From Candidatus Micrarchaeota archaeon (GTDB lineage: Archaea > Iainarchaeota > Iainarchaeia > JAADDC01), in the NCBI GenBank assembly GCA_027046625.1, contig JALTXX010000016.1, forward strand, positions 42,202-106,201: a stretch of DNA of 64,000 nt, read 5' to 3'. The notes under the pieces were generated by a model. It was not told where the DNA came from. It saw nothing but the letters and a program-made list of their open reading frames with translations, and did not search any database. This document shows positions 1 to 64,000 of the stretch, one piece after another. Made by a program: the position numbers and the translations under genes. Every line of letters starts with the position of its first letter. Position 1 is the first letter of the stretch.

Positions 1-432
1 TTCTATGTTTCTAAGCTCTATGTGGTAAATGCCCTCTCTGAAACTCTGAACACCAGCCACCTTAATTCCCGACTCTCGTGCAATGGAGAGAATGCGCTTG
101 GCAGATTCGAGATCCTTTGAAGCTAGATGAAGGATGAAGGGTTCGACCTTAAACCACAAAAACATACCCTCGAAGGAGGATACCTTATCCAAGACCTCCT
201 CTACCATTACGGGTCTGTGCCACTTCCCCACAAATGAGGACGGCTCTTTTCTCTCATACAAGTCGGTAGCTAGTAATACTACCCTTCCTGAGCAAGAAGA
301 GGTGGTAACAAACTCTTCTTTGTTGTTTATAACATTTAAAACAGGTATAATAGGTACGTCTACAGCCTCTTCCTTCAAAGCCTCTTCCAGTTTTCTCAAA
401 TGCTTTCTCCGATAGGTTTTCCAAATATCCAT
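1..432 (-). CDS. taw3: tRNA wyosine-derivative methyltransferase Taw3/TYW3 (3' end runs off the window)
   Basis: Not in ORF track. Manual translation from ATG at 432: MDIWKTYRRKHL...AVDVPIIPVLNVINNKEEFVTTSSCSGRVV...KWH, with the TTSSCSGR signature. Confidence 0.88.
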   Translation of the reverse strand, partial: MDIWKTYRRKHLRKLEEALKEEAVDVPIIPVLNVINNKEEFVTTSSCSGRVVLLATDLYERKEPSSFVGKWHRPVMVEEVLDKVSSFEGMFLWFKVEPFILHLASKDLESAKRILSIARESGIKVAGVQSFREGIYHIELRNIE

Positions 433-481
433 GAAAGAAGAGGCTCCATGCATTTTAAATCTTCGTGTATCATTTTTTCCC

Positions 482-781
482 ATGGGAAAGGTTACCTATG
501 TAACGTGCATATACTGTGGAAGGAGGGTTCCCCGAGATTCTGCTGTACCTGTTTACAAAACCCCATCCTGGTTGTCAGCTCTTGACAACACCCAAGAGAT
601 CACCTTTGTGGGTTGGGGAGCGGAGAAGGTCTATGTTTGTATTTCCTGTGCCAAACATAGAGGAATATCATTTGAGGGATGGAGGGTAAAGATAGTAAGG
701 GAGGACAGAAAGGTTAGAGAGCAGAAAAGAAAGAAGGCTTTGGGAAAGAAAAAGAAATCAGCTAACTCTGTAAAGAATTAG
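482..781 (+). CDS. rps26e: 30S ribosomal protein S26e
   Basis: CxxCGRRVPRD...VYVCISCAKHRGI zinc motif and basic tail; ATG 482 preferred over 431. Confidence 0.88.
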   Translation: MGKVTYVTCIYCGRRVPRDSAVPVYKTPSWLSALDNTQEITFVGWGAEKVYVCISCAKHRGISFEGWRVKIVREDRKVREQKRKKALGKKKKSANSVKN

Positions 782-3118
782 ATAACCAGTAGGAGACACA
801 TACACAGGTTTCACTCTTTCGTTCCCTCCCTTCCATAGAAGGAACATAAAGCTCCGATTCATCTTTTCTGTGACCAATACTAGCCTGTCCTCTATTTTGT
901 ATACGCCGTATCCCTTGAATTTGGGCAGCTCCTCAAAGGGTAGGGGTGCAAGAAATACAGAGGGAGCCCTTTCTATAATGTTTTTCTCCACAAAAATGGG
1001 GTTGATAGGATCGCCGCAGTTGTAGTAGTTATCATACAAGCCTGTGACGGGTTTGCAGGGCTGTGTTATGTAGAAGAGATAGTCGGGCGCAAGCTGGGAA
1101 GCAGCCCTAAATCCATAGGCATAGAGAAGGAATGCGTTGTATCCATAGATGTAATCTCTACTCCAAAGTATATAGTCATAGTTCTTTTCCTGTACCCTCC
1201 TTATCCCCTCCTCCCATGGGGACAAGAAAGTTTCTGCAACATACTGGTTAGCCTTGAACACGACATTTGTGTTATCTGTTGCAAGGTATCTCTCTGTGAA
1301 GAAGGCCAGCCAGTGCCCTAAACCCCACCAGTTAAATATGGCAGCATTCTTTTCTGTGTTCTTCTCTATAAACTCAAAGGTAGCCAAATAGTCAGGCCCC
1401 CTCATCCAGAACGTGTCTGAAGTGATAGGTGCAATAGTGAGGGCCTCTGCAGCCTCCTCCGGATAAAGGAGGGTAGGAACTCTACCAACTGTGTGGAATA
1501 TGCCTGTTGCAAGGAGTGCAAACACTATTATAATATAAATAGTAAGGATCCATTCCTTCTTTCCTCTGTTCCAGAGATCTGCCAGCACAAGACCGGCTAC
1601 CAATCCCAGAGGAGCGCCAAAATAGTAGTTTGTCTTTAGTTTTATCCATGCAAGGTAGAGAGTGAGTCCGAATACGGCCAGAATAATAAGATATTCTGGT
1701 CTCCTTTTGTATATAAGGAAGGGAACAGCAAAGAGGGTAAATACTGCCAGAATAGAAAACTTAGGGGACCAGAAGAAGTACCCATATCTTTCCTCCACTA
1801 CTGTTGCACCAATAACGCCATACCTTTGCTCTAATAGGGGTACATTTCCTCCAAGGAAGTCTTCTATCCAGTTGTAACCGTTGTAGAAGACGGACAGTAA
1901 CCCCACCAAAAGCACAAGAACCGTTCCCCCGAGGAGATAGATCCACTCTCTTCTATCGTACCTTTTTGGAACCACAGTTGTTGCGGCGAATGATCCAATC
2001 ACCTGTGCAACAAATACCACAATTATACTGCCGAATATCATCTGATAAAGATCTACACCTGGGATGTTTCCTCCTACCTCTTTATACGCCTCTCCATATC
2101 CAATTATCCTTTCCCTTCCATCCTCCAGTGTTACTGTCATTTTGAACCCAGCGGTTGCACTTACCATGTAAAAGGGTATGGCAAGGAGGAGAGATGCCAA
2201 AGAGAAGTAAAACCACTTCTTTTCCTTTGTTATAAGGTGTAGTGTCAAAAAGTATGCCATGAGACCCATCAGTACAGGAATGAGGGGATGGGTTCCCAGT
2301 ACAAGGAGGGTGGCAGCTCCCACGCTATTTATATCTGTTGATAAGGTACCCACACTCTCAAGAGTGTTCACCGCTGTTCCTATGGCTAGTGAACGGAATA
2401 GTAGCCACACAACAATGGCTCCTATCGCTGTAAGGATAGCCCCTATGGTGGGTGTGATGGGAAATCTACTACCTATCTGAAGCGCTATCTCTCTTGCAAT
2501 GAATAGACCTATTGAGAGTAGAAGGGTATAGACTACTAGTTCGTAGGCCTTCCAGGCCACTGCAACCCCTAACCACGATATGGAAGACAGTAGAAGGAAC
2601 TTCCAATCTCTTCTCCTGACACCTTCCACAAATAGGAACACTCCAAGTAAAAATAGAGCCAATCCTACTGCATCATCCTCATAAAAGCCCGCCATACTTC
2701 TATACACATACCCCGGGTTTGTGGCAGCCAACGTCCCGGAGAGTATACCTGCAAGGGGTCCACCAACGTAGAATGCAAGCAAAGCCATGGACAAGCTTCC
2801 GATTACACCAAAGAAGGTGGATAAATCCTTCAGCGCGATAAACCACTGTTCCCTATTGTACTCTTCACCAAATCGTATCTTGTAATACCATGCTGGTAGG
2901 TAGAAGGATAACTCCTTTGGAATAGGAGGGTGTTCAAAATTGTAAGAGTATAAAGGATCCCTTTCTGGTAATTCTCCATTGAGTAGCACATACTTTCCAT
3001 GGCGTGCAAACCAATAGGAATCTATACCAAAGATATTTTCCCAGTGATACAGAAAGGCTCTTGCACCTATTGCCATAAGGGATACCACTAGGACGAGGAT
3101 AACAAGGTCCCTCTTCAC
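758..3118 (-). CDS. aglB: STT3/AglB-family oligosaccharyltransferase with variant WWG motif
   Basis: Multi-TM N-domain with GIDSYW, RSMAGFYEDD and TVVEE motifs; C-domain NWWGLGHW...ATDNT. Confidence 0.85.
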   Translation of the reverse strand: MKRDLVILVLVVSLMAIGARAFLYHWENIFGIDSYWFARHGKYVLLNGELPERDPLYSYNFEHPPIPKELSFYLPAWYYKIRFGEEYNREQWFIALKDLSTFFGVIGSLSMALLAFYVGGPLAGILSGTLAATNPGYVYRSMAGFYEDDAVGLALFLLGVFLFVEGVRRRDWKFLLLSSISWLGVAVAWKAYELVVYTLLLSIGLFIAREIALQIGSRFPITPTIGAILTAIGAIVVWLLFRSLAIGTAVNTLESVGTLSTDINSVGAATLLVLGTHPLIPVLMGLMAYFLTLHLITKEKKWFYFSLASLLLAIPFYMVSATAGFKMTVTLEDGRERIIGYGEAYKEVGGNIPGVDLYQMIFGSIIVVFVAQVIGSFAATTVVPKRYDRREWIYLLGGTVLVLLVGLLSVFYNGYNWIEDFLGGNVPLLEQRYGVIGATVVEERYGYFFWSPKFSILAVFTLFAVPFLIYKRRPEYLIILAVFGLTLYLAWIKLKTNYYFGAPLGLVAGLVLADLWNRGKKEWILTIYIIIVFALLATGIFHTVGRVPTLLYPEEAAEALTIAPITSDTFWMRGPDYLATFEFIEKNTEKNAAIFNWWGLGHWLAFFTERYLATDNTNVVFKANQYVAETFLSPWEEGIRRVQEKNYDYILWSRDYIYGYNAFLLYAYGFRAASQLAPDYLFYITQPCKPVTGLYDNYYNCGDPINPIFVEKNIIERAPSVFLAPLPFEELPKFKGYGVYKIEDRLVLVTEKMNRSFMFLLWKGGNERVKPVYVSPTGYLILYRVS

Positions 3119-3163
3119 CTCAATATTAGGCTTGGGATGATGTTAAAAGGGTTGTGTAGTGAA

Positions 3164-3238
<75 letters not shown>

Positions 3239-3345
3239 TCCATATGGGGGTTTAGACTCTATCACCCCATGCTGGTGGGACCTTTTGATCCCTATCTACC
3301 ATATGCTGAAGGTAAGGTTAAAAAGTAGGCCTCCCAATTTATGAG

Positions 3346-3939
3346 GTGTTTATCGTAATAGAGGGAATAGACGGCTCCGGTAAAACCACACAGGCCCAGC
3401 TTCTTTATGCCTATCTTCTTAAAAAGGGCTATAAGGTTCACCTGACAGCAGAGCCCAGCCCCCACGTTACTGGAAATGCACTAAAACTTCTTTTAAGAAG
3501 CAAAGAAAAACTGCCAAAAGGAGTTTTGCTCCTTTCCTTCTTGGCAGACAGAATAACTCACACGGAGAATACCATTAAGCCCCTTTTGAAGGAAGGATAC
3601 ATTGTAATATCGGATAGATACCATCCATCTACCCTTGCGTACCAACGGGTAGAGGGATTTGAAGAGAGAGATATAAACACAGTACTAAAGGTGCTAGGCG
3701 CATCCCTTCCCATTCCGGATGTGGTGATTTACATAGATGTATCCCCTGAAGTGGCCATGGAGAGGATGCGAAGAAGGAGTAGCAGGGCAATATATGAGGA
3801 ACTAGAATTCCTTAGACAGGTTAGGGAGCGATACCTTTCTATGAAGGATATAGTGGTAGTTAATGGAGAAAGAGACCCTATAACTATCCATAAGGAAGTG
3901 GTAAGCATCGTAGAGAAGTTGTTATCCTCCGATAGGTGA
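3346..3939 (+). CDS. tmk: thymidylate kinase
   Basis: IEGIDGSGKTTQ P-loop; ISDRY..S.LAYQ motif. Confidence 0.95.
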   Translation: MFIVIEGIDGSGKTTQAQLLYAYLLKKGYKVHLTAEPSPHVTGNALKLLLRSKEKLPKGVLLLSFLADRITHTENTIKPLLKEGYIVISDRYHPSTLAYQRVEGFEERDINTVLKVLGASLPIPDVVIYIDVSPEVAMERMRRRSSRAIYEELEFLRQVRERYLSMKDIVVVNGERDPITIHKEVVSIVEKLLSSDR

Positions 3940-4446
3940 AACCCTTACCTTGTAGTGACCCGGCATCTTCATGGCGGCCCTTCGCATAGCCTCTCTCACA
4001 ACATTCTCATACCTTTTATAACTTACTACCTCAAACATGATCTTCCCTGGGTAAACCTGTGCTGCCCTCCCTATAGGTTTTCCAAAGGCCATTCTCATAC
4101 CTTTCTGTAATCTATCAGCTCCAGCACCCGTTATTTGCTTGTTCTCTCTTAGAACATGGTGAGGATATGCCCTCACCCTTATGAAGAAGTTTTTGGGTAT
4201 CTTTTTCTCCAAATATTTAATTATGGATAACCTTGCAGCCTCTATGGCATTATCCCTTACCTGAACAGCATCCTGGGCTATGAGAGTATAGACAGTGTCA
4301 AAATCCTCCTTCATCTCCCCTTGCACGAACTTTCTTATCTTTGGAACAGGATTTGCACCAATGTAATTCTTCTCTGGCACTTTTACTGCTACTCTTGTAT
4401 AGGGTCTCTCTATCTCTCTGTAGCATCGCGCAGGTCTCAGTCCCAT
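3922..4446 (-). CDS. rpl10e: 50S ribosomal protein L10e/uL16
   Basis: MGLRPARCYR...HVLRENK...GADRLQKGMRMAFGKP. Confidence 0.96.
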   Translation of the reverse strand: MGLRPARCYREIERPYTRVAVKVPEKNYIGANPVPKIRKFVQGEMKEDFDTVYTLIAQDAVQVRDNAIEAARLSIIKYLEKKIPKNFFIRVRAYPHHVLRENKQITGAGADRLQKGMRMAFGKPIGRAAQVYPGKIMFEVVSYKRYENVVREAMRRAAMKMPGHYKVRVSPIGG

Positions 4447-4526
4447 GCCACTATGATGGAATGTGAGATTTAAAAAGTGCTCGGCCTTAGCAACGCTTAA
4501 ATATGCAGAGTACCTAACTCAACATA

Positions 4527-5819
4527 ATGAGAGCCATCCTTCTGCTCCTTCTTTTGCCCTTCGCCTTTTCCAAGGTTGGTATATATGCAAAAGATTTTTC
4601 CGTAACTTGTTATAGATATAGCGACGATGTAAGATCTCTAAATCCAGAAACGCCGAATATTTTGGTGTCCTATCTGAGAGATGGAGGATTTGATGTGGAG
4701 CTCTTCTACTCTACGGAGGATATTGGAAAGTATGACGGAATAATAGTACTTGGATGTACATCTATGGATCCAAAGGATGTAGAGAGATTTCTATCCTTTG
4801 AAGGAAGGTTGGTGGTGGATGCTAGGGATGACAATCCTCTTTCTTCTGCGCTAGGTGTAAAGAGGAAGAGTTATCCCCTTGAGGGGACGGATACAAGCTC
4901 CTTCAGAGACGTATATGTGAACATTACAAATGGGATCCTTCTAAAGCACGTTATAAAGGGAGGCCCGCTTGTAGGGTATGAAAGGATGTATTATGTTGGC
5001 AATCCCATATTCCTTCCTTCAAGATTTAAAAGCGGGTTCTTGACCCCAACGGGAGAGGATGTGTTAGGAATAGACGATAACGTGGTGGTGACAGGATGTT
5101 TTTACTGTTCAGACCCGCTTCTGCTATATAACTTGGTGGACTGGGTAGAGGACGGGAAGATAGACTTCCCCAGCTTTTACATTGAGAGGGAGATAACCCC
5201 CTCCTTGGTGAGGGTAGGGGGTACCTTTGTGGACATTGTAAGGGTTAGGTCTCCCAAGGAGATGGAAGTGAGGGGAGAATACATATACGGTGAGGGCGGC
5301 GGGCAGTTCTGCAACTTTACACCCATAAATACAGAGTTTTCCGGTCCGGAAATAACAGGAAGAGAGTACGAAGTAGAAGCAAGGTTTATTTACAGGCCGG
5401 AAGAGCCCGTGTACTGCTATCTTCCTCCTGTAGTACTTGATCTTCTATGGAAAGCTTATAAGAGAACCGTAATACTTGATGCTATACCTGTAACAGTATC
5501 TTCTACTACTGTAGCGTTACCAGAAAGACCCCTAGACTGGATATACGTTTTGATTCCTCTAATTCTACTTATACTACTCTCTCCCTTCCTCTATAAACAG
5601 CTAAAAATAAGGAGGCTAAAGAAGCGATGGATTCAGTTAAAGAGGCTTATAGACAAGACAAACCAGCGTTATATGGCAAGGAAGATATCTAAAGAGGTGT
5701 ATGAAGAGCTTATAACGGAGTATACGAAGGAGCTTCAGCTTGTTGAAGGAGCGCTCACCGAGCTTGGCGTAGATATAACCACCCTAGAACGATCACACCG
5801 CCCACAAGGAGAACGATAA
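4527..5819 (+). CDS. secreted, C-terminally membrane-anchored hypothetical protein with cytoplasmic coiled-coil tail
   Basis: Signal peptide, extracellular domain, TM WIYVLIPLILLILL, then basic helical tail. Confidence 0.6.
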   Translation: MRAILLLLLLPFAFSKVGIYAKDFSVTCYRYSDDVRSLNPETPNILVSYLRDGGFDVELFYSTEDIGKYDGIIVLGCTSMDPKDVERFLSFEGRLVVDARDDNPLSSALGVKRKSYPLEGTDTSSFRDVYVNITNGILLKHVIKGGPLVGYERMYYVGNPIFLPSRFKSGFLTPTGEDVLGIDDNVVVTGCFYCSDPLLLYNLVDWVEDGKIDFPSFYIEREITPSLVRVGGTFVDIVRVRSPKEMEVRGEYIYGEGGGQFCNFTPINTEFSGPEITGREYEVEARFIYRPEEPVYCYLPPVVLDLLWKAYKRTVILDAIPVTVSSTTVALPERPLDWIYVLIPLILLILLSPFLYKQLKIRRLKKRWIQLKRLIDKTNQRYMARKISKEVYEELITEYTKELQLVEGALTELGVDITTLERSHRPQGER

Positions 5820-6645
5820 AGTATAGCGGGATACCCTCTTCACTTCCATATACTGTGGTGCTTGATTTTGTAGAACACTCCCCAGATCTTACCTCTACTG
5901 TGATCTCCACAGGGAAGGATTCCACCCTTGATATTATTTCAAACAGTTTGGAATCCTTGGTGTATCGCACCTCCACGTTGTTACCATTTAGTGTAGCCAC
6001 AACGTTGGAGGGGACGACCCTTTTACCATCTAGGAGCACCTCAAAGGTGTGTATTATGTATGTATCTCCTCCTTCCCTTAGCTGCTTGGTGGAAAGGTGG
6101 TTGATCTCCAGATTGCAGGATGAGAGTTTTACTATGGGAGAAGAGAGGGATGGGGAGCCCCTTCTTACCCTATAGCTGAGATAACCTCTCCCGTCCTTTA
6201 CAGTAACAAACCATGCAACGGTAGGATCAAACTCCAATACCATTTTATCCTCCGAGAGTATCTCGTCCGCATCCTCTACCATCTCCTTGGGAAACTCCTC
6301 TATCACAAGGTAATTTCCATCCTCCCCCTCTATAGTAATGGATACGCTTTTTCCATTGATTGTCTTTGACCAGTTATTCCCCTTGATGACATCGTAATCT
6401 ACTGTTACAAGCTTGTTATCCAGGGAAGTAAACACAACCCTAAGCTTATCTCCTGCATCAATATCTGCACAACACACATACTTCCCATTTTTGTATTCAC
6501 AGGTTGCCAGTGCGGTGCTATCATCTGACATGAAAGTGGCGTAATTCTTTACATTTGGGAGTCTATCTACGCAGATTGTGTTTGCGAATGATGTGGTAGA
6601 CAGTACGAGCAGGAACACCAGTGGATAAAGCAATGGACGCCACAT
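5755..6645 (-). CDS. cell-surface hypothetical protein (signal peptide and C-terminal TM)
   Basis: MWRPLLYPLVFLLVLSTTSFA signal, beta-rich body, C-terminal TM followed by RQAR; start uncertain. Confidence 0.6.
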   Translation of the reverse strand: MWRPLLYPLVFLLVLSTTSFANTICVDRLPNVKNYATFMSDDSTALATCEYKNGKYVCCADIDAGDKLRVVFTSLDNKLVTVDYDVIKGNNWSKTINGKSVSITIEGEDGNYLVIEEFPKEMVEDADEILSEDKMVLEFDPTVAWFVTVKDGRGYLSYRVRRGSPSLSSPIVKLSSCNLEINHLSTKQLREGGDTYIIHTFEVLLDGKRVVPSNVVATLNGNNVEVRYTKDSKLFEIISRVESFPVEITVEVRSGECSTKSSTTVYGSEEGIPLYFIVLLVGGVIVLGWLYLRQAR

Positions 6646-6937
6646 CTTCTCCAGAAACATATTTGTGCAGGATGATTTTAATGGTTTCCTCAGAATGCTT
6701 TGGAGGTCTTCCCCTCCCCCTCCCGCTCTCCACCACCCTGATGCCCACACTTTCCAAAGCCCTTATTACGGAGGGATCGGATATATGTTTAATACTCTTT
6801 GGAACTACTATGCGCTTTAAGGAGGGCATGCGAAGCAGTATGTTTGTTACAAGCTTTTTGGAAAGCCGAATGGATATGTAAACACTATCATCGTCCTTTA
6901 ATTTTTCCACATCACTTATTCTTCTCACTTTTTGCAT
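6563..6937 (-). CDS. DUF1699-like protein with C-terminal HTH
   Basis: GRGRGRPPK motif followed by HTH-like SIALSTGVPARTVYHII. Confidence 0.55.
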   Translation of the reverse strand: MQKVRRISDVEKLKDDDSVYISIRLSKKLVTNILLRMPSLKRIVVPKSIKHISDPSVIRALESVGIRVVESGRGRGRPPKHSEETIKIILHKYVSGEDVASIALSTGVPARTVYHIIRKHNLRR

Positions 6938-7919
6938 TTTTCAATGCCTCCAAGAACCTTTCAGCTTTGCTCCCCCCTTTACACATATCCTTCAAGAGGG
7001 AGTGTGCAAGATCCCTTGTGTATAGAGAACGTCCCAATCCCTCAATCTTTTTTAACGTGCTTAGGATACGTTCTCTTTTGCATTCATCATCCCTAATATA
7101 GGATTCTATCTGGTCTACTGATGTGACACCTCTCAAGGGCCTTTTTGGATAGTAGGGAGGGAAGTACGTGAAGTATTTAACAAGAAACCGGGATATTTCC
7201 CTAGCTACCCTATCTGATAGAATATGGTACGCCCTGAACCTCTTGCTCCTAACCTCCTTTAGTACGGCGGGATCTATTTCTCCCTCCTTTGTAAGAAATC
7301 CTTCCTCCTCTAACCTTTGTAAAAGCATCCACATGATTTCTTCGTTTCTATATATGTTGTCAATGCCAAAGGAGAGTACAATGTTTACGTATCTCTGGGC
7401 CCTCTCCGATAACGTGGGTAGCTTAACCTCTTCAAGGGACTTTGCCAGACCTATATATGTAACTATGAGGTGAGTTGATCTAGGTAGCTTCTTTTTGTGC
7501 ATAAAATCTGTAAACACCATGAAAGCGGCACCATTCTTTACAACCTTCATATAGGAGCCATCGTAGGGCAGAAATGGGATGTAATCCGTTAATATGTTAT
7601 CTTCTAGGGAGTATAGAGCCAGTTTGTTGGCATGATAAGCTACTGTAGCCCTCTCGAGGGTCCACTTCTTGATATTTATAGAGTATATATATCTTTTCAA
7701 CGCATTTATAGCCTCGAAGAGTTCCTCATCTTCCAGTTCTTCCATACCAGGAAGGAGCTTCCTAAGAGAAAGAGCAGGTGTGCGAAAGCCTTGCCTATGC
7801 ATCTCTGATATGAACTCTTTGAGCCTTTTTACCCTTTTTCTTAGCGTGTTTACATCCCTTGTCTCATCATAGGCATCAAGCTCTTCATTTACCTGTGCTA
7901 CAAGTTCTCCCACGTCCAC
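6912..7919 (-). CDS. hypothetical protein, possibly DUF530-like
   Basis: 335-aa ORF co-oriented downstream of top6A; N-terminus ELVAQVNEELD...GFRTP resembles DUF530 from memory. Confidence 0.45.
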   Translation of the reverse strand: MDVGELVAQVNEELDAYDETRDVNTLRKRVKRLKEFISEMHRQGFRTPALSLRKLLPGMEELEDEELFEAINALKRYIYSINIKKWTLERATVAYHANKLALYSLEDNILTDYIPFLPYDGSYMKVVKNGAAFMVFTDFMHKKKLPRSTHLIVTYIGLAKSLEEVKLPTLSERAQRYVNIVLSFGIDNIYRNEEIMWMLLQRLEEEGFLTKEGEIDPAVLKEVRSKRFRAYHILSDRVAREISRFLVKYFTYFPPYYPKRPLRGVTSVDQIESYIRDDECKRERILSTLKKIEGLGRSLYTRDLAHSLLKDMCKGGSKAERFLEALKNAKSEKNK

Positions 7920-7962
7920 ATTACTATGGTACTACGCTGCTAATATAAGCATATCTGAAAAA

Positions 7963-9111
7963 TTATGGCAAAAAGGCCTTGGCCTCCAGCTTGGCAGGCA
8001 CATAATCCTTTGATATGAATCTCCAGTGTTTTGAGGCAGCAGCCTCAATTTCCATCTTGAACTGCTCTTTCTCTAGTAGTTCAAACTCTCTTTGCCATTC
8101 CTTCTTCTTAAACCATGGATAATTTTTCAGCTCGTTAACCCTCTTTATATCCCACTCCTTTAGTTTTATCTTCACTGTGGGCGGAAACTTGAACTCGTGG
8201 TAATCTGAGATGGTTAGACCCAGGAACCTGGCTGCAGGGGTTGCGAGTTGGGGAGAAAGGTAAGATAGGTTTATGGAGCCCTGTTTGTATACGGAATATA
8301 TGTACCACCCAGCAGGATCTGCATCTGTGAGTACATACACAGGCAACTTAAATTCGTAGTGCAGTCTGTGAACTAACCTTCTTGTGGCCCTGTCTGCCTG
8401 GCCTCCGCCTGTTATAATGATGGCATTGTACTCATCCCAGAACCTATCCTCATGGAATCTTACCCAAGACGCAAACTTCTCAATAACTAGCACAAACTCT
8501 GCCTCTACCTTTTTTATGTGGACCCTTTCTGGCTCTACAATGGGAGGTATGGCCCAGCCCCCCATACCTAACATGGTTCCATCCACCTCTGTGACCCTAT
8601 GTTTTCCATCGGGGGACGGGACCCTCTCTTCTATCTCTATGGGGCCTGCTAGATGCCCCTTCCCTCCCTGGGACATGATGTGAAACTCCTCTCTTATGAC
8701 GTTTAGCATGGTTTCAAGGTCTTCTATAGCCTTGTCACTTTCCCTCTGCTCATCTACGAGGTTCTCCCTTGTGCCTGGAATAGTAAACTTTACTGTGTAG
8801 TAGAGATCTCTCAAGCTTGATGTAATACCCTCCTCTACAAGTTCCTTTATTCTGCTTGCCACCCATACAGTTTGGAGGAAGCGCTTTGCATGTGCTATAT
8901 TCAAGAAGTATCTTCTAGAAAGCTTTTCTCCCATAAGGATTACACCCTTTTCCTCGTCCCATATAACATTTGAGAGTGTTCTTGTTGGTAGCTCTATGTA
9001 AAGATCCTTCTCTTTCTCTGCTTTTTCTAGTATAGACTCTGCCCACTCCTTTAATCGCTTCAAAACCTCCTTATCCTTCCTTCTAATCTCCTCAATAATC
9101 TTCTCGTTCAT
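7963..9111 (-). CDS. top6A: DNA topoisomerase VI subunit A
   Basis: SLRDLYY catalytic Tyr region, VIEK, TDADPAG Toprim motifs. Confidence 0.96.
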   Translation of the reverse strand: MNEKIIEEIRRKDKEVLKRLKEWAESILEKAEKEKDLYIELPTRTLSNVIWDEEKGVILMGEKLSRRYFLNIAHAKRFLQTVWVASRIKELVEEGITSSLRDLYYTVKFTIPGTRENLVDEQRESDKAIEDLETMLNVIREEFHIMSQGGKGHLAGPIEIEERVPSPDGKHRVTEVDGTMLGMGGWAIPPIVEPERVHIKKVEAEFVLVIEKFASWVRFHEDRFWDEYNAIIITGGGQADRATRRLVHRLHYEFKLPVYVLTDADPAGWYIYSVYKQGSINLSYLSPQLATPAARFLGLTISDYHEFKFPPTVKIKLKEWDIKRVNELKNYPWFKKKEWQREFELLEKEQFKMEIEAAASKHWRFISKDYVPAKLEAKAFLP

Positions 9112-10787
9112 GCACTCTCAACCTCCAGTTTCTTCATAAGCTCCTCTAGTCTCTTGTATCTCTCTTCTAGGAGGGATTTTAGAGTACTTTCTACCACTTT
9201 TTCATCCTTTCCTGTTAGGGTAGCCAGACCTTTGGATAAAAATGGTAGATAATGTTCTAAGATCTTCTTCTTTTGCATAAGCTCATTGATGCTGTGTACT
9301 TTTGATGTATACTCCTTTAGCTTTCTTCCAGCCTCCATAAGGGCCTGCCTTATCTCGTTGTACACCTCCGGTACATCTGCTATGGCCTGTTTTCCTGCTG
9401 TGGTATAAGGTATGTGGGTTGATGAGATGTTTACCATGATAACTACAGGGGCATTGAAGACATCCACGCCGTATCTGTTCCAATCAATACTTTTTACCGC
9501 TTCTGTAATGGCACACCCCCCGCTATCAAATAGGAGCGGCACCCTGTTGGCAAACCTCATAAGTTCAAAGTTTTCAATCTTTCCTCCAACTGCTATTCCA
9601 ACCTCTACCTGGAAGGGGATACCTCCGTAGTATACTTTTGGCTTTCTCTCTACCACAGACACAAACGATGGTTTTAGGTTTGCCTTTAGGGAAGTTTTGA
9701 TGCGTTCCTTCCCAATGGGTATGAGTACATCTGTGCTAGGACCTCTTATTTTTACCTCTTTTAGAATATTAAGTAGATTCTTAGCCTTCTCTTCATCTAT
9801 CTCCTTACCTAAAACCTTTTTGAGCATTTCAATACCTTCTTTTTCATCAAAATCTCTCTTCTTTTCTGCCATTGTTCTTAGCAGCCTAAAGAGCATTACG
9901 ATCCTTTCTGCCTCCTCCCATGTTAGTTCTTGAGGAGGTTTGTTTAGCTCTCTAGGGAGAATATGCAACATAGATATGATAGCTTTGCTACCTATGCCGT
10001 GAAGATGAGAGGTGATCATGCGAGCTACTGTTTTGCTCTTTGCTATCCTGCTAAGGGAGAAAATGTCATCTGTTGTGATACCAAATGGATGAGGCTTTGC
10101 CTCTATACCTATCTTTACAGGTTCGAAGGTACTTCTCTCAAAGGTGGTAATCTTTCCGTCGGGCTCTGTAAATCTTATAGTGACATGGGGGTTGGCCAAA
10201 GCTGTCCTTCTGAGATACTCATATACGGAGTATTTTCCTCTGTTGTATTCCACCTCCTTTAGCTCTACGATTACCTCTGTACCTCTGAAATCCCCTGGAT
10301 AGTGCCTTTTAGACTTTACATCAGGCTCGTTCTTTGTTACATCTACCATTACCTCCATTTCCCATACCGTTCCATCCCCTGTAGAGGTGATAATCTTCAC
10401 TGGCTTACCTGTGGTAATCTGGGAAAATAGTGTTACACCTGCAGCCCCGATACCTTGTTGACCCCTAGTCTGTATCATTCTATGGAACTTTGTGCCGGCG
10501 AGAAGTTTTCCAAACACCCTTGGAGCTATGTGGGGAGGAATACCAGGGCCATTATCCTTTACCGTTAGCCTATAATGCTCATCTCCCAACCTTTCCAGCG
10601 AAACAGATATATCCGGCAGTATACCAACCTCTTCACATGCATCCAATGAGTTGGTTACAAGTTCATGAACTGCGGTAGTAAGTGATCGTACCTTTCCTGA
10701 GTAGCCTAGCATGTGTTTGTTTTTCTTGAAAAACTCTGCCACAGAGTGCTCCTTAAACTCTTTGAATATGTCTGTGCCCTCAGGCAT
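9108..10787 (-). CDS. top6B: DNA topoisomerase VI subunit B
   Basis: HELVTNSLDA, DNGPGI, RGQQGIG GHKL motifs; RFANRVPLL. Confidence 0.96.
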   Translation of the reverse strand: MPEGTDIFKEFKEHSVAEFFKKNKHMLGYSGKVRSLTTAVHELVTNSLDACEEVGILPDISVSLERLGDEHYRLTVKDNGPGIPPHIAPRVFGKLLAGTKFHRMIQTRGQQGIGAAGVTLFSQITTGKPVKIITSTGDGTVWEMEVMVDVTKNEPDVKSKRHYPGDFRGTEVIVELKEVEYNRGKYSVYEYLRRTALANPHVTIRFTEPDGKITTFERSTFEPVKIGIEAKPHPFGITTDDIFSLSRIAKSKTVARMITSHLHGIGSKAIISMLHILPRELNKPPQELTWEEAERIVMLFRLLRTMAEKKRDFDEKEGIEMLKKVLGKEIDEEKAKNLLNILKEVKIRGPSTDVLIPIGKERIKTSLKANLKPSFVSVVERKPKVYYGGIPFQVEVGIAVGGKIENFELMRFANRVPLLFDSGGCAITEAVKSIDWNRYGVDVFNAPVVIMVNISSTHIPYTTAGKQAIADVPEVYNEIRQALMEAGRKLKEYTSKVHSINELMQKKKILEHYLPFLSKGLATLTGKDEKVVESTLKSLLEERYKRLEELMKKLEVESA

Positions 10788-10817
10788 GGATCATCTCTCT
10801 TATTTGAAGAGAAATTA

Positions 10818-11429
10818 TTAAATATCCCCTCTCTCTTCCTTTTCCCATATGCCAAACTTGCTATATATTTTTTCCATGGTTTCTCTCCTCTTTTCATTCT
10901 CCAACTCCCTGAATACCACCGTATGAGGACTCCCATCAACTATCAGCCTATTTATAGCTCTCTTTGCAAGCTCTATAGCTTCAAAGGTGCCTATGATAGA
11001 TACTGTGTTACCATATATCCTTATGTTTGTATCTGTAAGCTCCTCTAACCTCTTTCTTGCCGAGCCCTTGCTACCTATGAGACGGGCTCTCTGCCGGGGG
11101 ATGGCATGCCTCCCCAGCACCTCCTTCAGGTTGATAATCTCAAGGTATACATCGTCCCTGAAGAGGTTGAGGGCCGTGTCTGGGTCAAAGCCTCTGCCTA
11201 TTGCCTTCACAACCCTAACAGCGTTCAGAAAATTTATAGGATCGGTTCCTTTCCCGCCCTTTACTGTTACTTCCCCACTCTTGGAATCTATCCGTATTCT
11301 TACATCTGCAAGATTCTCTATTCTTTTCTTAACCTTCCCTTTTTTACCTATTAATACTCCTATTCTTTCCCTTGGAATTCTCACAGATTCTTCCATTCCC
11401 TCTTCTCCATACATGAAGTCTTCCTCCAC
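10818..11429 (-). CDS. KH-domain rRNA processing protein (Dim2/Pno1 family)
   Basis: RIGVLIGKKG, KAIGRGF, RLIGSKG; usual neighbour of top6B. Confidence 0.9.
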   Translation of the reverse strand: MEEDFMYGEEGMEESVRIPRERIGVLIGKKGKVKKRIENLADVRIRIDSKSGEVTVKGGKGTDPINFLNAVRVVKAIGRGFDPDTALNLFRDDVYLEIINLKEVLGRHAIPRQRARLIGSKGSARKRLEELTDTNIRIYGNTVSIIGTFEAIELAKRAINRLIVDGSPHTVVFRELENEKRRETMEKIYSKFGIWEKEERGDI

Positions 11430-11482
11430 AAACTATCCAATGTATGCATCACTTTTTTAACCCACCCATCCCTATTACATTC

Positions 11483-13783
11483 ATGTCCTATTCCATTATT
11501 TCACCCCTCCTCATTATCCTCATCGTAGTAGCCTCCTCCCTCTTCCTCTACAACACCGTCATCTCCTCTCTCCAACCCATCCAGTCCACTCCTTCCTTCG
11601 TTCCACTAATCATCGAAGAATACAAACAGGAGGGCAACCTTCTCACCCTCTACATCAGAAACCCCTCAAACACCTCAGCCTCCCTCCCCTACATCCTCGT
11701 CAAAACAGAAGAAGGGATAACAAAGATTGACCTCAACGCCACCATCCCCCCAAACTCCTCCCAGCCCATCACGGTAGAGCTCCCCTCCACTACATCCCAA
11801 GAGATAGAGGTATCCCTTGGAGGAAGCACCTCCTACCAGGTCCAGATAGAGCCTACAACTTCACTGTCAGCTCTATTCTGCCCTATCCTACCTCCAGACT
11901 GCACAGACCCCAACTCTCCCTGTGCAGGCACCGGCTGTTTAGCCTCGTATCCAAAGATCTTAGGAACTTATACATTTCCTACTAATGTTGCGCACGATAT
12001 GGCTCTTCATCCAGAAAGAAACCTGGCCTTCGTAGTCAACGGATATTCAGGCCTCCTCACCATCAACTACACAAATCCTTCCTCCCCAACATTAGAAGGA
12101 AACTATGACACCCCAGGCTATGCCCAGAGTGTAGCCCTTGATACCCAGAAGAACTTGGCCTTTGTAGCAGATAGATCATCAGGCCTCCTCATAATAAATT
12201 ACGCTATTCCATCTTCTCTTACCTTAGAAGGTAATTACAATACTTCTGGCGACGCTCTAGGAGTAGCCCTCCTCCCAGAAAAGAACCTCGCCTTCGTAGC
12301 CGACGGACTTTCAGGCCTCCTCATCATAAATTATACCAACCCCGCTAACCCTGTATTAGAAGGCAACTACAACACTCCAGGAACAGCTATCTCTGTGGCT
12401 CTCGATCCCGAAAAAAACCTTGCCTTTGTAATCGATGGCAATTTACAAATTGTTGACTACACCAACCCATCATCTCCAACCCTGGTAGGAAGCTATGCCA
12501 CCCCAGATAATGCATTTTCGGCTGCCTTACTTCCCGGGATGAATATAGCTTTTGTGGTGGTTGGTTACTCCGGTATTCTTATTATCGATTACACAGACCC
12601 CACAAACCCCACTTTAATTTCTGAGCATAACACTTTAAGCCCAGCGATTGATGTGGTTCTATCTCCAGAGAGTAACACCGCGTTTGTAGGCACCTACGAC
12701 TCTGTCATTGTTATAGATTATACAGATCCGGCAAATCCTGTAGTAGAGAAGAATTTCTTTATTAGTATAAATTACTCCATAGCCTTTTCTTCAGACAGGA
12801 ACCTTTTATTTACGGGCTCATTCCATCAGATTAACATCATTGATTACTCGCAGCCTGACACTGCCCCATCGCTCCTTACTAACTACCCTATAAGCATAAT
12901 AACAAGGGGTACGGCAGTAGGAGTCATCCTCCTATCAGAGAAAAACCTTGCCTTTGTAGCCGACAGGGACTCAAACTATGTCCTCATCATAAACTACACC
13001 GATCCTACAACCCCTATTTTAGAAGGCAACTACAACACTCCAGGAACAGCTATCTCTGTGGCTCTCGATCCCGAAAAAAACCTCGCCTTTGTAATCGATG
13101 GCAATTTACAAATTGTTGACTACACCAACCCATCATCTCCAACCCTGGTAGGAAGCTATGCCACCCCAGGATATGCCCAGAGTGTAGCCCTTGATACCCA
13201 GAAGAACTTGGCCTTCGTGGCGGATAGTACCGCAGGTCTTCTAATAATCAGCTATACAGATCCTACCAGCCCTACTCTGGTAGGAAGCTATAGCGTACCA
13301 TACTATGCTGCTGGTGTTGCTCTCCTCCCAGAAAAGAACTTGGCCTTCGTAGCCGACGGACCTTCAGGCCTCCTCATCATAAATTATACCAACCCCGCTA
13401 ACCCTGTATTAGAAGGCAACTACAACACTCCAGGATATGCTGAAGACGTAGCCATAGATATAGAAAGAAATCTGGCCTTTGTAGCAGACAATGAAGCAGG
13501 TGTTCAAATAATAGACTATACTATCTCCTCCTCCCCAGTAATAGCAGGATCCTACGACACCCCGGGCTACGTATTCAATGTAGCCCTCCTCCCAGAAAAG
13601 AACTTGGCCTTCGTAGCCGACGGACCTTCAGGCCTCCTCATCATCAACTACACTAACCCATCATCTCCAACCCTAGTAGCAAGATCGTATCCAGCGTCAA
13701 CAGATGTAGCATTGGATGGAAACCTGTTGTTTGTTGCTGGAGGAAACCTTTACGTTCTAAACATCTGCAACTGTTTGACTTAA
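11483..13783 (+). CDS. LVIVD-repeat beta-propeller surface protein with pilin-like N-terminal domain
   Basis: About 14 repeats of NLAFVAD...GLLIINYTNPxxPxLxGxYxTPG; N-terminal IISPLLIILIVVA hydrophobic helix and LTLYIRN strand. Confidence 0.85.
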   Translation: MSYSIISPLLIILIVVASSLFLYNTVISSLQPIQSTPSFVPLIIEEYKQEGNLLTLYIRNPSNTSASLPYILVKTEEGITKIDLNATIPPNSSQPITVELPSTTSQEIEVSLGGSTSYQVQIEPTTSLSALFCPILPPDCTDPNSPCAGTGCLASYPKILGTYTFPTNVAHDMALHPERNLAFVVNGYSGLLTINYTNPSSPTLEGNYDTPGYAQSVALDTQKNLAFVADRSSGLLIINYAIPSSLTLEGNYNTSGDALGVALLPEKNLAFVADGLSGLLIINYTNPANPVLEGNYNTPGTAISVALDPEKNLAFVIDGNLQIVDYTNPSSPTLVGSYATPDNAFSAALLPGMNIAFVVVGYSGILIIDYTDPTNPTLISEHNTLSPAIDVVLSPESNTAFVGTYDSVIVIDYTDPANPVVEKNFFISINYSIAFSSDRNLLFTGSFHQINIIDYSQPDTAPSLLTNYPISIITRGTAVGVILLSEKNLAFVADRDSNYVLIINYTDPTTPILEGNYNTPGTAISVALDPEKNLAFVIDGNLQIVDYTNPSSPTLVGSYATPGYAQSVALDTQKNLAFVADSTAGLLIISYTDPTSPTLVGSYSVPYYAAGVALLPEKNLAFVADGPSGLLIINYTNPANPVLEGNYNTPGYAEDVAIDIERNLAFVADNEAGVQIIDYTISSSPVIAGSYDTPGYVFNVALLPEKNLAFVADGPSGLLIINYTNPSSPTLVARSYPASTDVALDGNLLFVAGGNLYVLNICNCLT
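12270..13435 (+). repeat. direct repeat of about 113 bp: 12270-12382 and 13323-13435, with a partial third copy near 13581-13645
   Basis: tcctcccagaaaagaac...cccgctaaccctgtattagaaggcaactacaacactccagga shared with about three mismatches. Confidence 0.85.
12356..13169 (+). repeat. direct repeat of about 151 bp: 12356-12506 and 13019-13169
   Basis: ttagaaggcaactacaacactccaggaacagct...agctatgccaccccag matches with one mismatch by eye. Confidence 0.9.
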
Positions 13784-14730
13784 TGCTTTTTTAGCTTTAG
13801 GATGAGGGAGTGGTATTTGTATGTTTTGTCCAGCATTTCAAGGTATCTTTGAAGAATCGCTGCCATGGCCCTTCTCTTCGTGTTTTTGTCCCTTATCTTT
13901 TCAAGAGTGGATTCCATAAACTCTGAGAGAGCTGGGGTGGAGAAAAGATGCCATAAAATCTCAACCTTATCCTCAATGTTTTTATCAGGCCTGAATCTGC
14001 CCTCAATAGTGTCTTTAACAGCCTTCTTCAGCTCCTCCTCTATGGATTCCCTGTATTTGTGTGGAGTGTAGGGAGCTTCCTCGCAGCGACCTTCCTCTCT
14101 GCACTCCTTTATCATGCGTTCAAATTCCTCTCTCCCCTCAAAGAAGGCTAGAGGTTTGTTCTTTGGTGCTACCTGGGGCAGCATGTAGCCCTCCTCCTTA
14201 GTGAGGGGCATGTAATTCCACACCACCTCTATGGGGGTGTTGTACTTCTCTTCTATTTCTCTGACGATGCGGGCCACCTTTTCAGAATCCTTTAGGTTGT
14301 CCACCACAATGAGCAGATCAAGATCATCTACCATGCCTATATCAGGAACGTCTCTCATTTTCACGGGAACCCCATACATATTCATGGTAAGGGTACCCCC
14401 TCTAACTGCAAATACCTTTAGATTCTTTCCCAACGCCTTTTTTACTTTGTTGTAAACCTCTATGGCAGTTTTTAGATGTTTCTTGTAAAGATCTGCGTAC
14501 ACGGTAGCCCCTTCCTTTACAATATCCCCTTTCAGATTCTTCATGACGGCGTCTTTCTTTGCAGCCGTTCTAATGGGGTATCCCTTCCTGAGCTCCTGCT
14601 CTCCTTTCTTATTTATGTAGTAATATCCATGACCTATATTTTCTAGTTCTTTCCAGAATTCCTCAAATATGAAGGGTTTACCTCTTTCTCTCAATCTTTT
14701 GGCAGCCTTCTCCCACGGATGTATCTCCAT
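13780..14730 (-). CDS. hypothetical protein with Pol-beta-type nucleotidyltransferase-like motif
   Basis: VFAVRGGT...DDLDLLIVVD resembles hG[GS]...DxD. Confidence 0.5.
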   Translation of the reverse strand: MEIHPWEKAAKRLRERGKPFIFEEFWKELENIGHGYYYINKKGEQELRKGYPIRTAAKKDAVMKNLKGDIVKEGATVYADLYKKHLKTAIEVYNKVKKALGKNLKVFAVRGGTLTMNMYGVPVKMRDVPDIGMVDDLDLLIVVDNLKDSEKVARIVREIEEKYNTPIEVVWNYMPLTKEEGYMLPQVAPKNKPLAFFEGREEFERMIKECREEGRCEEAPYTPHKYRESIEEELKKAVKDTIEGRFRPDKNIEDKVEILWHLFSTPALSEFMESTLEKIRDKNTKRRAMAAILQRYLEMLDKTYKYHSLILKLKKH

Positions 14731-14779
14731 GTTTCTACAATGTCATGGATCTTTAAATGCTCTTGCCATAACTTTCTTT

Positions 14780-14863
14780 GCCGGGGTGGCCGAGCGGTCC
14801 AAGGCGCCGGACTCGAGATCCGGTGGGATCACTCCCGCGCGGGTTCAAATCCCGCCCCCGGCG
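14780..14863 (+). tRNA. tRNA-Ser(CGA)
   Basis: GCCGGGG...CCGGA-CTCGAGA-TCCGG, long variable arm, GTTCAAATC, CCCCGGC-G; TATA ctttaaat about 25 nt upstream. Confidence 0.96.
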
Positions 14864-14866
14864 CTG

Positions 14867-14923
14867 TTAAGCTTCCACAGTATCACATACTCTTATCCCC
14901 TTCCCTATAAGACAGATCTTCAT
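14867..14923 (-). pseudogene. 3' remnant of a third pilin/C-type-lectin paralogue
   Basis: Translates MKICLIGKGIRVCDTVEA*, versus the C-termini LKICLIGEGVNVCDTVKV* (16866 gene) and VRVCLVGKGLRVCDTTAT* (15201 gene). Confidence 0.8.
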
Positions 14924-15134
14924 CTCCAACGCTTCGCTCTTTGATTTTTTCCCACTTCAGGGTATTTACTCTACCAGATAGGACCTCTCTTAGGCGCTCC
15001 TCGAGTTCTTTCCCACGGGTTTCTTCCTCTTTCTCAAATAGCAGGTCTACAAAAGTGTTGAATATTTCTTCCAAGTTAGTAATTCGTGTCTCCAGTTACT
15101 CGATCCTCTTCTCTAACGTGGTAGCCTTCTCCAT
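14883..15134 (-). pseudogene. antitoxin-like small protein with internal TAA (15096-15098)
   Basis: MEKATTLEKRIE*LETRITNLEEIFNTFVDLLFEKEEE...ELEERLREVLSGRVNTLKWEKIKE; coiled coil plus acidic stretch like archaeal RelB-type antitoxins; own TATA tttaaat upstream. Confidence 0.5.
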
Positions 15135-15200
15135 GTTAAGAACTTACCCTATTCTACATTTAAACCTCTTCTATCACAGCCGAAATCTTGGTGGAGAATG

Positions 15201-16067
15201 TCAAGTGGCAGTAGTATCACAAACTCTTAGCCCCTTCCCTACAAGACACACCCTAACATCAATGAACTGAAAACCTGTTTTGGAGGGAATCGCCTGAAGT
15301 GTACAACTTGCACTCCCGCCTGGGGAAACAGGAAGGATAGTATCGCATTTTACAACCGGTATGTAGAGGGACCGTACAGTACCTCCTATGTTTACATCAA
15401 CCCTGATTGGTTCTCCAATCCTCTTTGAGGCAACTGTATAACCAGATAATGTCTCTATCCTAAGCGTTAAACTTCCAAGGATCAAATTCCTTGTAGAAGA
15501 ATGATTAGACACAGTAAACCCAATTCCGATCTTCTCACATATGAAGGGAAGAGGTACGGACCCATTTCTATCATCCCATCCCGTGGATGTTATGACGGCA
15601 ACATCCTCCCCGTTAGCATCATCTGGCTTGCCACCCATCCAAAAATCACCCACTATAGGATCTCCCGTAATGTACTTCCACCCACCATCTGGCTCTGAAG
15701 ATTCAGGGGATTGGTACACCCCTATGTATGCTGCACTCCACCCCTTAGAGCTAACAATATTTTTCAGCACATTGTTTTGACCATCCGTTCTGGGAGTGGC
15801 AAGAAACATACCCCTCTCTTTACAGTAATTAAATGCATCTACCCAGTTCATGGGGGTAGAAACAGGCAGGTAATAGTGCAAATAATAGCTAGCAATTCCT
15901 GGTGGACCTACCTCTTTATAGGCTTCAAGCGACACCCCTATGGGAGAGGTATCCTCAGCTGTAGTCTGCTCAGAAAGTTTTGCCACACCCATGTATATGA
16001 TTATCCCAAGTGCCAGTACTGTAGCTATGAGGAGGAGTGTTGCCACAATGGGTGAGATGCCTCTCAT
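15201..16067 (-). CDS. type IV pilin-like protein (class III signal) with inserted C-type lectin domain
   Basis: MRG/ISPIVATLLLIA prepilin signal; CTL motifs NWxDAxxYC...LAT...YIG...W...KPD...ED...WDD...PFICEK; true start 16067. Confidence 0.85.
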   Translation of the reverse strand: MRGISPIVATLLLIATVLALGIIIYMGVAKLSEQTTAEDTSPIGVSLEAYKEVGPPGIASYYLHYYLPVSTPMNWVDAFNYCKERGMFLATPRTDGQNNVLKNIVSSKGWSAAYIGVYQSPESSEPDGGWKYITGDPIVGDFWMGGKPDDANGEDVAVITSTGWDDRNGSVPLPFICEKIGIGFTVSNHSSTRNLILGSLTLRIETLSGYTVASKRIGEPIRVDVNIGGTVRSLYIPVVKCDTILPVSPGGSASCTLQAIPSKTGFQFIDVRVCLVGKGLRVCDTTAT

Positions 16068-16125
16068 CCTAACGAAAAAAAAACGATGAATAAATACCTT
16101 TCGGCCAGAGGTCGTTATGTATAAT
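16039..16125 (-). promoter_or_regulatory. duplicated promoter/5' unit, copy 1 (BRE-TATA, T9 tract, ATG, TTATNNATAA palindrome)
   Basis: Matches 17719-17805 at an offset of exactly 1680; 16060-16104 is identical over 45 bp. Confidence 0.8.
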
Positions 16126-16159
16126 AACCCCTTATATACATCCCCTCCCATTTAATAGC

Positions 16160-16483
16160 ATGGAACCCCTTTCCACCATTAAGCGAATAATAGAGGAGGA
16201 AGCCTCCCGCCTCAACATAAAAATAGAGAGGATTATCCTCTTTGGAAGCAGAGCAAAGGGAACAGAGAGAAAGGATAGTGACTATGACATTCTAGTAATT
16301 ACTCAGCATCCTGTAAGCAGACACCTTATGTATAAATTCCACTCTAACATTAGAATAAGGTTGTACAAACTTCTGGGGAGAGAGGTGGATATTATCGTTG
16401 TAGATAGGGACTGGTTTAAGCGGAGGAGTAGATTATGGGGAAGCGTGGAATACGCAGCGGCAAGGGAAGGAATGGTGGTGTGA
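16160..16483 (+). CDS. minimal nucleotidyltransferase (MNT) antitoxin
   Basis: ILFGSRAKG...SDYDILVI...VDIIV. Confidence 0.92.
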   Translation: MEPLSTIKRIIEEEASRLNIKIERIILFGSRAKGTERKDSDYDILVITQHPVSRHLMYKFHSNIRIRLYKLLGREVDIIVVDRDWFKRRSRLWGSVEYAAAREGMVV

Positions 16484-16863
16484 GTATTGTATGTGAGTGG
16501 TTGGAAAGAGCTAATAGAGACCTGAAAGCGTCTAAGTTACTCCTAGAGGAAGGATTATACGAGGAGTCAACCTTTCATTCCCAACAGGCTGTAGAAAAAG
16601 CCCTGAAGGCACTCCTTTTGGCTGTAAGGATCTTACCGCCAAGGACCCATAGCATAGAGCGGTTGTTGAGTATGCTAGAGGAGAAGATTGATGTTTCTTG
16701 GGCGTATGAGATGCACTTGCCAGCACTAACCTACTATGCCATAGAGGTGAGATACCCGTCCCCTCCTGTATCTGAGGAGGAGGCAATAGATATGCTAGAT
16801 ATAGCAAGAAAAGCGATTGAAAGGGTGAAACTAATCTTGAAAGAGAAGAAAATACAATGCTAG
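16480..16863 (+). CDS. HEPN-domain toxin of an MNT-HEPN module
   Basis: FHSQQAVEKALKA, PPRTHSI, RYP; GTGA overlap with the MNT stop. Confidence 0.92.
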   Translation: MSIVCEWLERANRDLKASKLLLEEGLYEESTFHSQQAVEKALKALLLAVRILPPRTHSIERLLSMLEEKIDVSWAYEMHLPALTYYAIEVRYPSPPVSEEEAIDMLDIARKAIERVKLILKEKKIQC

Positions 16864-16865
16864 AT

Positions 16866-17747
16866 CTATACCTTCACCGTATCACACACATTTACCCCTT
16901 CTCCAATAAGGCAAATCTTCAACTTGGATACCTCATAATCTACCTCCTTTAGAGGAAACGCCCAGAGAGAGCACGAGGCACTTACATTGGGTGGCACATC
17001 CCATCTATCACATTTTAGGCGGGGAACGCTAACCCCTCCTACTCTTGTATTATTTATGTCCACAGAAAACCAGCTGAGGGAGTCTGTCTTCACCGCTGCT
17101 AGCAGTCTATTGTTTAGTGCGTCATACACATGAACACTTACATTGGTGAGATTCAGAATGCCTTCAGAGGATACATTGGTAACCGTGAATCCAATCATAA
17201 TCTTTTCACACACAAAGGGAAATAACTCCGCTCCGCTATAGTCATGAAGACCATCTGACCTTATAGCCGCCACATCTTCAGCTGTGTTATCATCTGGCTG
17301 CCCACTTGCCCAGAATCCTTCCCCTATCAATCCCATTGCATCCCCCGTAACATAGTACCATCCCTTGTCTGGCTCAGAAGACCCAGGACTCTGGAATACA
17401 CCCACCCATGCGGCTGTCCACCCCTTGGCTGCAAGGATATGCTTTATCTTATCGAGCTGCAGAAGGGACTTTGGAGCTGCAAGAAACATCCCCCTCTCCT
17501 TACAATAGTTAAACGCTCCTATCCAGTTCATTCCCGTAGAAACAGGCACATAGTACCTGAAGTAGCCAATGGATGCCCCTCGTGGTGGATAATCTAGGTA
17601 TGCCTCCATCACAACAGAGTATATCTGCCCCTGCTGGCCAGAGGTACCCTCCACCATCTGAGAAACACCCATATAGAGCAATGCTCCAATAGCAACAACG
17701 ATAGCAATCAACAGCACCGTTGCCACGATGGGTGAGATACCTCTCAT
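16866..17747 (-). CDS. type IV pilin-like protein (class III signal) with inserted C-type lectin domain
   Basis: MRG/ISPIVATVLLIAIVVA; CTL NWxxAxxYC...WVG...W...QPD...ED...PFVCEK. Confidence 0.85.
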   Translation of the reverse strand: MRGISPIVATVLLIAIVVAIGALLYMGVSQMVEGTSGQQGQIYSVVMEAYLDYPPRGASIGYFRYYVPVSTGMNWIGAFNYCKERGMFLAAPKSLLQLDKIKHILAAKGWTAAWVGVFQSPGSSEPDKGWYYVTGDAMGLIGEGFWASGQPDDNTAEDVAAIRSDGLHDYSGAELFPFVCEKIMIGFTVTNVSSEGILNLTNVSVHVYDALNNRLLAAVKTDSLSWFSVDINNTRVGGVSVPRLKCDRWDVPPNVSASCSLWAFPLKEVDYEVSKLKICLIGEGVNVCDTVKV

Positions 17748-17805
17748 CCTAACGAAAAAAAAACGATGAATAAATACCTTTCGGTTGGGAATTGTTATGT
17801 ATAAT
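17719..17805 (-). promoter_or_regulatory. duplicated promoter/5' unit, copy 2
   Basis: Second copy of 16039-16125. Confidence 0.8.
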
Positions 17806-17808
17806 TAT

Positions 17809-18561
17809 CTATCTTAGGGCTTCCCAGAGGATTTCGTCGTGAGAATACACCTGTATTCCCTTTTCCGTAATAGCTAGAGGATGCACTCTGTTTGAATGTC
17901 TTGTACCTCTCATCTTTCGTATAAAGATTGCCCTGTGGGGCGGTATAAAGTATAGCCTTATCACACCATCTGCTACAAACTCCTCCACTCCAAAGGTGGA
18001 GAACTTCATCCTATCATCCGGAGCTCCTGCTGTAAGAACGGTGGTTACTCCCAACTCCTTTAGCTTATCCAGCAGATAGTACAAGTAAAAATCTACGGAA
18101 GAGGGATCATATGCCCATATACCCTTTGTACTATCTCCTGCAAGTGGAACAGCCCCCAAATATTTTACCAACGCAGTCAGAGAGTCTATGGCAACTCTAA
18201 AGGCTTCAATCTTTGTTACCAGACTTACAATTTCATCCACTTCTTTTCTCCAGTTTTCTCTAAACTGGCGAGGGGAGGATACCCTTACTCTGAAGATCTT
18301 CATGGCATTGGCAACAGAAGTATAATCCCACTTGAAGTTCTGCAGGTTCCACGTGATGTTGGAGGCTGGCTCCTCCAGCGTTATAAACACACCGGGCTCT
18401 TGATAGAGGGACGCTCCTGCGTAGATATATTGCAGTGCAAAGATAGTTTTACCTGTACCCGGACCGCCAACCACCAGAATATTGGAGTTGCGGGGGAACC
18501 CCCCAGATATGAGGTCATCCAAACCTGGGATGCCTGTCTGTACTCTCTCCACGCTATCCAT
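17809..18561 (-). CDS. KaiC/RAD55-family RecA-superfamily ATPase (single domain)
   Basis: TGIPGLD, GGPGTGKT, IDSL, ADGVI, KMRGTRH. Confidence 0.9.
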   Translation of the reverse strand: MDSVERVQTGIPGLDDLISGGFPRNSNILVVGGPGTGKTIFALQYIYAGASLYQEPGVFITLEEPASNITWNLQNFKWDYTSVANAMKIFRVRVSSPRQFRENWRKEVDEIVSLVTKIEAFRVAIDSLTALVKYLGAVPLAGDSTKGIWAYDPSSVDFYLYYLLDKLKELGVTTVLTAGAPDDRMKFSTFGVEEFVADGVIRLYFIPPHRAIFIRKMRGTRHSNRVHPLAITEKGIQVYSHDEILWEALR

Positions 18562-18603
18562 TATAGGGAGGAGGTTTATATAGGTTGGTGTAATTAGTCT
18601 TGA

Positions 18604-19260
18604 GTGGAAGAGGGTAAAATTGTGGAACTGGTAAGGGTGCCAGAGTGGAAGAGTATGTTGTATGAATTGGTGGATAAAGGGGAAATTGACCCCTGGAATG
18701 TAGACATTGTAAGGCTAACAAGCATATTCATAGAGGAAATCAGACAAATGAAGTCAAAAGATCTTTATATACCCGCTAATGTGGTACTAGCAGCTTCCAT
18801 CCTCTTATACCTTAAGTCCTCCATACTGAGGGAAGAAAAAGAGGAGAGAGATACGGAGGTAGTGGAAGATATAGTGCTTCCAGAACCAGAAGATGTACCC
18901 CCTCCGACAGAGGAGGTGGTGGCTCCCCTGAGGCTAACGAGGCGAAAGGTATCCCTGGAGGAGCTCATGAATGTTATGGAGAAACTCATGAAGAAAACTC
19001 CCAAAAAGGAGCCCTATAAACCCCCTGAGGTGGAGGAGGTATTTGCCCTACCTGATGAGGGCGAGGAGGTAGATCTTTACATAGAAGAAGTTTATAGGAA
19101 GGTAAGGAACGCAGAAGTTGTGTATCTGAGAGAGTTATACAATGATACAGAGGAGTTTGTGAGGGTACTATTGGCATTGCTCTACCTTGCGACGGAGGGA
19201 AAGGTAGAACTCATCCAGGAGGAGATTTTTGGGGAGGTACTGGTAAAGGTGGTATCATGA
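18604..19260 (+). CDS. scpA: segregation and condensation protein A
   Basis: IDPWNVDI...AASILLYLKS; C-terminal LLYL...QEEIFGE. Confidence 0.9.
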   Translation: MEEGKIVELVRVPEWKSMLYELVDKGEIDPWNVDIVRLTSIFIEEIRQMKSKDLYIPANVVLAASILLYLKSSILREEKEERDTEVVEDIVLPEPEDVPPPTEEVVAPLRLTRRKVSLEELMNVMEKLMKKTPKKEPYKPPEVEEVFALPDEGEEVDLYIEEVYRKVRNAEVVYLRELYNDTEEFVRVLLALLYLATEGKVELIQEEIFGEVLVKVVS

Positions 19261-19685
19261 TAAATGAGCTGGAAGCTATCCTATTTATCTCTCCTCGTCC
19301 CTTAACCATAAAGGAGCTATCTCAGATGTTAGACACCACCCCACACGAGATAGAAGAACTCTTAAAGGAGTTGGAAAAGAGGTATGCCCCTACTTCCATA
19401 GAGATAAAGAAATATGGTGATGGTATAAGGATGGAGCTAAAGAAGGAGTACGCACACTTTGTAAACAAATTCAACCTCCTCCCCGAGTTCAGCAAGGGAG
19501 AGCTGAAGGCTATCGCGCTTCTCATGAAGGAAGGAGAAGTATCCATGTCTAAGCTGAGGAAAGTATACAAAAATGCAAAGGAGTTGGTGGAAAAGCTTAG
19601 AAATTATGGGTTTGTGGTGATGAAAAGGGAAGGGAGGTATATAAAGATCCGTAAAACGAAAATCATGGACACCTACTTCAAATGA
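19257..19685 (+). CDS. scpB: segregation and condensation protein B (short)
   Basis: LEAILFISPRPL winged helix; coupled to scpA. Confidence 0.8.
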   Translation: MINELEAILFISPRPLTIKELSQMLDTTPHEIEELLKELEKRYAPTSIEIKKYGDGIRMELKKEYAHFVNKFNLLPEFSKGELKAIALLMKEGEVSMSKLRKVYKNAKELVEKLRNYGFVVMKREGRYIKIRKTKIMDTYFK

Positions 19686-20077
19686 ATGTGCTGCTCTCCC
19701 TGCCCTTCACCTTTCTTTAGAACGATTTCCAATATTCCATTCCTCTCTTCTACACTCTCCGGTGATGGAAGAACAGTGGATGGTAGCTTGATATATCTCT
19801 CCCCCTTTGGAGTTTCTACAAGAATGTGATCCGTTCTTATGGAAATTTTGCCTTTCTTAATGTTTCTCCTGTCCACCGTTACCACAATCTCATTTCCAGC
19901 ATCCACAACCTCGTATGGTACATATATCTTTCTCTTCCTTGGTTTTATGGGGTCAATATGCACATTCCCCTCGGGATCTATGCTGATCTTTACTCCTACA
20001 GCTCCAGAACTGAAGGCGCTCATCATCCTGTTAAACACGCTGTAGAAGTACTTTTCCAGATCTTCATCCCTGTCCAT
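19673..20077 (-). CDS. Hsp20/alpha-crystallin-like small heat-shock protein
   Basis: IKLP...RNGILEIVLKK motif. Confidence 0.7.
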   Translation of the reverse strand: MDRDEDLEKYFYSVFNRMMSAFSSGAVGVKISIDPEGNVHIDPIKPRKRKIYVPYEVVDAGNEIVVTVDRRNIKKGKISIRTDHILVETPKGERYIKLPSTVLPSPESVEERNGILEIVLKKGEGQGEQHIHLK

Positions 20078-20110
20078 CGATACTAAATAGAACGAAGCAT
20101 TTAAAACCAT

Positions 20111-20752
20111 CTATGGGAGAAAGTCCTCAAGGGAGGACTGGGAAAGCTTTTTATTTATTGTTCTAATTGTTTTCCAGCTTCTTCTCACAAAGGTAGGCAC
20201 CCTCCCCATATCCTTTATCCACCGCTCCACGAAGGAAACTGTTTCACTATCGTGAGGGTAGCCGGATCCCACCCTTCCGTATACAGCCTCGATTCCCCTG
20301 ATAATCCTGTCTCTTACCACCTTTGCTACTATAGAAGCAGCTGACACCACCGGATATATCCTATCAGCCCTGTGGGACGCTACAACATTCTTTCCGGTTT
20401 TCTCCCTTAGCATCTTTTCGAACCTGTTCGTATCCACATCGGGTGCGTCTACGTATATAATATCCGCTTTCGAGCGGGAGATAAGCCCAGACATAACCTC
20501 CATTTCAAGCCTATTTAAACCTCTAACACTTACGTATTCATCTATTACAAAGGGTTCTACCCTTTCCACTAACACTCTCTTCGAAATGTCAAGAATTTGG
20601 TTGTAAAGCTCCTCTCTCTCCTTGTGATCTAAAAGCTTAGAGTCTTTTACCCCGATCTCCTTCAAAAGATTTTCATCCTCCACCTCAACTAGCGCCACAA
20701 CGAGAGGCCCTACGAGGGGTCCTCTTCCAGCCTCATCTACCCCTGCAATCAC
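20111..20752 (-). CDS. rnhB: ribonuclease HII
   Basis: AGVDEAGRGP, KDSK, SAASIVAKV, GSGYP; C-terminal PIP box QSSLEDFL; start GTG 20752 or ATG 20770. Confidence 0.95.
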   Translation of the reverse strand: MIAGVDEAGRGPLVGPLVVALVEVEDENLLKEIGVKDSKLLDHKEREELYNQILDISKRVLVERVEPFVIDEYVSVRGLNRLEMEVMSGLISRSKADIIYVDAPDVDTNRFEKMLREKTGKNVVASHRADRIYPVVSAASIVAKVVRDRIIRGIEAVYGRVGSGYPHDSETVSFVERWIKDMGRVPTFVRRSWKTIRTINKKLSQSSLEDFLP

Positions 20753-20805
20753 ATAGGAATAATGGAGCATGTATTTTAAACAACAATACATACTCTTTTC
20801 TATAC

Positions 20806-21258
20806 ATGGAAAACATCCCACACTTTTGCCTAAAGGGCATAGACGAAGAGGGAAGAGAAATAGAGCTATGTGACAAGGATCTAAAGGGGTGGAGCGTAAT
20901 ATACTTTTACCCCAAGGACAATACACAGGGATGCACCATAGAGGCAAAGGAGTTTTCTTCCCTGAGGGAAGAGTTTGACAGATTAGGAGTTAGAATTATA
21001 GGAATAAGCAAGGATAGTGTGGAAAGCCACAAAAAATTCAGGGAAAAGCATAATCTTAGAATTGTGCTGCTGTCCGATCCCTCTACGGAAGTTATAAGAA
21101 AGTTTGGAGCATGGGGTAAGAGGTTTGGAAGAGAGACTACCATCCGTTCCACCTTTATTGTGGATCCAGAGGGTAACATTAGGTGGAAGAAGATTGGCGT
21201 AAAAGCAAAAGGACACGCAAAGGAGGTACTGGACATTCTAAGGGAGTTGATAAGATGA
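20806..21258 (+). CDS. bcp: peroxiredoxin (Bcp/PrxQ)
   Basis: YFYPKDNTQGCTIEA, RSTFIVD. Confidence 0.92.
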   Translation: MENIPHFCLKGIDEEGREIELCDKDLKGWSVIYFYPKDNTQGCTIEAKEFSSLREEFDRLGVRIIGISKDSVESHKKFREKHNLRIVLLSDPSTEVIRKFGAWGKRFGRETTIRSTFIVDPEGNIRWKKIGVKAKGHAKEVLDILRELIR

Positions 21259-21416
21259 TACTCCACTGCAGGAAGTGTGGACTACATTATAGAAGCATCT
21301 TGTGGACCATTCTTTGCAACGTGTGGTGCACTTTCCACACTAGCTGCAACCTTAAAATAATACAACACTCAATTGAATACAGTGAAAAAGGTCCCAATCA
21401 TTGGAGGATTGGGTAG
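21255..21416 (+). CDS. small Cys/His-rich protein (53 aa)
   Basis: MILHCRKCGLHY...CNVWCTFHTSCNLKIIQHS; ATGA overlap with the bcp stop. Confidence 0.6.
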   Translation: MILHCRKCGLHYRSILWTILCNVWCTFHTSCNLKIIQHSIEYSEKGPNHWRIG

Positions 21417-21618
21417 CACAGCTTTTGGGACGATAACAGCCTTATCTCCATCGTTTTGCTGCAATCCCATAGTTTTATCTCTGTTAGGAGCTAATGCAAT
21501 CACGCTAGCCTCTATTCTAAAACCTTTGGTGCCATTTTGGCCAACATTTGTTTTGTTAGGTGTTCTTTTGGTGGGATATGGGATCTGGAAGGGAAGAGAG
21601 AAGAAGTGTAAGTGCTAA
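21382..21618 (+). CDS. MerT-like small membrane metal transporter
   Basis: TM helix with SFCC pair, second TM, C-terminal KKCKC. Confidence 0.55.
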   Translation: MKKVPIIGGLGSTAFGTITALSPSFCCNPIVLSLLGANAITLASILKPLVPFWPTFVLLGVLLVGYGIWKGREKKCKC

Positions 21619-21653
21619 TACCTTTTAGAACCTTATGGGGAACAACTCTCAAC

Positions 21654-21911
21654 ATGAGAGGTGTGGTGGTATCCTACAGGAGGGGCAGACACACAACGAG
21701 AACCAACCAAGTAATCATTGAGATACCCGGTGTGAAGAATAGAAAGGAAGCCTCCAAATTTATAGGAAAGAAGGTAGAGTGGGTAACACCTGGTGGCAGA
21801 AAACTAAAAGGAGTGATCACCTCTCCACATGGCAACAGGGGCAGAGTAAGAGCCCGATTCACAAAGGGAGTGCCTGGTCAGATATTGGGTGAAAAGGTAG
21901 ATATACTATGA
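21654..21911 (+). CDS. rpl35ae: 50S ribosomal protein L35Ae
   Basis: SYRRGRHT...HGNRGRVRARF.KGVPGQ. Confidence 0.93.
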   Translation: MRGVVVSYRRGRHTTRTNQVIIEIPGVKNRKEASKFIGKKVEWVTPGGRKLKGVITSPHGNRGRVRARFTKGVPGQILGEKVDIL

Positions 21912-22885
21912 TAAAAGAGGGAAAGGCAACTATCCTTACAGATAACACTTTCTACAACCCACATGCCAGAGTTCCAAGGGATATATCTGTGTTATTCCTT
22001 TCCGTTATGGAAGTGAGGCACGTATTGGATGCTATGGCAGCCACTGGTATTAGAGGGATTAGATACGCTCTAGAAGCTAGAAAGGAGGTTACCTTCAACG
22101 ATATAGATCCCCATGCTGTGAACACCATAAGGAAAAACCTTGAGCTGAACGGTGTTTCAGGAGAGGTATTAAATGAGGATGTTAACCTTCTCCTCTATGA
22201 GAAGAAGTTTCAGGCCATAGATCTGGACCCATTTGGTAGTCCAGCCCCATTTCTACATTCTCTTTCCCGCTCCATAACCCATAAAGGTGTTATCATGGTA
22301 ACAGCAACAGACACCGCTCCCCTATCTGGAAGTTCTCCCCTTTCTTCAAGGAAGAAATACCACACTGTTACCAAAAAGGTTGAGTGGTACAGGGAGCTTG
22401 CCATACGGGTGCTTATAGGATATATACAACACTCTCTATCCCTCTATGAGAAAACATTTGAGCCTATGGTTAGCTTCTTCTACAAACACCATGTAAGGGT
22501 AATGGGAACGGTAAGAAGAACACCCTCCCTTGTGACGAGAAACGCAAAACTAATAAGTCTGTACAACGGTATTGGACCGATTTGGATGGGTCCTATAAAG
22601 AATAATACTATTGTGGAACGAATGTTGAAGAATGCTACAGAGTATATCGTCCCAGAAAGTATAAAGCTCCTTAAAACGCTGTATCAGGAGATAGATACAA
22701 TAGGCTATTACAACCTTCATACCCTCTCGAGCACCCTCTCCATCTCACCACCTCCCTTGGAGGAGGTACTGGAGCTTCTAAGGAAGAAAGGCTTTGAGGC
22801 CTCCCGATCCCACGCTGAACCCCTTGGCATAAAAACAGATGCACCCATAGAAGAAGTGAAGGAGGTGTTACTACGTCTCTCCTGA
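21908..22885 (+). CDS. trm1: tRNA (guanine-26-N2)-dimethyltransferase
   Basis: FYNP..RDIS, AATGIRGIRY, IDLDPFGSP, VTATD. Confidence 0.92.
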   Translation: MIKEGKATILTDNTFYNPHARVPRDISVLFLSVMEVRHVLDAMAATGIRGIRYALEARKEVTFNDIDPHAVNTIRKNLELNGVSGEVLNEDVNLLLYEKKFQAIDLDPFGSPAPFLHSLSRSITHKGVIMVTATDTAPLSGSSPLSSRKKYHTVTKKVEWYRELAIRVLIGYIQHSLSLYEKTFEPMVSFFYKHHVRVMGTVRRTPSLVTRNAKLISLYNGIGPIWMGPIKNNTIVERMLKNATEYIVPESIKLLKTLYQEIDTIGYYNLHTLSSTLSISPPPLEEVLELLRKKGFEASRSHAEPLGIKTDAPIEEVKEVLLRLS

Positions 22886-22908
22886 AGCATGAGACGAAGA
22901 GATACGCA

Positions 22909-23436
22909 TTGAAACGCTTTCTTATGGTATTCTTCATTGTACTGCTCTACTTTCTTTATGTATCGTTCCACTTTGGGTGGAAATATGGTATTGTTATAAC
23001 CCTTCTTACTTGGAGCTTCTTTGTTTTATGCACCCCTATAGCGGATGCCGGCCTACTTCTTGATTTTCCCCTGAGAGTGTTGTTAGGCATAAGAATGATA
23101 AAAAGCGAGATGGCCGTGTGGGCCTTCGCTATCACACTGAACATCTTCTTTCTAACCTTTAACCCTGAGGTGTACAATACCACGGTTCTCCTTCAACTCT
23201 TCTACCACATTCTCACAACCCCCTCCTACTGGATTATTATCGTTCTTTCAGCCATAGGGACTTTCCTTTCCATACACTTTGGTGACGAGCTGCTTGACGT
23301 TATCTTCCACAGGGATAGGATAAAGTACTTCACACACAAGGAGCTCTATGAGCTCATTGTATTCCTAACAATTATTCTTCTTGTGATTGCACTTTACGAG
23401 ATGGTTCTTGATCAGCTTGGTATAAGGATTCTATAA
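22909..23436 (+). CDS. conserved-type hypothetical membrane protein
   Basis: Multiple TMs; TWSFFVLCTPIADAG motif. Confidence 0.65.
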   Translation: MKRFLMVFFIVLLYFLYVSFHFGWKYGIVITLLTWSFFVLCTPIADAGLLLDFPLRVLLGIRMIKSEMAVWAFAITLNIFFLTFNPEVYNTTVLLQLFYHILTTPSYWIIIVLSAIGTFLSIHFGDELLDVIFHRDRIKYFTHKELYELIVFLTIILLVIALYEMVLDQLGIRIL

Positions 23437-23833
23437 CCTTTACCCATTCCCTAATCTTGTTCACATCCCTGCTCCTCTTCGAGAACCTGCTCCTATCAAA
23501 GTCTATAAACACGATCTTCCCCCTCCAGATCCCGATGTGTCTCTCTGGATGTCTAAGCTCTCTATGTTCTATTCCAATGCTTGATAGTTGTTTCACAGCC
23601 CTTATAATATCGGGTACAAGCCTTAGCTTACACTCAGGGGGGAGTTCATGAAGAAGTGTTACTCTTGGCCTAATAAGGAAAAAAGGAATCCATAGATGAG
23701 GTACAGAGAGACCATGAAGAAAGGCCCTCCATCCTATTAAAAATTCCTTGAATCCCCTCTTCACATTCCAGGAAAACTTTATCACTACTGGGCCAACAAA
23801 GGTAACGTTCCTCGCATTTCTCTTTATGAGCAA
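23372..23833 (-). CDS. short archaeal Ser/Thr protein kinase-like protein
   Basis: VVIK, GIEHRELRHPERHI catalytic-loop variant, IDFDRS. Confidence 0.55.
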   Translation of the reverse strand: MLIKRNARNVTFVGPVVIKFSWNVKRGFKEFLIGWRAFLHGLSVPHLWIPFFLIRPRVTLLHELPPECKLRLVPDIIRAVKQLSSIGIEHRELRHPERHIGIWRGKIVFIDFDRSRFSKRSRDVNKIREWVKVIESLYQADQEPSRKVQSQEE

Positions 23834-23835
23834 AG

Positions 23836-23910
23836 GGTCGGGGCCGGGATTTGAACCCGGGTCTCGGGATCCACAGTCCCACGTGCTAGCCAGGCTACAC
23901 CACCCCGACC
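23836..23910 (-). tRNA. tRNA-His(GTG) with genomic G-1
   Basis: G-GTCGGGG...TGGGA-CTGTGGA-TCCCG...CCCCGAC-C. Confidence 0.96.
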
Positions 23911-23938
23911 GCCCATGCTTAGATGGTAGGATAAAGTA

Positions 23939-24871
23939 TTAAACCTCTATCCTCTTCACGGGTACCATCTTACCTACATTAAACCCGTGTATGGTTACCT
24001 TTCCGAGCTTTTTCACCTTTCCCCTTATCTCCTTTATAGCATGCCTTATCTCCTTGTCATCGGTGCCTGTAACCACAAGATGATAAGTGTAAGGTATGCT
24101 AGTCCTTTCTAGCAATTCTAGCACCCTTTTATGGCTTTTTATCTTTTCGTCCATCCGCTTGTGAAACTTCTCGTAACTTTCTCCCAGAGACTTTATCTCA
24201 TAGATATTAAGTCTATCTCCCACAAATATGGTATCAAACTCAGAGTTTACCATCTTTCCATCCTCTGTTTGAGGCCTATGGATTAGCACATTTCTGAGCG
24301 GATACCCGCCCCCGTACATGCTATTGTGCATGAGCGCGTATATACTACCTAGTGTTTCGTGGACAGAGTTAGATGCGAGATGGGGGTGCTGGAGGATTAC
24401 TTCCCTGTGTTTCTCTATGAGTTTTACATCTTGATCATTAAAAATAAAGAAAGAGAGGGGTATCGGCTTCCTCTTAATAGTATAGACGTTTTTGTTACCC
24501 TCCATTTTATAGTTTAGGTGCGGTATGTGTACGCAAAAGGTGGGAGCACCCCTCCTCACTATGGAGGCCAGGTAACACATCTTAATCCTTTCCGGTGGTT
24601 TCTCTGACACTTCGTGTGTCTTTTGGTTAAAATATGACATAAATCTAAGGGGGTGAAGTATGCCCCATCCTGTAGCATCTTCTTTCAACGCTCTTTTGGC
24701 TTCATCCTTGTATAGTTGAACATATACTATGTATGTGTTGTTTTTTCTGTTTGCATGGGCAGCAGCAACATCTAAGTATTGTGTTAACTGTCTAGCATCT
24801 TTCTTAACAGCACGAAAAATATTCTTTGCATAGGCTGACACCTTATACAATCGGAAGGATACACCCACCAT
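23939..24871 (-). CDS. hypothetical protein with C-terminal PD-(D/E)xK nuclease-like motif
   Basis: EFDTIFV...IYEIKS. Confidence 0.5.
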   Translation of the reverse strand: MVGVSFRLYKVSAYAKNIFRAVKKDARQLTQYLDVAAAHANRKNNTYIVYVQLYKDEAKRALKEDATGWGILHPLRFMSYFNQKTHEVSEKPPERIKMCYLASIVRRGAPTFCVHIPHLNYKMEGNKNVYTIKRKPIPLSFFIFNDQDVKLIEKHREVILQHPHLASNSVHETLGSIYALMHNSMYGGGYPLRNVLIHRPQTEDGKMVNSEFDTIFVGDRLNIYEIKSLGESYEKFHKRMDEKIKSHKRVLELLERTSIPYTYHLVVTGTDDKEIRHAIKEIRGKVKKLGKVTIHGFNVGKMVPVKRIEV

Positions 24872-24905
24872 ATACTAATAAAGGGTTGGTTTCTAAAACC
24901 CTCCT

Positions 24906-25562
24906 ATGAGGGTAGACCTCCACACGCATACGTGGTACTCTCCCGACGGCGTGATGAGTCCACGCACCCTAACCCTTCTTTCTAAGAAGAAAGGAATAGA
25001 TGTGATAGCTATTACAGACCATAACAGACTTACAAGGGTGAAAGATTTGCCTATCCCTGTAATATGGGGAGAGGAGGTATACACAGAGAAAGGAGAAATA
25101 TTGGCCCTCTTTATAGAGGAGGAAATACCCCCCTCTCTGTCTCCAGAAGAAACCATAGATAGGATTAGGGAGCAGGGTGGTATATACATCATACCGCATC
25201 CATTTGATAGGTTTAGGAAGAAATCCGCCCTGCTTTTACATGATTTTATACCACCAAAGGATGCAATCATAGAGGTTTTGAATGCGAGGTATGTGGAAAC
25301 CTCCTTCTACGAGGAAGCCCTCTCCTATGCAAGAGGAAAGTTTCCCATTACTGCCTCTTCTGATGCCCACACTCCTATCGAGGTAGGGAGGGCGTGGACA
25401 GAGGTGCCACCTTTCGATGATCTTGAGGAGCTGAAGAGGCTTTTAATAAAGGGAAAGGGCATACCAAAGGGATCCTTTTCTCCACGATGGGTGCATGTCA
25501 CCGTACCTTTCATAAGGTTCCTTCACTCTGTGGGGGTGCTTCCCCTTGAAAGAGATGTTTGA
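24906..25562 (+). CDS. PHP-domain metal-dependent phosphoesterase
   Basis: DLHTHT..SPDG, ITDHN, PHPF, SSDAH. Confidence 0.9.
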   Translation: MRVDLHTHTWYSPDGVMSPRTLTLLSKKKGIDVIAITDHNRLTRVKDLPIPVIWGEEVYTEKGEILALFIEEEIPPSLSPEETIDRIREQGGIYIIPHPFDRFRKKSALLLHDFIPPKDAIIEVLNARYVETSFYEEALSYARGKFPITASSDAHTPIEVGRAWTEVPPFDDLEELKRLLIKGKGIPKGSFSPRWVHVTVPFIRFLHSVGVLPLERDV

Positions 25563-26358
25563 AGAAAAGATAAGGATGTTTATGCGAAGCCAGCACATGT
25601 ACAAACCAGGAGATAAAATACTAGCAGGAATCTCCGGAGGGAAGGATAGTCTAATGCTGGGATTAGTGATGAAGTACATAGTTGAAAGGGATGATGTAGA
25701 AGCGGAGTTTCTGCACATAAACTTTGGCCAGCCAGGCTCTGAGCTGGTGGAAGCGTATGTAAAGAGATTCTCAAAGGATTTGGGTATTAAACTACATGTA
25801 TATAGGTTTAAGGAGGATTGGGGCGTTGGGTTCCCTGAGATAGCAACCGTATTGAGGAAAAATGCATGCTCCCTTTGTTCTCAGATGCTTAGGTACTATC
25901 TACTCTACTTTGGAAGGGATTACGATGTTGTTGCTACTGCACACAACCTTGACGACATCGTTTCCTTTCTTTTGTACAACGCAGCCACAGGAAATACATC
26001 CTATTCTTCTTCCCTGAAACCTGTGTTGGATACCATAATTGGTGTAAAAAAGGTGAAGCCTTTCTACTACGTTCCAGAGGAGCGGTTAGCAGATGAAGCA
26101 AAGAAAAGGGGTATCACTCCTGTTCCCACGGGCTGTCCCTCAGAGGATGAAGCCCCTACAGTAAGGATAAGAAGATTTCTAAAGGAAATGGAAAGAGAGG
26201 TTCCGGGGTTCAGAAAGAATCTGCTTAGAACTCTTATAAGAATAGGAACACCAACAGATTCAGCACCTAATAAATGTGAAAGATGTGGCATGCCTTCCTA
26301 TGGAAGGATATGCTCCGTGTGCAGGATGAGGGATCGCATTAAAAAGATTGTTTCTTAA
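25546..26358 (+). CDS. TtuA/Ncs6-type tRNA thiolation ATP pyrophosphatase
   Basis: SGGKDS PP-loop, CSLC, TAHNLDD, CP, C-terminal CxxC...CxxC. Confidence 0.85.
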   Translation: MKEMFEEKIRMFMRSQHMYKPGDKILAGISGGKDSLMLGLVMKYIVERDDVEAEFLHINFGQPGSELVEAYVKRFSKDLGIKLHVYRFKEDWGVGFPEIATVLRKNACSLCSQMLRYYLLYFGRDYDVVATAHNLDDIVSFLLYNAATGNTSYSSSLKPVLDTIIGVKKVKPFYYVPEERLADEAKKRGITPVPTGCPSEDEAPTVRIRRFLKEMEREVPGFRKNLLRTLIRIGTPTDSAPNKCERCGMPSYGRICSVCRMRDRIKKIVS

Positions 26359-26368
26359 CATTGTTAAC

Positions 26369-26935
26369 ATGAAGCGCGTCGAACTGCCCCCACTTCCATA
26401 TGACTACAATGCGCTAGAGCCTGTTATCTCCGAGGAGATTATGCGTTTGCATCATGACAAGCACCATGCCTCTTATGTGAAGGGTGCCAACGAAGCTATG
26501 GAGAAACTAAAAAACGGCGAAGGAGACCTGCGAGCAGTTTTAAGGGACTTAACCTTCCACATGAACGGACACGTGCTACACACCATTTTCTGGCACAACA
26601 TGAGACCCCCAGAAGAGGACAATGAACCAAATGGGGAGCTAATGGATGTGATAGAAAGGAACTTTGGTAGCTTTCAGCGCTTCAAAGAATTATTTACCAG
26701 GGCTGCAGTCGGAGTGGAAGGATCTGGCTGGGCGGTACTTGCAGCCAATAAAGACGATTTGTACGTATACCAAGTGGAAAAGCACAACTTAATGCACATA
26801 GCAGGCTTCAAACCACTATTAGTGATAGATGTGTGGGAGCACGCCTACTACCTAGACTACAGAAATGATAGAAAGAGCTACGTTGAACGCTGGTGGCAAG
26901 TGGTCAACTGGGATGATGTAGAGCGCAGACTCTGA
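26369..26935 (+). CDS. sod: Fe/Mn superoxide dismutase
   Basis: LPPLPYDYNALEP, HHDKHH, DVWEHAYY. Confidence 0.97.
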   Translation: MKRVELPPLPYDYNALEPVISEEIMRLHHDKHHASYVKGANEAMEKLKNGEGDLRAVLRDLTFHMNGHVLHTIFWHNMRPPEEDNEPNGELMDVIERNFGSFQRFKELFTRAAVGVEGSGWAVLAANKDDLYVYQVEKHNLMHIAGFKPLLVIDVWEHAYYLDYRNDRKSYVERWWQVVNWDDVERRL

Positions 26936-26970
26936 TTGCCTTTCTCTTCTTTTATATTCATATATTTTTA
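26936..26970 (+). terminator. T-rich tract after sod
   Basis: ttgcctttctcttcttttatattcatatattttt; archaeal oligo-T terminator-like. Confidence 0.4.
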
Positions 26971-26981
26971 CCTAACAAGAG

Positions 26982-27056
26982 CGGACCCGGGGGGATTTGA
27001 ACCCCCGACCTTCGGCTTAGGAGGCCGACGCCCTATCCAGGCTGGGCTACGGGTCC
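26982..27056 (-). tRNA. tRNA-Arg(CCT)
   Basis: GGACCCG...TCGGC-CTCCTAA-GCCGA...CGGGTCC-G. Confidence 0.96.
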
Positions 27057-27089
27057 ACTAATCCATTCTATGAGATAGATTTGTTTAAA

Positions 27090-27536
27090 TCACTTCTTAG
27101 GGAGGGATCCGCTTACTATTGCGTAGGCTTCTGCATAGTCTACTTTCAACCCTAGCCTTCTAAGGGCTCTTCTCATAGTATACGCCTTTAATAGGGCTTT
27201 AAGTGCCTCCTTTTCCTTTTTTGTGACATCCAATCCCTCCACCATTTTGCCTATAATCCTTGAAGCCTTTGTGTTGACAGTTTTTATAGCATTGGCAATG
27301 TTTTCGGGTGTGGCCTTTCCTGTAACCTCCTCAATGACGCTATTTAATTCTCCCATGTCAAAAACCTCACCCAGATAGTGTTCTATTCTTCCCCCCACAG
27401 AGTACTCTATTCCAGATAGAAAAATTAGAATGTTCAGAGGTGTCTGCTCCCGTGGCTTGAGCTTTTTTACTACAATCCAATCATTATCCTTGGCTATAAA
27501 TTGGATGGTGTCTTCCATGTGTACACTAAACCCCAT
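27090..27536 (-). CDS. hypothetical protein
   Basis: ORF fills the gap between the tRNA and trmB; no motif recognised. Confidence 0.5.
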   Translation of the reverse strand: MGFSVHMEDTIQFIAKDNDWIVVKKLKPREQTPLNILIFLSGIEYSVGGRIEHYLGEVFDMGELNSVIEEVTGKATPENIANAIKTVNTKASRIIGKMVEGLDVTKKEKEALKALLKAYTMRRALRRLGLKVDYAEAYAIVSGSLPKK

Positions 27537-27567
27537 AACATTTATCAATTTCACATCAGTTTAATTT

Positions 27568-28197
27568 GTGGAAAGAGAGGCACTAGAAACACTGAGGCTA
27601 GCAGGATTCAATGAATATGAGTCAAGGGTACTCTTTGCACTCCTTAAGCTGGGAGAAGCGGATGTAAAAACCATAACCACATATTCAGGCGTACCTCGTA
27701 CAAAAACTTATGAAGTGCTAAGAGGATTGGTTAGGAAAGGGTTTGTAACCGAGCTTTCCACCCAGCCTATTAGGTTTTCCATCCCGGATCCTGATGGATT
27801 CATAGAGAGGCTAAAACAGGAAAAGAGAAGGGAGGTGGAGAAGCTTCTGAGAGAGTTAACCAACCTTAAGGAGCTTTTACCTGTTTTGGTGGAAGGTTCG
27901 AAGCAGGATGAAAATTACGTTATGAAGTTGGGAAACCCTCAGGATATTATAAAGGTGGTTGAAAAGACAGAACATCCTAGAATAGTGGTGTACACAAGGA
28001 GAAGTGAAGAATTCCTGAAGGGATTGGGCGATGAAGAGATTCAAGGCCCTATAGATATGATACTCACTCCAAGTGAATTGTTTCTACCACTTTCTCCTAT
28101 AGGGGAGCCAAGAAGAGAATATGTAGTAGTGGTTTTTACCAACCCCTACATTATGGAGATGGCAAAACGGTGGGTAGATGAAGTACTATCCAAATGA
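27568..28197 (+). CDS. TrmB-family transcriptional regulator
   Basis: GFNEYESRV...SGVPRTKTYEVL..LV.KGFV winged HTH. Confidence 0.9.
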   Translation: MEREALETLRLAGFNEYESRVLFALLKLGEADVKTITTYSGVPRTKTYEVLRGLVRKGFVTELSTQPIRFSIPDPDGFIERLKQEKRREVEKLLRELTNLKELLPVLVEGSKQDENYVMKLGNPQDIIKVVEKTEHPRIVVYTRRSEEFLKGLGDEEIQGPIDMILTPSELFLPLSPIGEPRREYVVVVFTNPYIMEMAKRWVDEVLSK

Positions 28198-29124
28198 TAG
28201 CCTTATAATCTCCTCTAGGGCCCTGTCAATGTGTTTTTGTTGTGACAGAGTGGAAACAAATGCGTGGGGAGTTAAAACCCCCAGCTCTGACACAATACCA
28301 GTAATATACCTTGGAGGCGTTACATCAAATGCAGGATTCCTTATCTTTGCTCCTGGCAGTTCCTTGGGATCAATCACTTCCTTGGGATCCCGCTCCTCAA
28401 TAGGTTCCTTATATCCTAGAATGGTAGCGGGATCGAACTTGTAGGTAGACGCTGCCACATAGTAGGGTACACCCATCTCCCTTGCAGAAACAGCCATCAG
28501 AGCGGTACCTATCTTGTTTATAACCCTTCCATCCGCTGTAATAACATCCGCTCCTGTCATATAAAGATCCACATCCTTCATGAAGTAGTGTGCAGCGCCA
28601 TCCACTATATACATAACATCCACACCCATCCCCAACAACTCCTTTGCTGTAATCTTTCCTTGGTAGCGTGGACGTGTCTCTGTTACGATAACAGTAAACT
28701 TTTTCTCCTTTGAAGCTTCCTCAAACACCCTCATGAGAGTAGAGGAATGGCAGTGGGTAATAACAGTGTATCCATCCTCTATGAGACGGGCTCCAATTCT
28801 TCCAATTGCAGCATCAACCTCTTTCATATGTTCAGCATAATTTTCAAGGGAACGCTTCAGCTGTCTTATCCTCTCGGGTGGTGGTAGGTCCTTCCCTTTT
28901 CTGAGCTCCCTCAGCACAAATGCCATAGCATCTCTAAGAGCCGGTTCTGTTGGTCTTGTTTTTACCAACACCTTTACAGCATCCACTACCTCCTTTTCCA
29001 CATCCTTCGGTTCATCAAGAAGAAGGGCATAGATGGCGGCCACCGCCCTTTCTGCTATACGTTTAGCTCCTTGAATTTTTAGTTCCTTGATTTGTTTTGC
29101 TGTTTCCTCCACTACAGGATGCAT
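28186..29124 (-). CDS. ribose-1,5-bisphosphate isomerase (eIF-2B-like family)
   Basis: IQGA, RPTEP, THCHSS, ETRPRYQG, GADVI, NKIGT, NPAFDVTP. Confidence 0.88.
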   Translation of the reverse strand: MHPVVEETAKQIKELKIQGAKRIAERAVAAIYALLLDEPKDVEKEVVDAVKVLVKTRPTEPALRDAMAFVLRELRKGKDLPPPERIRQLKRSLENYAEHMKEVDAAIGRIGARLIEDGYTVITHCHSSTLMRVFEEASKEKKFTVIVTETRPRYQGKITAKELLGMGVDVMYIVDGAAHYFMKDVDLYMTGADVITADGRVINKIGTALMAVSAREMGVPYYVAASTYKFDPATILGYKEPIEERDPKEVIDPKELPGAKIRNPAFDVTPPRYITGIVSELGVLTPHAFVSTLSQQKHIDRALEEIIRLSFG

Positions 29125-29170
29125 GGTGTAATAAGGGTTAGGGTTATATTAAGCTAATCCTTCTTTTTAC

Positions 29171-29467
29171 GTGGGACTGAGCAAGAGGCAGCGCATTATA
29201 GAGGTGTTATTAGAAGCAGAATACCCCCTCTCTGTGGATGAAATAGCATACCGAGCTGGCATGGATAGTAAGGATGTGGCATCCCACCTAGATAGAATAG
29301 CAGAAGCTATGAGAGGGAAGGGATATATCATGGAAATAGAACCTGCGAGATGCAAAAAATGTGGTTACGAGTTTGAACCATCCCTAAGGATTCCTAGTAA
29401 GTGCCCCAGATGCCACTCCCAGTGGCTGAGTCCTCCAAGGTTTAGGCTGGTAAAAGCTGGGAAATGA
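29171..29467 (+). CDS. HTH plus Zn-ribbon transcriptional regulator
   Basis: HTH then PARCKKCGYEF...PSKCPRCHS. Confidence 0.85.
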   Translation: MGLSKRQRIIEVLLEAEYPLSVDEIAYRAGMDSKDVASHLDRIAEAMRGKGYIMEIEPARCKKCGYEFEPSLRIPSKCPRCHSQWLSPPRFRLVKAGK

Positions 29468-30536
29468 GGATGAGGAGGAATATAAGAAGGGTTAGATAGG
29501 GAAGGGGATGCTTTCTTCCATGGATTTTTATCATAAGATAGGAGGGTAGTATCCCTCCCACGAACAATAGCCCTAAAGATCCAAAAAGAAGGGATTCATA
29601 GAATCTCAAATGGAGTAAAAACATTAGAAGTGGGGGCAGCACAACGATTATCCAACCTGCAAACCGTCTCCTGATATATTCGGTGACCATGTCCACCGCC
29701 CCCAATGCCACCCCGATAAAGGATGTTAGCATGGTGAGGAGGGGAATAATATATGCCAGCGGTGCATAGAAAGGACCTAATACATTCACCAGTCCAAATA
29801 TGGATATTTCTGGCGTTTCCTCTCTTAGAGTACCTATTACTGCAAGGGAGAACAGGATATATAGAAGGGTTGTAATTACAAAGGAGTGCATAATAGCCTT
29901 AGCTACTAGCTTTCTATCCTTCAGGATAGACACCGCTTCTGGGATAACCAGGTGCATGTAAAATGCAAATACTGAGATGGAAATGGCCGTAAACAACTCT
30001 TTGTATCTCTCGTTGAGAGGGACGTGGTAGGGGATGATGTAAGGGATTAGCCATAATACAGTAAGGAGGAACAACAATCCCATAAGGGTAACAGCCCCAA
30101 ACTCCACCGTAGAGGATAGCCTTAACCCCATTAGCACTACAAAAGATAGTATACCCCACACAATAACACCACTAATGGTAGGATCTACACCAAGCAGATG
30201 TTCTATGGACTGAGAGATTCCGTAAGTGTATGCACTCAACGCCCCATAAACAGAAAAGAGAAGGAGGATGGTAAAGAGAATGCTTCCCTTCTTTCCAAGG
30301 TGATGTTCAAACAACTCGAAAAGATGGAACCGGGGATTGGTTCTATATATTGCATCGAGAAGAAAAAGGGCTGTCAACCCCATAAGAATACCTGCAAGCG
30401 CAATGGCTATACTCCCCCAAAAGAATCCAAGCCCCTTTATTGCATAGGGAAGTCCGAGCACACCTGCGCCAATCTGTGTACCTACAAGCAGAGATACAGC
30501 CCTAAGATAGTCCCTCACCCTATGATGATGGAGCAA
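29442..30536 (-). CDS. amino acid permease (Trp/Tyr, HAAAP-like)
   Basis: GTQIGAGVLGLP, about 11 TMs, TSFIG. Confidence 0.85.
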   Translation of the reverse strand: MLHHHRVRDYLRAVSLLVGTQIGAGVLGLPYAIKGLGFFWGSIAIALAGILMGLTALFLLDAIYRTNPRFHLFELFEHHLGKKGSILFTILLLFSVYGALSAYTYGISQSIEHLLGVDPTISGVIVWGILSFVVLMGLRLSSTVEFGAVTLMGLLFLLTVLWLIPYIIPYHVPLNERYKELFTAISISVFAFYMHLVIPEAVSILKDRKLVAKAIMHSFVITTLLYILFSLAVIGTLREETPEISIFGLVNVLGPFYAPLAYIIPLLTMLTSFIGVALGAVDMVTEYIRRRFAGWIIVVLPPLLMFLLHLRFYESLLFGSLGLLFVGGILPSYLMIKIHGRKHPLPYLTLLIFLLILISQLLPA

Positions 30537-30538
30537 AC

Positions 30539-31243
30539 CTATCTTATACGTGACGGATGAGTAAACACCTTAAGCCCATCAAGATCCAGCTGAAAGAGAG
30601 TGATACCCAATTCTTCTCCAACGGATGCTGCAAGATCCGTAATGCCCTTTGTGGTTCCTAGCAAGGGTATACCTAGATAGGAGGCTCTTATAACAGTCTC
30701 AGGCCTTATAATGGAAGAAGATACGAGGAAGGCATTCTTCAAGTCAAACCTATCCTTTAGCGCTCTTCCTACGGCCTTGTAAAAGGCATTTTCATCCTCT
30801 ATATCAGAAGCTGTAAAAATGTACCCATTTATATCGGAAAGTAGATAGGATGGGAGTTCAAAGAAGGTATCCCCAGCCAGTGTAAGTTTCTCCATAAGTT
30901 TTTCTTCGTCAACAAAGAACGAGCCATTGACTCTGGGGATGTTTATGGTCTCAAGAGGTTCCACACCTCTTTCCCTAAGGTATTCCATGCGAAACTCGAA
31001 GTCTGGCGTGACCTCCACTTCAATGATGTCATCTCTTATGTTTATACGCTCAATGCTGTCAGGATCTTCCACGTAAGCATTAGAGACAAGCCTTCCCATT
31101 ACATACTCCTTTAGAAGAGAAGGTGTTAGTAACACATCAAATGAGAGGACGTTGTTTACATTTATGGTGTAGTATTGTGTTCTTATGGCAGGTATCCAGC
31201 GTTTTCCCTCCCTTGTATAGGCTATAACAGATGTTTTCTCCAT
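30539..31243 (-). CDS. FdhD-like protein lacking catalytic residues
   Basis: TP..LKE...G.L, NA.YKAVG, GIP, TDLA, GITL, VFTHP.RI pattern; contains no Cys. Confidence 0.75.
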   Translation of the reverse strand: MEKTSVIAYTREGKRWIPAIRTQYYTINVNNVLSFDVLLTPSLLKEYVMGRLVSNAYVEDPDSIERINIRDDIIEVEVTPDFEFRMEYLRERGVEPLETINIPRVNGSFFVDEEKLMEKLTLAGDTFFELPSYLLSDINGYIFTASDIEDENAFYKAVGRALKDRFDLKNAFLVSSSIIRPETVIRASYLGIPLLGTTKGITDLAASVGEELGITLFQLDLDGLKVFTHPSRIR

Positions 31244-31340
31244 GTTCCCTCGCCCCCTAAGAGGATGGGAGGGTTAGGTATTTAAGGGTGGGAAGTTCAG
31301 ATGTTTAACGAATACATAACATGTGGTTAGAGGTGTTAGC

Positions 31341-31940
31341 ATGAGGGTGTTATCATTCTCTGATTTGCACAATGATGTAGAAAGATTTATGCTGCTTATG
31401 GAGAGCAACGCAGATCTGTACATTGGTGCCGGAGACCTAGTATCCGGGAATAGAGACCTTCTAAACACCATGCTAAGAGAGGTTGGCAATAAACCCTTCC
31501 TAATGGTGCCAGGAAACAACGAACTCCCCTCCTGGATTCCTGCACACTATAACCTCCATGGGAAGATGGTAGAGATGGAAGGGATACGCTTTGGAGGGCT
31601 TGGAGGATCCCCCATAACACCCTTTGAAACTATCTTTGAATGGGAAGAGGACTATGCCTTCAAGGTTTTAGAGGAGATGGGTTATGTGGATGTACTAGTC
31701 TCACATACTCCTCCATGGGGTTCAAAGCTATCTCTCACAAGGATGGGCAAGGATATAGGAAGCGAGGCAGTAAGGTGGTACGTGGACGAGTTTCGTCCGC
31801 GTGTAGTAATAGCGGGCCACGTACATGAACGTGCAGGTATGGAAGATAGAATGGGGAGAACGTTGATGTTCAACCCAGGAAGGATAGGAGCTATTCTTTC
31901 CATTAATCCAGACGGATCATCACATATTTCCTGGTTATAG
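31341..31940 (+). CDS. calcineurin-like metallophosphoesterase
   Basis: SDLH, AGDL, PGNNE, SHTPP, GHVHE. Confidence 0.9.
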   Translation: MRVLSFSDLHNDVERFMLLMESNADLYIGAGDLVSGNRDLLNTMLREVGNKPFLMVPGNNELPSWIPAHYNLHGKMVEMEGIRFGGLGGSPITPFETIFEWEEDYAFKVLEEMGYVDVLVSHTPPWGSKLSLTRMGKDIGSEAVRWYVDEFRPRVVIAGHVHERAGMEDRMGRTLMFNPGRIGAILSINPDGSSHISWL

Positions 31941-32553
31941 GCTTCCCATCCTTCTCTCCAACGTGAGAAAAGGAGAATTTCACCTCATCTGCCAATGATT
32001 TGAACCTTTTCCCTACCCTATCGGCCACCTTCTTTGACCCAATGTAGATATCTATACCCCCCTTCACCTGTTTCTCCCCTGTTATAAAAGCCTTTGGATC
32101 CTTCTCCCTTTCAATTACATTTAAAACTTTCCTGTACAACTCTCTCCACCTGTTTCCCCTTAGCTGTATAACAGCTTCATAGTATCCCCCATACCTTCTT
32201 GCACAGTAGGGACATTGTTCATATTTCTTCTTTAGCTTAAGGGTCTCCGTGTGCTGAAACCCTCTCCCTTGAAGGGATGCATAAACAAGGAAGTGATCCT
32301 CTTCTTCCTTTATGGAAAGGTTTAGCTGAGCCACATCAATGTCTGGATGAACTTTTAGATGTCTCCTTACCCAGGAGAGTATCTTAGGCAGGCTGAACTC
32401 CTCCCACCTACCAACATATATTCTACCACAGGTGGGACACACCTTTAGCTCATTCTTAAAGGAAAGGGCACTATATTCTTTGAAAAAACAGGACGGACAC
32501 AACCCCCTTATGGTTACGGAGGTTTCCCTTCCGCACACAGGGCAGAGTGGCAT
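31903..32553 (-). CDS. nmd3: NMD3-family ribosome biogenesis protein
   Basis: Four CxxC pairs and YYEAVIQLRG. Confidence 0.88.
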   Translation of the reverse strand: MPLCPVCGRETSVTIRGLCPSCFFKEYSALSFKNELKVCPTCGRIYVGRWEEFSLPKILSWVRRHLKVHPDIDVAQLNLSIKEEEDHFLVYASLQGRGFQHTETLKLKKKYEQCPYCARRYGGYYEAVIQLRGNRWRELYRKVLNVIEREKDPKAFITGEKQVKGGIDIYIGSKKVADRVGKRFKSLADEVKFSFSHVGEKDGKPITRKYVMIRLD

Positions 32554-32586
32554 GGATTAAATATTGTTGGGGAAAGATTATATGGG

Positions 32587-32639
32587 CGATGATGAAAACG
32601 GGTGAAACTGTACCATGATGATACCACTCTGTACTGAGC
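32587..32639 (+). ncRNA. C/D-box guide sRNA
   Basis: C ATGATGA (32589), 12-nt guide, D' CTGT, C' ATGATGA (32615), 12-nt guide, D CTGA (32634). Confidence 0.75.
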
Positions 32640-33085
32640 ACATCCCATGTTGGATTATTGCCTCTATCTTACCAGGACTAGAAAATAGGATTGGAATACC
32701 CCTAGCTATAATAGGTGGCATACCTATTCACCTTGCAGTTATCCTTTCTTCTCTCCTTTCTGCAATGGCAGGTATTGCTACATTCTACATACTCAAAGTT
32801 CTTGAGGAATTGGGGTTGGCAAGACTGTTACCCATCCACTGGGTGAGGAAACGTTTTGAACCCTATAGGAGGTACGGAAAATTAGCACTGCCACTCTTTG
32901 TGGCCGTTCCTCTACCCGGCAGCGGAGCCTATACAGGAGCTCTGGCAGCATTTCTGGTGGGATTGAATGAAAGAGAAACAGCTGCTGGCCTGTTGTTAGG
33001 AACGCTACTGGCTGGTATTATTGTGGGTGCTCTGGCGGGGGGACTAACGGCTCTAGTTGCCTTGCAAAGCTTACCCTCTCCATGA
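32615..33085 (+). CDS. small multidrug export-like membrane protein (COG2426 type)
   Basis: LPGLENRIGIP, LFVAVPLPGSGAYTG. Confidence 0.8.
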   Translation: MMIPLCTEHIPCWIIASILPGLENRIGIPLAIIGGIPIHLAVILSSLLSAMAGIATFYILKVLEELGLARLLPIHWVRKRFEPYRRYGKLALPLFVAVPLPGSGAYTGALAAFLVGLNERETAAGLLLGTLLAGIIVGALAGGLTALVALQSLPSP

Positions 33086-33662
33086 AGGGAGCAGGATCCC
33101 TTATCAACCCGGGAAGGTATGCATAGTGCATGGGAATGGCTATCGTTGGTTGTATGGTGTGTGCAGCCTCTGCTGCCTCAATAGGATCCATTGTATAGGT
33201 TCCCCCTATAGGAAGTAGTGCAACGGTTACCTTCCCCCTAAGGGAAGACATCTCCGGTATATGGTCTGTATCTCCTGCATGGTATATGGTGACCCTTCCT
33301 AACCTAATGAGATAACCTACATAGTTTTTCTCCCTTGGGTGGTAGGGCTTGTTTATGTTGTAGGCTGGAACAGCCTCTATTCCTATGCCTTTCCACTCAA
33401 CCACACCACCGGGTCTTACAAAGATACCATCTACCTTCCCTTTGCACGCCTCGCTGGCCACTAAGTGTGTATCATCCCTTTTTATCATGGAAATGACCCT
33501 TTCATCACAATGGTCAAAGTGGTCATGAGTAATAAGGATAAGGTCAGCTCTTTTTGGCTGTTCTTCCATGATGTAGGGGTCTATATAGATGGTAAGATCC
33601 TTGTAGCTAATTCTAAAGGTTGCATGACCTATCCACTCAATGTTAACGCCTTCTATCTCCAT
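33018..33662 (-). CDS. metallo-beta-lactamase-fold hydrolase
   Basis: THDHFDH, YHAGDT, PIGG, PMHY. Confidence 0.9.
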   Translation of the reverse strand: MEIEGVNIEWIGHATFRISYKDLTIYIDPYIMEEQPKRADLILITHDHFDHCDERVISMIKRDDTHLVASEACKGKVDGIFVRPGGVVEWKGIGIEAVPAYNINKPYHPREKNYVGYLIRLGRVTIYHAGDTDHIPEMSSLRGKVTVALLPIGGTYTMDPIEAAEAAHTIQPTIAIPMHYAYLPGLIRDPAPFMERVSFARQLEPLVPPPEHPQ

Positions 33663-33669
33663 GGTATCA

Positions 33670-33723
33670 CCTCAGCCGGTTCGCAGCTCATCATCACATC
33701 AGCGGTTGTTCACCTCATCCCCA
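33670..33723 (-). ncRNA. C/D-box guide sRNA, D' guide predicted for 23S Um2552
   Basis: Minus strand GGATGA-ggtgaacaaccg-CTGA-t-GTGATGA-tgagctgcgaaccgg-CTGA, in an intergenic gap. Confidence 0.85.
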
Positions 33724-33775
33724 TTCTAATGATTGCTGCAAGTTACTAAAAAGGTTCTTTGCTATATTTGGAGGT

Positions 33776-34876
33776 ATGGACATAGACCTTCTCAAAAGGC
33801 TGGTAGCCCTAGATACTTCCCAGGGAAAAAACAGAGAAAAAGCAGTAAACATTATCAAAGAAGCTGCAGAGGAAAGAGGTCTGAAACCAAGGGTTGTAGA
33901 GGACGAAAAGGGTATTTTAAACGTGGTTGTAGAGGGTGAGGGGAGGGGAAAGAAGGTATTATTTATCACACATTATGATGTGGTGCCTCCTGGTGATGGG
34001 TGGACTAGAGATCCCTTCTCCCCTTATGTGGAGGGAGATAGATTGTATGGGAGGGGCGCGGCAGATGATAAATCTGCCATTGTGGCAGTACTGGATGCCA
34101 TGGCAGAGGTGGAATCCCCTTCTGTAAAACCCATCCTTGTGGTTGCGGGTGCTGAGGAAACAGGAGAATCAGAACCCTTTATGAGATCCTTAGAAGGAGA
34201 TGTAGCCATTGTGGTGGATGCCTCTCCCCTTCCAACCATAGGAGCGTCCGGAGTGAATAAATGGACTGTGATAGTGAAAGGGAAGCAGGCCCATTCTGGA
34301 TATCCATTCCTAGGAAAGAATGCTCTGTATGATGCAGCAAAGATAGTGTCTTTCGTAGAGTCCTTTCACTCCTTTGCGGAACACTTTCTAAGAGATAAAT
34401 ACCCTGCAGTAGAGCATTATGACAGGATACCGGTACGTGCGGCGGCTACTGTAATTAAAGGAGGTTATGCATGGAATGTTATACCCCAGGAGGTTAGTAT
34501 TGAGATTTCCATAAGAACTACTCCCTCTTGGAACCATGTGGGAGAGCAGTTCACTCAAATGCTGAGGGAGTTTTGTGATAGGGAAGGTATAGAGTGCGAT
34601 ATAAGGGAGGATATTTATATAAACGCTTGGATAAGTGAGGGGGAGCATGTAGAAAATTTTATGAGGATCTACGAAGAGGTAACAGGCAAAAGAATAGAGC
34701 CTGCCATTGAGCTGGGAGGTACGGATGGAGTACACTTTGTGGACAGAATGGGAGTGGTACAGTTTGGCCCCATGCGGCCAGAAAACAATATCCACGGACC
34801 AGACGAGTTTGTGTATTTGAAGGATGTGGAGATGGTAAAGAATGTGGTAAAAGGGGTAATAGAGAAGGGTGTTTAA
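33776..34876 (+). CDS. M20 family metallopeptidase (ArgE/DapE-like)
   Basis: HYDVVP, GRGAADDK, EE, GGTD, HGPDE. Confidence 0.9.
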   Translation: MDIDLLKRLVALDTSQGKNREKAVNIIKEAAEERGLKPRVVEDEKGILNVVVEGEGRGKKVLFITHYDVVPPGDGWTRDPFSPYVEGDRLYGRGAADDKSAIVAVLDAMAEVESPSVKPILVVAGAEETGESEPFMRSLEGDVAIVVDASPLPTIGASGVNKWTVIVKGKQAHSGYPFLGKNALYDAAKIVSFVESFHSFAEHFLRDKYPAVEHYDRIPVRAAATVIKGGYAWNVIPQEVSIEISIRTTPSWNHVGEQFTQMLREFCDREGIECDIREDIYINAWISEGEHVENFMRIYEEVTGKRIEPAIELGGTDGVHFVDRMGVVQFGPMRPENNIHGPDEFVYLKDVEMVKNVVKGVIEKGV

Positions 34877-35415
34877 CCCCCGTAAACCCTAATATATATT
34901 ACTCTTACAGCGTTCCTGTTCTCTATGTTGTTGTCCAGGTCCAAGTTTTGCAGTTCTATGGTGTTGGAGGTAGAAACATTGGTAAAGTACAGATTTCTCA
35001 CTCCACCGTTACCGATTCCTATAGGTTCCGGCACTAGTATAACACTTTTCCTTAGTAGGGCTGCCATCTCTGGGCTGCTCTCTTCAACCTGCTTTAGAAA
35101 CTGGTCTATGGCTGGTGTAATGCCAAAGTCTCCACTCTCTGGGAGTGTTCCGTTTACCTTCACTAGCAATGGGAGGGATCTATCTCCTCCTCCCTCGGTT
35201 ATGAGACTTAGTTCTACCCTCACTTTTTCTGGAACTTTTTCCAGCTCGAAACTAAATCTTTTTACCTCTCCTGGATTTATGAGAACGTCTTTAGCAACCT
35301 CTATATAGGATGGTTTTTCCTCTGCCTCTTGTTTGGGTTGTTGTGGTGTTGAAAACAGCTGAACTGCCAGAAATGCCACCACCAGGAGTAGCACTACTGC
35401 TATGACAACTCTCAT
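34873..35415 (-). CDS. membrane-anchored hypothetical protein
   Basis: N-terminal TM followed by beta-rich domain. Confidence 0.55.
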   Translation of the reverse strand: MRVVIAVVLLLVVAFLAVQLFSTPQQPKQEAEEKPSYIEVAKDVLINPGEVKRFSFELEKVPEKVRVELSLITEGGGDRSLPLLVKVNGTLPESGDFGITPAIDQFLKQVEESSPEMAALLRKSVILVPEPIGIGNGGVRNLYFTNVSTSNTIELQNLDLDNNIENRNAVRVIYIRVYGG

Positions 35416-35456
35416 GATAAAGGATAGGATGAGGTGTTATTTAATGTTAACGATTG

Positions 35457-36149
35457 TTAATCTACCGTAAAGTATATGGCTTTCTTCCCCTTCCCTTTGT
35501 TTTCCTTCTTCAGAAACACGATCTTCCCAATTTCTCCCGTCCTCTTTACGTGAGGTCCCCCGTCAGCCTGTATATCAACACCCGGAATCTCCACAATTCT
35601 CCATTGTTTTATATTAGGAGGCATCCTTCCCGCAAGCTTTACAATCCCTTCAATTTTCAGGGCCTCCTCCCTAGGCAGCCAGTACACCTTTACGGGTAAA
35701 TCCTCTTCCACCACCCGTTGAGCATTCTCAAATACATCTTTTATCATCTCATCCGTGAGTGTGTCCACATTGTACATTTCTTTTGCCTTTTCTGAGGTAA
35801 TATGACCACCGGTAACCAATGCTCCGTACAGTTTATACATGAAGGCCGATATAATGTGAGATGCGGTGTGTAATCTCATCTGGCGGTACCTATTATCCCA
35901 GTCTAAAATACCTCTTACCTCCTCCCCAACCTGAGGTGTACCATCCACTAGGTGGATGATTTTACCCTCTTCCTTCCTTACACCTAGTACTTTGTACTCA
36001 TCTCTTCCTATTAGCACACCTCTATCGCCTTCTAATCCTCCGCTTCTTGGAAAGAAGGCAGTTCTATCTAAAACTACCCCATTCTCTGTTACGTACACCA
36101 CCTTAGCTTTAAACTCTTTTATATAAGGGTCTTCAAGGTATAGTTCCAC
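35457..36149 (-). CDS. alaX: alanyl-tRNA editing protein AlaX-M
   Basis: LYLEDPY, LDRTAFFP, RLHTASH, QADGGPHV. Confidence 0.92.
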   Translation of the reverse strand: MELYLEDPYIKEFKAKVVYVTENGVVLDRTAFFPRSGGLEGDRGVLIGRDEYKVLGVRKEEGKIIHLVDGTPQVGEEVRGILDWDNRYRQMRLHTASHIISAFMYKLYGALVTGGHITSEKAKEMYNVDTLTDEMIKDVFENAQRVVEEDLPVKVYWLPREEALKIEGIVKLAGRMPPNIKQWRIVEIPGVDIQADGGPHVKRTGEIGKIVFLKKENKGKGKKAIYFTVD

Positions 36150-36193
36150 GCCGATTGTTTTGCATAAAAATGTTTATAGGCATAGTTCTTGAT

Positions 36194-37114
36194 GTGAAGG
36201 AGCTCCTCAAACGCTTTCAAACTAAGGAATATGGAAATGTATACCACATTATCTACAAGGACGAAGAGGTGGATAAGTGGCTACCCCATCTAGAAAATCA
36301 GCTGAACTTCCCTATAAAGGGATATAAAATAGAAAAAGGCCCTAATCCAAGGCTTTTCCTTGTCAAAGAATCCAAAAACGACGGAAAGAAGCTATGGTCA
36401 AGTGGAGTGATGCTAGAACTAAAGGATGATAATGTAAATACGTATGTTTTTTCCGAGTTTGCACATATCTATCCTACCAACAGGCTTCCCCTATCCTTGA
36501 AGTATATCAGATCTCAGGCCCCCTCCTTCAAGATAGATGTGTGGCATTCTGAGGCGCCGGCGGTGGAAGGGAGAGTTCTTCTAAAGGTAGAATCGCCTTC
36601 ACATCTTCATAGTGCCCTTGAAAGAGTTGAAGAGGTAAAGGATCAGCTTGTTGCTCTTACATCTCTTGATAGAAAGGGATTGGAGAGTAGTGTGGTACAT
36701 GGAGCAAGAAATGTAAAAGATTTGTTGGACAGACTTTCCCATATTGAAATAAAAAGAGCACTAGTTGTTGGAAAGGAGGAAGAACCCTCTATTGACATAG
36801 ACTATGTACCTATCAGTAAAGAATTGGAGGAGGAAATGCAGAGGATTGCACGGCAAGAGGGACTGAAAAACCCTCAGATAAGGGTTGTAAAGATACCATG
36901 GACAAATACCATATATGCAGAGGCCAGGGAGAAGTTTGGAGATCATATAAGGATGGTACGGATAGATAGTAAGGGAAGGCTACTGAGAGGTATAGAGGTT
37001 GAAGGATATGACAATATTCCCTCTGACGTAGAAAGTATAAGGTTAAACAGGCGCCTGCAAATATTCTCTCCTGTCTACCCCTTTGAAGAGTTGCTGGCAA
37101 AGGTGAGGAAATGA
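36194..37114 (+). CDS. hypothetical protein
   Basis: Long ORF coupled to AGOG by ATGA overlap; start uncertain (36170 or 36194). Confidence 0.55.
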   Translation: MKELLKRFQTKEYGNVYHIIYKDEEVDKWLPHLENQLNFPIKGYKIEKGPNPRLFLVKESKNDGKKLWSSGVMLELKDDNVNTYVFSEFAHIYPTNRLPLSLKYIRSQAPSFKIDVWHSEAPAVEGRVLLKVESPSHLHSALERVEEVKDQLVALTSLDRKGLESSVVHGARNVKDLLDRLSHIEIKRALVVGKEEEPSIDIDYVPISKELEEEMQRIARQEGLKNPQIRVVKIPWTNTIYAEAREKFGDHIRMVRIDSKGRLLRGIEVEGYDNIPSDVESIRLNRRLQIFSPVYPFEELLAKVRK

Positions 37115-37851
37115 ACATAGAAGACATAATAAGAAGTGTGGGTGTGGAGGGAGCAAGGTGGCTGGAAGAGAATGTAGACGAGCAGTACAAAGCATTGCAA
37201 TATCTGAGTGATCATGAAAGGTTTCTGGAGCTTGTAACAGCGGCGGCCTTTATCTCCTTTCAATTATCTGGTAGTGCAGAGGATTGGTGGTGGGAGTTCG
37301 CCCGCTGGTTTAAGGGAAGGAGTGTTAGAGATATATACGAGGCTTTTAGGATATTTCTACCCTTATCAAAGAATAATAGCAGGCTGTTGGATGTTAAGCT
37401 AAAACGATTAAAGCTATTTGTTGAGTTTCTAAATAAGCGTCCTCTTGAAACCTATAGAAGCGACTTTCTAGCTCTCTATAACGATATAATGTCATTTTTT
37501 GGCTATAGAAAACCCATGAAAACAGTTAGCTTTAGCGTGAAAATGTATGGTTATGCATGGAGGATATGGAATGGCTTTGCTCCATACCCTATGGAGATCC
37601 CCATCCCCCTCGATAGAAGAATAGAGCATATATCACGGCTTTTGGGTATGAGGGACCCCATAAGGGAATGGTACCTTGCCTCAAGGAGAACAGGAGTTCC
37701 CCCGCTACACCTAGACACTATCCTGTGGGTACCCTTCTACAAACCTGCAAAAAATCAAGTAATAGCAAAGTTTCCAGAAATGAAGCCTATTTATGAGTTA
37801 TTGGAGGAGGAACCGCCTCCAAAACGTGCTGCCAATCTCCTTGAGTCTTAG
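37111..37851 (+). CDS. archaeal 8-oxoguanine N-glycosylase/DNA lyase (AGOG)
   Basis: SFQLSG..EDWWWEF, KTVSFSVKMYGYA, IPIPLDRRI, PPLHLD. Confidence 0.9.
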   Translation: MNIEDIIRSVGVEGARWLEENVDEQYKALQYLSDHERFLELVTAAAFISFQLSGSAEDWWWEFARWFKGRSVRDIYEAFRIFLPLSKNNSRLLDVKLKRLKLFVEFLNKRPLETYRSDFLALYNDIMSFFGYRKPMKTVSFSVKMYGYAWRIWNGFAPYPMEIPIPLDRRIEHISRLLGMRDPIREWYLASRRTGVPPLHLDTILWVPFYKPAKNQVIAKFPEMKPIYELLEEEPPPKRAANLLES

Positions 37852-38625
37852 GCCAAGATGAGTAGGCGGAGGAGAGGCTGCCCCTATAAGTATATCTTCA
37901 TCCCTTAGAATAAAGCCTACCTTTGTATACTCCTCCAATGCATGAGAAAGCAGCTTAAGCTCCTCATCCTCATGGGAAAGGAACACAGCTCTCCCTCCAA
38001 AGTAGATACCCTCACTATCCACAGATACCTTTAACCCTACTATATCTACGCACCTCCGTACACTAGAAACTAATGCAGAGCCGAAGAGTGAATCCTTTTC
38101 CCAGTTGGGCACTATAAAATGGGGAGTGGGATTGCCCAACAGGAAAATAACCATACCACATTCTTTCCCTATAATTTCGACATGTTTTCTCCCCCTCTCA
38201 GTTGGTGCGTCTGGAAACAATGCAGTATCTCCCCTAAAGAGGGTTACCCCCTTTACTTCTATGAGGGTATTACCAACTTTGAAGTCTATACGATGGCGAT
38301 CTACTTTAATCTCTTGCTCAGAGTGTGAAAGAAGAGAGGAAACTATGTAATTATGGAACCCACTATTAATGAGTATCCATCCATACCCCTCCCTCCACCC
38401 TGCTACCACTTCATATTTGTATTTGCCACTATTCTTTTCCCTCAGAAGAAGAGAAGTTCCTGGCTTCAGGATTTCGCTAAGTCTTCCTGTTTCCCTCAGG
38501 TGTGCAAAGGTTTCCCTTCCGCGAAAGAGGATTTTAACTACAAATCTGTTTACCCTCTCCAGAAATACACCCCTGTCTGTTTCTAGAGGAAGTATAATCT
38601 TTCCTACCCTGGGAAACCTAAACAC
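37798..38625 (-). CDS. sfsA: SfsA-family nuclease
   Basis: RVNRF, TGRL.E, RIDF, EVKGVTL, FPDAPTERGRKH. Confidence 0.9.
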   Translation of the reverse strand: MFRFPRVGKIILPLETDRGVFLERVNRFVVKILFRGRETFAHLRETGRLSEILKPGTSLLLREKNSGKYKYEVVAGWREGYGWILINSGFHNYIVSSLLSHSEQEIKVDRHRIDFKVGNTLIEVKGVTLFRGDTALFPDAPTERGRKHVEIIGKECGMVIFLLGNPTPHFIVPNWEKDSLFGSALVSSVRRCVDIVGLKVSVDSEGIYFGGRAVFLSHEDEELKLLSHALEEYTKVGFILRDEDILIGAASPPPTHLGLRLKEIGSTFWRRFLLQ

Positions 38626-38678
38626 CTAAAGAGTGGAGGTGCATAGCTTTAAAGTTTCCTTGCCTACACTTGAAGGGA

Positions 38679-38753
38679 GGACCCGTAGCCCAGCCTGGAT
38701 AGGGCGTCGGCCTTCTAAGCCGAAGGTCGGGGGTTCAAATCCCCCCGGGTCCG
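38679..38753 (+). tRNA. tRNA-Arg(TCT)
   Basis: GGACCCG...TCGGC-CTTCTAA-GCCGA...CGGGTCC-G; TATA ctttaaag upstream. Confidence 0.96.
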
Positions 38754-38756
38754 CTA

Positions 38757-40271
38757 CTACTCTAGTAGTTTCTTAAGCTCTGGAAACATCTCCACAACGA
38801 GCTCTACCTCTTTCTCTGGTGCCATGGCAGGGAATAGGATAACCTCCTTGAGGCTTTCTGTATTAGCTACAAGCATAAATAACCTAGACAGCCCTATACC
38901 TATCCCTCCTGTGGGAGGCATGCCATACTCCAACGCCCTTACAAAGTCCCTATCCATGGGCATATACTCCAGTCCCTCCTTTTTTATCTGCTTCCTCAGT
39001 TCTTCCTCCTCTCTGAATCTTTCGTACTGCTCTACAGGATTGTTTAGCTCTGTATATGCGTTGGCAAACTCCACACCCCTTATAAACAGCTCAAACCTTT
39101 CCACATACCTTGGATCCTCGCTCCTCTTTGCAAGAGGCGAAATATCAACAGGATAGTGGGTTACAAAGGTGGGATCTGTAAGATGGGGCGCTACATAGTG
39201 ATCAAACAGCTTTTCTACAGCCTCTCCATACCTTACTACATCATACCCCAGTTTCTGCGCCTCCTTAACTACCTTTTCCTCCTCCATACTATCCACATCA
39301 GGACCTCCATATTCTGCTATCGCATCCACCATCTTTACCCTCTTCCAGGGCTTCCTAAAATCTATGGTAGTGTTTCCCCATTCCACTGTAAGATCCCCTT
39401 TGGTATCTTTTATGATGGTTGTGATGTAATCCTCTGCCAAATCCATCATATCTCTATAATCTGCGTATGCCCAGTAAGCCTCTATCTGGTAGAACTCTGG
39501 ATTGTGTGTAGCATCGACGTCTTCATTTCTAAAGTTTACTGAAACCTCGTAAACCTTCTCAAAACCCCCAACAATAAGCCTCTTTAGGTAGAGTTCAGGG
39601 GAGATGCGGAGGTACATGGGAGTGTCCAAGAAGTGGTGATATGTCTTGAAGGGTCGTGCAAAGGCACCACCATAAACAGGTTGTAATATGGGTGTAAGTA
39701 CCTCTATAAATCCCCTTTCGTTGAAAAACTCCCTAGTTTTATGGAGAATCTTATGTATTAGCACGAAGTTTTTCCTTACCCCTTCGTTTAGAATGAGATC
39801 AACATACCTTTCCCTGTATCTCCTTTCCACATCCTTTAGACCGAACCATTCGTCTGGAAGAGGTCTTAAAGCCTTAGAAAGGATACGTAGCTCCCTTGCA
39901 AGGATGCTGATCTCTCCCCTCTTTGTTCTTATTACCCTTCCCTCCGCTCCGACGATGTCTCCCCTGTCAAGGTGAGAGATGAGGGAAAAGTTTTCTGTTA
40001 CGTCCGACCTTGCTACTACCTGGATGTTCCCCTTTTCGTCCCTCACATCAAGGAATGCTATCTTACCATGCTCCCTCATGGACATAATCCTTCCGGCTAC
40101 TCTTTGTATATCCTCCGTCTCTTCCCCATTGGAAAGAAAGGAATACCTCTCCTTTATGTCCGATGAGAAGGCGGTCTTTTCGTATCTTTTCTCCTTAAAA
40201 GGGTTTATACCCTTTGAGAGGAGGGAAAGTAGCTTTCTAACCCTTTCTGCGGCCAGATCCTTGAGTGCCAT
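38757..40271 (-). CDS. lysS: lysyl-tRNA synthetase, class II
   Basis: OB-fold anticodon domain, RYRERYVDL, YLRISPELYLKRL, FRNE, YGMPPTGGIGIG; true start ATG 40271. Confidence 0.95.
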   Translation of the reverse strand: MALKDLAAERVRKLLSLLSKGINPFKEKRYEKTAFSSDIKERYSFLSNGEETEDIQRVAGRIMSMREHGKIAFLDVRDEKGNIQVVARSDVTENFSLISHLDRGDIVGAEGRVIRTKRGEISILARELRILSKALRPLPDEWFGLKDVERRYRERYVDLILNEGVRKNFVLIHKILHKTREFFNERGFIEVLTPILQPVYGGAFARPFKTYHHFLDTPMYLRISPELYLKRLIVGGFEKVYEVSVNFRNEDVDATHNPEFYQIEAYWAYADYRDMMDLAEDYITTIIKDTKGDLTVEWGNTTIDFRKPWKRVKMVDAIAEYGGPDVDSMEEEKVVKEAQKLGYDVVRYGEAVEKLFDHYVAPHLTDPTFVTHYPVDISPLAKRSEDPRYVERFELFIRGVEFANAYTELNNPVEQYERFREEEELRKQIKKEGLEYMPMDRDFVRALEYGMPPTGGIGIGLSRLFMLVANTESLKEVILFPAMAPEKEVELVVEMFPELKKLLE

Positions 40272-40320
40272 AGAAGGATGATGCCCCATGGTATTTAAAA
40301 CGGTACATCCAAATTCTTCT

Positions 40321-41958
40321 GTGGAGCTGGAGGAGCTCATATATAAGTACGCTCTCAAAAATGCGGTGGAGCATGGAGGAAGGGCAGATGAGGGAGCTGT
40401 AATAGGAAAGGTGGTAGCAGAGGCTCCCGAGGTGCGCAAACACATAAAAAATATTCTTCCTCTTGTGAGGGATATAGTTTCTAGGGTAAACAGCATGAGT
40501 ATAGAGGAGCAAAAGAAGGAATTATCACGTTTCCACTTTGAAGAACCAAAGAAGGAGGAAAAGGAAGATCTACCCCCACTGGAAGGCAAACTCCCCCCAG
40601 TACTAAGATTTGCCCCAGAACCAGGAGGATTTATACACATAGGAAACCTTAGAGCAGCTATAGTAAACCATCTATATGCAGAAAAGTACAAAGGAACCTT
40701 CATTTTACGCTACGATGACACAAATCCCCGCAATGTAAAACTTGTTTACTATGATGCCATAAAAGAGGACCTGGAAGCTCTTGGTATAAAGATACATAGA
40801 ATAGTTTACCAGTCTGACAGGATTGATGTGTATCTGGAATATTTGAAGAAGCTACTGGAAGATGGGCATGCGTATGCATCTTTCGAGCAAAATATATCAG
40901 AGAAAAGGAAGGATGGCGTTCCATTTGAAGGAAGGGATAGAGCTCCTGAGGAAAACCTTGAAATAATGGATAAAATACTGGAAGGAGAGTATAGAGAGGG
41001 TGAGGTAGCCTTTTTCCTAAAAACAGACCCCTCTCACCCCAATCCTGTGCTGAGGGATCCAGGCATTTTTAGAATAGTGGATGCCCCCCATCCAAGAACG
41101 GGCTGGAAGTACCGTCTATACCCCACCTACAATTTTGCATCTGCCATAGATGATGGAACCCTTGGGGTAACCCATGTTTTTAGAGGAAAGGACCATGAAA
41201 ACAACGGAAAGGTACAGAGAACTATCCAGGAGATACTATCCCTTGAAATTCCCTATACAGTGGCGTTTGGGAGGTTAAATGTTGATGAGGGAGAGTTCCT
41301 TGTAGGTTTGAGCAAGCGAAGGATAAGGCAGGCCCTAAAGGATGGAATTATAGATGGATGGGATCATCCAGGCCTTTTAACCGTTAGATCTCTCCTGGAA
41401 AGAGGTATTCTTCCCCAATCCTTTATGGAATTTTACCGGTTAATTGGTATAAAAAAGACCGACATCCTTCTGAAGATGGATAACATCTATTCCATAAACA
41501 GAAAATTCTTAGACAAGAAGGCAAGAAGGGTTTTCTTCCTTGAAGAACCATACGAGATAGTGCTTGATGCACCAGAGAGGGAAGTGAGCATCCCCTGGCA
41601 TCCGGACATAGATATGGGAAACCGTGTGTACAAGGTGAATAAACGAATATTCATCGATAAAAAGGATGTTAAGGAAAGAGTGCGCCTAAAATATCTCTTC
41701 AATATAGAAATAGAGAAGAACAGGGGACGATACATAGGTGACGATCCCTCTCTCACACCTCGCATCCACTGGATACCCGATATAGAACCCATAGAGGGAA
41801 CAGTCCTCTTTCCCTCGGGGAAAAGGGTAGATGGATTGTTGGAGTTCTGGGCTCAAACCCTGAAGGAGGGGGAGATAGTGCAGCTTGACAGGCTGTACTT
41901 TGTGAGGGTGAAGAGGAACAACGGGGAAAAGGTATTAATGTACTATACCCATAAATGA
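40321..41958 (+). CDS. gltX: glutamyl-tRNA synthetase (archaeal)
   Basis: YALKNA, RFAPEP..HIGN, DDTNP, RGKDH, LSKR. Confidence 0.95.
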   Translation: MELEELIYKYALKNAVEHGGRADEGAVIGKVVAEAPEVRKHIKNILPLVRDIVSRVNSMSIEEQKKELSRFHFEEPKKEEKEDLPPLEGKLPPVLRFAPEPGGFIHIGNLRAAIVNHLYAEKYKGTFILRYDDTNPRNVKLVYYDAIKEDLEALGIKIHRIVYQSDRIDVYLEYLKKLLEDGHAYASFEQNISEKRKDGVPFEGRDRAPEENLEIMDKILEGEYREGEVAFFLKTDPSHPNPVLRDPGIFRIVDAPHPRTGWKYRLYPTYNFASAIDDGTLGVTHVFRGKDHENNGKVQRTIQEILSLEIPYTVAFGRLNVDEGEFLVGLSKRRIRQALKDGIIDGWDHPGLLTVRSLLERGILPQSFMEFYRLIGIKKTDILLKMDNIYSINRKFLDKKARRVFFLEEPYEIVLDAPEREVSIPWHPDIDMGNRVYKVNKRIFIDKKDVKERVRLKYLFNIEIEKNRGRYIGDDPSLTPRIHWIPDIEPIEGTVLFPSGKRVDGLLEFWAQTLKEGEIVQLDRLYFVRVKRNNGEKVLMYYTHK

Positions 41959-41962
41959 TAAT

Positions 41963-42886
41963 ATGGAACTGAAGAGAGATATCGTACTTCTTATCCTATC
42001 CCTTCCGATTCTGCTTCTATCCTTCTTCCTTTCCTATTCTTCCCCCCTACCACTCGAACTATTCCTCCGTCTTGACACTCTTCTCTCTCCATCCATATGG
42101 CTTCATCTCATCCTCGTCATTTCTCTTACCCTCATAGGAGGCTACATTCTAACCTATATAAGGGACAAGCGTCTCCTCTACGGAGCCTGGCTGCTCCTCA
42201 TATCTGTATCTCTTATAACACTCCTTCCCTCTGACGATATAGATAACCTTGCCTACACTTCTATTCTTATAACATCTGTGCTCGCAGCCGGCAGAGAACC
42301 AAAAGGAATATTAGATATTTGGAGCCGGCTGCGAGCAGAAAAAAGTTTCTCTACCATCGTGCTAATTGTTTTGTTATTGTGGGTGGTTCTTCCTAATAAG
42401 GGGTTTTATAACAACATGGTTATAGATTCCACTTTGGATGTGGTTAACAGCTTTTCTTTAACCCCAGAGAATACCAAGAATATAATATCTTCCATTATTT
42501 CTACTGAGCTAACAGAGGAGGACAGGCGATTAATAAGAGAGTACGTCCAGTCTTTGCCTGAGTGGAATTATCTAACCCCGGAACAGCGTGACGAGTTCAT
42601 TTCCCGCCTTGAAAGAGAGCTTGTAAACCAGAAGAAGCTTATAAAGGAGTCCATAGAACGGTCTTTGAACCTTAGTAACGTGAAATTGGATAAGGAAACC
42701 CTTCTCTCCATTGTTTCATCCTCCCCTCAACTAAGGAGTGTCTTCGAATCCCTCTACATATTCCTTCTCCTTGTAGCTTTGGCCACCTTTTCCATCGCAT
42801 CAGAAGTGGCCTCTCTCATTTCCTTCCTTCTCATAGTGATCCCAGAATATCTTAGGATTAGAAAGGCTCACTCCTCCTCCACATAG
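41963..42886 (+). CDS. hypothetical multi-pass membrane protein
   Basis: About six TMs with a helical extramembrane domain. Confidence 0.6.
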   Translation: MELKRDIVLLILSLPILLLSFFLSYSSPLPLELFLRLDTLLSPSIWLHLILVISLTLIGGYILTYIRDKRLLYGAWLLLISVSLITLLPSDDIDNLAYTSILITSVLAAGREPKGILDIWSRLRAEKSFSTIVLIVLLLWVVLPNKGFYNNMVIDSTLDVVNSFSLTPENTKNIISSIISTELTEEDRRLIREYVQSLPEWNYLTPEQRDEFISRLERELVNQKKLIKESIERSLNLSNVKLDKETLLSIVSSSPQLRSVFESLYIFLLLVALATFSIASEVASLISFLLIVIPEYLRIRKAHSSST

Positions 42887-43650
42887 ATGTTGTTCCCCAC
42901 AACTTTTATCTCTCTGAAGTTACCATTCACTTCTACAAGTACTTCCCAACCGCCTTCCTCTGGTTTTACATAGCGTATGTTTACCTCCCCTAGTTGGCTT
43001 CTAACCAGGTTTGCTATATCATCCACGGGATTTGTTGGTTCCCCAGTAACAGATCCGTTTAGATCTCCTATATAATAATTGCTGAGCAGCTGATATGCAA
43101 ACGTGGAATGGGGTTTCCCTACAAATGCAGCGGTAGCATCCTTCCCACAGTAGGGTAGAATAGCATCTTTCCCTCCTGGATGATAGTTAATGTATGAGGT
43201 TACGTCGTATACCTTTCCTTCTACTATGATCCAGCAATCGTTTTCGCTGTTGTGTTTAGCTATCTCCTCAGGAGTAAGAGATCCAGCTTCAGAAGGGCTG
43301 GAGGCAGCCCTTAACGAAGATGCTGGCACTGTAGGAGCCGCTGGGGAGAAGTAGAGGATGAAAAAGCCCAGATAAAGCAGGGTATATATTACTGTAAAAG
43401 GTAGAATGAACCTTTCCAACTTTCTTTTCTTTAACATTAGGTGTATTCCTCCAAGGGAATGAACAAATGCTACTATTGCAAGTATGGGAGTTATAGTTAT
43501 GTGAAAGTTTCTTGCAAGAATGGATACTTCCCCTCCTTTTAGACTCAGAGCTCCAGAATAAAGTGTAAGTATGAGAATTAGCCCAACTATTACGCCGCTA
43601 ATTTCCACAGTCTTATAAAGTAGTAAGGACATACCGAGAAATAGTTCCAC
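42868..43650 (-). CDS. membrane protein with cytochrome b5-like heme domain
   Basis: HN...[20 protein letters not shown]...GKDAT..F...HS; three N-terminal TMs with two His. Confidence 0.85.
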
Positions 43651-43673
43651 AAATTCTTAAAGAAGTTTTAGCA

Positions 43674-44884
43674 TTGGTTAACCCTGTGAACGCCATACAG
43701 GCCCACCGCCTCCACAGGGGAAAGATTGCCATATCACCCAAGGTACAAATAGAGGGAAAATTACATATCTGGTACACGCCGGGTGTTGCAGAGGTAAGTA
43801 AACATATATATTCCAATCCAGACGATAGCTTTGAGCTGACGTGGAGAGGCAACACAGTTGCTGTAATATCTGATGGCACCCGAGTGTTGGGGTTGGGTAA
43901 TATAGGCCCTGAAGCTGCTCTGCCGGTAATGGAAGGCAAAGCACACTTTTGTTCAAGCATTTCGGAGGAGTGGATGCAGTACCCCTGGTGCTAAACGAGA
44001 GGGATGAAGAAAAATTGTTTCACATCATTTCTTCCCTTGCTCCTTCCTTTGGTGGTATAAATCTTGAGGACATAGAAACACCCAAGTGTTTCCACCTTCT
44101 TGACAAGCTAAGAGAATCCCTCCCCATCCCTGTTTTTCATGACGACCAGCAAGGCACAGCCACCGTAGTGTTGGGTGCACTCATAAACGCCACTAAACTT
44201 GTAGGTAAGGATATATACTCTTCAAAGATAGTGCTGTATGGTGCGGGAGCTGCAAACAGAGGACTATACAAGCTCCTTCTGGCCTTTGGGGTAAAGAAAG
44301 AGAACATTGTAGTGATTGACTCAAAGGGTGTAATAAGTATGGAGAGGGATGATGTTAGGGGGACCTACAAGGAGGAGATGATCCATCCCAGTATTACATC
44401 CTTAGAAGAAGCATTCTCTGGTGCTGACATCCTTGTAGCAGCTTCAAAACCAACCCCCGGTATTATCTCAGAGAAATATCTTCTAAAGATGGACAATCCC
44501 ATTATCTTCTCCCTCGCAAATCCCACTCCAGAGGTGGATATAGAAACTGCTAGAAGAGTAGGAGCTTCGGTGTATGCTACGGGGAGAAGCGACCTCCCCA
44601 ACCAGGTAAACAATGTGCTGGCATTTCCTGCCATCTTTAGGGGTATTCTAACGGTAAGAGCCAAAAGCATCCCAGACGAAATACTAATAGAAGCCGCAAG
44701 GAGCATTGCCTCCTACTCTGAGAGATACCTTCCAAGCAGGATTGTAGCCCCTGCTGAGGATAAAGAACTTTATCTACACGAATCTATTTCTGTGGCTAAA
44801 AGGGCAATGGAGTTAGGCATAGCTCGGAGAAAATTATCCTCCTCGGAGTTAGAAGAGGAAATAAGAAGGTACCTGGGGTTGTAG
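43674..44884 (+). pseudogene. NAD(P)-dependent malic enzyme split by a +2 frameshift near 43944
   Basis: [24 protein letters not shown] in frame 1; [32 protein letters not shown] in frame 2. Confidence 0.85.
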
Positions 44885-44885
44885 C

Positions 44886-45653
44886 ATGGATTCAACATTA
44901 TTTTTCCTTCTGTCTGTATATTTAGGTAACCCACCAGTTTGGCATTACCAGCTGCAGAGTTATACATGCCCCCTTTCTCCCCTCCCACACAAGGTGGTGG
45001 ATTTGGACGAATATTCGTGTGATATGAGAGGAATAACACTTGCATACATATCTATTGGTGAGGCAGAAGACTACAGGAAATATTGGACCTCTCTTCCAAA
45101 GGATATCATTGTAGAGGAGAATCCAGAGTGGAAAGGCAATTATACTGTTCGTTTCTGGGATGATAGGTGGAAAAAGGTTGTGTTTTCTCGCGTTCAAAAG
45201 GCCATAGATAGGGGTTTTTCTGGAGTGTATCTGGATAAGGTGGATGTGTATGAGGAGATTGGCGAAGCAGAAAGGATGGTGGTGCTTATATGCCAGATAT
45301 CAAATTTTGCAAAGTCAAAACGTCCAGATTTTCTAGTCTTTGTGCAGAATGGACTTGATTTATACCCAAAGATAAGGAACTGTATTGATGGTATAGGAAA
45401 GGAAGATACCTGGTTCTTTGATGATGAAGAAATTGATGCTAATACTTCCATTCTTAGAATGGCCAAGAGAGATGACAAGATAGTGATGTTGGTAGACTAC
45501 CCCACACTTCCTCACAACCAGATCAAATTCTATCGAAGGTGTATAGGAGAAGGCTTTCTTTGCACGGTTAGTAACAGAGAACTAAACCTTCCACACCCTC
45601 TTTATCCACTCCTATGGCATCCTAAACAGTTAAAAACACTTTACACCCCATGA
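44886..45653 (+). CDS. GH114/TM1410-like endo-alpha-1,4-polygalactosaminidase family protein
   Basis: AYISIGEAEDYR.YW, ENPEW.GNY.V.FW, GFSGVYLDKVD, QNG. Confidence 0.85.
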   Translation: MDSTLFFLLSVYLGNPPVWHYQLQSYTCPLSPLPHKVVDLDEYSCDMRGITLAYISIGEAEDYRKYWTSLPKDIIVEENPEWKGNYTVRFWDDRWKKVVFSRVQKAIDRGFSGVYLDKVDVYEEIGEAERMVVLICQISNFAKSKRPDFLVFVQNGLDLYPKIRNCIDGIGKEDTWFFDDEEIDANTSILRMAKRDDKIVMLVDYPTLPHNQIKFYRRCIGEGFLCTVSNRELNLPHPLYPLLWHPKQLKTLYTP

Positions 45654-45661
45654 GATGTGGG

Positions 45662-45737
<76 letters not shown>

Positions 45738-45895
45738 TTGTCGAACCTTACTTCGTTGATTACCGCACATAGCCACAACACATAAAAACCACCATACCTA
45801 TCATCCCCACCATGACAGACTACGACCCAAACGACCCATCCAACCAGGACAACTACGGCCACGGGGATTGATTTCTTCCCTTTCTTTTTTGTATG

Positions 45896-48800
45896 TTAAA
45901 TAGCTCCTTGAGGACTCTCAACTGTGATCTCTCTTTCGGCTTTTAAAGTATTTCCTTTGTCATCTATTATGGTGCATTGAATTTTATATATACCTGGCTC
46001 TTTTGGAGTGAATGTTATATTTGGAGGTGTATTAAAGCTCTTGCTTGTGAGCAGCAATTCACATACACCATCTTCACGGTATGTTCCTTCCGCCTCTTTA
46101 CAGGTTTGTAAGTCTAAAAGTTCTATCTTACGAATTTCAATAGTACCGTTTGTTACAGGAGCGCCGTACTCGCAAGATATACTAACTTTATCTCCAACGT
46201 ATATGCCATCTCTTTTGGATAGTCTTATTTTGGGTTTGCTTAAGGTCTGTTGTGTACCAGACTGTTCAATCTGGGTTCTTTCAGCAATGTTTGTAATTTC
46301 GCCCCCTTGAGCAGACGGTTCTTGTGCCGCCACAACGTTTATGGTTGCTGAAATGGTTTTGCCATCCCATGAGCATTTGGCAGTATATGTGCCAGCAGAG
46401 CTGAAGCTATAGCTAAGGCTGCTTGCTCCCTCTGTTGATGTAATACTTTGATTGTTCTGTAGTATTTCTATGTTTTTGGCTCCCACACACTTAATTTCTA
46501 TTGCTGTACCTGCCTTTGTCTGTACCTCGTACTCATCCGAGGCGGTGAGAACCTGCTCCTGTCCATCCCAGGAAAGTTTCATCGTGGGTTCAGCCACCCC
46601 TGGTGAAACTTCCTGAACGGGGGCAAGGAATAGATACCTCCTCCCCTTTTCTGAGTAATCCTTTATCTTATCATATAGAACACCCCACCATCTTTCTATG
46701 GCTGTACACGTGACATCAGGGACGAGGTTTCCAGCGTTATTTGGTGTATAATCCAGACACAAGCGTGGCTTGTCCGGAAGTGTTATAATGGCTGTTTTAC
46801 CGTCTCCAGCTATTTCTATCTTGTTATCTTTACACGTAACAGATATACCTGTATCAGTCTCAAATCGCTGGCTGCCATTATTGCACACATCGTCATAGGC
46901 AGGGAAAAGGTAATCTGATTGAGACAATGTGGCGTTGTTCTTGATGTGATCATAGGCTGTGGCTACTATATCGTACACCTGATTACCAAATGTTTTGTAC
47001 CCCTTTATCCTGAGCGATTCTCCCCTCTTTTCAAAGGCGCTTAAATCCAAAAAGTATCCATCCGCCGGATTTGCTGTAACAGCTAAGGTGTTATCCCCAA
47101 CCTTAAGTGATATTTGTTTGTTGTTTGTAGGACAGTAAATCTCCAAGCCTATTAGCTTGTCAACCTCAACTGTAAACGCTTTATCCATGATTTTATCTTC
47201 CCACTTTACAACACATTCGTTGGGATTGATTCCAACATTCCCAAACTTCAAAATGTAGTGTTTGTCGTTTCTGCTAATGTGAAAGACCACCTTTTCCCTT
47301 AGACTGTTTAGTACATCGTCGATGTTTGGTTCTCCCTTGCAGATATTTGTAAGCACCACCTTAGGATCTGATATGTACACTCCTTGCAACGCACTTATCT
47401 TAACAGCCTTTTCTGTATCTGGTTCTACCCTCTCTATACAAACCTTGAGGAGCTTCTCCTTCTCTAGAGGAGCCTCCGCAAGTGTTATATTAAATGTTTT
47501 GAGTTGTATCATCAAATCCTTGCTTATATCAACGTCTGTCATATAAAGTTCGATTTTACCCTCTTCTGGGATTATTTCAATCCTATTATCCAACTTGGCT
47601 CCTGGAACCTCTATCATAATTGGTAGATCTAGTATGTATGTGGGAGAAATACTTAGTACCACTTTTAGTTTGTCTTCCTTTGCCTCTATACTGTCTGTTT
47701 TTATGCTGATATTTGGAGAGGATATCTTCACCCTTTTGCTCGTCTCAAAGAGGGTGGTAGACCCGTACTTTACCCTAACTGTTACATCGATGGACTGGGT
47801 CTTTATAGAGCCTTCCTCTGCTACAGGAACAAACCTATATATGCTGCAACCATCCTTTTCGCCCATTTCTTTTATCATCTCAACCCTTATATCACCAGCA
47901 TCAGGAATTACTTCTACTGATAGCTTAGGAGGTACGCAAACATTAAGCTGGTTTGTATTGGTGGTTATTTCCACCGCGTCCTTCACATTGTACTTTCTGT
48001 AGGTTCTTTCCCATCCTTTGTAGAATGGCGCCTCTACAGAGATTTTGAGGGAGGAGCAACCCCTTAAATCCAAGGAAAAGTTAACCTTTCTGCCTTCCTT
48101 CTCCTCATTTGCGCACCCAGATACCTTTACAATAGGTGTGATACCTTCTTCTACCCCCTTTACCTCAATGTTAACCGTTGTGTCTCCAGTAGGCAAAAAC
48201 CTGCCCTCAATGTTGGGGTTAATGTCTACAACAGGGGAAAGTGTTTTTAGATCCGCAACTACACCGAAGGATCCAACGTCAAGGGTATCCCAACGCTTAT
48301 CTTTTTCTCCTTTCACCTTTAGGAGGAATGCAACCTCATCTCCCTCTTCAATGATGCTCCTTAGCTTCTTTATGAGAGAAGCACTGCTTATTATATTGCC
48401 TTTATTTATTCTTCCACTCATTAACTCTACACTGCCTTTGCCTCCTTGGGCAATGAGCTTGAACTCTCCAGCTGCGGGGGCAAATCCTTCTTTCCTAAGG
48501 AGGAGGGCTAGATCAACCTTGTACCTTTCTATATCCCAGATATCTATTACATCAACTGTCTCATCTTTGTAGAACAACCCAAAAGAATAGCATATTCTTC
48601 CATCTTCTGTGCATTTGAGCTCCTCCCCCACTGGGAATAGGTATCTTTTATCGCCAACGGACAAAGATACAAAGAAGGCATCCTCCTTTACGCGGAATTT
48701 TATGTACATCGTCTTCACGGCTGGTCCATCTTTGAGAGAAAATGCAACCCCATCCTCTGATACCTCCCCGCTTGGGAAGGACGATATCGCCTTTGCATTC

Positions 48801-50653
48801 TCTAAACCAATGAAAAATTGTGCCTCTTTCTCATACCCTACCCTTATTACTGCCCAGTATTCCTCTCCCTCTTTTAAGGAACCTACAGGAGATCCATCCT
48901 TTTTGATCTCTACCAGCTCTATTCCTTCCTTAAATTCTAGCTCCAAGGTAATGTCTTCCGCACCATTTGGAGGGACTGTTACAGCCTCAAAGTAATACTT
49001 TTTACCTTCGTACTCCACTATTGGTATTATTTCCACATTCCCAGGTACCTCCACAGCAGTAGGACCAAGGAAGGAGGACTCTCCCTCCCATATCACCTTA
49101 CCTCTATACAGTATGGACACCTTTGCCTCTACCGGGATGTTATCCCTTGTTACAGTTATGTTTAGTGTGCCTTTGTTGGGAACAAAGGTAACAGTGATCT
49201 CTTTCTCTTTCTTTTCCCCTACCTCTATTACGTTTTCGTATAGTACCGATCCCTTATACTCCACAACTACATCATACTCCCCCACGGGAACAGATTTTAT
49301 TATAGCTATGCCATCAGCGTTCGTTTTTGCCTCTAAGCCAAGATACTGCTCTCCCTTTGTAAGATAAACAATAGCATTTCTTATGGGTGTGCCATCAAAC
49401 AGCCTCACTGCAACCTTTACATCCCCACTTTTAACCACCTTCTTCAAGGTAACGGTTTTATCTCCCTCCGCAACACAGAACTCCACCTTTTTGGGAGTGT
49501 ACTCCTCCTTTGTAATGTTGAGAACCCCGCATCCTGTGAGGGAAAGGGTGAAGGTTGCAACCCCATCCTCTGTACTTTTTGAAAGCTTCACGCTATCCAG
49601 CTCAAGTCTCACGTTGGCTCCACTAAGAGGGTTTCCTTCCTCATCCTTCACATAAACCTTAAAACTGTATTCTATGGTAGGGATCTCCACCGATATATTC
49701 CACTCGTTGCTATTCTTTTTTACTTCAAAGATGGAACCATCTTTTACTTCCACGGCAGAAAGCTTGCCCTCCCAGAATATTTCCGCAGAGAATACCTTAT
49801 ACTTTCCTGGAGGAAGTCTTATCTTTTTTATACCACCATTTACTACCACTTTTATGCCGTTTCCAGGAGAAGACACAAGTCCGATGGTTACTATACCATT
49901 GAGCAATTCTCCCTCTCCAGTATAAAGTCTTATGGTAACAGGAATCTCCTCTGCCTCAACTCCCTTTAGAGAGGAGGACGGCTTTTCAAATCTAAGCACC
50001 ACAGAGGAGGGTAACTTCTCAAAGGAGTAGGAAGCAACCTTATTTCCAAGGGTTTTGTGCATCGCCTTAAAGGTTATCCTATCTCCCTTACCAGCTTTTA
50101 TACACTCCTCCTTTGTGGGGGAGAAACAAAGATTGAAGGAGCTTCCATCCTGGGAGAATACCTCATTTCCATTTACTAGTACCTTTAAGGTTGCCTTGAT
50201 AGGTGTTCCGGCGCTTAGATCCCTTATTAGCACCTCTACGGTCTTTTCCTCAGGTTTTAGAACAATGGCGAACCCACCATCCACCTCATCTAACCTAACG
50301 GCCTTGTACCCCTCCAACTCCACCTTTAGTATTCTTGCCTCTTCAGGAAGCGTCACTCTGCCATCCTCTGCAAGGAACTCCAGCCTTTCTCCGTCCACCT
50401 CTGCGATGACCCTTACGTTGGAGAGTGGCTTGCCTTCTGTGTCTACAAAACTATATACTACATACTTTGGTGCAAAGAATGCCTGAAATATGCCAGCTGA
50501 AATCAAAAGAACAAGTATACCACTTACCAGATAAAAGGTGTTTATCCCTCTTGCCTCTAGTGGTCCAATAATTTTGTCCATAGGGATGCCAAGCTCTACC
50601 AGCCTATCGAGAAACCCGTAATACATATCTTCAAGCCTTTCTAATATACTCAT
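45896..50653 (-). CDS. giant membrane-anchored surface protein with carboxypeptidase-regulatory/Ig-like repeats
   Basis: N-terminal cytoplasmic helix plus TM; repeats such as VKDEEGNPLSGANV and DGTPIRNAIVYL; C-terminal PKD-like units; start ATG 50653. Confidence 0.8.
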   Translation of the reverse strand: MSILERLEDMYYGFLDRLVELGIPMDKIIGPLEARGINTFYLVSGILVLLISAGIFQAFFAPKYVVYSFVDTEGKPLSNVRVIAEVDGERLEFLAEDGRVTLPEEARILKVELEGYKAVRLDEVDGGFAIVLKPEEKTVEVLIRDLSAGTPIKATLKVLVNGNEVFSQDGSSFNLCFSPTKEECIKAGKGDRITFKAMHKTLGNKVASYSFEKLPSSVVLRFEKPSSSLKGVEAEEIPVTIRLYTGEGELLNGIVTIGLVSSPGNGIKVVVNGGIKKIRLPPGKYKVFSAEIFWEGKLSAVEVKDGSIFEVKKNSNEWNISVEIPTIEYSFKVYVKDEEGNPLSGANVRLELDSVKLSKSTEDGVATFTLSLTGCGVLNITKEEYTPKKVEFCVAEGDKTVTLKKVVKSGDVKVAVRLFDGTPIRNAIVYLTKGEQYLGLEAKTNADGIAIIKSVPVGEYDVVVEYKGSVLYENVIEVGEKKEKEITVTFVPNKGTLNITVTRDNIPVEAKVSILYRGKVIWEGESSFLGPTAVEVPGNVEIIPIVEYEGKKYYFEAVTVPPNGAEDITLELEFKEGIELVEIKKDGSPVGSLKEGEEYWAVIRVGYEKEAQFFIGLENAKAISSFPSGEVSEDGVAFSLKDGPAVKTMYIKFRVKEDAFFVSLSVGDKRYLFPVGEELKCTEDGRICYSFGLFYKDETVDVIDIWDIERYKVDLALLLRKEGFAPAAGEFKLIAQGGKGSVELMSGRINKGNIISSASLIKKLRSIIEEGDEVAFLLKVKGEKDKRWDTLDVGSFGVVADLKTLSPVVDINPNIEGRFLPTGDTTVNIEVKGVEEGITPIVKVSGCANEEKEGRKVNFSLDLRGCSSLKISVEAPFYKGWERTYRKYNVKDAVEITTNTNQLNVCVPPKLSVEVIPDAGDIRVEMIKEMGEKDGCSIYRFVPVAEEGSIKTQSIDVTVRVKYGSTTLFETSKRVKISSPNISIKTDSIEAKEDKLKVVLSISPTYILDLPIMIEVPGAKLDNRIEIIPEEGKIELYMTDVDISKDLMIQLKTFNITLAEAPLEKEKLLKVCIERVEPDTEKAVKISALQGVYISDPKVVLTNICKGEPNIDDVLNSLREKVVFHISRNDKHYILKFGNVGINPNECVVKWEDKIMDKAFTVEVDKLIGLEIYCPTNNKQISLKVGDNTLAVTANPADGYFLDLSAFEKRGESLRIKGYKTFGNQVYDIVATAYDHIKNNATLSQSDYLFPAYDDVCNNGSQRFETDTGISVTCKDNKIEIAGDGKTAIITLPDKPRLCLDYTPNNAGNLVPDVTCTAIERWWGVLYDKIKDYSEKGRRYLFLAPVQEVSPGVAEPTMKLSWDGQEQVLTASDEYEVQTKAGTAIEIKCVGAKNIEILQNNQSITSTEGASSLSYSFSSAGTYTAKCSWDGKTISATINVVAAQEPSAQGGEITNIAERTQIEQSGTQQTLSKPKIRLSKRDGIYVGDKVSISCEYGAPVTNGTIEIRKIELLDLQTCKEAEGTYREDGVCELLLTSKSFNTPPNITFTPKEPGIYKIQCTIIDDKGNTLKAEREITVESPQGAI

Positions 50654-50688
50654 CCGAATAAATATGTTGCCAGAATATAAAATACTTG

Positions 50689-50740
50689 CGATGATGAATG
50701 ATCGGGCAGACCGATGGATGAGGAGAGGAGGTGGCTGAGC
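50689..50740 (+). ncRNA. C/D-box guide sRNA
   Basis: C ATGATGA (50691), guide, D' CCGA, C' TGGATGA, guide, D CTGA (50735). Confidence 0.7.
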
Positions 50741-51762
50741 TGATAACCATTGTTGGAGGTGCATTTGGAGCCTATCTTGGAAAGATGCTTTCCTCTGAGG
50801 GAGAAAAAGTGATTCTCTATGAAAAGCAAAGGAATAGACATGTTATATGTGGAGGACTGGTTAATAGAAAAAGTATCAGAAGATTTGGGCTAAAGAATTA
50901 CGTTATAAACTGGGTAGACGGTGCGATAGTAACTGCAGGAGAAGAGGAGCTTGAGATAAACAAGAAACGTGTTGCAGGAGTGTTAGATAGGGATGCTATG
51001 TTTAGGGGAATCCTAGAGGAGGCGGAGGCAGCAGGGGTATCGGTTATGTATAAAACATGGAGAGGGGAGAGAGGTGGGGTGTTGGTAGGAGCAGATGGTG
51101 CCGCCTCCTCCTTGAGGAAAGAGGTTACAGATAGGAGGGTAAACTACATTCTTGCTGTTCAGGCAAGAACGGAGTATGACAGTGATAAGGTTAGGGTGGA
51201 CTTTGGCCCCTGGAGCCCTTCTTTCTTTGGGTGGATTATCCCTCTTGGGGATGGAACCTCCCATATAGGGGTTGGCATCCCTCCTTCCGAAGGAAGAGGA
51301 TGGAAAAAATACCTGAACATGTATGCGTCTTTTCTTCAGCTCTCATACTGGAACCCCGAGGCAAGGATCATCCCCATTTCCCCACCCCTTTGGACAGTCA
51401 AGAGGAGGAATGTATATCTCCTCGGAGACGCCGCAGTTCAAACAAAGGCCACAACGGGGGGAGGAATAACCTATGGATTGAGTGCAGCCCACCTTTTAGC
51501 ACGAGATATACTCAATGGGGAAGACTACAACATCCTTCACAGGAGATATATCTATCCTCGCCTTCTCCTACACTGGTTCATACATAAGATCCTCTATTCC
51601 CTCCCTCTACCTCTTCTTTTGAGATGGATAAAGGAAAACTACCTAAGTGTTCTATCCACTGCTGACATGGACGACCCCTTCACCATAATGCATCCAAAAC
51701 TCCTCACATTCATCCCCCAAACCTTCTTTCACGCCTTGAATACTCTTCTAAGACCTTCCTAA
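50731..51762 (+). CDS. geranylgeranyl reductase-family FAD oxidoreductase
   Basis: CGGL, VGADGA.S, FFGWIIP, LLGDAA..TKATTGGGI. Confidence 0.85.
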   Translation: MAELITIVGGAFGAYLGKMLSSEGEKVILYEKQRNRHVICGGLVNRKSIRRFGLKNYVINWVDGAIVTAGEEELEINKKRVAGVLDRDAMFRGILEEAEAAGVSVMYKTWRGERGGVLVGADGAASSLRKEVTDRRVNYILAVQARTEYDSDKVRVDFGPWSPSFFGWIIPLGDGTSHIGVGIPPSEGRGWKKYLNMYASFLQLSYWNPEARIIPISPPLWTVKRRNVYLLGDAAVQTKATTGGGITYGLSAAHLLARDILNGEDYNILHRRYIYPRLLLHWFIHKILYSLPLPLLLRWIKENYLSVLSTADMDDPFTIMHPKLLTFIPQTFFHALNTLLRPS

Positions 51763-52366
51763 AATCATCTATTTCCATTTCTGGCCATAATTTTGGATAG
51801 AAAATGAGCTCTGCGTATGATGCCTGTAGAGGGATAAACCCACTCAACCTCATCTCACCCGAGGTTCTGAGTATAAGGTCAGGATCGGGAAACTCAGGCA
51901 GGTAAAACCCCCTCCTAAACTCCTCATAGTTGTTTCCCTTGAACATTTTAGCCGCTCTTACAACCTCTTCTGTGGGAGAATACCCTACAAGAAGCCCCAC
52001 AACAGGTTCATTACCTTCTGTAACTTCTTCCACCTTCCCCATAAGGGATTGTATATCCCTTGGAAGAAGATCCAATCTTCCTCCAAACCGTATAGCTACA
52101 TCTTCTCCCCTTTCTACAACTTTCCTCAGTTCCCTTCTTAGGAGCCCAAAGAGCAGGTTTAGCTCTGCTTTGCTTCTGTTTTTCAGGTTTTCTAGGGAAA
52201 GTGTATAGAAGTAAACGTATTTTATGTTTGTTTCCTCCTTTAGGAATCTTATTGCCAGCTTAGCCTTTTCCACACCCTTAGAATAAGCCTCTGCCAAACT
52301 TATACCAACCTTCTTGGCGTACCTCCTATTTCCATCTGGTATAATACCTACACAGAGGGGTTCCAC
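51710..52366 (-). CDS. uppS: cis-prenyltransferase (undecaprenyl-diphosphate synthase family)
   Basis: IPDGNRRYA, LSLENL, DLILRTSGEMRLSGF, RERRFGG. Confidence 0.95.
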   Translation of the reverse strand: MEPLCVGIIPDGNRRYAKKVGISLAEAYSKGVEKAKLAIRFLKEETNIKYVYFYTLSLENLKNRSKAELNLLFGLLRRELRKVVERGEDVAIRFGGRLDLLPRDIQSLMGKVEEVTEGNEPVVGLLVGYSPTEEVVRAAKMFKGNNYEEFRRGFYLPEFPDPDLILRTSGEMRLSGFIPLQASYAELIFYPKLWPEMEIDDFRKVLEEYSRRERRFGG

Positions 52367-52420
52367 GTTTCTCCTATTATGGGAAATGCCTATAAAGAAG
52401 GACCGCCATTATACCTCACG

Positions 52421-54217
52421 ATGGGCATAAGAAAATTGAAGCGCGCATTAAGGAAGGTGCGCCACATACTATACGAAGAGGAGCTGCCAGCCCCTCCAAG
52501 GGTTTCTCCCCCTCCAGCTATGGAAGAAGAGGAGCTGGAAGATACTATCCCGCCAGAAATAGAGGAGCCAACCCCTACTGTTCCCTCTGTAGAGGATAAT
52601 GAAGATATGGATGAGGATGTTTCCTCTCTCTTGGTAGAGGAGATAGTGCCTACCCTTGAAAATGTAAAGGATGTGGTGACTGAAATAGTATCCCTTCCTG
52701 AAGACCTTCCTACGGAGATGAGTGTGGAGTGGAAACCTCCATCCTTTTCCAACGTAAATGAAGTGTACCCTCTCATTCCTCCCCATGCAAAGGCCCATAT
52801 ATTCTGGTCGGAGCAGGACAAGAAACTTCTCTACCATGTGGAAGAGCCAGTCTTAACCCTCAGGGAAAGGGAGGATCTGGAGCGCATCAAATCCCTCCTT
52901 ACAGATTTGGTGGATATTGGTGTATTTGAGGTAAAGGATTCAACCAAGCTGGAAATGTACATCTCAAAGAAGTTTGATGAGGTTGTAAGAGATTATGGTT
53001 TTTCTTTCTCTACCTTGCAGTATGAAAAAATAAAGTATTACGTGCTTAGAGACTTTGTGGGTCTTGAAAGGATAGAACCTCTTATGAGAGATCCAAACTT
53101 GGAGGATATTTCCTGCATCGGTCCTGGAGTCCCAATCTATGTATATCATCGAAAGTACGGCTCTTTACAGACCAATGTGATGTTTAAGACTAACGAGGAA
53201 CTTAACAGATTCATTGTAAAGCTTGCCCAACTCGTGGGGAAGCATGTCTCTGTTAGCAAGCCCCTTCTCCAAGGAGCTCTACCTGATGGCAGCAGGGTAC
53301 AGGCTACCTACGTAGTTACAGGAGATATTTCTACCAAGGGATCCAACTTTACTATAAGAAAGTTCACAAAAGATCCGCTAACTGTTACCGATCTTGTACA
53401 AAATGGTACCCTCACACCTCTCCTTGCAGCATACCTGTGGATAGCGGTTGAATACCGATCTTCCATGCTAGTAGCGGGAGGAACTGCCACTGGAAAAACA
53501 ACTATGCTAAATGTTATCTCCATGTTTATCCCACCTGAGGCAAAGGTAGTTTCTATAGAAGATACACCAGAGCTTAGACTACCCCATGAAAACTGGGTAC
53601 AAAAAATTGCAAGAGAGGATAGAGAGGAAGGTACAGTGGATCTGTTCGATCTACTTAAGGCGGCCCTCAGAGAGAGGCCAGAATACATTATAGTGGGTGA
53701 GGTGAGAGGAAGAGAGACCTACGTTCTATTCCAAGGTATGGCCACTGGACACCCGGGTTTTGCTACTATCCACGCTGAGAATATGAAAACTCTAGTGGAT
53801 AGGCTAATATCACCTCCTATTTCTCTTCCACCATCCCTTCTTCACTCTCTCGATCTAGTGATCTTTATGAGAAGGGCCAACGTGTCTGGCCACGAAGTTA
53901 GGAGGATAAGCTCCATAGAGGAGATAATAGGTATTGATTTAGAGAAAAAAGAGCCTAAGACCAATACATTTGTAGAGTGGGTGCCTGCCCAGGATAGATA
54001 TATTATGCCATCCAAAAAAAGCAAGGTTATAGACAAGATTATTCGAGAAAGAGGTGTTAGCGCGGAGAGTGTGTGGAGTGAGCTCAAGAGACGCTCCTTC
54101 GTGATAGAATACCTAATAAAAAACAACATAAGGTACTATAGGGATGTGCAGCGGTACATTACCCGATACTATAAGGAGCCTGACAAGTTGTTGGAGGAGA
54201 TAGGCTATGGTGCTTAA
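52421..54217 (+). CDS. type II/IV secretion (pilus assembly) ATPase
   Basis: GGTATGKTT, SIEDTPEL, LRERPEYIIVGEVRG, TGH. Confidence 0.93.
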   Translation: MGIRKLKRALRKVRHILYEEELPAPPRVSPPPAMEEEELEDTIPPEIEEPTPTVPSVEDNEDMDEDVSSLLVEEIVPTLENVKDVVTEIVSLPEDLPTEMSVEWKPPSFSNVNEVYPLIPPHAKAHIFWSEQDKKLLYHVEEPVLTLREREDLERIKSLLTDLVDIGVFEVKDSTKLEMYISKKFDEVVRDYGFSFSTLQYEKIKYYVLRDFVGLERIEPLMRDPNLEDISCIGPGVPIYVYHRKYGSLQTNVMFKTNEELNRFIVKLAQLVGKHVSVSKPLLQGALPDGSRVQATYVVTGDISTKGSNFTIRKFTKDPLTVTDLVQNGTLTPLLAAYLWIAVEYRSSMLVAGGTATGKTTMLNVISMFIPPEAKVVSIEDTPELRLPHENWVQKIAREDREEGTVDLFDLLKAALRERPEYIIVGEVRGRETYVLFQGMATGHPGFATIHAENMKTLVDRLISPPISLPPSLLHSLDLVIFMRRANVSGHEVRRISSIEEIIGIDLEKKEPKTNTFVEWVPAQDRYIMPSKKSKVIDKIIRERGVSAESVWSELKRRSFVIEYLIKNNIRYYRDVQRYITRYYKEPDKLLEEIGYGA

Positions 54218-55088
54218 ACCTTTGGCACGTTTTGCCTATAGAATATTTGGTAGATTCGTCTACAAACACAAGGATCTCTTTCTCCCTCTACAAGAGGATC
54301 TAAAAAAGGCAAGACTTCCCTATTCGCTAGATGAATATGTTTCCCTCATTATATTAGTGGCTCTACTCTCCTTTCTTATCTTCCTCCTAATAGGGTGGAT
54401 ACTCTTTCATCCCTTACCCTTCCCCATGAACATCATTACTGCCCTCTTCGGAGCAATAGGGACATCTGCTATCCTTTCCATTATTCTCTATAATCATCCC
54501 AAGATGGCAGCTATAAGCAGAGCCTCCGAGATAGATGCGGTTCTTCCCTTTGCTGTGATGCATATGTCTACCCTTGCAGGTTCGGGAATTCCTCCTCACC
54601 ATCTCTTCCGTATTATGGGGTTGATAGAAAAGTATGGGGAGGTAGCACGAGAGTGTAACATTATTTACAGGGATGTTTCCATACTGGGAAAGGATATATT
54701 TACAGCCCTATCAGATGCTGCCAAGGAATCCCCTTCCCGACTATGGGCGGAGCTTCTATGGGGCATTACTTCTACTCTTCGCTCGGGTGGCTCCCTGAGA
54801 GAGTACCTTTTTATGCGTGCCAAAGACCTTAGAACTATGATAGAGAGAAAAGAAAGGGAGCTCATGGAGACTATGAACCTACTTACAGAGATATACCTTA
54901 TTATCTTTGTGATGGGTCCTATTTTGGTGGCCATTGTGCTTGCATTGTTAAGTATGATGGGCGGCACCTTTAACATTGGAATTGACCCTGTCCAAGGATT
55001 TGCTCTCCTTACCTACCTTATACTTCCTGTTACGGGTGTGATATTCCTCCTTATTGCAGAAATGATGAAGCCGAGGGAGGTAGTATGA
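54207..55088 (+). CDS. type II secretion F-family (TadC/FlaJ-like) pilus platform protein
   Basis: LPFAVMHM..LAGSG, SPS..W.ELL.G....LRSGG. Confidence 0.88.
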   Translation: MVLKPLARFAYRIFGRFVYKHKDLFLPLQEDLKKARLPYSLDEYVSLIILVALLSFLIFLLIGWILFHPLPFPMNIITALFGAIGTSAILSIILYNHPKMAAISRASEIDAVLPFAVMHMSTLAGSGIPPHHLFRIMGLIEKYGEVARECNIIYRDVSILGKDIFTALSDAAKESPSRLWAELLWGITSTLRSGGSLREYLFMRAKDLRTMIERKERELMETMNLLTEIYLIIFVMGPILVAIVLALLSMMGGTFNIGIDPVQGFALLTYLILPVTGVIFLLIAEMMKPREVV

Positions 55089-56224
55089 AGCTGAAGCTCT
55101 TTGGTAGGGTAAGAGAAATACCTGATATACTTATAATACTGTTATTTGACCTTATTTTGGCTATTGTACTTTTCTGGATACTAAACACATTCTACATCGA
55201 TACGCCTTACTACCAAAACTTCCTTGTTTTATCTATATTCACCGTTCTGCTTCTACCCTTTGTATACTTCTATCTAAACTATCGCCGCATAAGGGAGAAG
55301 GAGAAGTACTTCCCCCAATTCCTAAAAGACCTTGCAGATGCTCACAGAACCGGTCTCAGTTTAGTTAGAGCGGTTTACCATATTTCCAGCCATCACTACG
55401 GCCCTCTTACACCTCATGTAAAGAGGCTTGCCATACAAATGTCCTGGGGTGTTCCGTTTGAGGACGCATTCCGCAAATTTGCAAAGGAAACAGGCAGTCC
55501 CATGATAGAGTCCGCCACCCTCATCATATTAGAGGCCTTCTCCTCGGGAGGGAAAACAGCGGATGTGCTTGAAACTGTTGCAGAAGATTTTAGAATACTT
55601 TCTGACATAAAGGAAGAGAGGAAGAGCAAGTTTTCGCCCTTTGTGGGAACCATGTATGTAGTTATCCTTATCTCCCTGGGAATGAGCTATATTCTACTTA
55701 ACATACTACTCCCTGACATGTCCATCCTTCCCACCTTTTCCCTCAACCTCTCTCCTACTCAGGCTGCCCCTGCTGGTGTCACTACTATACCAGAAACCAC
55801 TTTGAAAGTACTCTTCCTTCACATGATGCTCATAGAAGCAGTTATAAGCGGTATGCTTGCTGGTATCTTGGGAGAGGGAAGCTGGAGTGCCGGTATAAAA
55901 CACGTTCTAATCATGGCTTTTATTGTTATAATAGTGTTCCAGCTAGTGATCATCCCCATAAATCCGGTAGAAAGGATTCAGCGAGCGTTGGAAAAGATGC
56001 CATCCTCCGTAAATGTAACTATAGATCTTGGAAGAATATACTTGGAACAATCCATTCCAAGGGACGCCTTTGATGTAAACCTCTCTATAAATTTTGTGAA
56101 GTCTCCCGGTTGTTGTGAAGGTATAGAGGTGAATGAGGATGGTATTTTTGTAAAACAGCCGGAATATGTAAACTTAAAGGTGGTAAGTGATGGAAAGGGA
56201 TCGGCCACCATCTACGTGGGATAG
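55085..56224 (+). CDS. type II secretion F-family pilus platform protein with C-terminal extracellular domain
   Basis: FPQFLKDLA...GLSL, SWGVPFE, SGG...VL, AGIKH. Confidence 0.88.
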   Translation: MKLKLFGRVREIPDILIILLFDLILAIVLFWILNTFYIDTPYYQNFLVLSIFTVLLLPFVYFYLNYRRIREKEKYFPQFLKDLADAHRTGLSLVRAVYHISSHHYGPLTPHVKRLAIQMSWGVPFEDAFRKFAKETGSPMIESATLIILEAFSSGGKTADVLETVAEDFRILSDIKEERKSKFSPFVGTMYVVILISLGMSYILLNILLPDMSILPTFSLNLSPTQAAPAGVTTIPETTLKVLFLHMMLIEAVISGMLAGILGEGSWSAGIKHVLIMAFIVIIVFQLVIIPINPVERIQRALEKMPSSVNVTIDLGRIYLEQSIPRDAFDVNLSINFVKSPGCCEGIEVNEDGIFVKQPEYVNLKVVSDGKGSATIYVG

Positions 56225-56669
56225 CTGGAAGAAACCTCCCACCATAAAGGTGCTAGAAGCGCTGGGATGTATAGCGGATGGAAGAATAAAGATAAGCAAC
56301 AGTACAGCCACTGTAACGTCTTCTGATGGTAGTAGAACATACCTTGTAAGGATGGTAGGAAACGCTGTTTGCTCTACAGATAACGGCACAAAATTTAAAG
56401 GATACATAGGATACCCTATTATTGCATTCCTTATGCTAAAAGGGTTGTTGCCTTTTGATGAGGAGATAGCCTCACATCTAAGGGGAATCCCGTGGAAGCG
56501 CCTAAATGAAACCTATAAAAGGTACTGGATTGTGGAAAACATCATATACAAACAACTGGAGTCTAGTGGCATTCCAAAGGAGCGGGTAAAATCCTTTATA
56601 AAGAACATCATAGACAAACTGGGACAGTTGGGCCTGGGGAGGTTGGATGATGAAGTTTGCAGTGGTTGA
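56190..56669 (+). CDS. conserved-type hypothetical protein
   Basis: PPTIKVLEALGCIADGRI...DNGT...GYP...WKRLN motif-rich sequence. Confidence 0.65.
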   Translation: MERDRPPSTWDSWKKPPTIKVLEALGCIADGRIKISNSTATVTSSDGSRTYLVRMVGNAVCSTDNGTKFKGYIGYPIIAFLMLKGLLPFDEEIASHLRGIPWKRLNETYKRYWIVENIIYKQLESSGIPKERVKSFIKNIIDKLGQLGLGRLDDEVCSG

Positions 56670-57273
56670 TCTGGATGAGACGCTCATAGATGGTAGTATG
56701 GGATACTATATAACAAAGCATCTACTAAAGCCTGGCAAAAACAAGCCAAAAATACCCAGAAAGTACTACATAAAGATGCTAAAATACTTCCACATACCCC
56801 TTTTAACAGCCCTAAAACGATTCTACAGAATATACAGATATATTATCCATAAGAGCTACCAACTCTACCTAAGGCTACTAAAGGATCCAAATCTGCCCCG
56901 CGGCCCGATTTTAAGAGAAATGATCCGGGCCGCGGAAGAAGTAAACATACCAAAAGAGAGTATAACGTTTATTCATCTTCTCAAGGAAAAAGGTTATACG
57001 GTGGTGTTGCTGACTGCCACACCTCAGGAGATCGCTGAGGTGGTGGGCAGACGGTTGGGAGTGGATATGGTGATTGGTTCTAGGGAGGGAGAGGTGATGG
57101 ATAGAGAAAATAAGGAACGGGTGTTAAAGGAACTCTCTAAGAGGGGAAGTATAGACATCATCGTTGGTAATCCCAAGAACGAACCTTTTCACCTTGCAAA
57201 GAAGCTTGTGATTATGGTTAAATCCCCTCGGGAACTGAAACGCTGGTTTAATGTGATAGAATCACTGGATTGA
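56647..57273 (+). CDS. HAD-superfamily hydrolase
   Basis: VVDLDETL motif I, LLTAT motif II, K motif III. Confidence 0.75.
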   Translation: MMKFAVVDLDETLIDGSMGYYITKHLLKPGKNKPKIPRKYYIKMLKYFHIPLLTALKRFYRIYRYIIHKSYQLYLRLLKDPNLPRGPILREMIRAAEEVNIPKESITFIHLLKEKGYTVVLLTATPQEIAEVVGRRLGVDMVIGSREGEVMDRENKERVLKELSKRGSIDIIVGNPKNEPFHLAKKLVIMVKSPRELKRWFNVIESLD

Positions 57274-58113
57274 GTTTATGGCTGCAAGCAGCTTTCCAAT
57301 GCCGATAGAGATAGCTTCATGGGTGTGTATAGTCTCTAGTGTTTGGTCTGGAAAGACATTAACTATGCTATGAAATAAGGATCTGTCGATGGGTTTGTTT
57401 TTGCCGTGTCTCTCAAGGAGACACCTAAATGGAGATCCAACCACGAAGGTTATATCCCTTCCTTCTACTTTCCTTCTTAGTGTTCTTGCAGCCGTGTAAA
57501 CGTCTTCTCCGTACTTTGAGAGGAGGACCCGAAATGTATTTGAGTGTCTTAGAATGTTATCGGGAGACTGACCTGTGTAGAAGGGATAGTAACCAATATA
57601 GGGGTTTGTGGTCAACAGCTTCGGATCAATGACTCTTTCTCCGTGAATGGGCATAAGATAGTATCGCCCCTCTCCTAACCTTTTCACAATGTCCTCCCCT
57701 CTTCCTATGGCTCTTCTAACCTCTTCCTCTCCATCAAATATTATTACGTACATTTTTTCCCTCTTTACAGCACCCCACCTTATTGTTCCTCTTCTCTTAT
57801 GGCTCCACAACTCTAAGGGAGGGATTACACCAAAGTATTTGTCTGTCTCTTCGAGAGGAAAGATAATCTTCTTTAGATAAGGAGGCGTTACTGCATACTT
57901 TAGCAGCTTCGTGATATACCTTCCCAAGGACGTTGAGCGAACCTTCTCATCCTCTTCGTGATATATTAGCACTTGGGTGATCCCGTTTAATGCTATACTT
58001 CTAGCAGTTTCTCCTATCATCCTAGCTCTTAGCAGCCTATTCTTTATGTTTGCCGTGAATGTGTCCGGAAGTAGCAATGTAGCCCTTCTCCAAGGAAATT
58101 CCGCCCTCTCCAC
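57262..58113 (-). CDS. SPOUT RNA methyltransferase (DUF171 type)
   Basis: Y..TPPYLKK..FP, GVIPPL, YIGY, VVGSP, NVFPDQ...TI.T.EA. Confidence 0.75.
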   Translation of the reverse strand: MERAEFPWRRATLLLPDTFTANIKNRLLRARMIGETARSIALNGITQVLIYHEEDEKVRSTSLGRYITKLLKYAVTPPYLKKIIFPLEETDKYFGVIPPLELWSHKRRGTIRWGAVKREKMYVIIFDGEEEVRRAIGRGEDIVKRLGEGRYYLMPIHGERVIDPKLLTTNPYIGYYPFYTGQSPDNILRHSNTFRVLLSKYGEDVYTAARTLRRKVEGRDITFVVGSPFRCLLERHGKNKPIDRSLFHSIVNVFPDQTLETIHTHEAISIGIGKLLAAINSIQ

Positions 58114-58170
58114 AACATTTAGAAGAATCTTCTTTTTATAAACTTTGGGCGCTAGTAGGAGCGGGAAACC

Positions 58171-58647
58171 ATGGACCTCATCTCGTACCTCTTTAAAGTC
58201 CCCTTCTACGTTTTATGGAACATCTTTATGTTATTTGTGTGGTCCATCCTAATTATACTCAGAAATCCTCGCATATTCCTCAGCCCAAAAGCGTGGTTGA
58301 CGTTATTTATCTTCTATGTTTTGGGAGCCCTCTTTATTCTCCTCTTCCTTCAAATACCTTTGGATATAATGCTTATCCTTCTTACAGGAAAGCCACTAGC
58401 TGGATGGATACCCTCTTCTGGTAGTTGGCTAACGGACTACGCTCTTTCATCCCTGTTATCAACCCTTCTATTCATCCTACTATTTTCTGCGCTTCTTCGA
58501 CGGCTATCGAGGATGCTATCTAAATTTGGAATAGTGCAGGAGGATGTAATAAATACAATAGAGAAATTTAGTAGCGAGCGGCTCATCTCCAAGGTAAAAC
58601 AAACAATATTCCTACTTCTAATAGCTCTCCTCCTTGTTATTATTTAA
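58171..58647 (+). CDS. hypothetical membrane protein
   Basis: Four to five TMs. Confidence 0.55.
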   Translation: MDLISYLFKVPFYVLWNIFMLFVWSILIILRNPRIFLSPKAWLTLFIFYVLGALFILLFLQIPLDIMLILLTGKPLAGWIPSSGSWLTDYALSSLLSTLLFILLFSALLRRLSRMLSKFGIVQEDVINTIEKFSSERLISKVKQTIFLLLIALLLVII

Positions 58648-59836
58648 TGAATGTGCGTTTTTCCCATGTGAGGATTGTGTAGGGAATGGTGAGAAACAGG
58701 ATGGTGCTAAGAAAGAACGTTCCATATACAGGAAAGAAGAACAGTGTTACCAGGTCCTTCCAATCCCCCCTCCGTTTTATGGATACAAACAGTAGAACTA
58801 AGGAGGATAATCCTGCAGCGATGCCAGCTACTGTTAGTATGTTTATGCCCCATACAGGCAGCATATAGAGGGAGTATATAGGTCCTAGATAGGTAAACCA
58901 TGTGGAAAGATAGAGTTGAAGCGTTCCTTGCTGGATATGCCACGATATGTATTTCAAGAACTGGTTTAGCAGAGCAGGATACCCTATAAGCCCATACAAT
59001 GGCCAATAGATATAGAGAGCTGTAGGATACCTAAACAAGGCGTTAGGAAAGTGTTGAAGTATTAGTATGCCAGTTTTGCTCCATCTCAGTCTCTGTTCTA
59101 TGAGCCCCCTTAGCGTGGTAGGTACTTCTGTCTCGGCATTTATATCTACGCTTTTTACATTATAGCCCTTTTCAAGGGCGTAGACCAACAAATATGCATC
59201 TTCCCCTGGTATATCTTCAGGAAAGCCTCCAATCTCTTCCAGCAATTCCCTTCTTATGGCTATGAACGCTCCAAATACCGTTGGAAGTGGCATTCTTCTT
59301 TGCGTGTGCGATAGTAATAGCTCACTCATAACAGCATACTCTATTCTCTGGAAATAGGATAGAATACCTCTCTTTTTTGGCATAAGAGTACCCACTACTA
59401 GCATTACTTTCCTGTCTGAGAAGGGAGCAATCAATTTTTTCAACCCGTCTCTTTCTACAACAGTATCCGCATCCAATACGACGATAACCTCCCCACTTGC
59501 ATATTTGAGCGCTTTGTTGAGTGCTTTCGCCTTTCCCACGTGGGCAGTTCTAATAACCCTTACACCCAATCCTTCTGCAATCTCTGCGGTCCTGTCCTCA
59601 CTCCCGTCGTCTACGACTATTACTTCAAGGTTTGGATAGTTTGAGTCCAGAACGGACTTTACAGCCTCTCCTATACGCTTTTCTTCGTTGTAAGCTGGTA
59701 TAAGGATACTTACCTTTGGCATAGTGCGGCTATGATCACCATTGCTGTTTCTTCTGGATAATACAAGGTAGGACCAAAATACAAAGATGGCAGAATGGAT
59801 AAGCATGAAGACTATAAGTACGGCTTCTAACATCAT
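58640..59836 (-). CDS. processive GT2 glycosyltransferase
   Basis: IPAYNEE, DDGS, GKAKALN, DAD, GED, QRLRW, C-terminal TMs. Confidence 0.92.
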   Translation of the reverse strand: MMLEAVLIVFMLIHSAIFVFWSYLVLSRRNSNGDHSRTMPKVSILIPAYNEEKRIGEAVKSVLDSNYPNLEVIVVDDGSEDRTAEIAEGLGVRVIRTAHVGKAKALNKALKYASGEVIVVLDADTVVERDGLKKLIAPFSDRKVMLVVGTLMPKKRGILSYFQRIEYAVMSELLLSHTQRRMPLPTVFGAFIAIRRELLEEIGGFPEDIPGEDAYLLVYALEKGYNVKSVDINAETEVPTTLRGLIEQRLRWSKTGILILQHFPNALFRYPTALYIYWPLYGLIGYPALLNQFLKYISWHIQQGTLQLYLSTWFTYLGPIYSLYMLPVWGINILTVAGIAAGLSSLVLLFVSIKRRGDWKDLVTLFFFPVYGTFFLSTILFLTIPYTILTWEKRTFIK

Positions 59837-61032
59837 CTAACCCACCGTTTCTTTGTTACATACCAGGGAACACCCTTCACAAAGTATGATAGAATAGCTA
59901 TTGTATTGCTAATAGCTACCAGTGGGCCAAGAATATATGCAGCCACCACAAACCTCGGAAATATCCTTCTTTCTCCACTCTTAGAGAGTGCCACGTACCC
60001 TGCAAAGAGGTATCCAGAGGTGAGGATAAGGAGCCCCATAAGAAGGTATATAGTATCTACCACTCTTATCTGGAGCATCCATAGCACTATCCCTATTAAC
60101 ACAAGGAAGGCGGTAACAACGTAGATAAGATTTAGGAGAGGAATAAGGAGCATGGATAGCTTTTGGATAATCGATAACCTCTTAGAGGAAATGAGGTTCC
60201 TCCAGTTAAGTAGGAGCGCTTCGATCATACCAGATGCCCATCTTGCTTGTTGCTTTAAGAACACATTAATGAGGAAAGGTAGTTGATTGGGAGCATGTAA
60301 TGTGGGTAGATATTTGCCCCTGTACCCCTTTGCTGCTAGTCTAAGGGCTAAATCTGCATCCTCCGCTAGTGTGCCATCCTTCCATCCCCCAACCTCCTCC
60401 AAAACCTTCCTCCTAACCGCCATGGCAGAACCCGATAGATAAAAGGTTCCTAGCCTATCCTTTAGGGGATATATTAAATAGTGATAAATTAACAGGGAAG
60501 TGCCTGCAAATACGGTTATGAGATTTTCGGGCAGGTTTTCGAAAGTCCACCTAGCCTGTACATAGGAGATGGACGGATCTTTAAAAGGTGCTACCATTCT
60601 TCTGAGAAAATCCCTGTCAGGTACAAAATCAGAGTCAAACACTACTATAATGTCTCCCTTAGAATATTTTAATGCGTTGTTCAGTGCTCCGGCTTTATAA
60701 CCGTCTCTACTATCTCTTCTAATAATCTTTACATTGGGATAGTGGGAAAACCTGTCTATTATTTCCTTTGTAACCTTGTCAGTGCTATCATCGGCTACCA
60801 CGATTTCATAATTAGGGTAATCCTGTCTTACAAGCGCCTCTAGGAGCCTCTCTACAATTCTATCATTATATACTGGCACCTGAACCGTTACCATTGGAAG
60901 GTAGTCACCCGAAGTCTTTATATCATCTGTATCCTTGTTTATTAATCCAAAAAATGCAGAGTAGTAGTATAACAGCGAAACGAGTGTAAGTATGAAGAGC
61001 AGCAGCAGGTATAGGGCAGTTATTAGTTCCAT
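59833..61032 (-). CDS. processive GT2 glycosyltransferase (cellulose-synthase-like)
   Basis: QVPVYN, DDSTD, GYKAGALN, DSD, AED, QQARW. Confidence 0.92.
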   Translation of the reverse strand: MELITALYLLLLFILTLVSLLYYYSAFFGLINKDTDDIKTSGDYLPMVTVQVPVYNDRIVERLLEALVRQDYPNYEIVVADDSTDKVTKEIIDRFSHYPNVKIIRRDSRDGYKAGALNNALKYSKGDIIVVFDSDFVPDRDFLRRMVAPFKDPSISYVQARWTFENLPENLITVFAGTSLLIYHYLIYPLKDRLGTFYLSGSAMAVRRKVLEEVGGWKDGTLAEDADLALRLAAKGYRGKYLPTLHAPNQLPFLINVFLKQQARWASGMIEALLLNWRNLISSKRLSIIQKLSMLLIPLLNLIYVVTAFLVLIGIVLWMLQIRVVDTIYLLMGLLILTSGYLFAGYVALSKSGERRIFPRFVVAAYILGPLVAISNTIAILSYFVKGVPWYVTKKRWVR

Positions 61033-61082
61033 ACATGCATAGGTTTTGAAGGAGCTTTTAAAAGACTACTTAGCAATCTTTC

Positions 61083-61715
61083 TTGGTGGACAGGCGGATC
61101 CTGTTCTTTCTACTATCCGCGCTTTTCCTTTATCTTGCAGGAGTGTTGAGTGGTATATTAATAGGAAAGGAGCTTATGAAAAGTACAGAAGCCCTCCTGA
61201 AAACAGATATATACCTTCTAAGCAGCAAGACAGACGAATTGGAAAAACGTATGGAAACAGCTGTACAAACACTATTTCCTATCCTTCTTTTAGAGGATAA
61301 AAACGTAAAATGCAGCGTTCTATATATTTCCATGAACGACGTGTTAAACGATATATCTGGCGTAGCAGATAATCTGCCCTACAGACTGGAGGAGGCAGAT
61401 GTACCATCCTCTATCTTGGAAAAATACACATCGTTGGGTGTGAGAGCTTTCATGATTGCAGATTTTCTAAGACGGGAATGCAATGTTTCTTATATGCCTG
61501 CTTTATACGTATATGAAAAGGGTAATATTGATGCAGCCCTAGAAATGGACAGACTAAAGAGAGAGTTTAACCTTATGGTGTTTGTGGCAAGCGCAGATGT
61601 AAATAACCCCTTCATAAAGGCTATAGATGCAGATCCCCCCTATGTATACGTATGTGGAGGGGTCTATAGAATTCCAGAGGCTGGAGAGGTGTTAGAGGCA
61701 TGCAAAAGAGGTTAA
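61083..61715 (+). CDS. membrane-anchored hypothetical protein divergent from the GT2 pair
   Basis: N-terminal TM, helical domain, paired cysteines. Confidence 0.6.
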   Translation: MVDRRILFFLLSALFLYLAGVLSGILIGKELMKSTEALLKTDIYLLSSKTDELEKRMETAVQTLFPILLLEDKNVKCSVLYISMNDVLNDISGVADNLPYRLEEADVPSSILEKYTSLGVRAFMIADFLRRECNVSYMPALYVYEKGNIDAALEMDRLKREFNLMVFVASADVNNPFIKAIDADPPYVYVCGGVYRIPEAGEVLEACKRG

Positions 61716-62269
61716 TATTCATGTTTTCCATAGTGTTGTTTTCCTTCTATCTCTTTCTCTCCTCTGTAGCTATGTTTATCTTTAAATCTTTCCTTCCTTC
61801 CTGGGTGATAGAAAAGTTCTCCGATGTGTACAGGATGTTTCCCTCTTCTAATGAGGTGGATGTGGTGATGGGTTACATATTATCCTACTTTTTGGTAACT
61901 GCCCTTCTTGTCTCTCTCTCACGGATAACCAAGGAACTATTGGATACCGGCGATGTTTACAATCTTGAAACCCATATAATTAATTCCACCTTGGCGGGGG
62001 TGATATCAGCAGCTATTTCCTTTATTACAAAGGTGATTGGTATTCCCCTTCTAGGAGTTATGCTGCTTCCTGTAGTAATATTTATTTTTGGCGGATATTT
62101 AGCCCTTTTTTCCTTCTTAGTGTTTTCCTTAATCCCTATAGTAGCGTATTTAATAGCAGGACCATCTATTTTTACAAGCACCATCCTGTATTATCTTTAC
62201 CTTTTGGTAGCTCCTCCAATCTCTGTTTATATCTCTATACTGCTTTCTAGGAAACTATTCCACGGTTAA
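61700..62269 (+). CDS. hypothetical multi-pass membrane protein
   Basis: About five TMs; overlaps the previous gene. Confidence 0.6.
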   Translation: MQKRLIFMFSIVLFSFYLFLSSVAMFIFKSFLPSWVIEKFSDVYRMFPSSNEVDVVMGYILSYFLVTALLVSLSRITKELLDTGDVYNLETHIINSTLAGVISAAISFITKVIGIPLLGVMLLPVVIFIFGGYLALFSFLVFSLIPIVAYLIAGPSIFTSTILYYLYLLVAPPISVYISILLSRKLFHG

Positions 62270-62425
62270 CTCTGCCTCTTCCCCCTTGAATCCTATCTTT
62301 CTGTGCATTCCATCACAGTATGGCATCTTCTTTGACGCCCCACATCTGCATAGCACCAAAACAACCTTTCCATCCTTCATAATAAGATAGGGCCCATCCT
62401 TGGCGGCCTTTATTGTGACTACCAT
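62255..62425 (-). CDS. CDGSH iron-sulfur domain protein (56 aa)
   Basis: Not in ORF track. MVVTIKAAKDGPYLIMKDGKVVLVLCRCGASKKMPYCDGMHRKIGFKGEEAELTVE*. Confidence 0.9.
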   Translation of the reverse strand: MVVTIKAAKDGPYLIMKDGKVVLVLCRCGASKKMPYCDGMHRKIGFKGEEAELTVE

Positions 62426-62477
62426 ACGTAGCTACCTCTCCGTAAGGTTTAAATATGCAGAACACCCCTGTTTACTG

Positions 62478-63077
62478 ATGTTCAAGAGGATTAAAGATTC
62501 CTTCAAAAGGAAACTAGAGGGCGTAAGGAACCGCGCAATAGAGGAACTTACTATATACGCTATGGAAAGGAATATTGTGGCAGAGGGACTTCTTGTAGAT
62601 ATCCTTTCTAGTGACCGATTTAGCGGTGCAAGAGAGAAGGCCATCAACTACATTTTAACCGGTATTAAGTATGATGACCCTGCTGCCAAACGCCTTTTAG
62701 AGGAAGTTATACGTCGCCCTGGCCCTCACCAAAGGAGGTTAATAGGAGATATAATAGATCATTCACTAAAAGGCTACAGAGGCGCCATCGATACGCTTAA
62801 TGGTTTGTTCCTTGCGCAAGATAAGTATGGAATACACCACCTAATTAGAGAAATACTAAATGAAGAACATGTAAGGAAAATGGTTGATGTAATGACTGAG
62901 TTGAGCAAGAATGGGCCGTTGTATGCAGACACTGTAGCACGTGTTTTAAGAAACATCCTGCAAGACAACAGATACTCCCATTTGCATCGACCTATCTTGG
63001 AGCAGTTGAGATACCATATTGCCAAGGGTGATCCTACAGCTGAGCGCTTTCTAGAGAAGCTTTCTGAAGAAACGTAG
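62478..63077 (+). CDS. hypothetical alpha-helical protein
   Basis: ORF from ATG 62478 with TATA tttaaata upstream; no motif recognised. Confidence 0.55.
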   Translation: MFKRIKDSFKRKLEGVRNRAIEELTIYAMERNIVAEGLLVDILSSDRFSGAREKAINYILTGIKYDDPAAKRLLEEVIRRPGPHQRRLIGDIIDHSLKGYRGAIDTLNGLFLAQDKYGIHHLIREILNEEHVRKMVDVMTELSKNGPLYADTVARVLRNILQDNRYSHLHRPILEQLRYHIAKGDPTAERFLEKLSEET

Positions 63078-63864
63078 AACGTACCATCTTGGCTAAATCG
63101 CCTCCCCCTTTCCACCAATCCCTAAACACCTTCCAATACTGTTTTTCTACTCTAACAAGCCTCTTCCAGTTTTTATCGTAGTGCATATGAAACATTTTCT
63201 TTGCATTGCCCGTCTTCCACCAGATGATGTTGGTGAGTGTTTCTACGTGCACCTCGTGAAATGGTATGTTGTGTTTCCTTGATATTTCCTTGAGTAGATT
63301 ATCAAAAATTTCATCCCTTTCTACATATATGTGTACGAGCTCGTGAACCAACACTCTCAGCAAGTTATTGTTTCTCTCTTCCGCAGAGTAACCAAAGGAT
63401 ACATCAGGAGATATTCCTACCTCGTTCTTGTATGCGCTTCCGCCAGCTCCTGTTAGTTGAAAGCTCGGAAAAACCCTTATCTCTTCTTTGAGTACTTCTT
63501 TTCCATGCACTTTTGATACAACTTCTCGAACATCCTTGGAAATACCTTTGAACTGTCGCTTCAACTTTTTGTACACCATTATAGCTCTGTCTCTGAGTAT
63601 CTTAGGAGGTTTGAGTACCAAAGTGCTGTCTACCAATCTTTTTTCTTCATCTGTAAGGTGCTTTCTTAGGGTAAGTTTTTGCACGACATCCTTGAGCAGA
63701 TCAGCGTCCGTAGGAACAAGGTTTGGTGCTGCAAAGTAGAGCGCCCAAACGGCTGTATTATCTGTAGGATACCCTCCTAGAATGGGTCCCCAGACATGGT
63801 ATAATAAGTGTAAGGTGGCAAGTCTATCATCCCATGGTAGGAACACAACCTTCATACATATCAT
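63034..63864 (-). CDS. hypothetical protein with HEXXH zinc-metallopeptidase motif
   Basis: LRVLVHELVHIY followed by a downstream Glu (HVE). Confidence 0.6.
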   Translation of the reverse strand: MICMKVVFLPWDDRLATLHLLYHVWGPILGGYPTDNTAVWALYFAAPNLVPTDADLLKDVVQKLTLRKHLTDEEKRLVDSTLVLKPPKILRDRAIMVYKKLKRQFKGISKDVREVVSKVHGKEVLKEEIRVFPSFQLTGAGGSAYKNEVGISPDVSFGYSAEERNNNLLRVLVHELVHIYVERDEIFDNLLKEISRKHNIPFHEVHVETLTNIIWWKTGNAKKMFHMHYDKNWKRLVRVEKQYWKVFRDWWKGGGDLAKMVRSTFLQKASLESAQL

Positions 63865-64000
63865 TCCTCATATAACCTCTTAAGAACCCTCTTTAGCTCC
63901 TCTTTATCCCTTGGAAAGATCATCTTTACAACTTGCCTAATGTTTCCATAATCCCTTCCATGCAACCCTAATATATCCACCAATGGATGCTCATCTACCC
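63861..64000 (-). CDS. 3' end of an unidentified gene entering from the right edge
   Basis: Open frame ...VDEHPLVDILGLHGRDYGNIRQVVKMIFPRDKEELKRVLKRLYEE*, ATGA overlap with the next gene. Confidence 0.5.
   Translation of the reverse strand, partial: VDEHPLVDILGLHGRDYGNIRQVVKMIFPRDKEELKRVLKRLYEE

What the first reader, a model, noticed from the sequence alone, without database searches (positions are those of the whole stretch)
15201..17747. Type IV pilins carrying an inserted canonical C-type lectin domain, with different sugar-site motifs
Seen: both genes start with a class III signal (MRG/ISPIVAT). A CTL domain of about 120 aa is inserted between two pilin-head strands (after LEAY/MEAY, before IGFTVxN). 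The Ca2+/sugar-site motif is KPD...WDD in one copy and QPD...LHD in the other. Established: QPD marks galactose-type and EPN mannose-type specificity in animal C-type lectins. Inference: these are glycan-reading pilus adhesins that could pick a host cell by its S-layer glycans, with paralogues giving alternative specificities. I do not know of a described archaeal lectin-pilin of this kind.
Basis: partly seen in the sequence, partly recalled or inferred. Interest (0 to 1): 0.82.

Follow-up and report, generated by a model that had tools for sequence, protein, structure and literature searches.

The report
Archaeal pilin family carrying C-type lectin domains
Two neighbouring genes belong to a family of at least 13 pilus-type surface proteins with an animal-style sugar-binding (C-type lectin) domain built into the pilin head, in a tiny 652-kb archaeal genome, so they are good candidates for how such a reduced cell recognises and sticks to a partner.

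Summary
Genes A (15201-16067, -) and B (16866-17747, -) are 47% identical. Each has an MRG|ISPIVAT class III signal with a hydrophobic helix, one beta-strand, a Pfam Lectin_C domain (44.3 and 29.6 bits; cut-off 22.6) and a four-cysteine beta-sandwich. AlphaFold2 plus structure search gives a C-type lectin fold (codakine Z 18.5). Folded alone, the C-terminal domain best matches archaeal FlaG/FlaF, archaellin and pilin heads. The motifs KPD...WDD (A) and QPD...LHD (B) are real. Neither copy keeps the full canonical Ca2+ ligand set, and the second canonical disulfide is absent.

New here:
- The 652-kb genome holds 12 full copies plus one fragment (33-82% identity, under purifying selection), with seven different tripeptides at the EPN position.
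- All copies share a family-specific 57-nt promoter block. Its T6-T9 tracts account for 10 of the 11 longest homopolymers in the genome.
- A same-genus genome carries (AG)n repeats in the leader-coding stretch, with in-frame and out-of-frame forms.

Best reading: glycan-binding, pilus-type adhesins for partner attachment, possibly phase-variable. Binding, signal cleavage and filament assembly are untested.

The parts
15201..16067 (-). Gene A: lectin-pilin, 288 aa plus stop (the ORF runs on to 16151, but the upstream part is the non-coding promoter block)
   Evidence: The T-tract length differs by non-multiples of 3 among copies, so the upstream block is not coding.
15969..16067 (-). A: class III signal (MRG | ISPIVAT...) and hydrophobic N-terminal helix, residues 1-33
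   Evidence: TIGR02537 17.6 bits, below the cut-off of 20. Same motif as B and as the plain pilins.
15531..15896 (-). A: C-type lectin domain, about residues 58-179, with GKPDD (15618-15632), GEDVA (15597-15611), GWDD (15570-15581), and Cys82 and Cys177
   Evidence: Pfam Lectin_C 44.3 bits; motif coordinates.
15204..15530 (-). A: C-terminal four-cysteine beta-sandwich (pilin/archaellin-type head), residues 180-288
   Evidence: Homologous to the B domain modelled; alignment.
16068..16124 (-). A: family-specific promoter block with a TATA-like TATTTATT (16089-16096) and a T9 tract (16075-16083)
16866..17747 (-). Gene B: lectin-pilin, 293 aa plus stop
17649..17747 (-). B: class III signal (MRG | ISPIVAT...) and N-terminal helix, residues 1-33
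   Evidence: TIGR02537 28.5 bits, cut-off 20. AF2 helix 6-33. hhalign to plain pilins, probability 97%.
17595..17615 (-). B: first beta-strand after the helix (residues 45-51, ...VVMEAY), before the lectin insertion
   Evidence: AF2 strand E45-51; mean pLDDT 89 for the residue 41-50 block.
17199..17573 (-). B: C-type lectin domain, residues 59-183, with GQPDD (17289-17303), AEDVA (17268-17282), GLHD (17241-17252), and Cys82 and Cys180
   Evidence: Pfam 29.6 bits. Foldseek and VIA matches to collectin-11, DC-SIGN, langerin and codakine. PDB profile alignment.
16869..17198 (-). B: C-terminal four-cysteine beta-sandwich, residues 184-293, an archaeal pilin/archaellin-like head
   Evidence: AF2 alone, pLDDT 89.1. 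VIA top hits are FlaG/FlaF, archaellins and a Pyrobaculum pilin.
17748..17804 (-). B: family-specific promoter block with a TATA-like TATTTATT (17769-17776) and a T9 tract (17755-17763). It fills almost the whole gap to the upstream KaiC-like gene.
16160..16863 (+). Nucleotidyltransferase (16160-16483) and HEPN (16435-16863) pair between the two genes. This neighbour recurs next to family copies at three loci.
   Evidence: Pfam NTP_transf_2 48.4 bits and HEPN 106.7 bits. The same arrangement is on contigs C9 and C2.
14873..14950 (-). Relic of the last ~20 codons of another family copy (...KICLIGKGIRVCDTVE), beside tRNA-Ser
   Evidence: Profile match to positions 262-287, E 8.6e-6; translation.

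Best explanation
A and B are two members of a lineage-specific multigene family: 12 full copies plus one contig-end fragment, about 1.6% of a 652-kb genome. The family encodes archaeal type IV pilin-like surface subunits.

Proposed mechanism:
1. Each protein is made with a three-residue leader (MRG). One of the genome's two A24 prepilin peptidases cuts it off (inferred).
2. The hydrophobic N-terminal helix carries the protein into a type IV filament, or holds it at the membrane.
3. The globular head is an archaellin/pilin-type beta-sandwich. A C-type lectin domain is looped out after its first strand, so the lectin's long-loop face points away from the filament core.
4. The lectin domains bind carbohydrate on a partner cell's surface glycoproteins. 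The paralogues differ precisely at the primary sugar/Ca2+ site, which gives a repertoire of specificities (inferred).
5. All copies are driven by one dedicated, near-identical promoter for a leaderless mRNA.

Shown: architecture, fold, copy number, purifying selection, the shared promoter, and the presence of peptidases and assembly ATPases. Inferred: cleavage, filament incorporation, glycan binding, and a role in partner attachment.
For: Domains and fold:
- Lectin_C scores above cut-off in both genes. In the genome-wide six-frame scan 10 of the genome's 12 copies pass (one of them only when summed with neighbouring matches in its frame) and 2 score just below (20.9 and 20.1 bits).
- A PDB profile search aligns the family to collectin-11 (E 4.4e-12), DC-SIGN, SP-D and MBP across the EPN...E...WND region.
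- The AF2 model has pLDDT 79.2 and pTM 0.71. Foldseek finds 360 PDB matches at E<=1e-3, led by CRDs with TM up to 0.80. VIA gives Z 18.5 to codakine, rmsd 1.7 over 124 residues.

Pilin character:
- TIGR02537 hit. The N-terminus is homologous to plain pilins of relatives.
- The C-terminal domain model (pLDDT 89.1) matches archaeal FlaG/FlaF, five archaellins, the Pyrobaculum type IV pilus and Iho670. These are 9 of the 14 chains with Z>=5 among 48,161 compared.
- The genome has 2 Peptidase_A24 genes, 7 T2SSE-type ATPases over cut-off and 8 T2SSF-type matches over cut-off. These include an ArlI-like ATPase with a split ArlJ-like platform in the window.

Family:
- 12 full-length copies, 33-82% identical, each with exactly 6 Cys.
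- dN/dS is 0.03-0.42 in every domain of the three closest pairs.
- The EPN-position tripeptide is QPD, KPD, QPS, EPT, QPE, EPS or EPN. The WND position is WND, WDD, LHD, VHD, LDD or WVD. Fully canonical QPD/E/WND and EPN/E/WND sets occur in copy C9:9192 and in relatives P0019 and P0022.
- The same-genus genome G004 has five copies. One of them places the strand+CTLD+sandwich unit behind a complete plain pilin head.

Promoter: the block is present at all 13 copies and nowhere else. Its TATA-like box lies at the genome-wide modal distance for leaderless genes.
Against: - No experiment or expression data exist.
- Both window copies lack a complete canonical Ca2+ site 2: Lys for Glu/Gln in A, His for Asn in B. 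The C2-C3 disulfide is absent throughout the family. Classical Ca2+-dependent sugar binding is therefore uncertain.
- The genes are dispersed and not linked to pilus assembly operons. The nearest ATPase/platform is about 35 kb away in the window.
- Class III signals also occur on non-filament surface proteins, such as the Sulfolobus bindosome sugar-binding proteins (abstract of PMC3047682 as shown in the listing).
- Z scores of the head domain are middling (5-8), and Foldseek found nothing at E<=1e-3.
- The profile comparison of the C-terminal domain with plain pilin heads was not significant (E 0.014, probability 3%).
- The organism's phylum and its partner are unknown.
Confidence: 0.55

Rival explanations
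1. Surface receptors that use a class III signal but are not pilus subunits. The helix acts as a membrane anchor or as part of a bindosome-like surface assembly, and the lectin head scavenges or senses free or polymeric sugars rather than mediating cell-cell adhesion.
For: The genes are dispersed and not in pilus operons. The window ATPase also scores against the bindosome BasE model (224 bits, far below its cut-off) and the platform genes against BasF. Sulfolobus sugar-binding proteins carry class III signals (abstract of PMC3047682 in the listing). The genome has a separate plain 145-aa pilin that could be the real filament subunit.
Against: The head domain's best structural matches are filament subunits and FlaF/FlaG, not solute-binding proteins. 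The N-terminal 28 residues are almost invariant across paralogues that are otherwise 33-82% identical, as expected for a helix that must pack in one filament core. No ABC transporter is adjacent to any copy in the ORF lists I inspected.
Confidence: 0.2
2. The CTLD is used as a scaffold for a non-carbohydrate ligand (partner protein, lipid or mineral surface), or is purely structural. The variable 'sugar-site' motifs then reflect loss of the ancestral Ca2+/sugar function.
For: Only 1 of 12 copies in this genome keeps a full canonical ligand set. A has KPD, B has LHD, and two G004 copies have no recognisable xPx motif. Many solved CTLD matches are non-sugar binders, such as NK receptors, CLEC-2, ovocleidin and Ca2+-independent SPL-2.
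Against: The Pro of the tripeptide, the Asp of WND and a Glu/Gln at the intervening ligand position are conserved across the 12 copies of this genome. Canonical EPN/WND and QPD/WND sets persist in relatives (P0022, P0019, and the 1029-aa protein of G015). dN/dS of the CTLD is 0.11-0.16. The site is therefore being maintained, not decaying.
Confidence: 0.15
3. Targets of a diversity-generating retroelement. C-type-lectin-fold variable proteins are known in DPANN archaea, and the diversity would then be generated by mutagenic retrohoming.
For: DGR variable proteins with a CLec fold are reported in DPANN (passages in PMC7443923; reference list of PMC6349945). Diversity here is concentrated at the ligand site.
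Against: No reverse transcriptase (RVT_1) match was found in the 94%-complete genome. The domain matches canonical Lectin_C, whereas the DGR variable proteins of Nanohalobium are described as the formylglycine-generating-enzyme subclass of the CLec fold (passage). The paralogues differ along their whole length, with saturated synonymous sites.
Confidence: 0.02
4. Artefact: eukaryotic or bacterial contamination, or mis-binning of CTLD genes.
For: Lectin_C is rare in prokaryotes: 0 of 14 control genomes and 4 of 215 genomes of the phylum.
Against: Copies lie on 8 contigs (the fragment on a ninth), between ordinary archaeal genes such as tRNAs, KaiC-like and ScpA/B. They carry an archaeal prepilin N-terminus and an archaeal TATA-type promoter at the genome's modal spacing. 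The G+C content of the contigs that carry copies is 43-48%.
Confidence: 0.01

Closest known systems
Streptococcus sanguinis PilC, a 'modular' minor type IV pilin with a lectin module (PMC9934059; abstract and passages read)
   Same: Both have a class III signal and a pilin moiety with a grafted carbohydrate-binding module plus an Ig-like module. Glycan binding by PilC was shown, and the proposed role is adhesion.
   Different: PilC is bacterial. Its lectin is ConA-like and is appended to the C-terminus, and it is a single gene inside the pil operon. Here the module is a C-type lectin domain inserted after the first head strand of an archaeal pilin, in 13 dispersed copies.
Sulfolobus UpsA pilin (PMC7064770; abstract and passages read)
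   Same: An archaeal type IV pilin proposed to recognise species-specific N-glycans of the partner's S-layer. A variable region sets the specificity.
   Different: UpsA has no lectin domain: a short variable loop in a plain head is proposed as the pocket. It is one gene per genome and acts within a species, for DNA exchange.
Animal and invertebrate C-type carbohydrate-recognition domains (collectin-11 4yli, DC-SIGN, langerin, codakine 2vuz)
   Same: Pfam family, fold (Z up to 18.5), WIGL-like core, C1-C4 cysteines, and the position of the EPN/QPD-E-WND ligand loop.
   Different: There is no C2-C3 disulfide. The ligand residues are altered in most copies. The domain is embedded in a prokaryotic pilin rather than on a coiled-coil neck or type II membrane stalk.
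Lectin-like surface proteins of cultivated DPANN archaea (Nanobdella MJ1_0179, bioRxiv 10.1101/2023.10.27.564410, passages; Nanohalobium LamG/ConA proteins, PMC7443923, passages)
   Same: Small-genome archaea with strain-specific surface lectin-like proteins, proposed to mediate host recognition.
   Different: Those are ConA/LamG-like and not pilins, with a TM helix or secreted form. No C-type lectin HMM match is reported in the passages I read.
Lectin-like minor pilins PilX1/PilX2 of Saccharibacteria (PMC11623550; abstract and passages)
   Same: An ultrasmall episymbiont uses type IV pili with lectin-like pilin heads. Sugar competition affects host binding.
   Different: These are bacterial, with L-type and PLL-type folds identified by structural similarity only. 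There are two genes, not a large family.
Archaeal type IV filament subunits and FlaF/FlaG (5tug, 4p94, 8fk7, 9eq7, 5tfy, 8qx4, 5ya6, 7txi, 5kyh)
   Same: Beta-sandwich head after an N-terminal hydrophobic helix. Best structural matches of the C-terminal domain (Z 5.2-8.2).
   Different: None of these carries an inserted lectin domain. There is no detectable sequence similarity beyond the N-terminus.

Membership tests
C-type lectin domain (Pfam PF00059, CTLD superfamily) | Profile HMM match above the curated threshold | tested here: met
   A 44.3 bits and B 29.6 bits against a cut-off of 22.6. In the genome-wide scan 10 of 12 copies pass (one only summed with its neighbours) and 2 score just below.
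C-type lectin domain (Pfam PF00059, CTLD superfamily) | CTLD fold | tested here: met
   AF2 model pLDDT 79.2. Foldseek top hits are CRDs, E 2.8e-6, TM up to 0.80. VIA Z 18.5, rmsd 1.7, 124 residues aligned to codakine.
C-type lectin domain (Pfam PF00059, CTLD superfamily) | Conserved C1-C4 cysteine pair (helix alpha1 to strand beta5) | tested here: met
   Cys82 and Cys177/180 are invariant in all aligned copies and align to the canonical positions. The disulfide itself was not observed.
C-type lectin domain (Pfam PF00059, CTLD superfamily) | C2-C3 cysteine pair in the long-loop region | tested here: not met
   Both positions are non-Cys in all 12 copies. In the alignment to collectin-11 the Cys before VEMV is an insertion in the target, and the Cys after WND aligns to Gly.
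Ca2+-dependent carbohydrate-recognition domain (functional subclass of CTLDs) | Complete site-2 ligand set: E/Q-P-N/D, Glu, and Asn-Asp of WND. This definition is recalled from the CTLD literature; the positions come from the alignment. | tested here: not met
   A has KPD, E and WDD. B has QPD, E and LHD. The full set is present in 1 of 12 copies in this genome (C9:9192: QPD, E, WND) and in relatives P0019 and P0022.
Ca2+-dependent carbohydrate-recognition domain (functional subclass of CTLDs) | Measured Ca2+-dependent sugar binding | not testable with these tools
   Requires recombinant protein, glycan arrays and EDTA controls.
Archaeal type IV pilins / class III signal peptide proteins | N-terminal class III signal and hydrophobic helix recognised by a curated model | tested here: met
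   B: TIGR02537 28.5 bits against a cut-off of 20. A: 17.6 bits, below cut-off, but it carries the same MRGISPIVAT motif. hhalign to plain pilins gives probability 97% and E 9.9e-11 over residues 1-34.
Archaeal type IV pilins / class III signal peptide proteins | Prepilin peptidase and assembly ATPase/platform encoded in the genome | tested here: met
   2 Peptidase_A24 matches over cut-off, 7 T2SSE matches over cut-off and 8 T2SSF matches over cut-off. ArlI-like and ArlJ-like genes lie in the window.
Archaeal type IV pilins / class III signal peptide proteins | Beta-sandwich head of the archaeal pilin/archaellin type | tested here: met
   With the C-terminal domain modelled alone, 9 of the 14 chains with Z>=5 (of 48,161) are archaeal filament subunits or FlaF/FlaG, best Z 8.2. 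The Z scores are middling and Foldseek found nothing at E<=1e-3.
Archaeal type IV pilins / class III signal peptide proteins | Cleavage by prepilin peptidase and incorporation into a filament | not testable with these tools
   Needs a cleavage assay and filament proteomics or cryo-EM.
DGR variable proteins (CLec fold) | Cognate reverse transcriptase (and template repeat) in the genome | tested here: not met
   No RVT_1 match in the 94%-complete genome.
Phase-variable contingency loci (simple-sequence-repeat switches) | Repeat tract at the promoter or 5' coding end of surface-protein genes, over-represented relative to the genome | tested here: met
   T6-T9 tracts lie between the TATA-like box and the start codon at all 13 copies. 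10 of the 11 A/T runs of >=8 nt in the genome are these tracts. G004 copies carry (AG)6-7 in the leader-coding stretch.
Phase-variable contingency loci (simple-sequence-repeat switches) | Tract length varies within a population and switches expression | tested here: inconclusive
   For this genome only contigs were available, and paralogues cross-map. For G004, DNA with (AG)6 has no in-frame start. A protein identical over all 284 shared residues, from another assembly, is in frame with a leader that needs (AG)8. That variant's DNA was not seen.

The most novel reading that the evidence does not exclude
The lectin-pilin family is an archaeal set of contingency loci. A tiny-genome, probably partner-dependent archaeon keeps 13 glycan-binding pilin variants behind one dedicated leaderless promoter. 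It switches individual copies on and off by slippage of simple repeats. In this genome the repeat is a T6-T9 tract that sets the TATA-to-start distance. In its sister species it is an (AG)n tract inside the leader-coding stretch. The result would be a stochastically varied adhesin repertoire for changing partners or evading partner defences. This would be the archaeal counterpart of the phase-variable Opa and Vlp families of bacteria (named from recall), and the first simple-repeat phase variation described in Archaea.
Probability: 0.3. Interest if true: 0.92.

Novelty: new variant of a known kind. Interest (0 to 1): 0.8.

Why it matters
How ultrasmall, partner-dependent archaea find and hold the right cell is an open question. 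The candidates proposed so far in the papers I read are ConA/LamG-like proteins and archaellum-like filaments, without defined ligands.

This family gives concrete, testable candidates. It consists of compact 29-33-kDa proteins with a recognisable sugar-binding domain in a filament subunit, and the natural variants differ at the ligand site.

It also shows that the C-type lectin domain, best known from animal immunity, has been nested inside an archaeal pilin head and expanded to about 1.6% of a 652-kb genome.

If the repeat tracts prove to be switches, the finding would extend phase variation to Archaea. A 2025 review still lists archaeal distribution of phase-variable loci as future work (PMC11868660, passage read).

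Tried and rejected
DGR hypothesis: rejected. No RVT_1 match in the genome.

Wider distribution:
- The genome-contig scan with A1 used only N-terminal patterns. It returned four loci that match residues 1-41 only.
- The metagenome-contig scan with A4 (pattern FNYCKERG) gave 13 pattern matches, none confirmed.
- A whole-library phmmer search found 274 proteins at E<=1e-3. Among the 150 listed, only family members carry a class III-like N-terminus.
- Cluster look-up gave no names.

Head homology by sequence:
- hhalign of A1 against plain pilins aligned only residues 1-34.
- The C-terminal domain against plain heads gave E 0.014, probability 3%.
- blastp gave only weak scattered hits.
- Foldseek with the C-terminal model found no match at E<=1e-3.
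- The ESM Atlas search gave leads only: best score 0.86, and an archaeal-flagellin cluster at rank 13 with 0.76.

Expression and population variation:
- No RNA holder is listed for the stretch.
- The two DNA runs are kept as contigs only. Laying them gave fragmented unitigs. One 1-nt deletion at 17755 in the T-tract (depth 59 of 457) is best explained by cross-mapping of the T8 paralogue promoters. It is therefore no evidence on phase variation.
- The run that holds 85% of the sampled words is labelled hydrothermal vent metagenome. It may be the source sample itself.

Taxonomy: I first inferred 'Micrarchaeota' from a coincidence of numbers (a 26,446-bp contig against a locus end). One search showed the inference was wrong, because G009:C1 is 73,269 bp. 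The phylum is not established, and I do not name it.

Neighbours: the paralogous genes directly upstream of two copies (C2:1441-2394 and C4:30531-31304, 39% identical) have no Pfam family. The KaiC-like gene upstream of B is not ArlH by NCBIfam (30 bits against a cut-off of 215).

3-D contacts of strand 45-51 could not be read, because model coordinates are not exposed.

Papers: all were seen as search listings, abstracts and found passages only. Supplements were not opened.

Full report
OBSERVATION. The stretch 15201-17747 holds two ORFs on the minus strand, separated by a nucleotidyltransferase/HEPN pair on the plus strand. Gene A is 288 aa from the MRG start at 16067. Gene B is 293 aa, at 16866-17747. 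They are 47% identical over 291 residues. Both match Pfam Lectin_C above the curated cut-off: 44.3 and 29.6 bits against 22.6. Both begin MRGISPIVAT followed by about 25 hydrophobic residues. NCBIfam's archaellin/type IV pilin N-terminal model scores B at 28.5 bits (cut-off 20) and A at 17.6 bits. A profile comparison with plain 139-165-aa pilins from related genomes aligns residues 1-34 at 97% probability.

STRUCTURE. AlphaFold2 on an 11-sequence family alignment gave pLDDT 79.2 and pTM 0.71. The model has:
- a helix at residues 6-33;
- a confident strand at 45-51;
- an alpha/beta domain at 59-183;
- an all-beta domain at 185-292.

The middle domain is a C-type lectin fold. Foldseek found 360 PDB matches at E<=1e-3, led by collectin-11, CD23, langerin and DC-SIGN, with TM up to 0.80. 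An independent all-against-representatives search gave codakine at Z 18.5 (rmsd 1.7, 124 residues) and collectin-11 at Z 17.9. A family profile against PDB sequences aligned the EPN...E...WND region of collectin-11 (E 4.4e-12) to QPD...E...LHD/WDD of the family. The same alignment showed that the C2 and C3 cysteines of canonical CTLDs are absent, while C1 and C4 are kept.

The C-terminal 110 residues were modelled alone (pLDDT 89.1). Foldseek found no match at E<=1e-3. In the exhaustive VIA search, 9 of the 14 chains with Z>=5 out of 48,161 were archaeal type IV filament proteins:
- the FlaG/FlaF complex (Z 8.2) and FlaF (6.7);
- the Pyrobaculum type IV pilus (6.5);
- five archaellins (5.5-6.3);
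- Iho670 (5.2).

Their aligned ranges start at about residue 63-81, that is, after the first strand(s) that follow the helix in those subunits. A CTLD has adjacent N- and C-termini. I could not inspect contacts directly, and sequence-profile comparison of the C-terminal domain with plain pilin heads was not significant. This last step is therefore inference. One copy in a sister genome supports it: there the unit strand+CTLD+sandwich follows a complete plain pilin head and a Gly-rich linker, so the strand travels with the unit.

THE FAMILY. The window lies in a 652,019-bp, 18-contig genome estimated 94% complete.
- A family profile finds 12 full-length copies on 8 contigs, an N-terminal fragment at a contig end, and a C-terminal relic at window 14873-14950.
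- Pfam Lectin_C matches exactly these 12 places in the genome and none of 14 control genomes.
- The copies are 33-82% identical, and each has six cysteines.
- In the three closest pairs, dN/dS is 0.03-0.42 in every domain, so the copies are maintained genes.
- The N-terminal 28 residues are nearly invariant. The C-terminal sandwich and the linker are the most variable parts.
- At the primary ligand site the 12 copies carry QPD (3), KPD (2), QPS (2), EPT (2), QPE, EPS and EPN. These pair with WND (3), WDD (2), LHD (4), VHD, LDD and WVD.
- A full canonical set (QPD, Glu, WND) is kept in one copy of this genome. Canonical sets also occur in relatives P0019 (QPD/WND) and P0022 (EPN/WND).

Outside this genome, full-length relatives are few. 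Five are in one same-genus genome (G004), and a handful more are database proteins. Lectin_C occurs in 4 of the 215 genomes held for the phylum. In a maximum-likelihood tree the 12 copies form one side of a 100/99 branch against the G004 copies, P0019 (G004-like N-terminus) and P0022. The expansion is therefore lineage-specific, or the copies evolve in concert.

The genome also encodes one plain 145-aa pilin, two A24 prepilin peptidases, seven T2SSE-type ATPases over cut-off and eight T2SSF-type matches over cut-off. An ArlI-like ATPase with a split ArlJ-like platform lies at 52379-56224 in the window. No reverse transcriptase was found.

All 13 copies are preceded by a near-identical 57-nt block: TTATACATAAC, 9 variable bases, CCGAAAGGTATTTATTCATCG, a T-tract, then CGTTAGG and the start codon. 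The block occurs nowhere else in the genome. It is far more conserved than the synonymous sites of the coding regions, where mean pS is about 0.75. It is non-coding, because the T-tract differs by 1-3 bases between copies. Across 357 long ORFs of this genome, TATA-like hexamers peak 27-32 nt before the ATG, so leaderless transcripts are the norm. The family's TATTTATT starts 29, 28, 27 or 25 nt before the start codon for T9 (5 copies, including A and B), T8 (5), T7 (2) and T6 (1). Of the 11 A/T runs of >=8 nt in the whole genome, 10 are these tracts.

In the sister genome the copies have a different 5' end: an (AG)6-7 tract inside a conserved leader-coding stretch (...RERE..VNNFS-RG|VSPIV). 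In the DNA I hold for one copy, (AG)6 leaves no in-frame start codon. A protein identical over all 284 shared residues, from another assembly, is in frame with an upstream start and a leader that requires (AG)8. Repeat tracts at the 5' ends of a surface-protein multigene family in two species, of different repeat types, are what contingency loci look like. Population-level length variation in this genome could not be tested.

INTERPRETATION. The best-supported reading is a repertoire of type IV pilin-like adhesin subunits whose heads display a C-type lectin domain, used to bind surface glycans of a partner cell. This rests on the architecture and family anatomy shown above, on the very small genome, and on analogies in the literature:
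- UpsA pilins are proposed to read S-layer N-glycans (PMC7064770).
- The S. sanguinis modular pilin PilC binds glycans through a grafted lectin module (PMC9934059).
- Lectin-like minor pilins are reported in Saccharibacteria (PMC11623550).
- ConA-like lectin proteins are proposed for host recognition in cultivated DPANN archaea.

Points against, or still open:
- Neither window copy has a complete canonical Ca2+ site.
- The genes are not linked to pilus operons.
- Class III signals also serve non-filament surface proteins.
- No expression or binding data exist.
- The phylum and the partner are unknown. An early inference of Micrarchaeota was checked and withdrawn.

NOVELTY. Full-text searches combining C-type lectin with pilin and archaea, with DPANN, and class III signal peptide with lectin returned no archaeal pilin with a C-type lectin domain. 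The C-type-lectin mentions in DPANN papers refer to DGR variable proteins of the formylglycine-generating-enzyme-type CLec fold. I rate this a new variant of a known kind (modular lectin pilins). It has an additional, unproven but striking possibility of repeat-driven phase variation in an archaeon.

Noticed in passing
window 16068-16124 and 17748-17804 (- strand); the same block at 11 other places in G000: A 57-nt near-identical promoter block is specific to the lectin-pilin family. It holds a T6-T9 tract between a TATA-like box and the start codon. 10 of the 11 A/T runs of >=8 nt in the 652-kb genome are these tracts.
   Followed up: partly
L011 (G004:C4), L026 (G004:C2), L049/L067 (G004:C85), L066 (G004:C70): Sister-species copies carry (AG)6-7 inside a conserved leader-coding stretch. 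One copy with (AG)6 has no in-frame start, while an identical protein from another assembly (P0160) is in frame with a leader that needs (AG)8.
   Followed up: partly
window 16160-16863 (+); G000 C9:10098-10836; C2:93-506: Nucleotidyltransferase/HEPN (toxin-antitoxin-like) pairs sit directly beside lectin-pilin copies at three loci.
   Followed up: no
window 14873-14950 (-): Relic of the last ~20 codons of a further family copy, next to tRNA-Ser (14780-14864, +).
   Followed up: partly
window 11444-13783 (+): A 779-aa LVIVD-repeat protein (172 bits) has a pilin-like hydrophobic N-terminus. That N-terminal region is 84% identical over 120 residues to another large protein at C11:37553-38902.
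   Followed up: no
window 45896-56224: A 1622-aa Ig-like/CarboxypepD_reg surface protein lies next to an ArlI-like ATPase (430 bits against the FlaI model, below its cut-off of 550) and a split ArlJ-like platform.
   Followed up: no
G000 C2:1441-2394 and C4:30531-31304: Two paralogous genes (39% identity), without any Pfam family, each lie directly upstream of a lectin-pilin copy.
   Followed up: partly
L039 (G015:C49) and L042 (G011:C60): Other genomes of the same order and family carry Lectin_C in different architectures. One is a 1029-aa protein with several CTLDs, one of them with EPN and WND. The other is a 203-aa TM-anchored CTLD with QPD...WSD and a Cys on either side of WSD, where canonical CTLDs have C2 and C3.
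   Followed up: no
L043 (G004:C14): An ORF of more than 564 aa combines a pilin N-terminus, a plain pilin head, a Gly-rich linker, the strand+CTLD+Cys-sandwich unit, and a further C-terminal domain.
   Followed up: no
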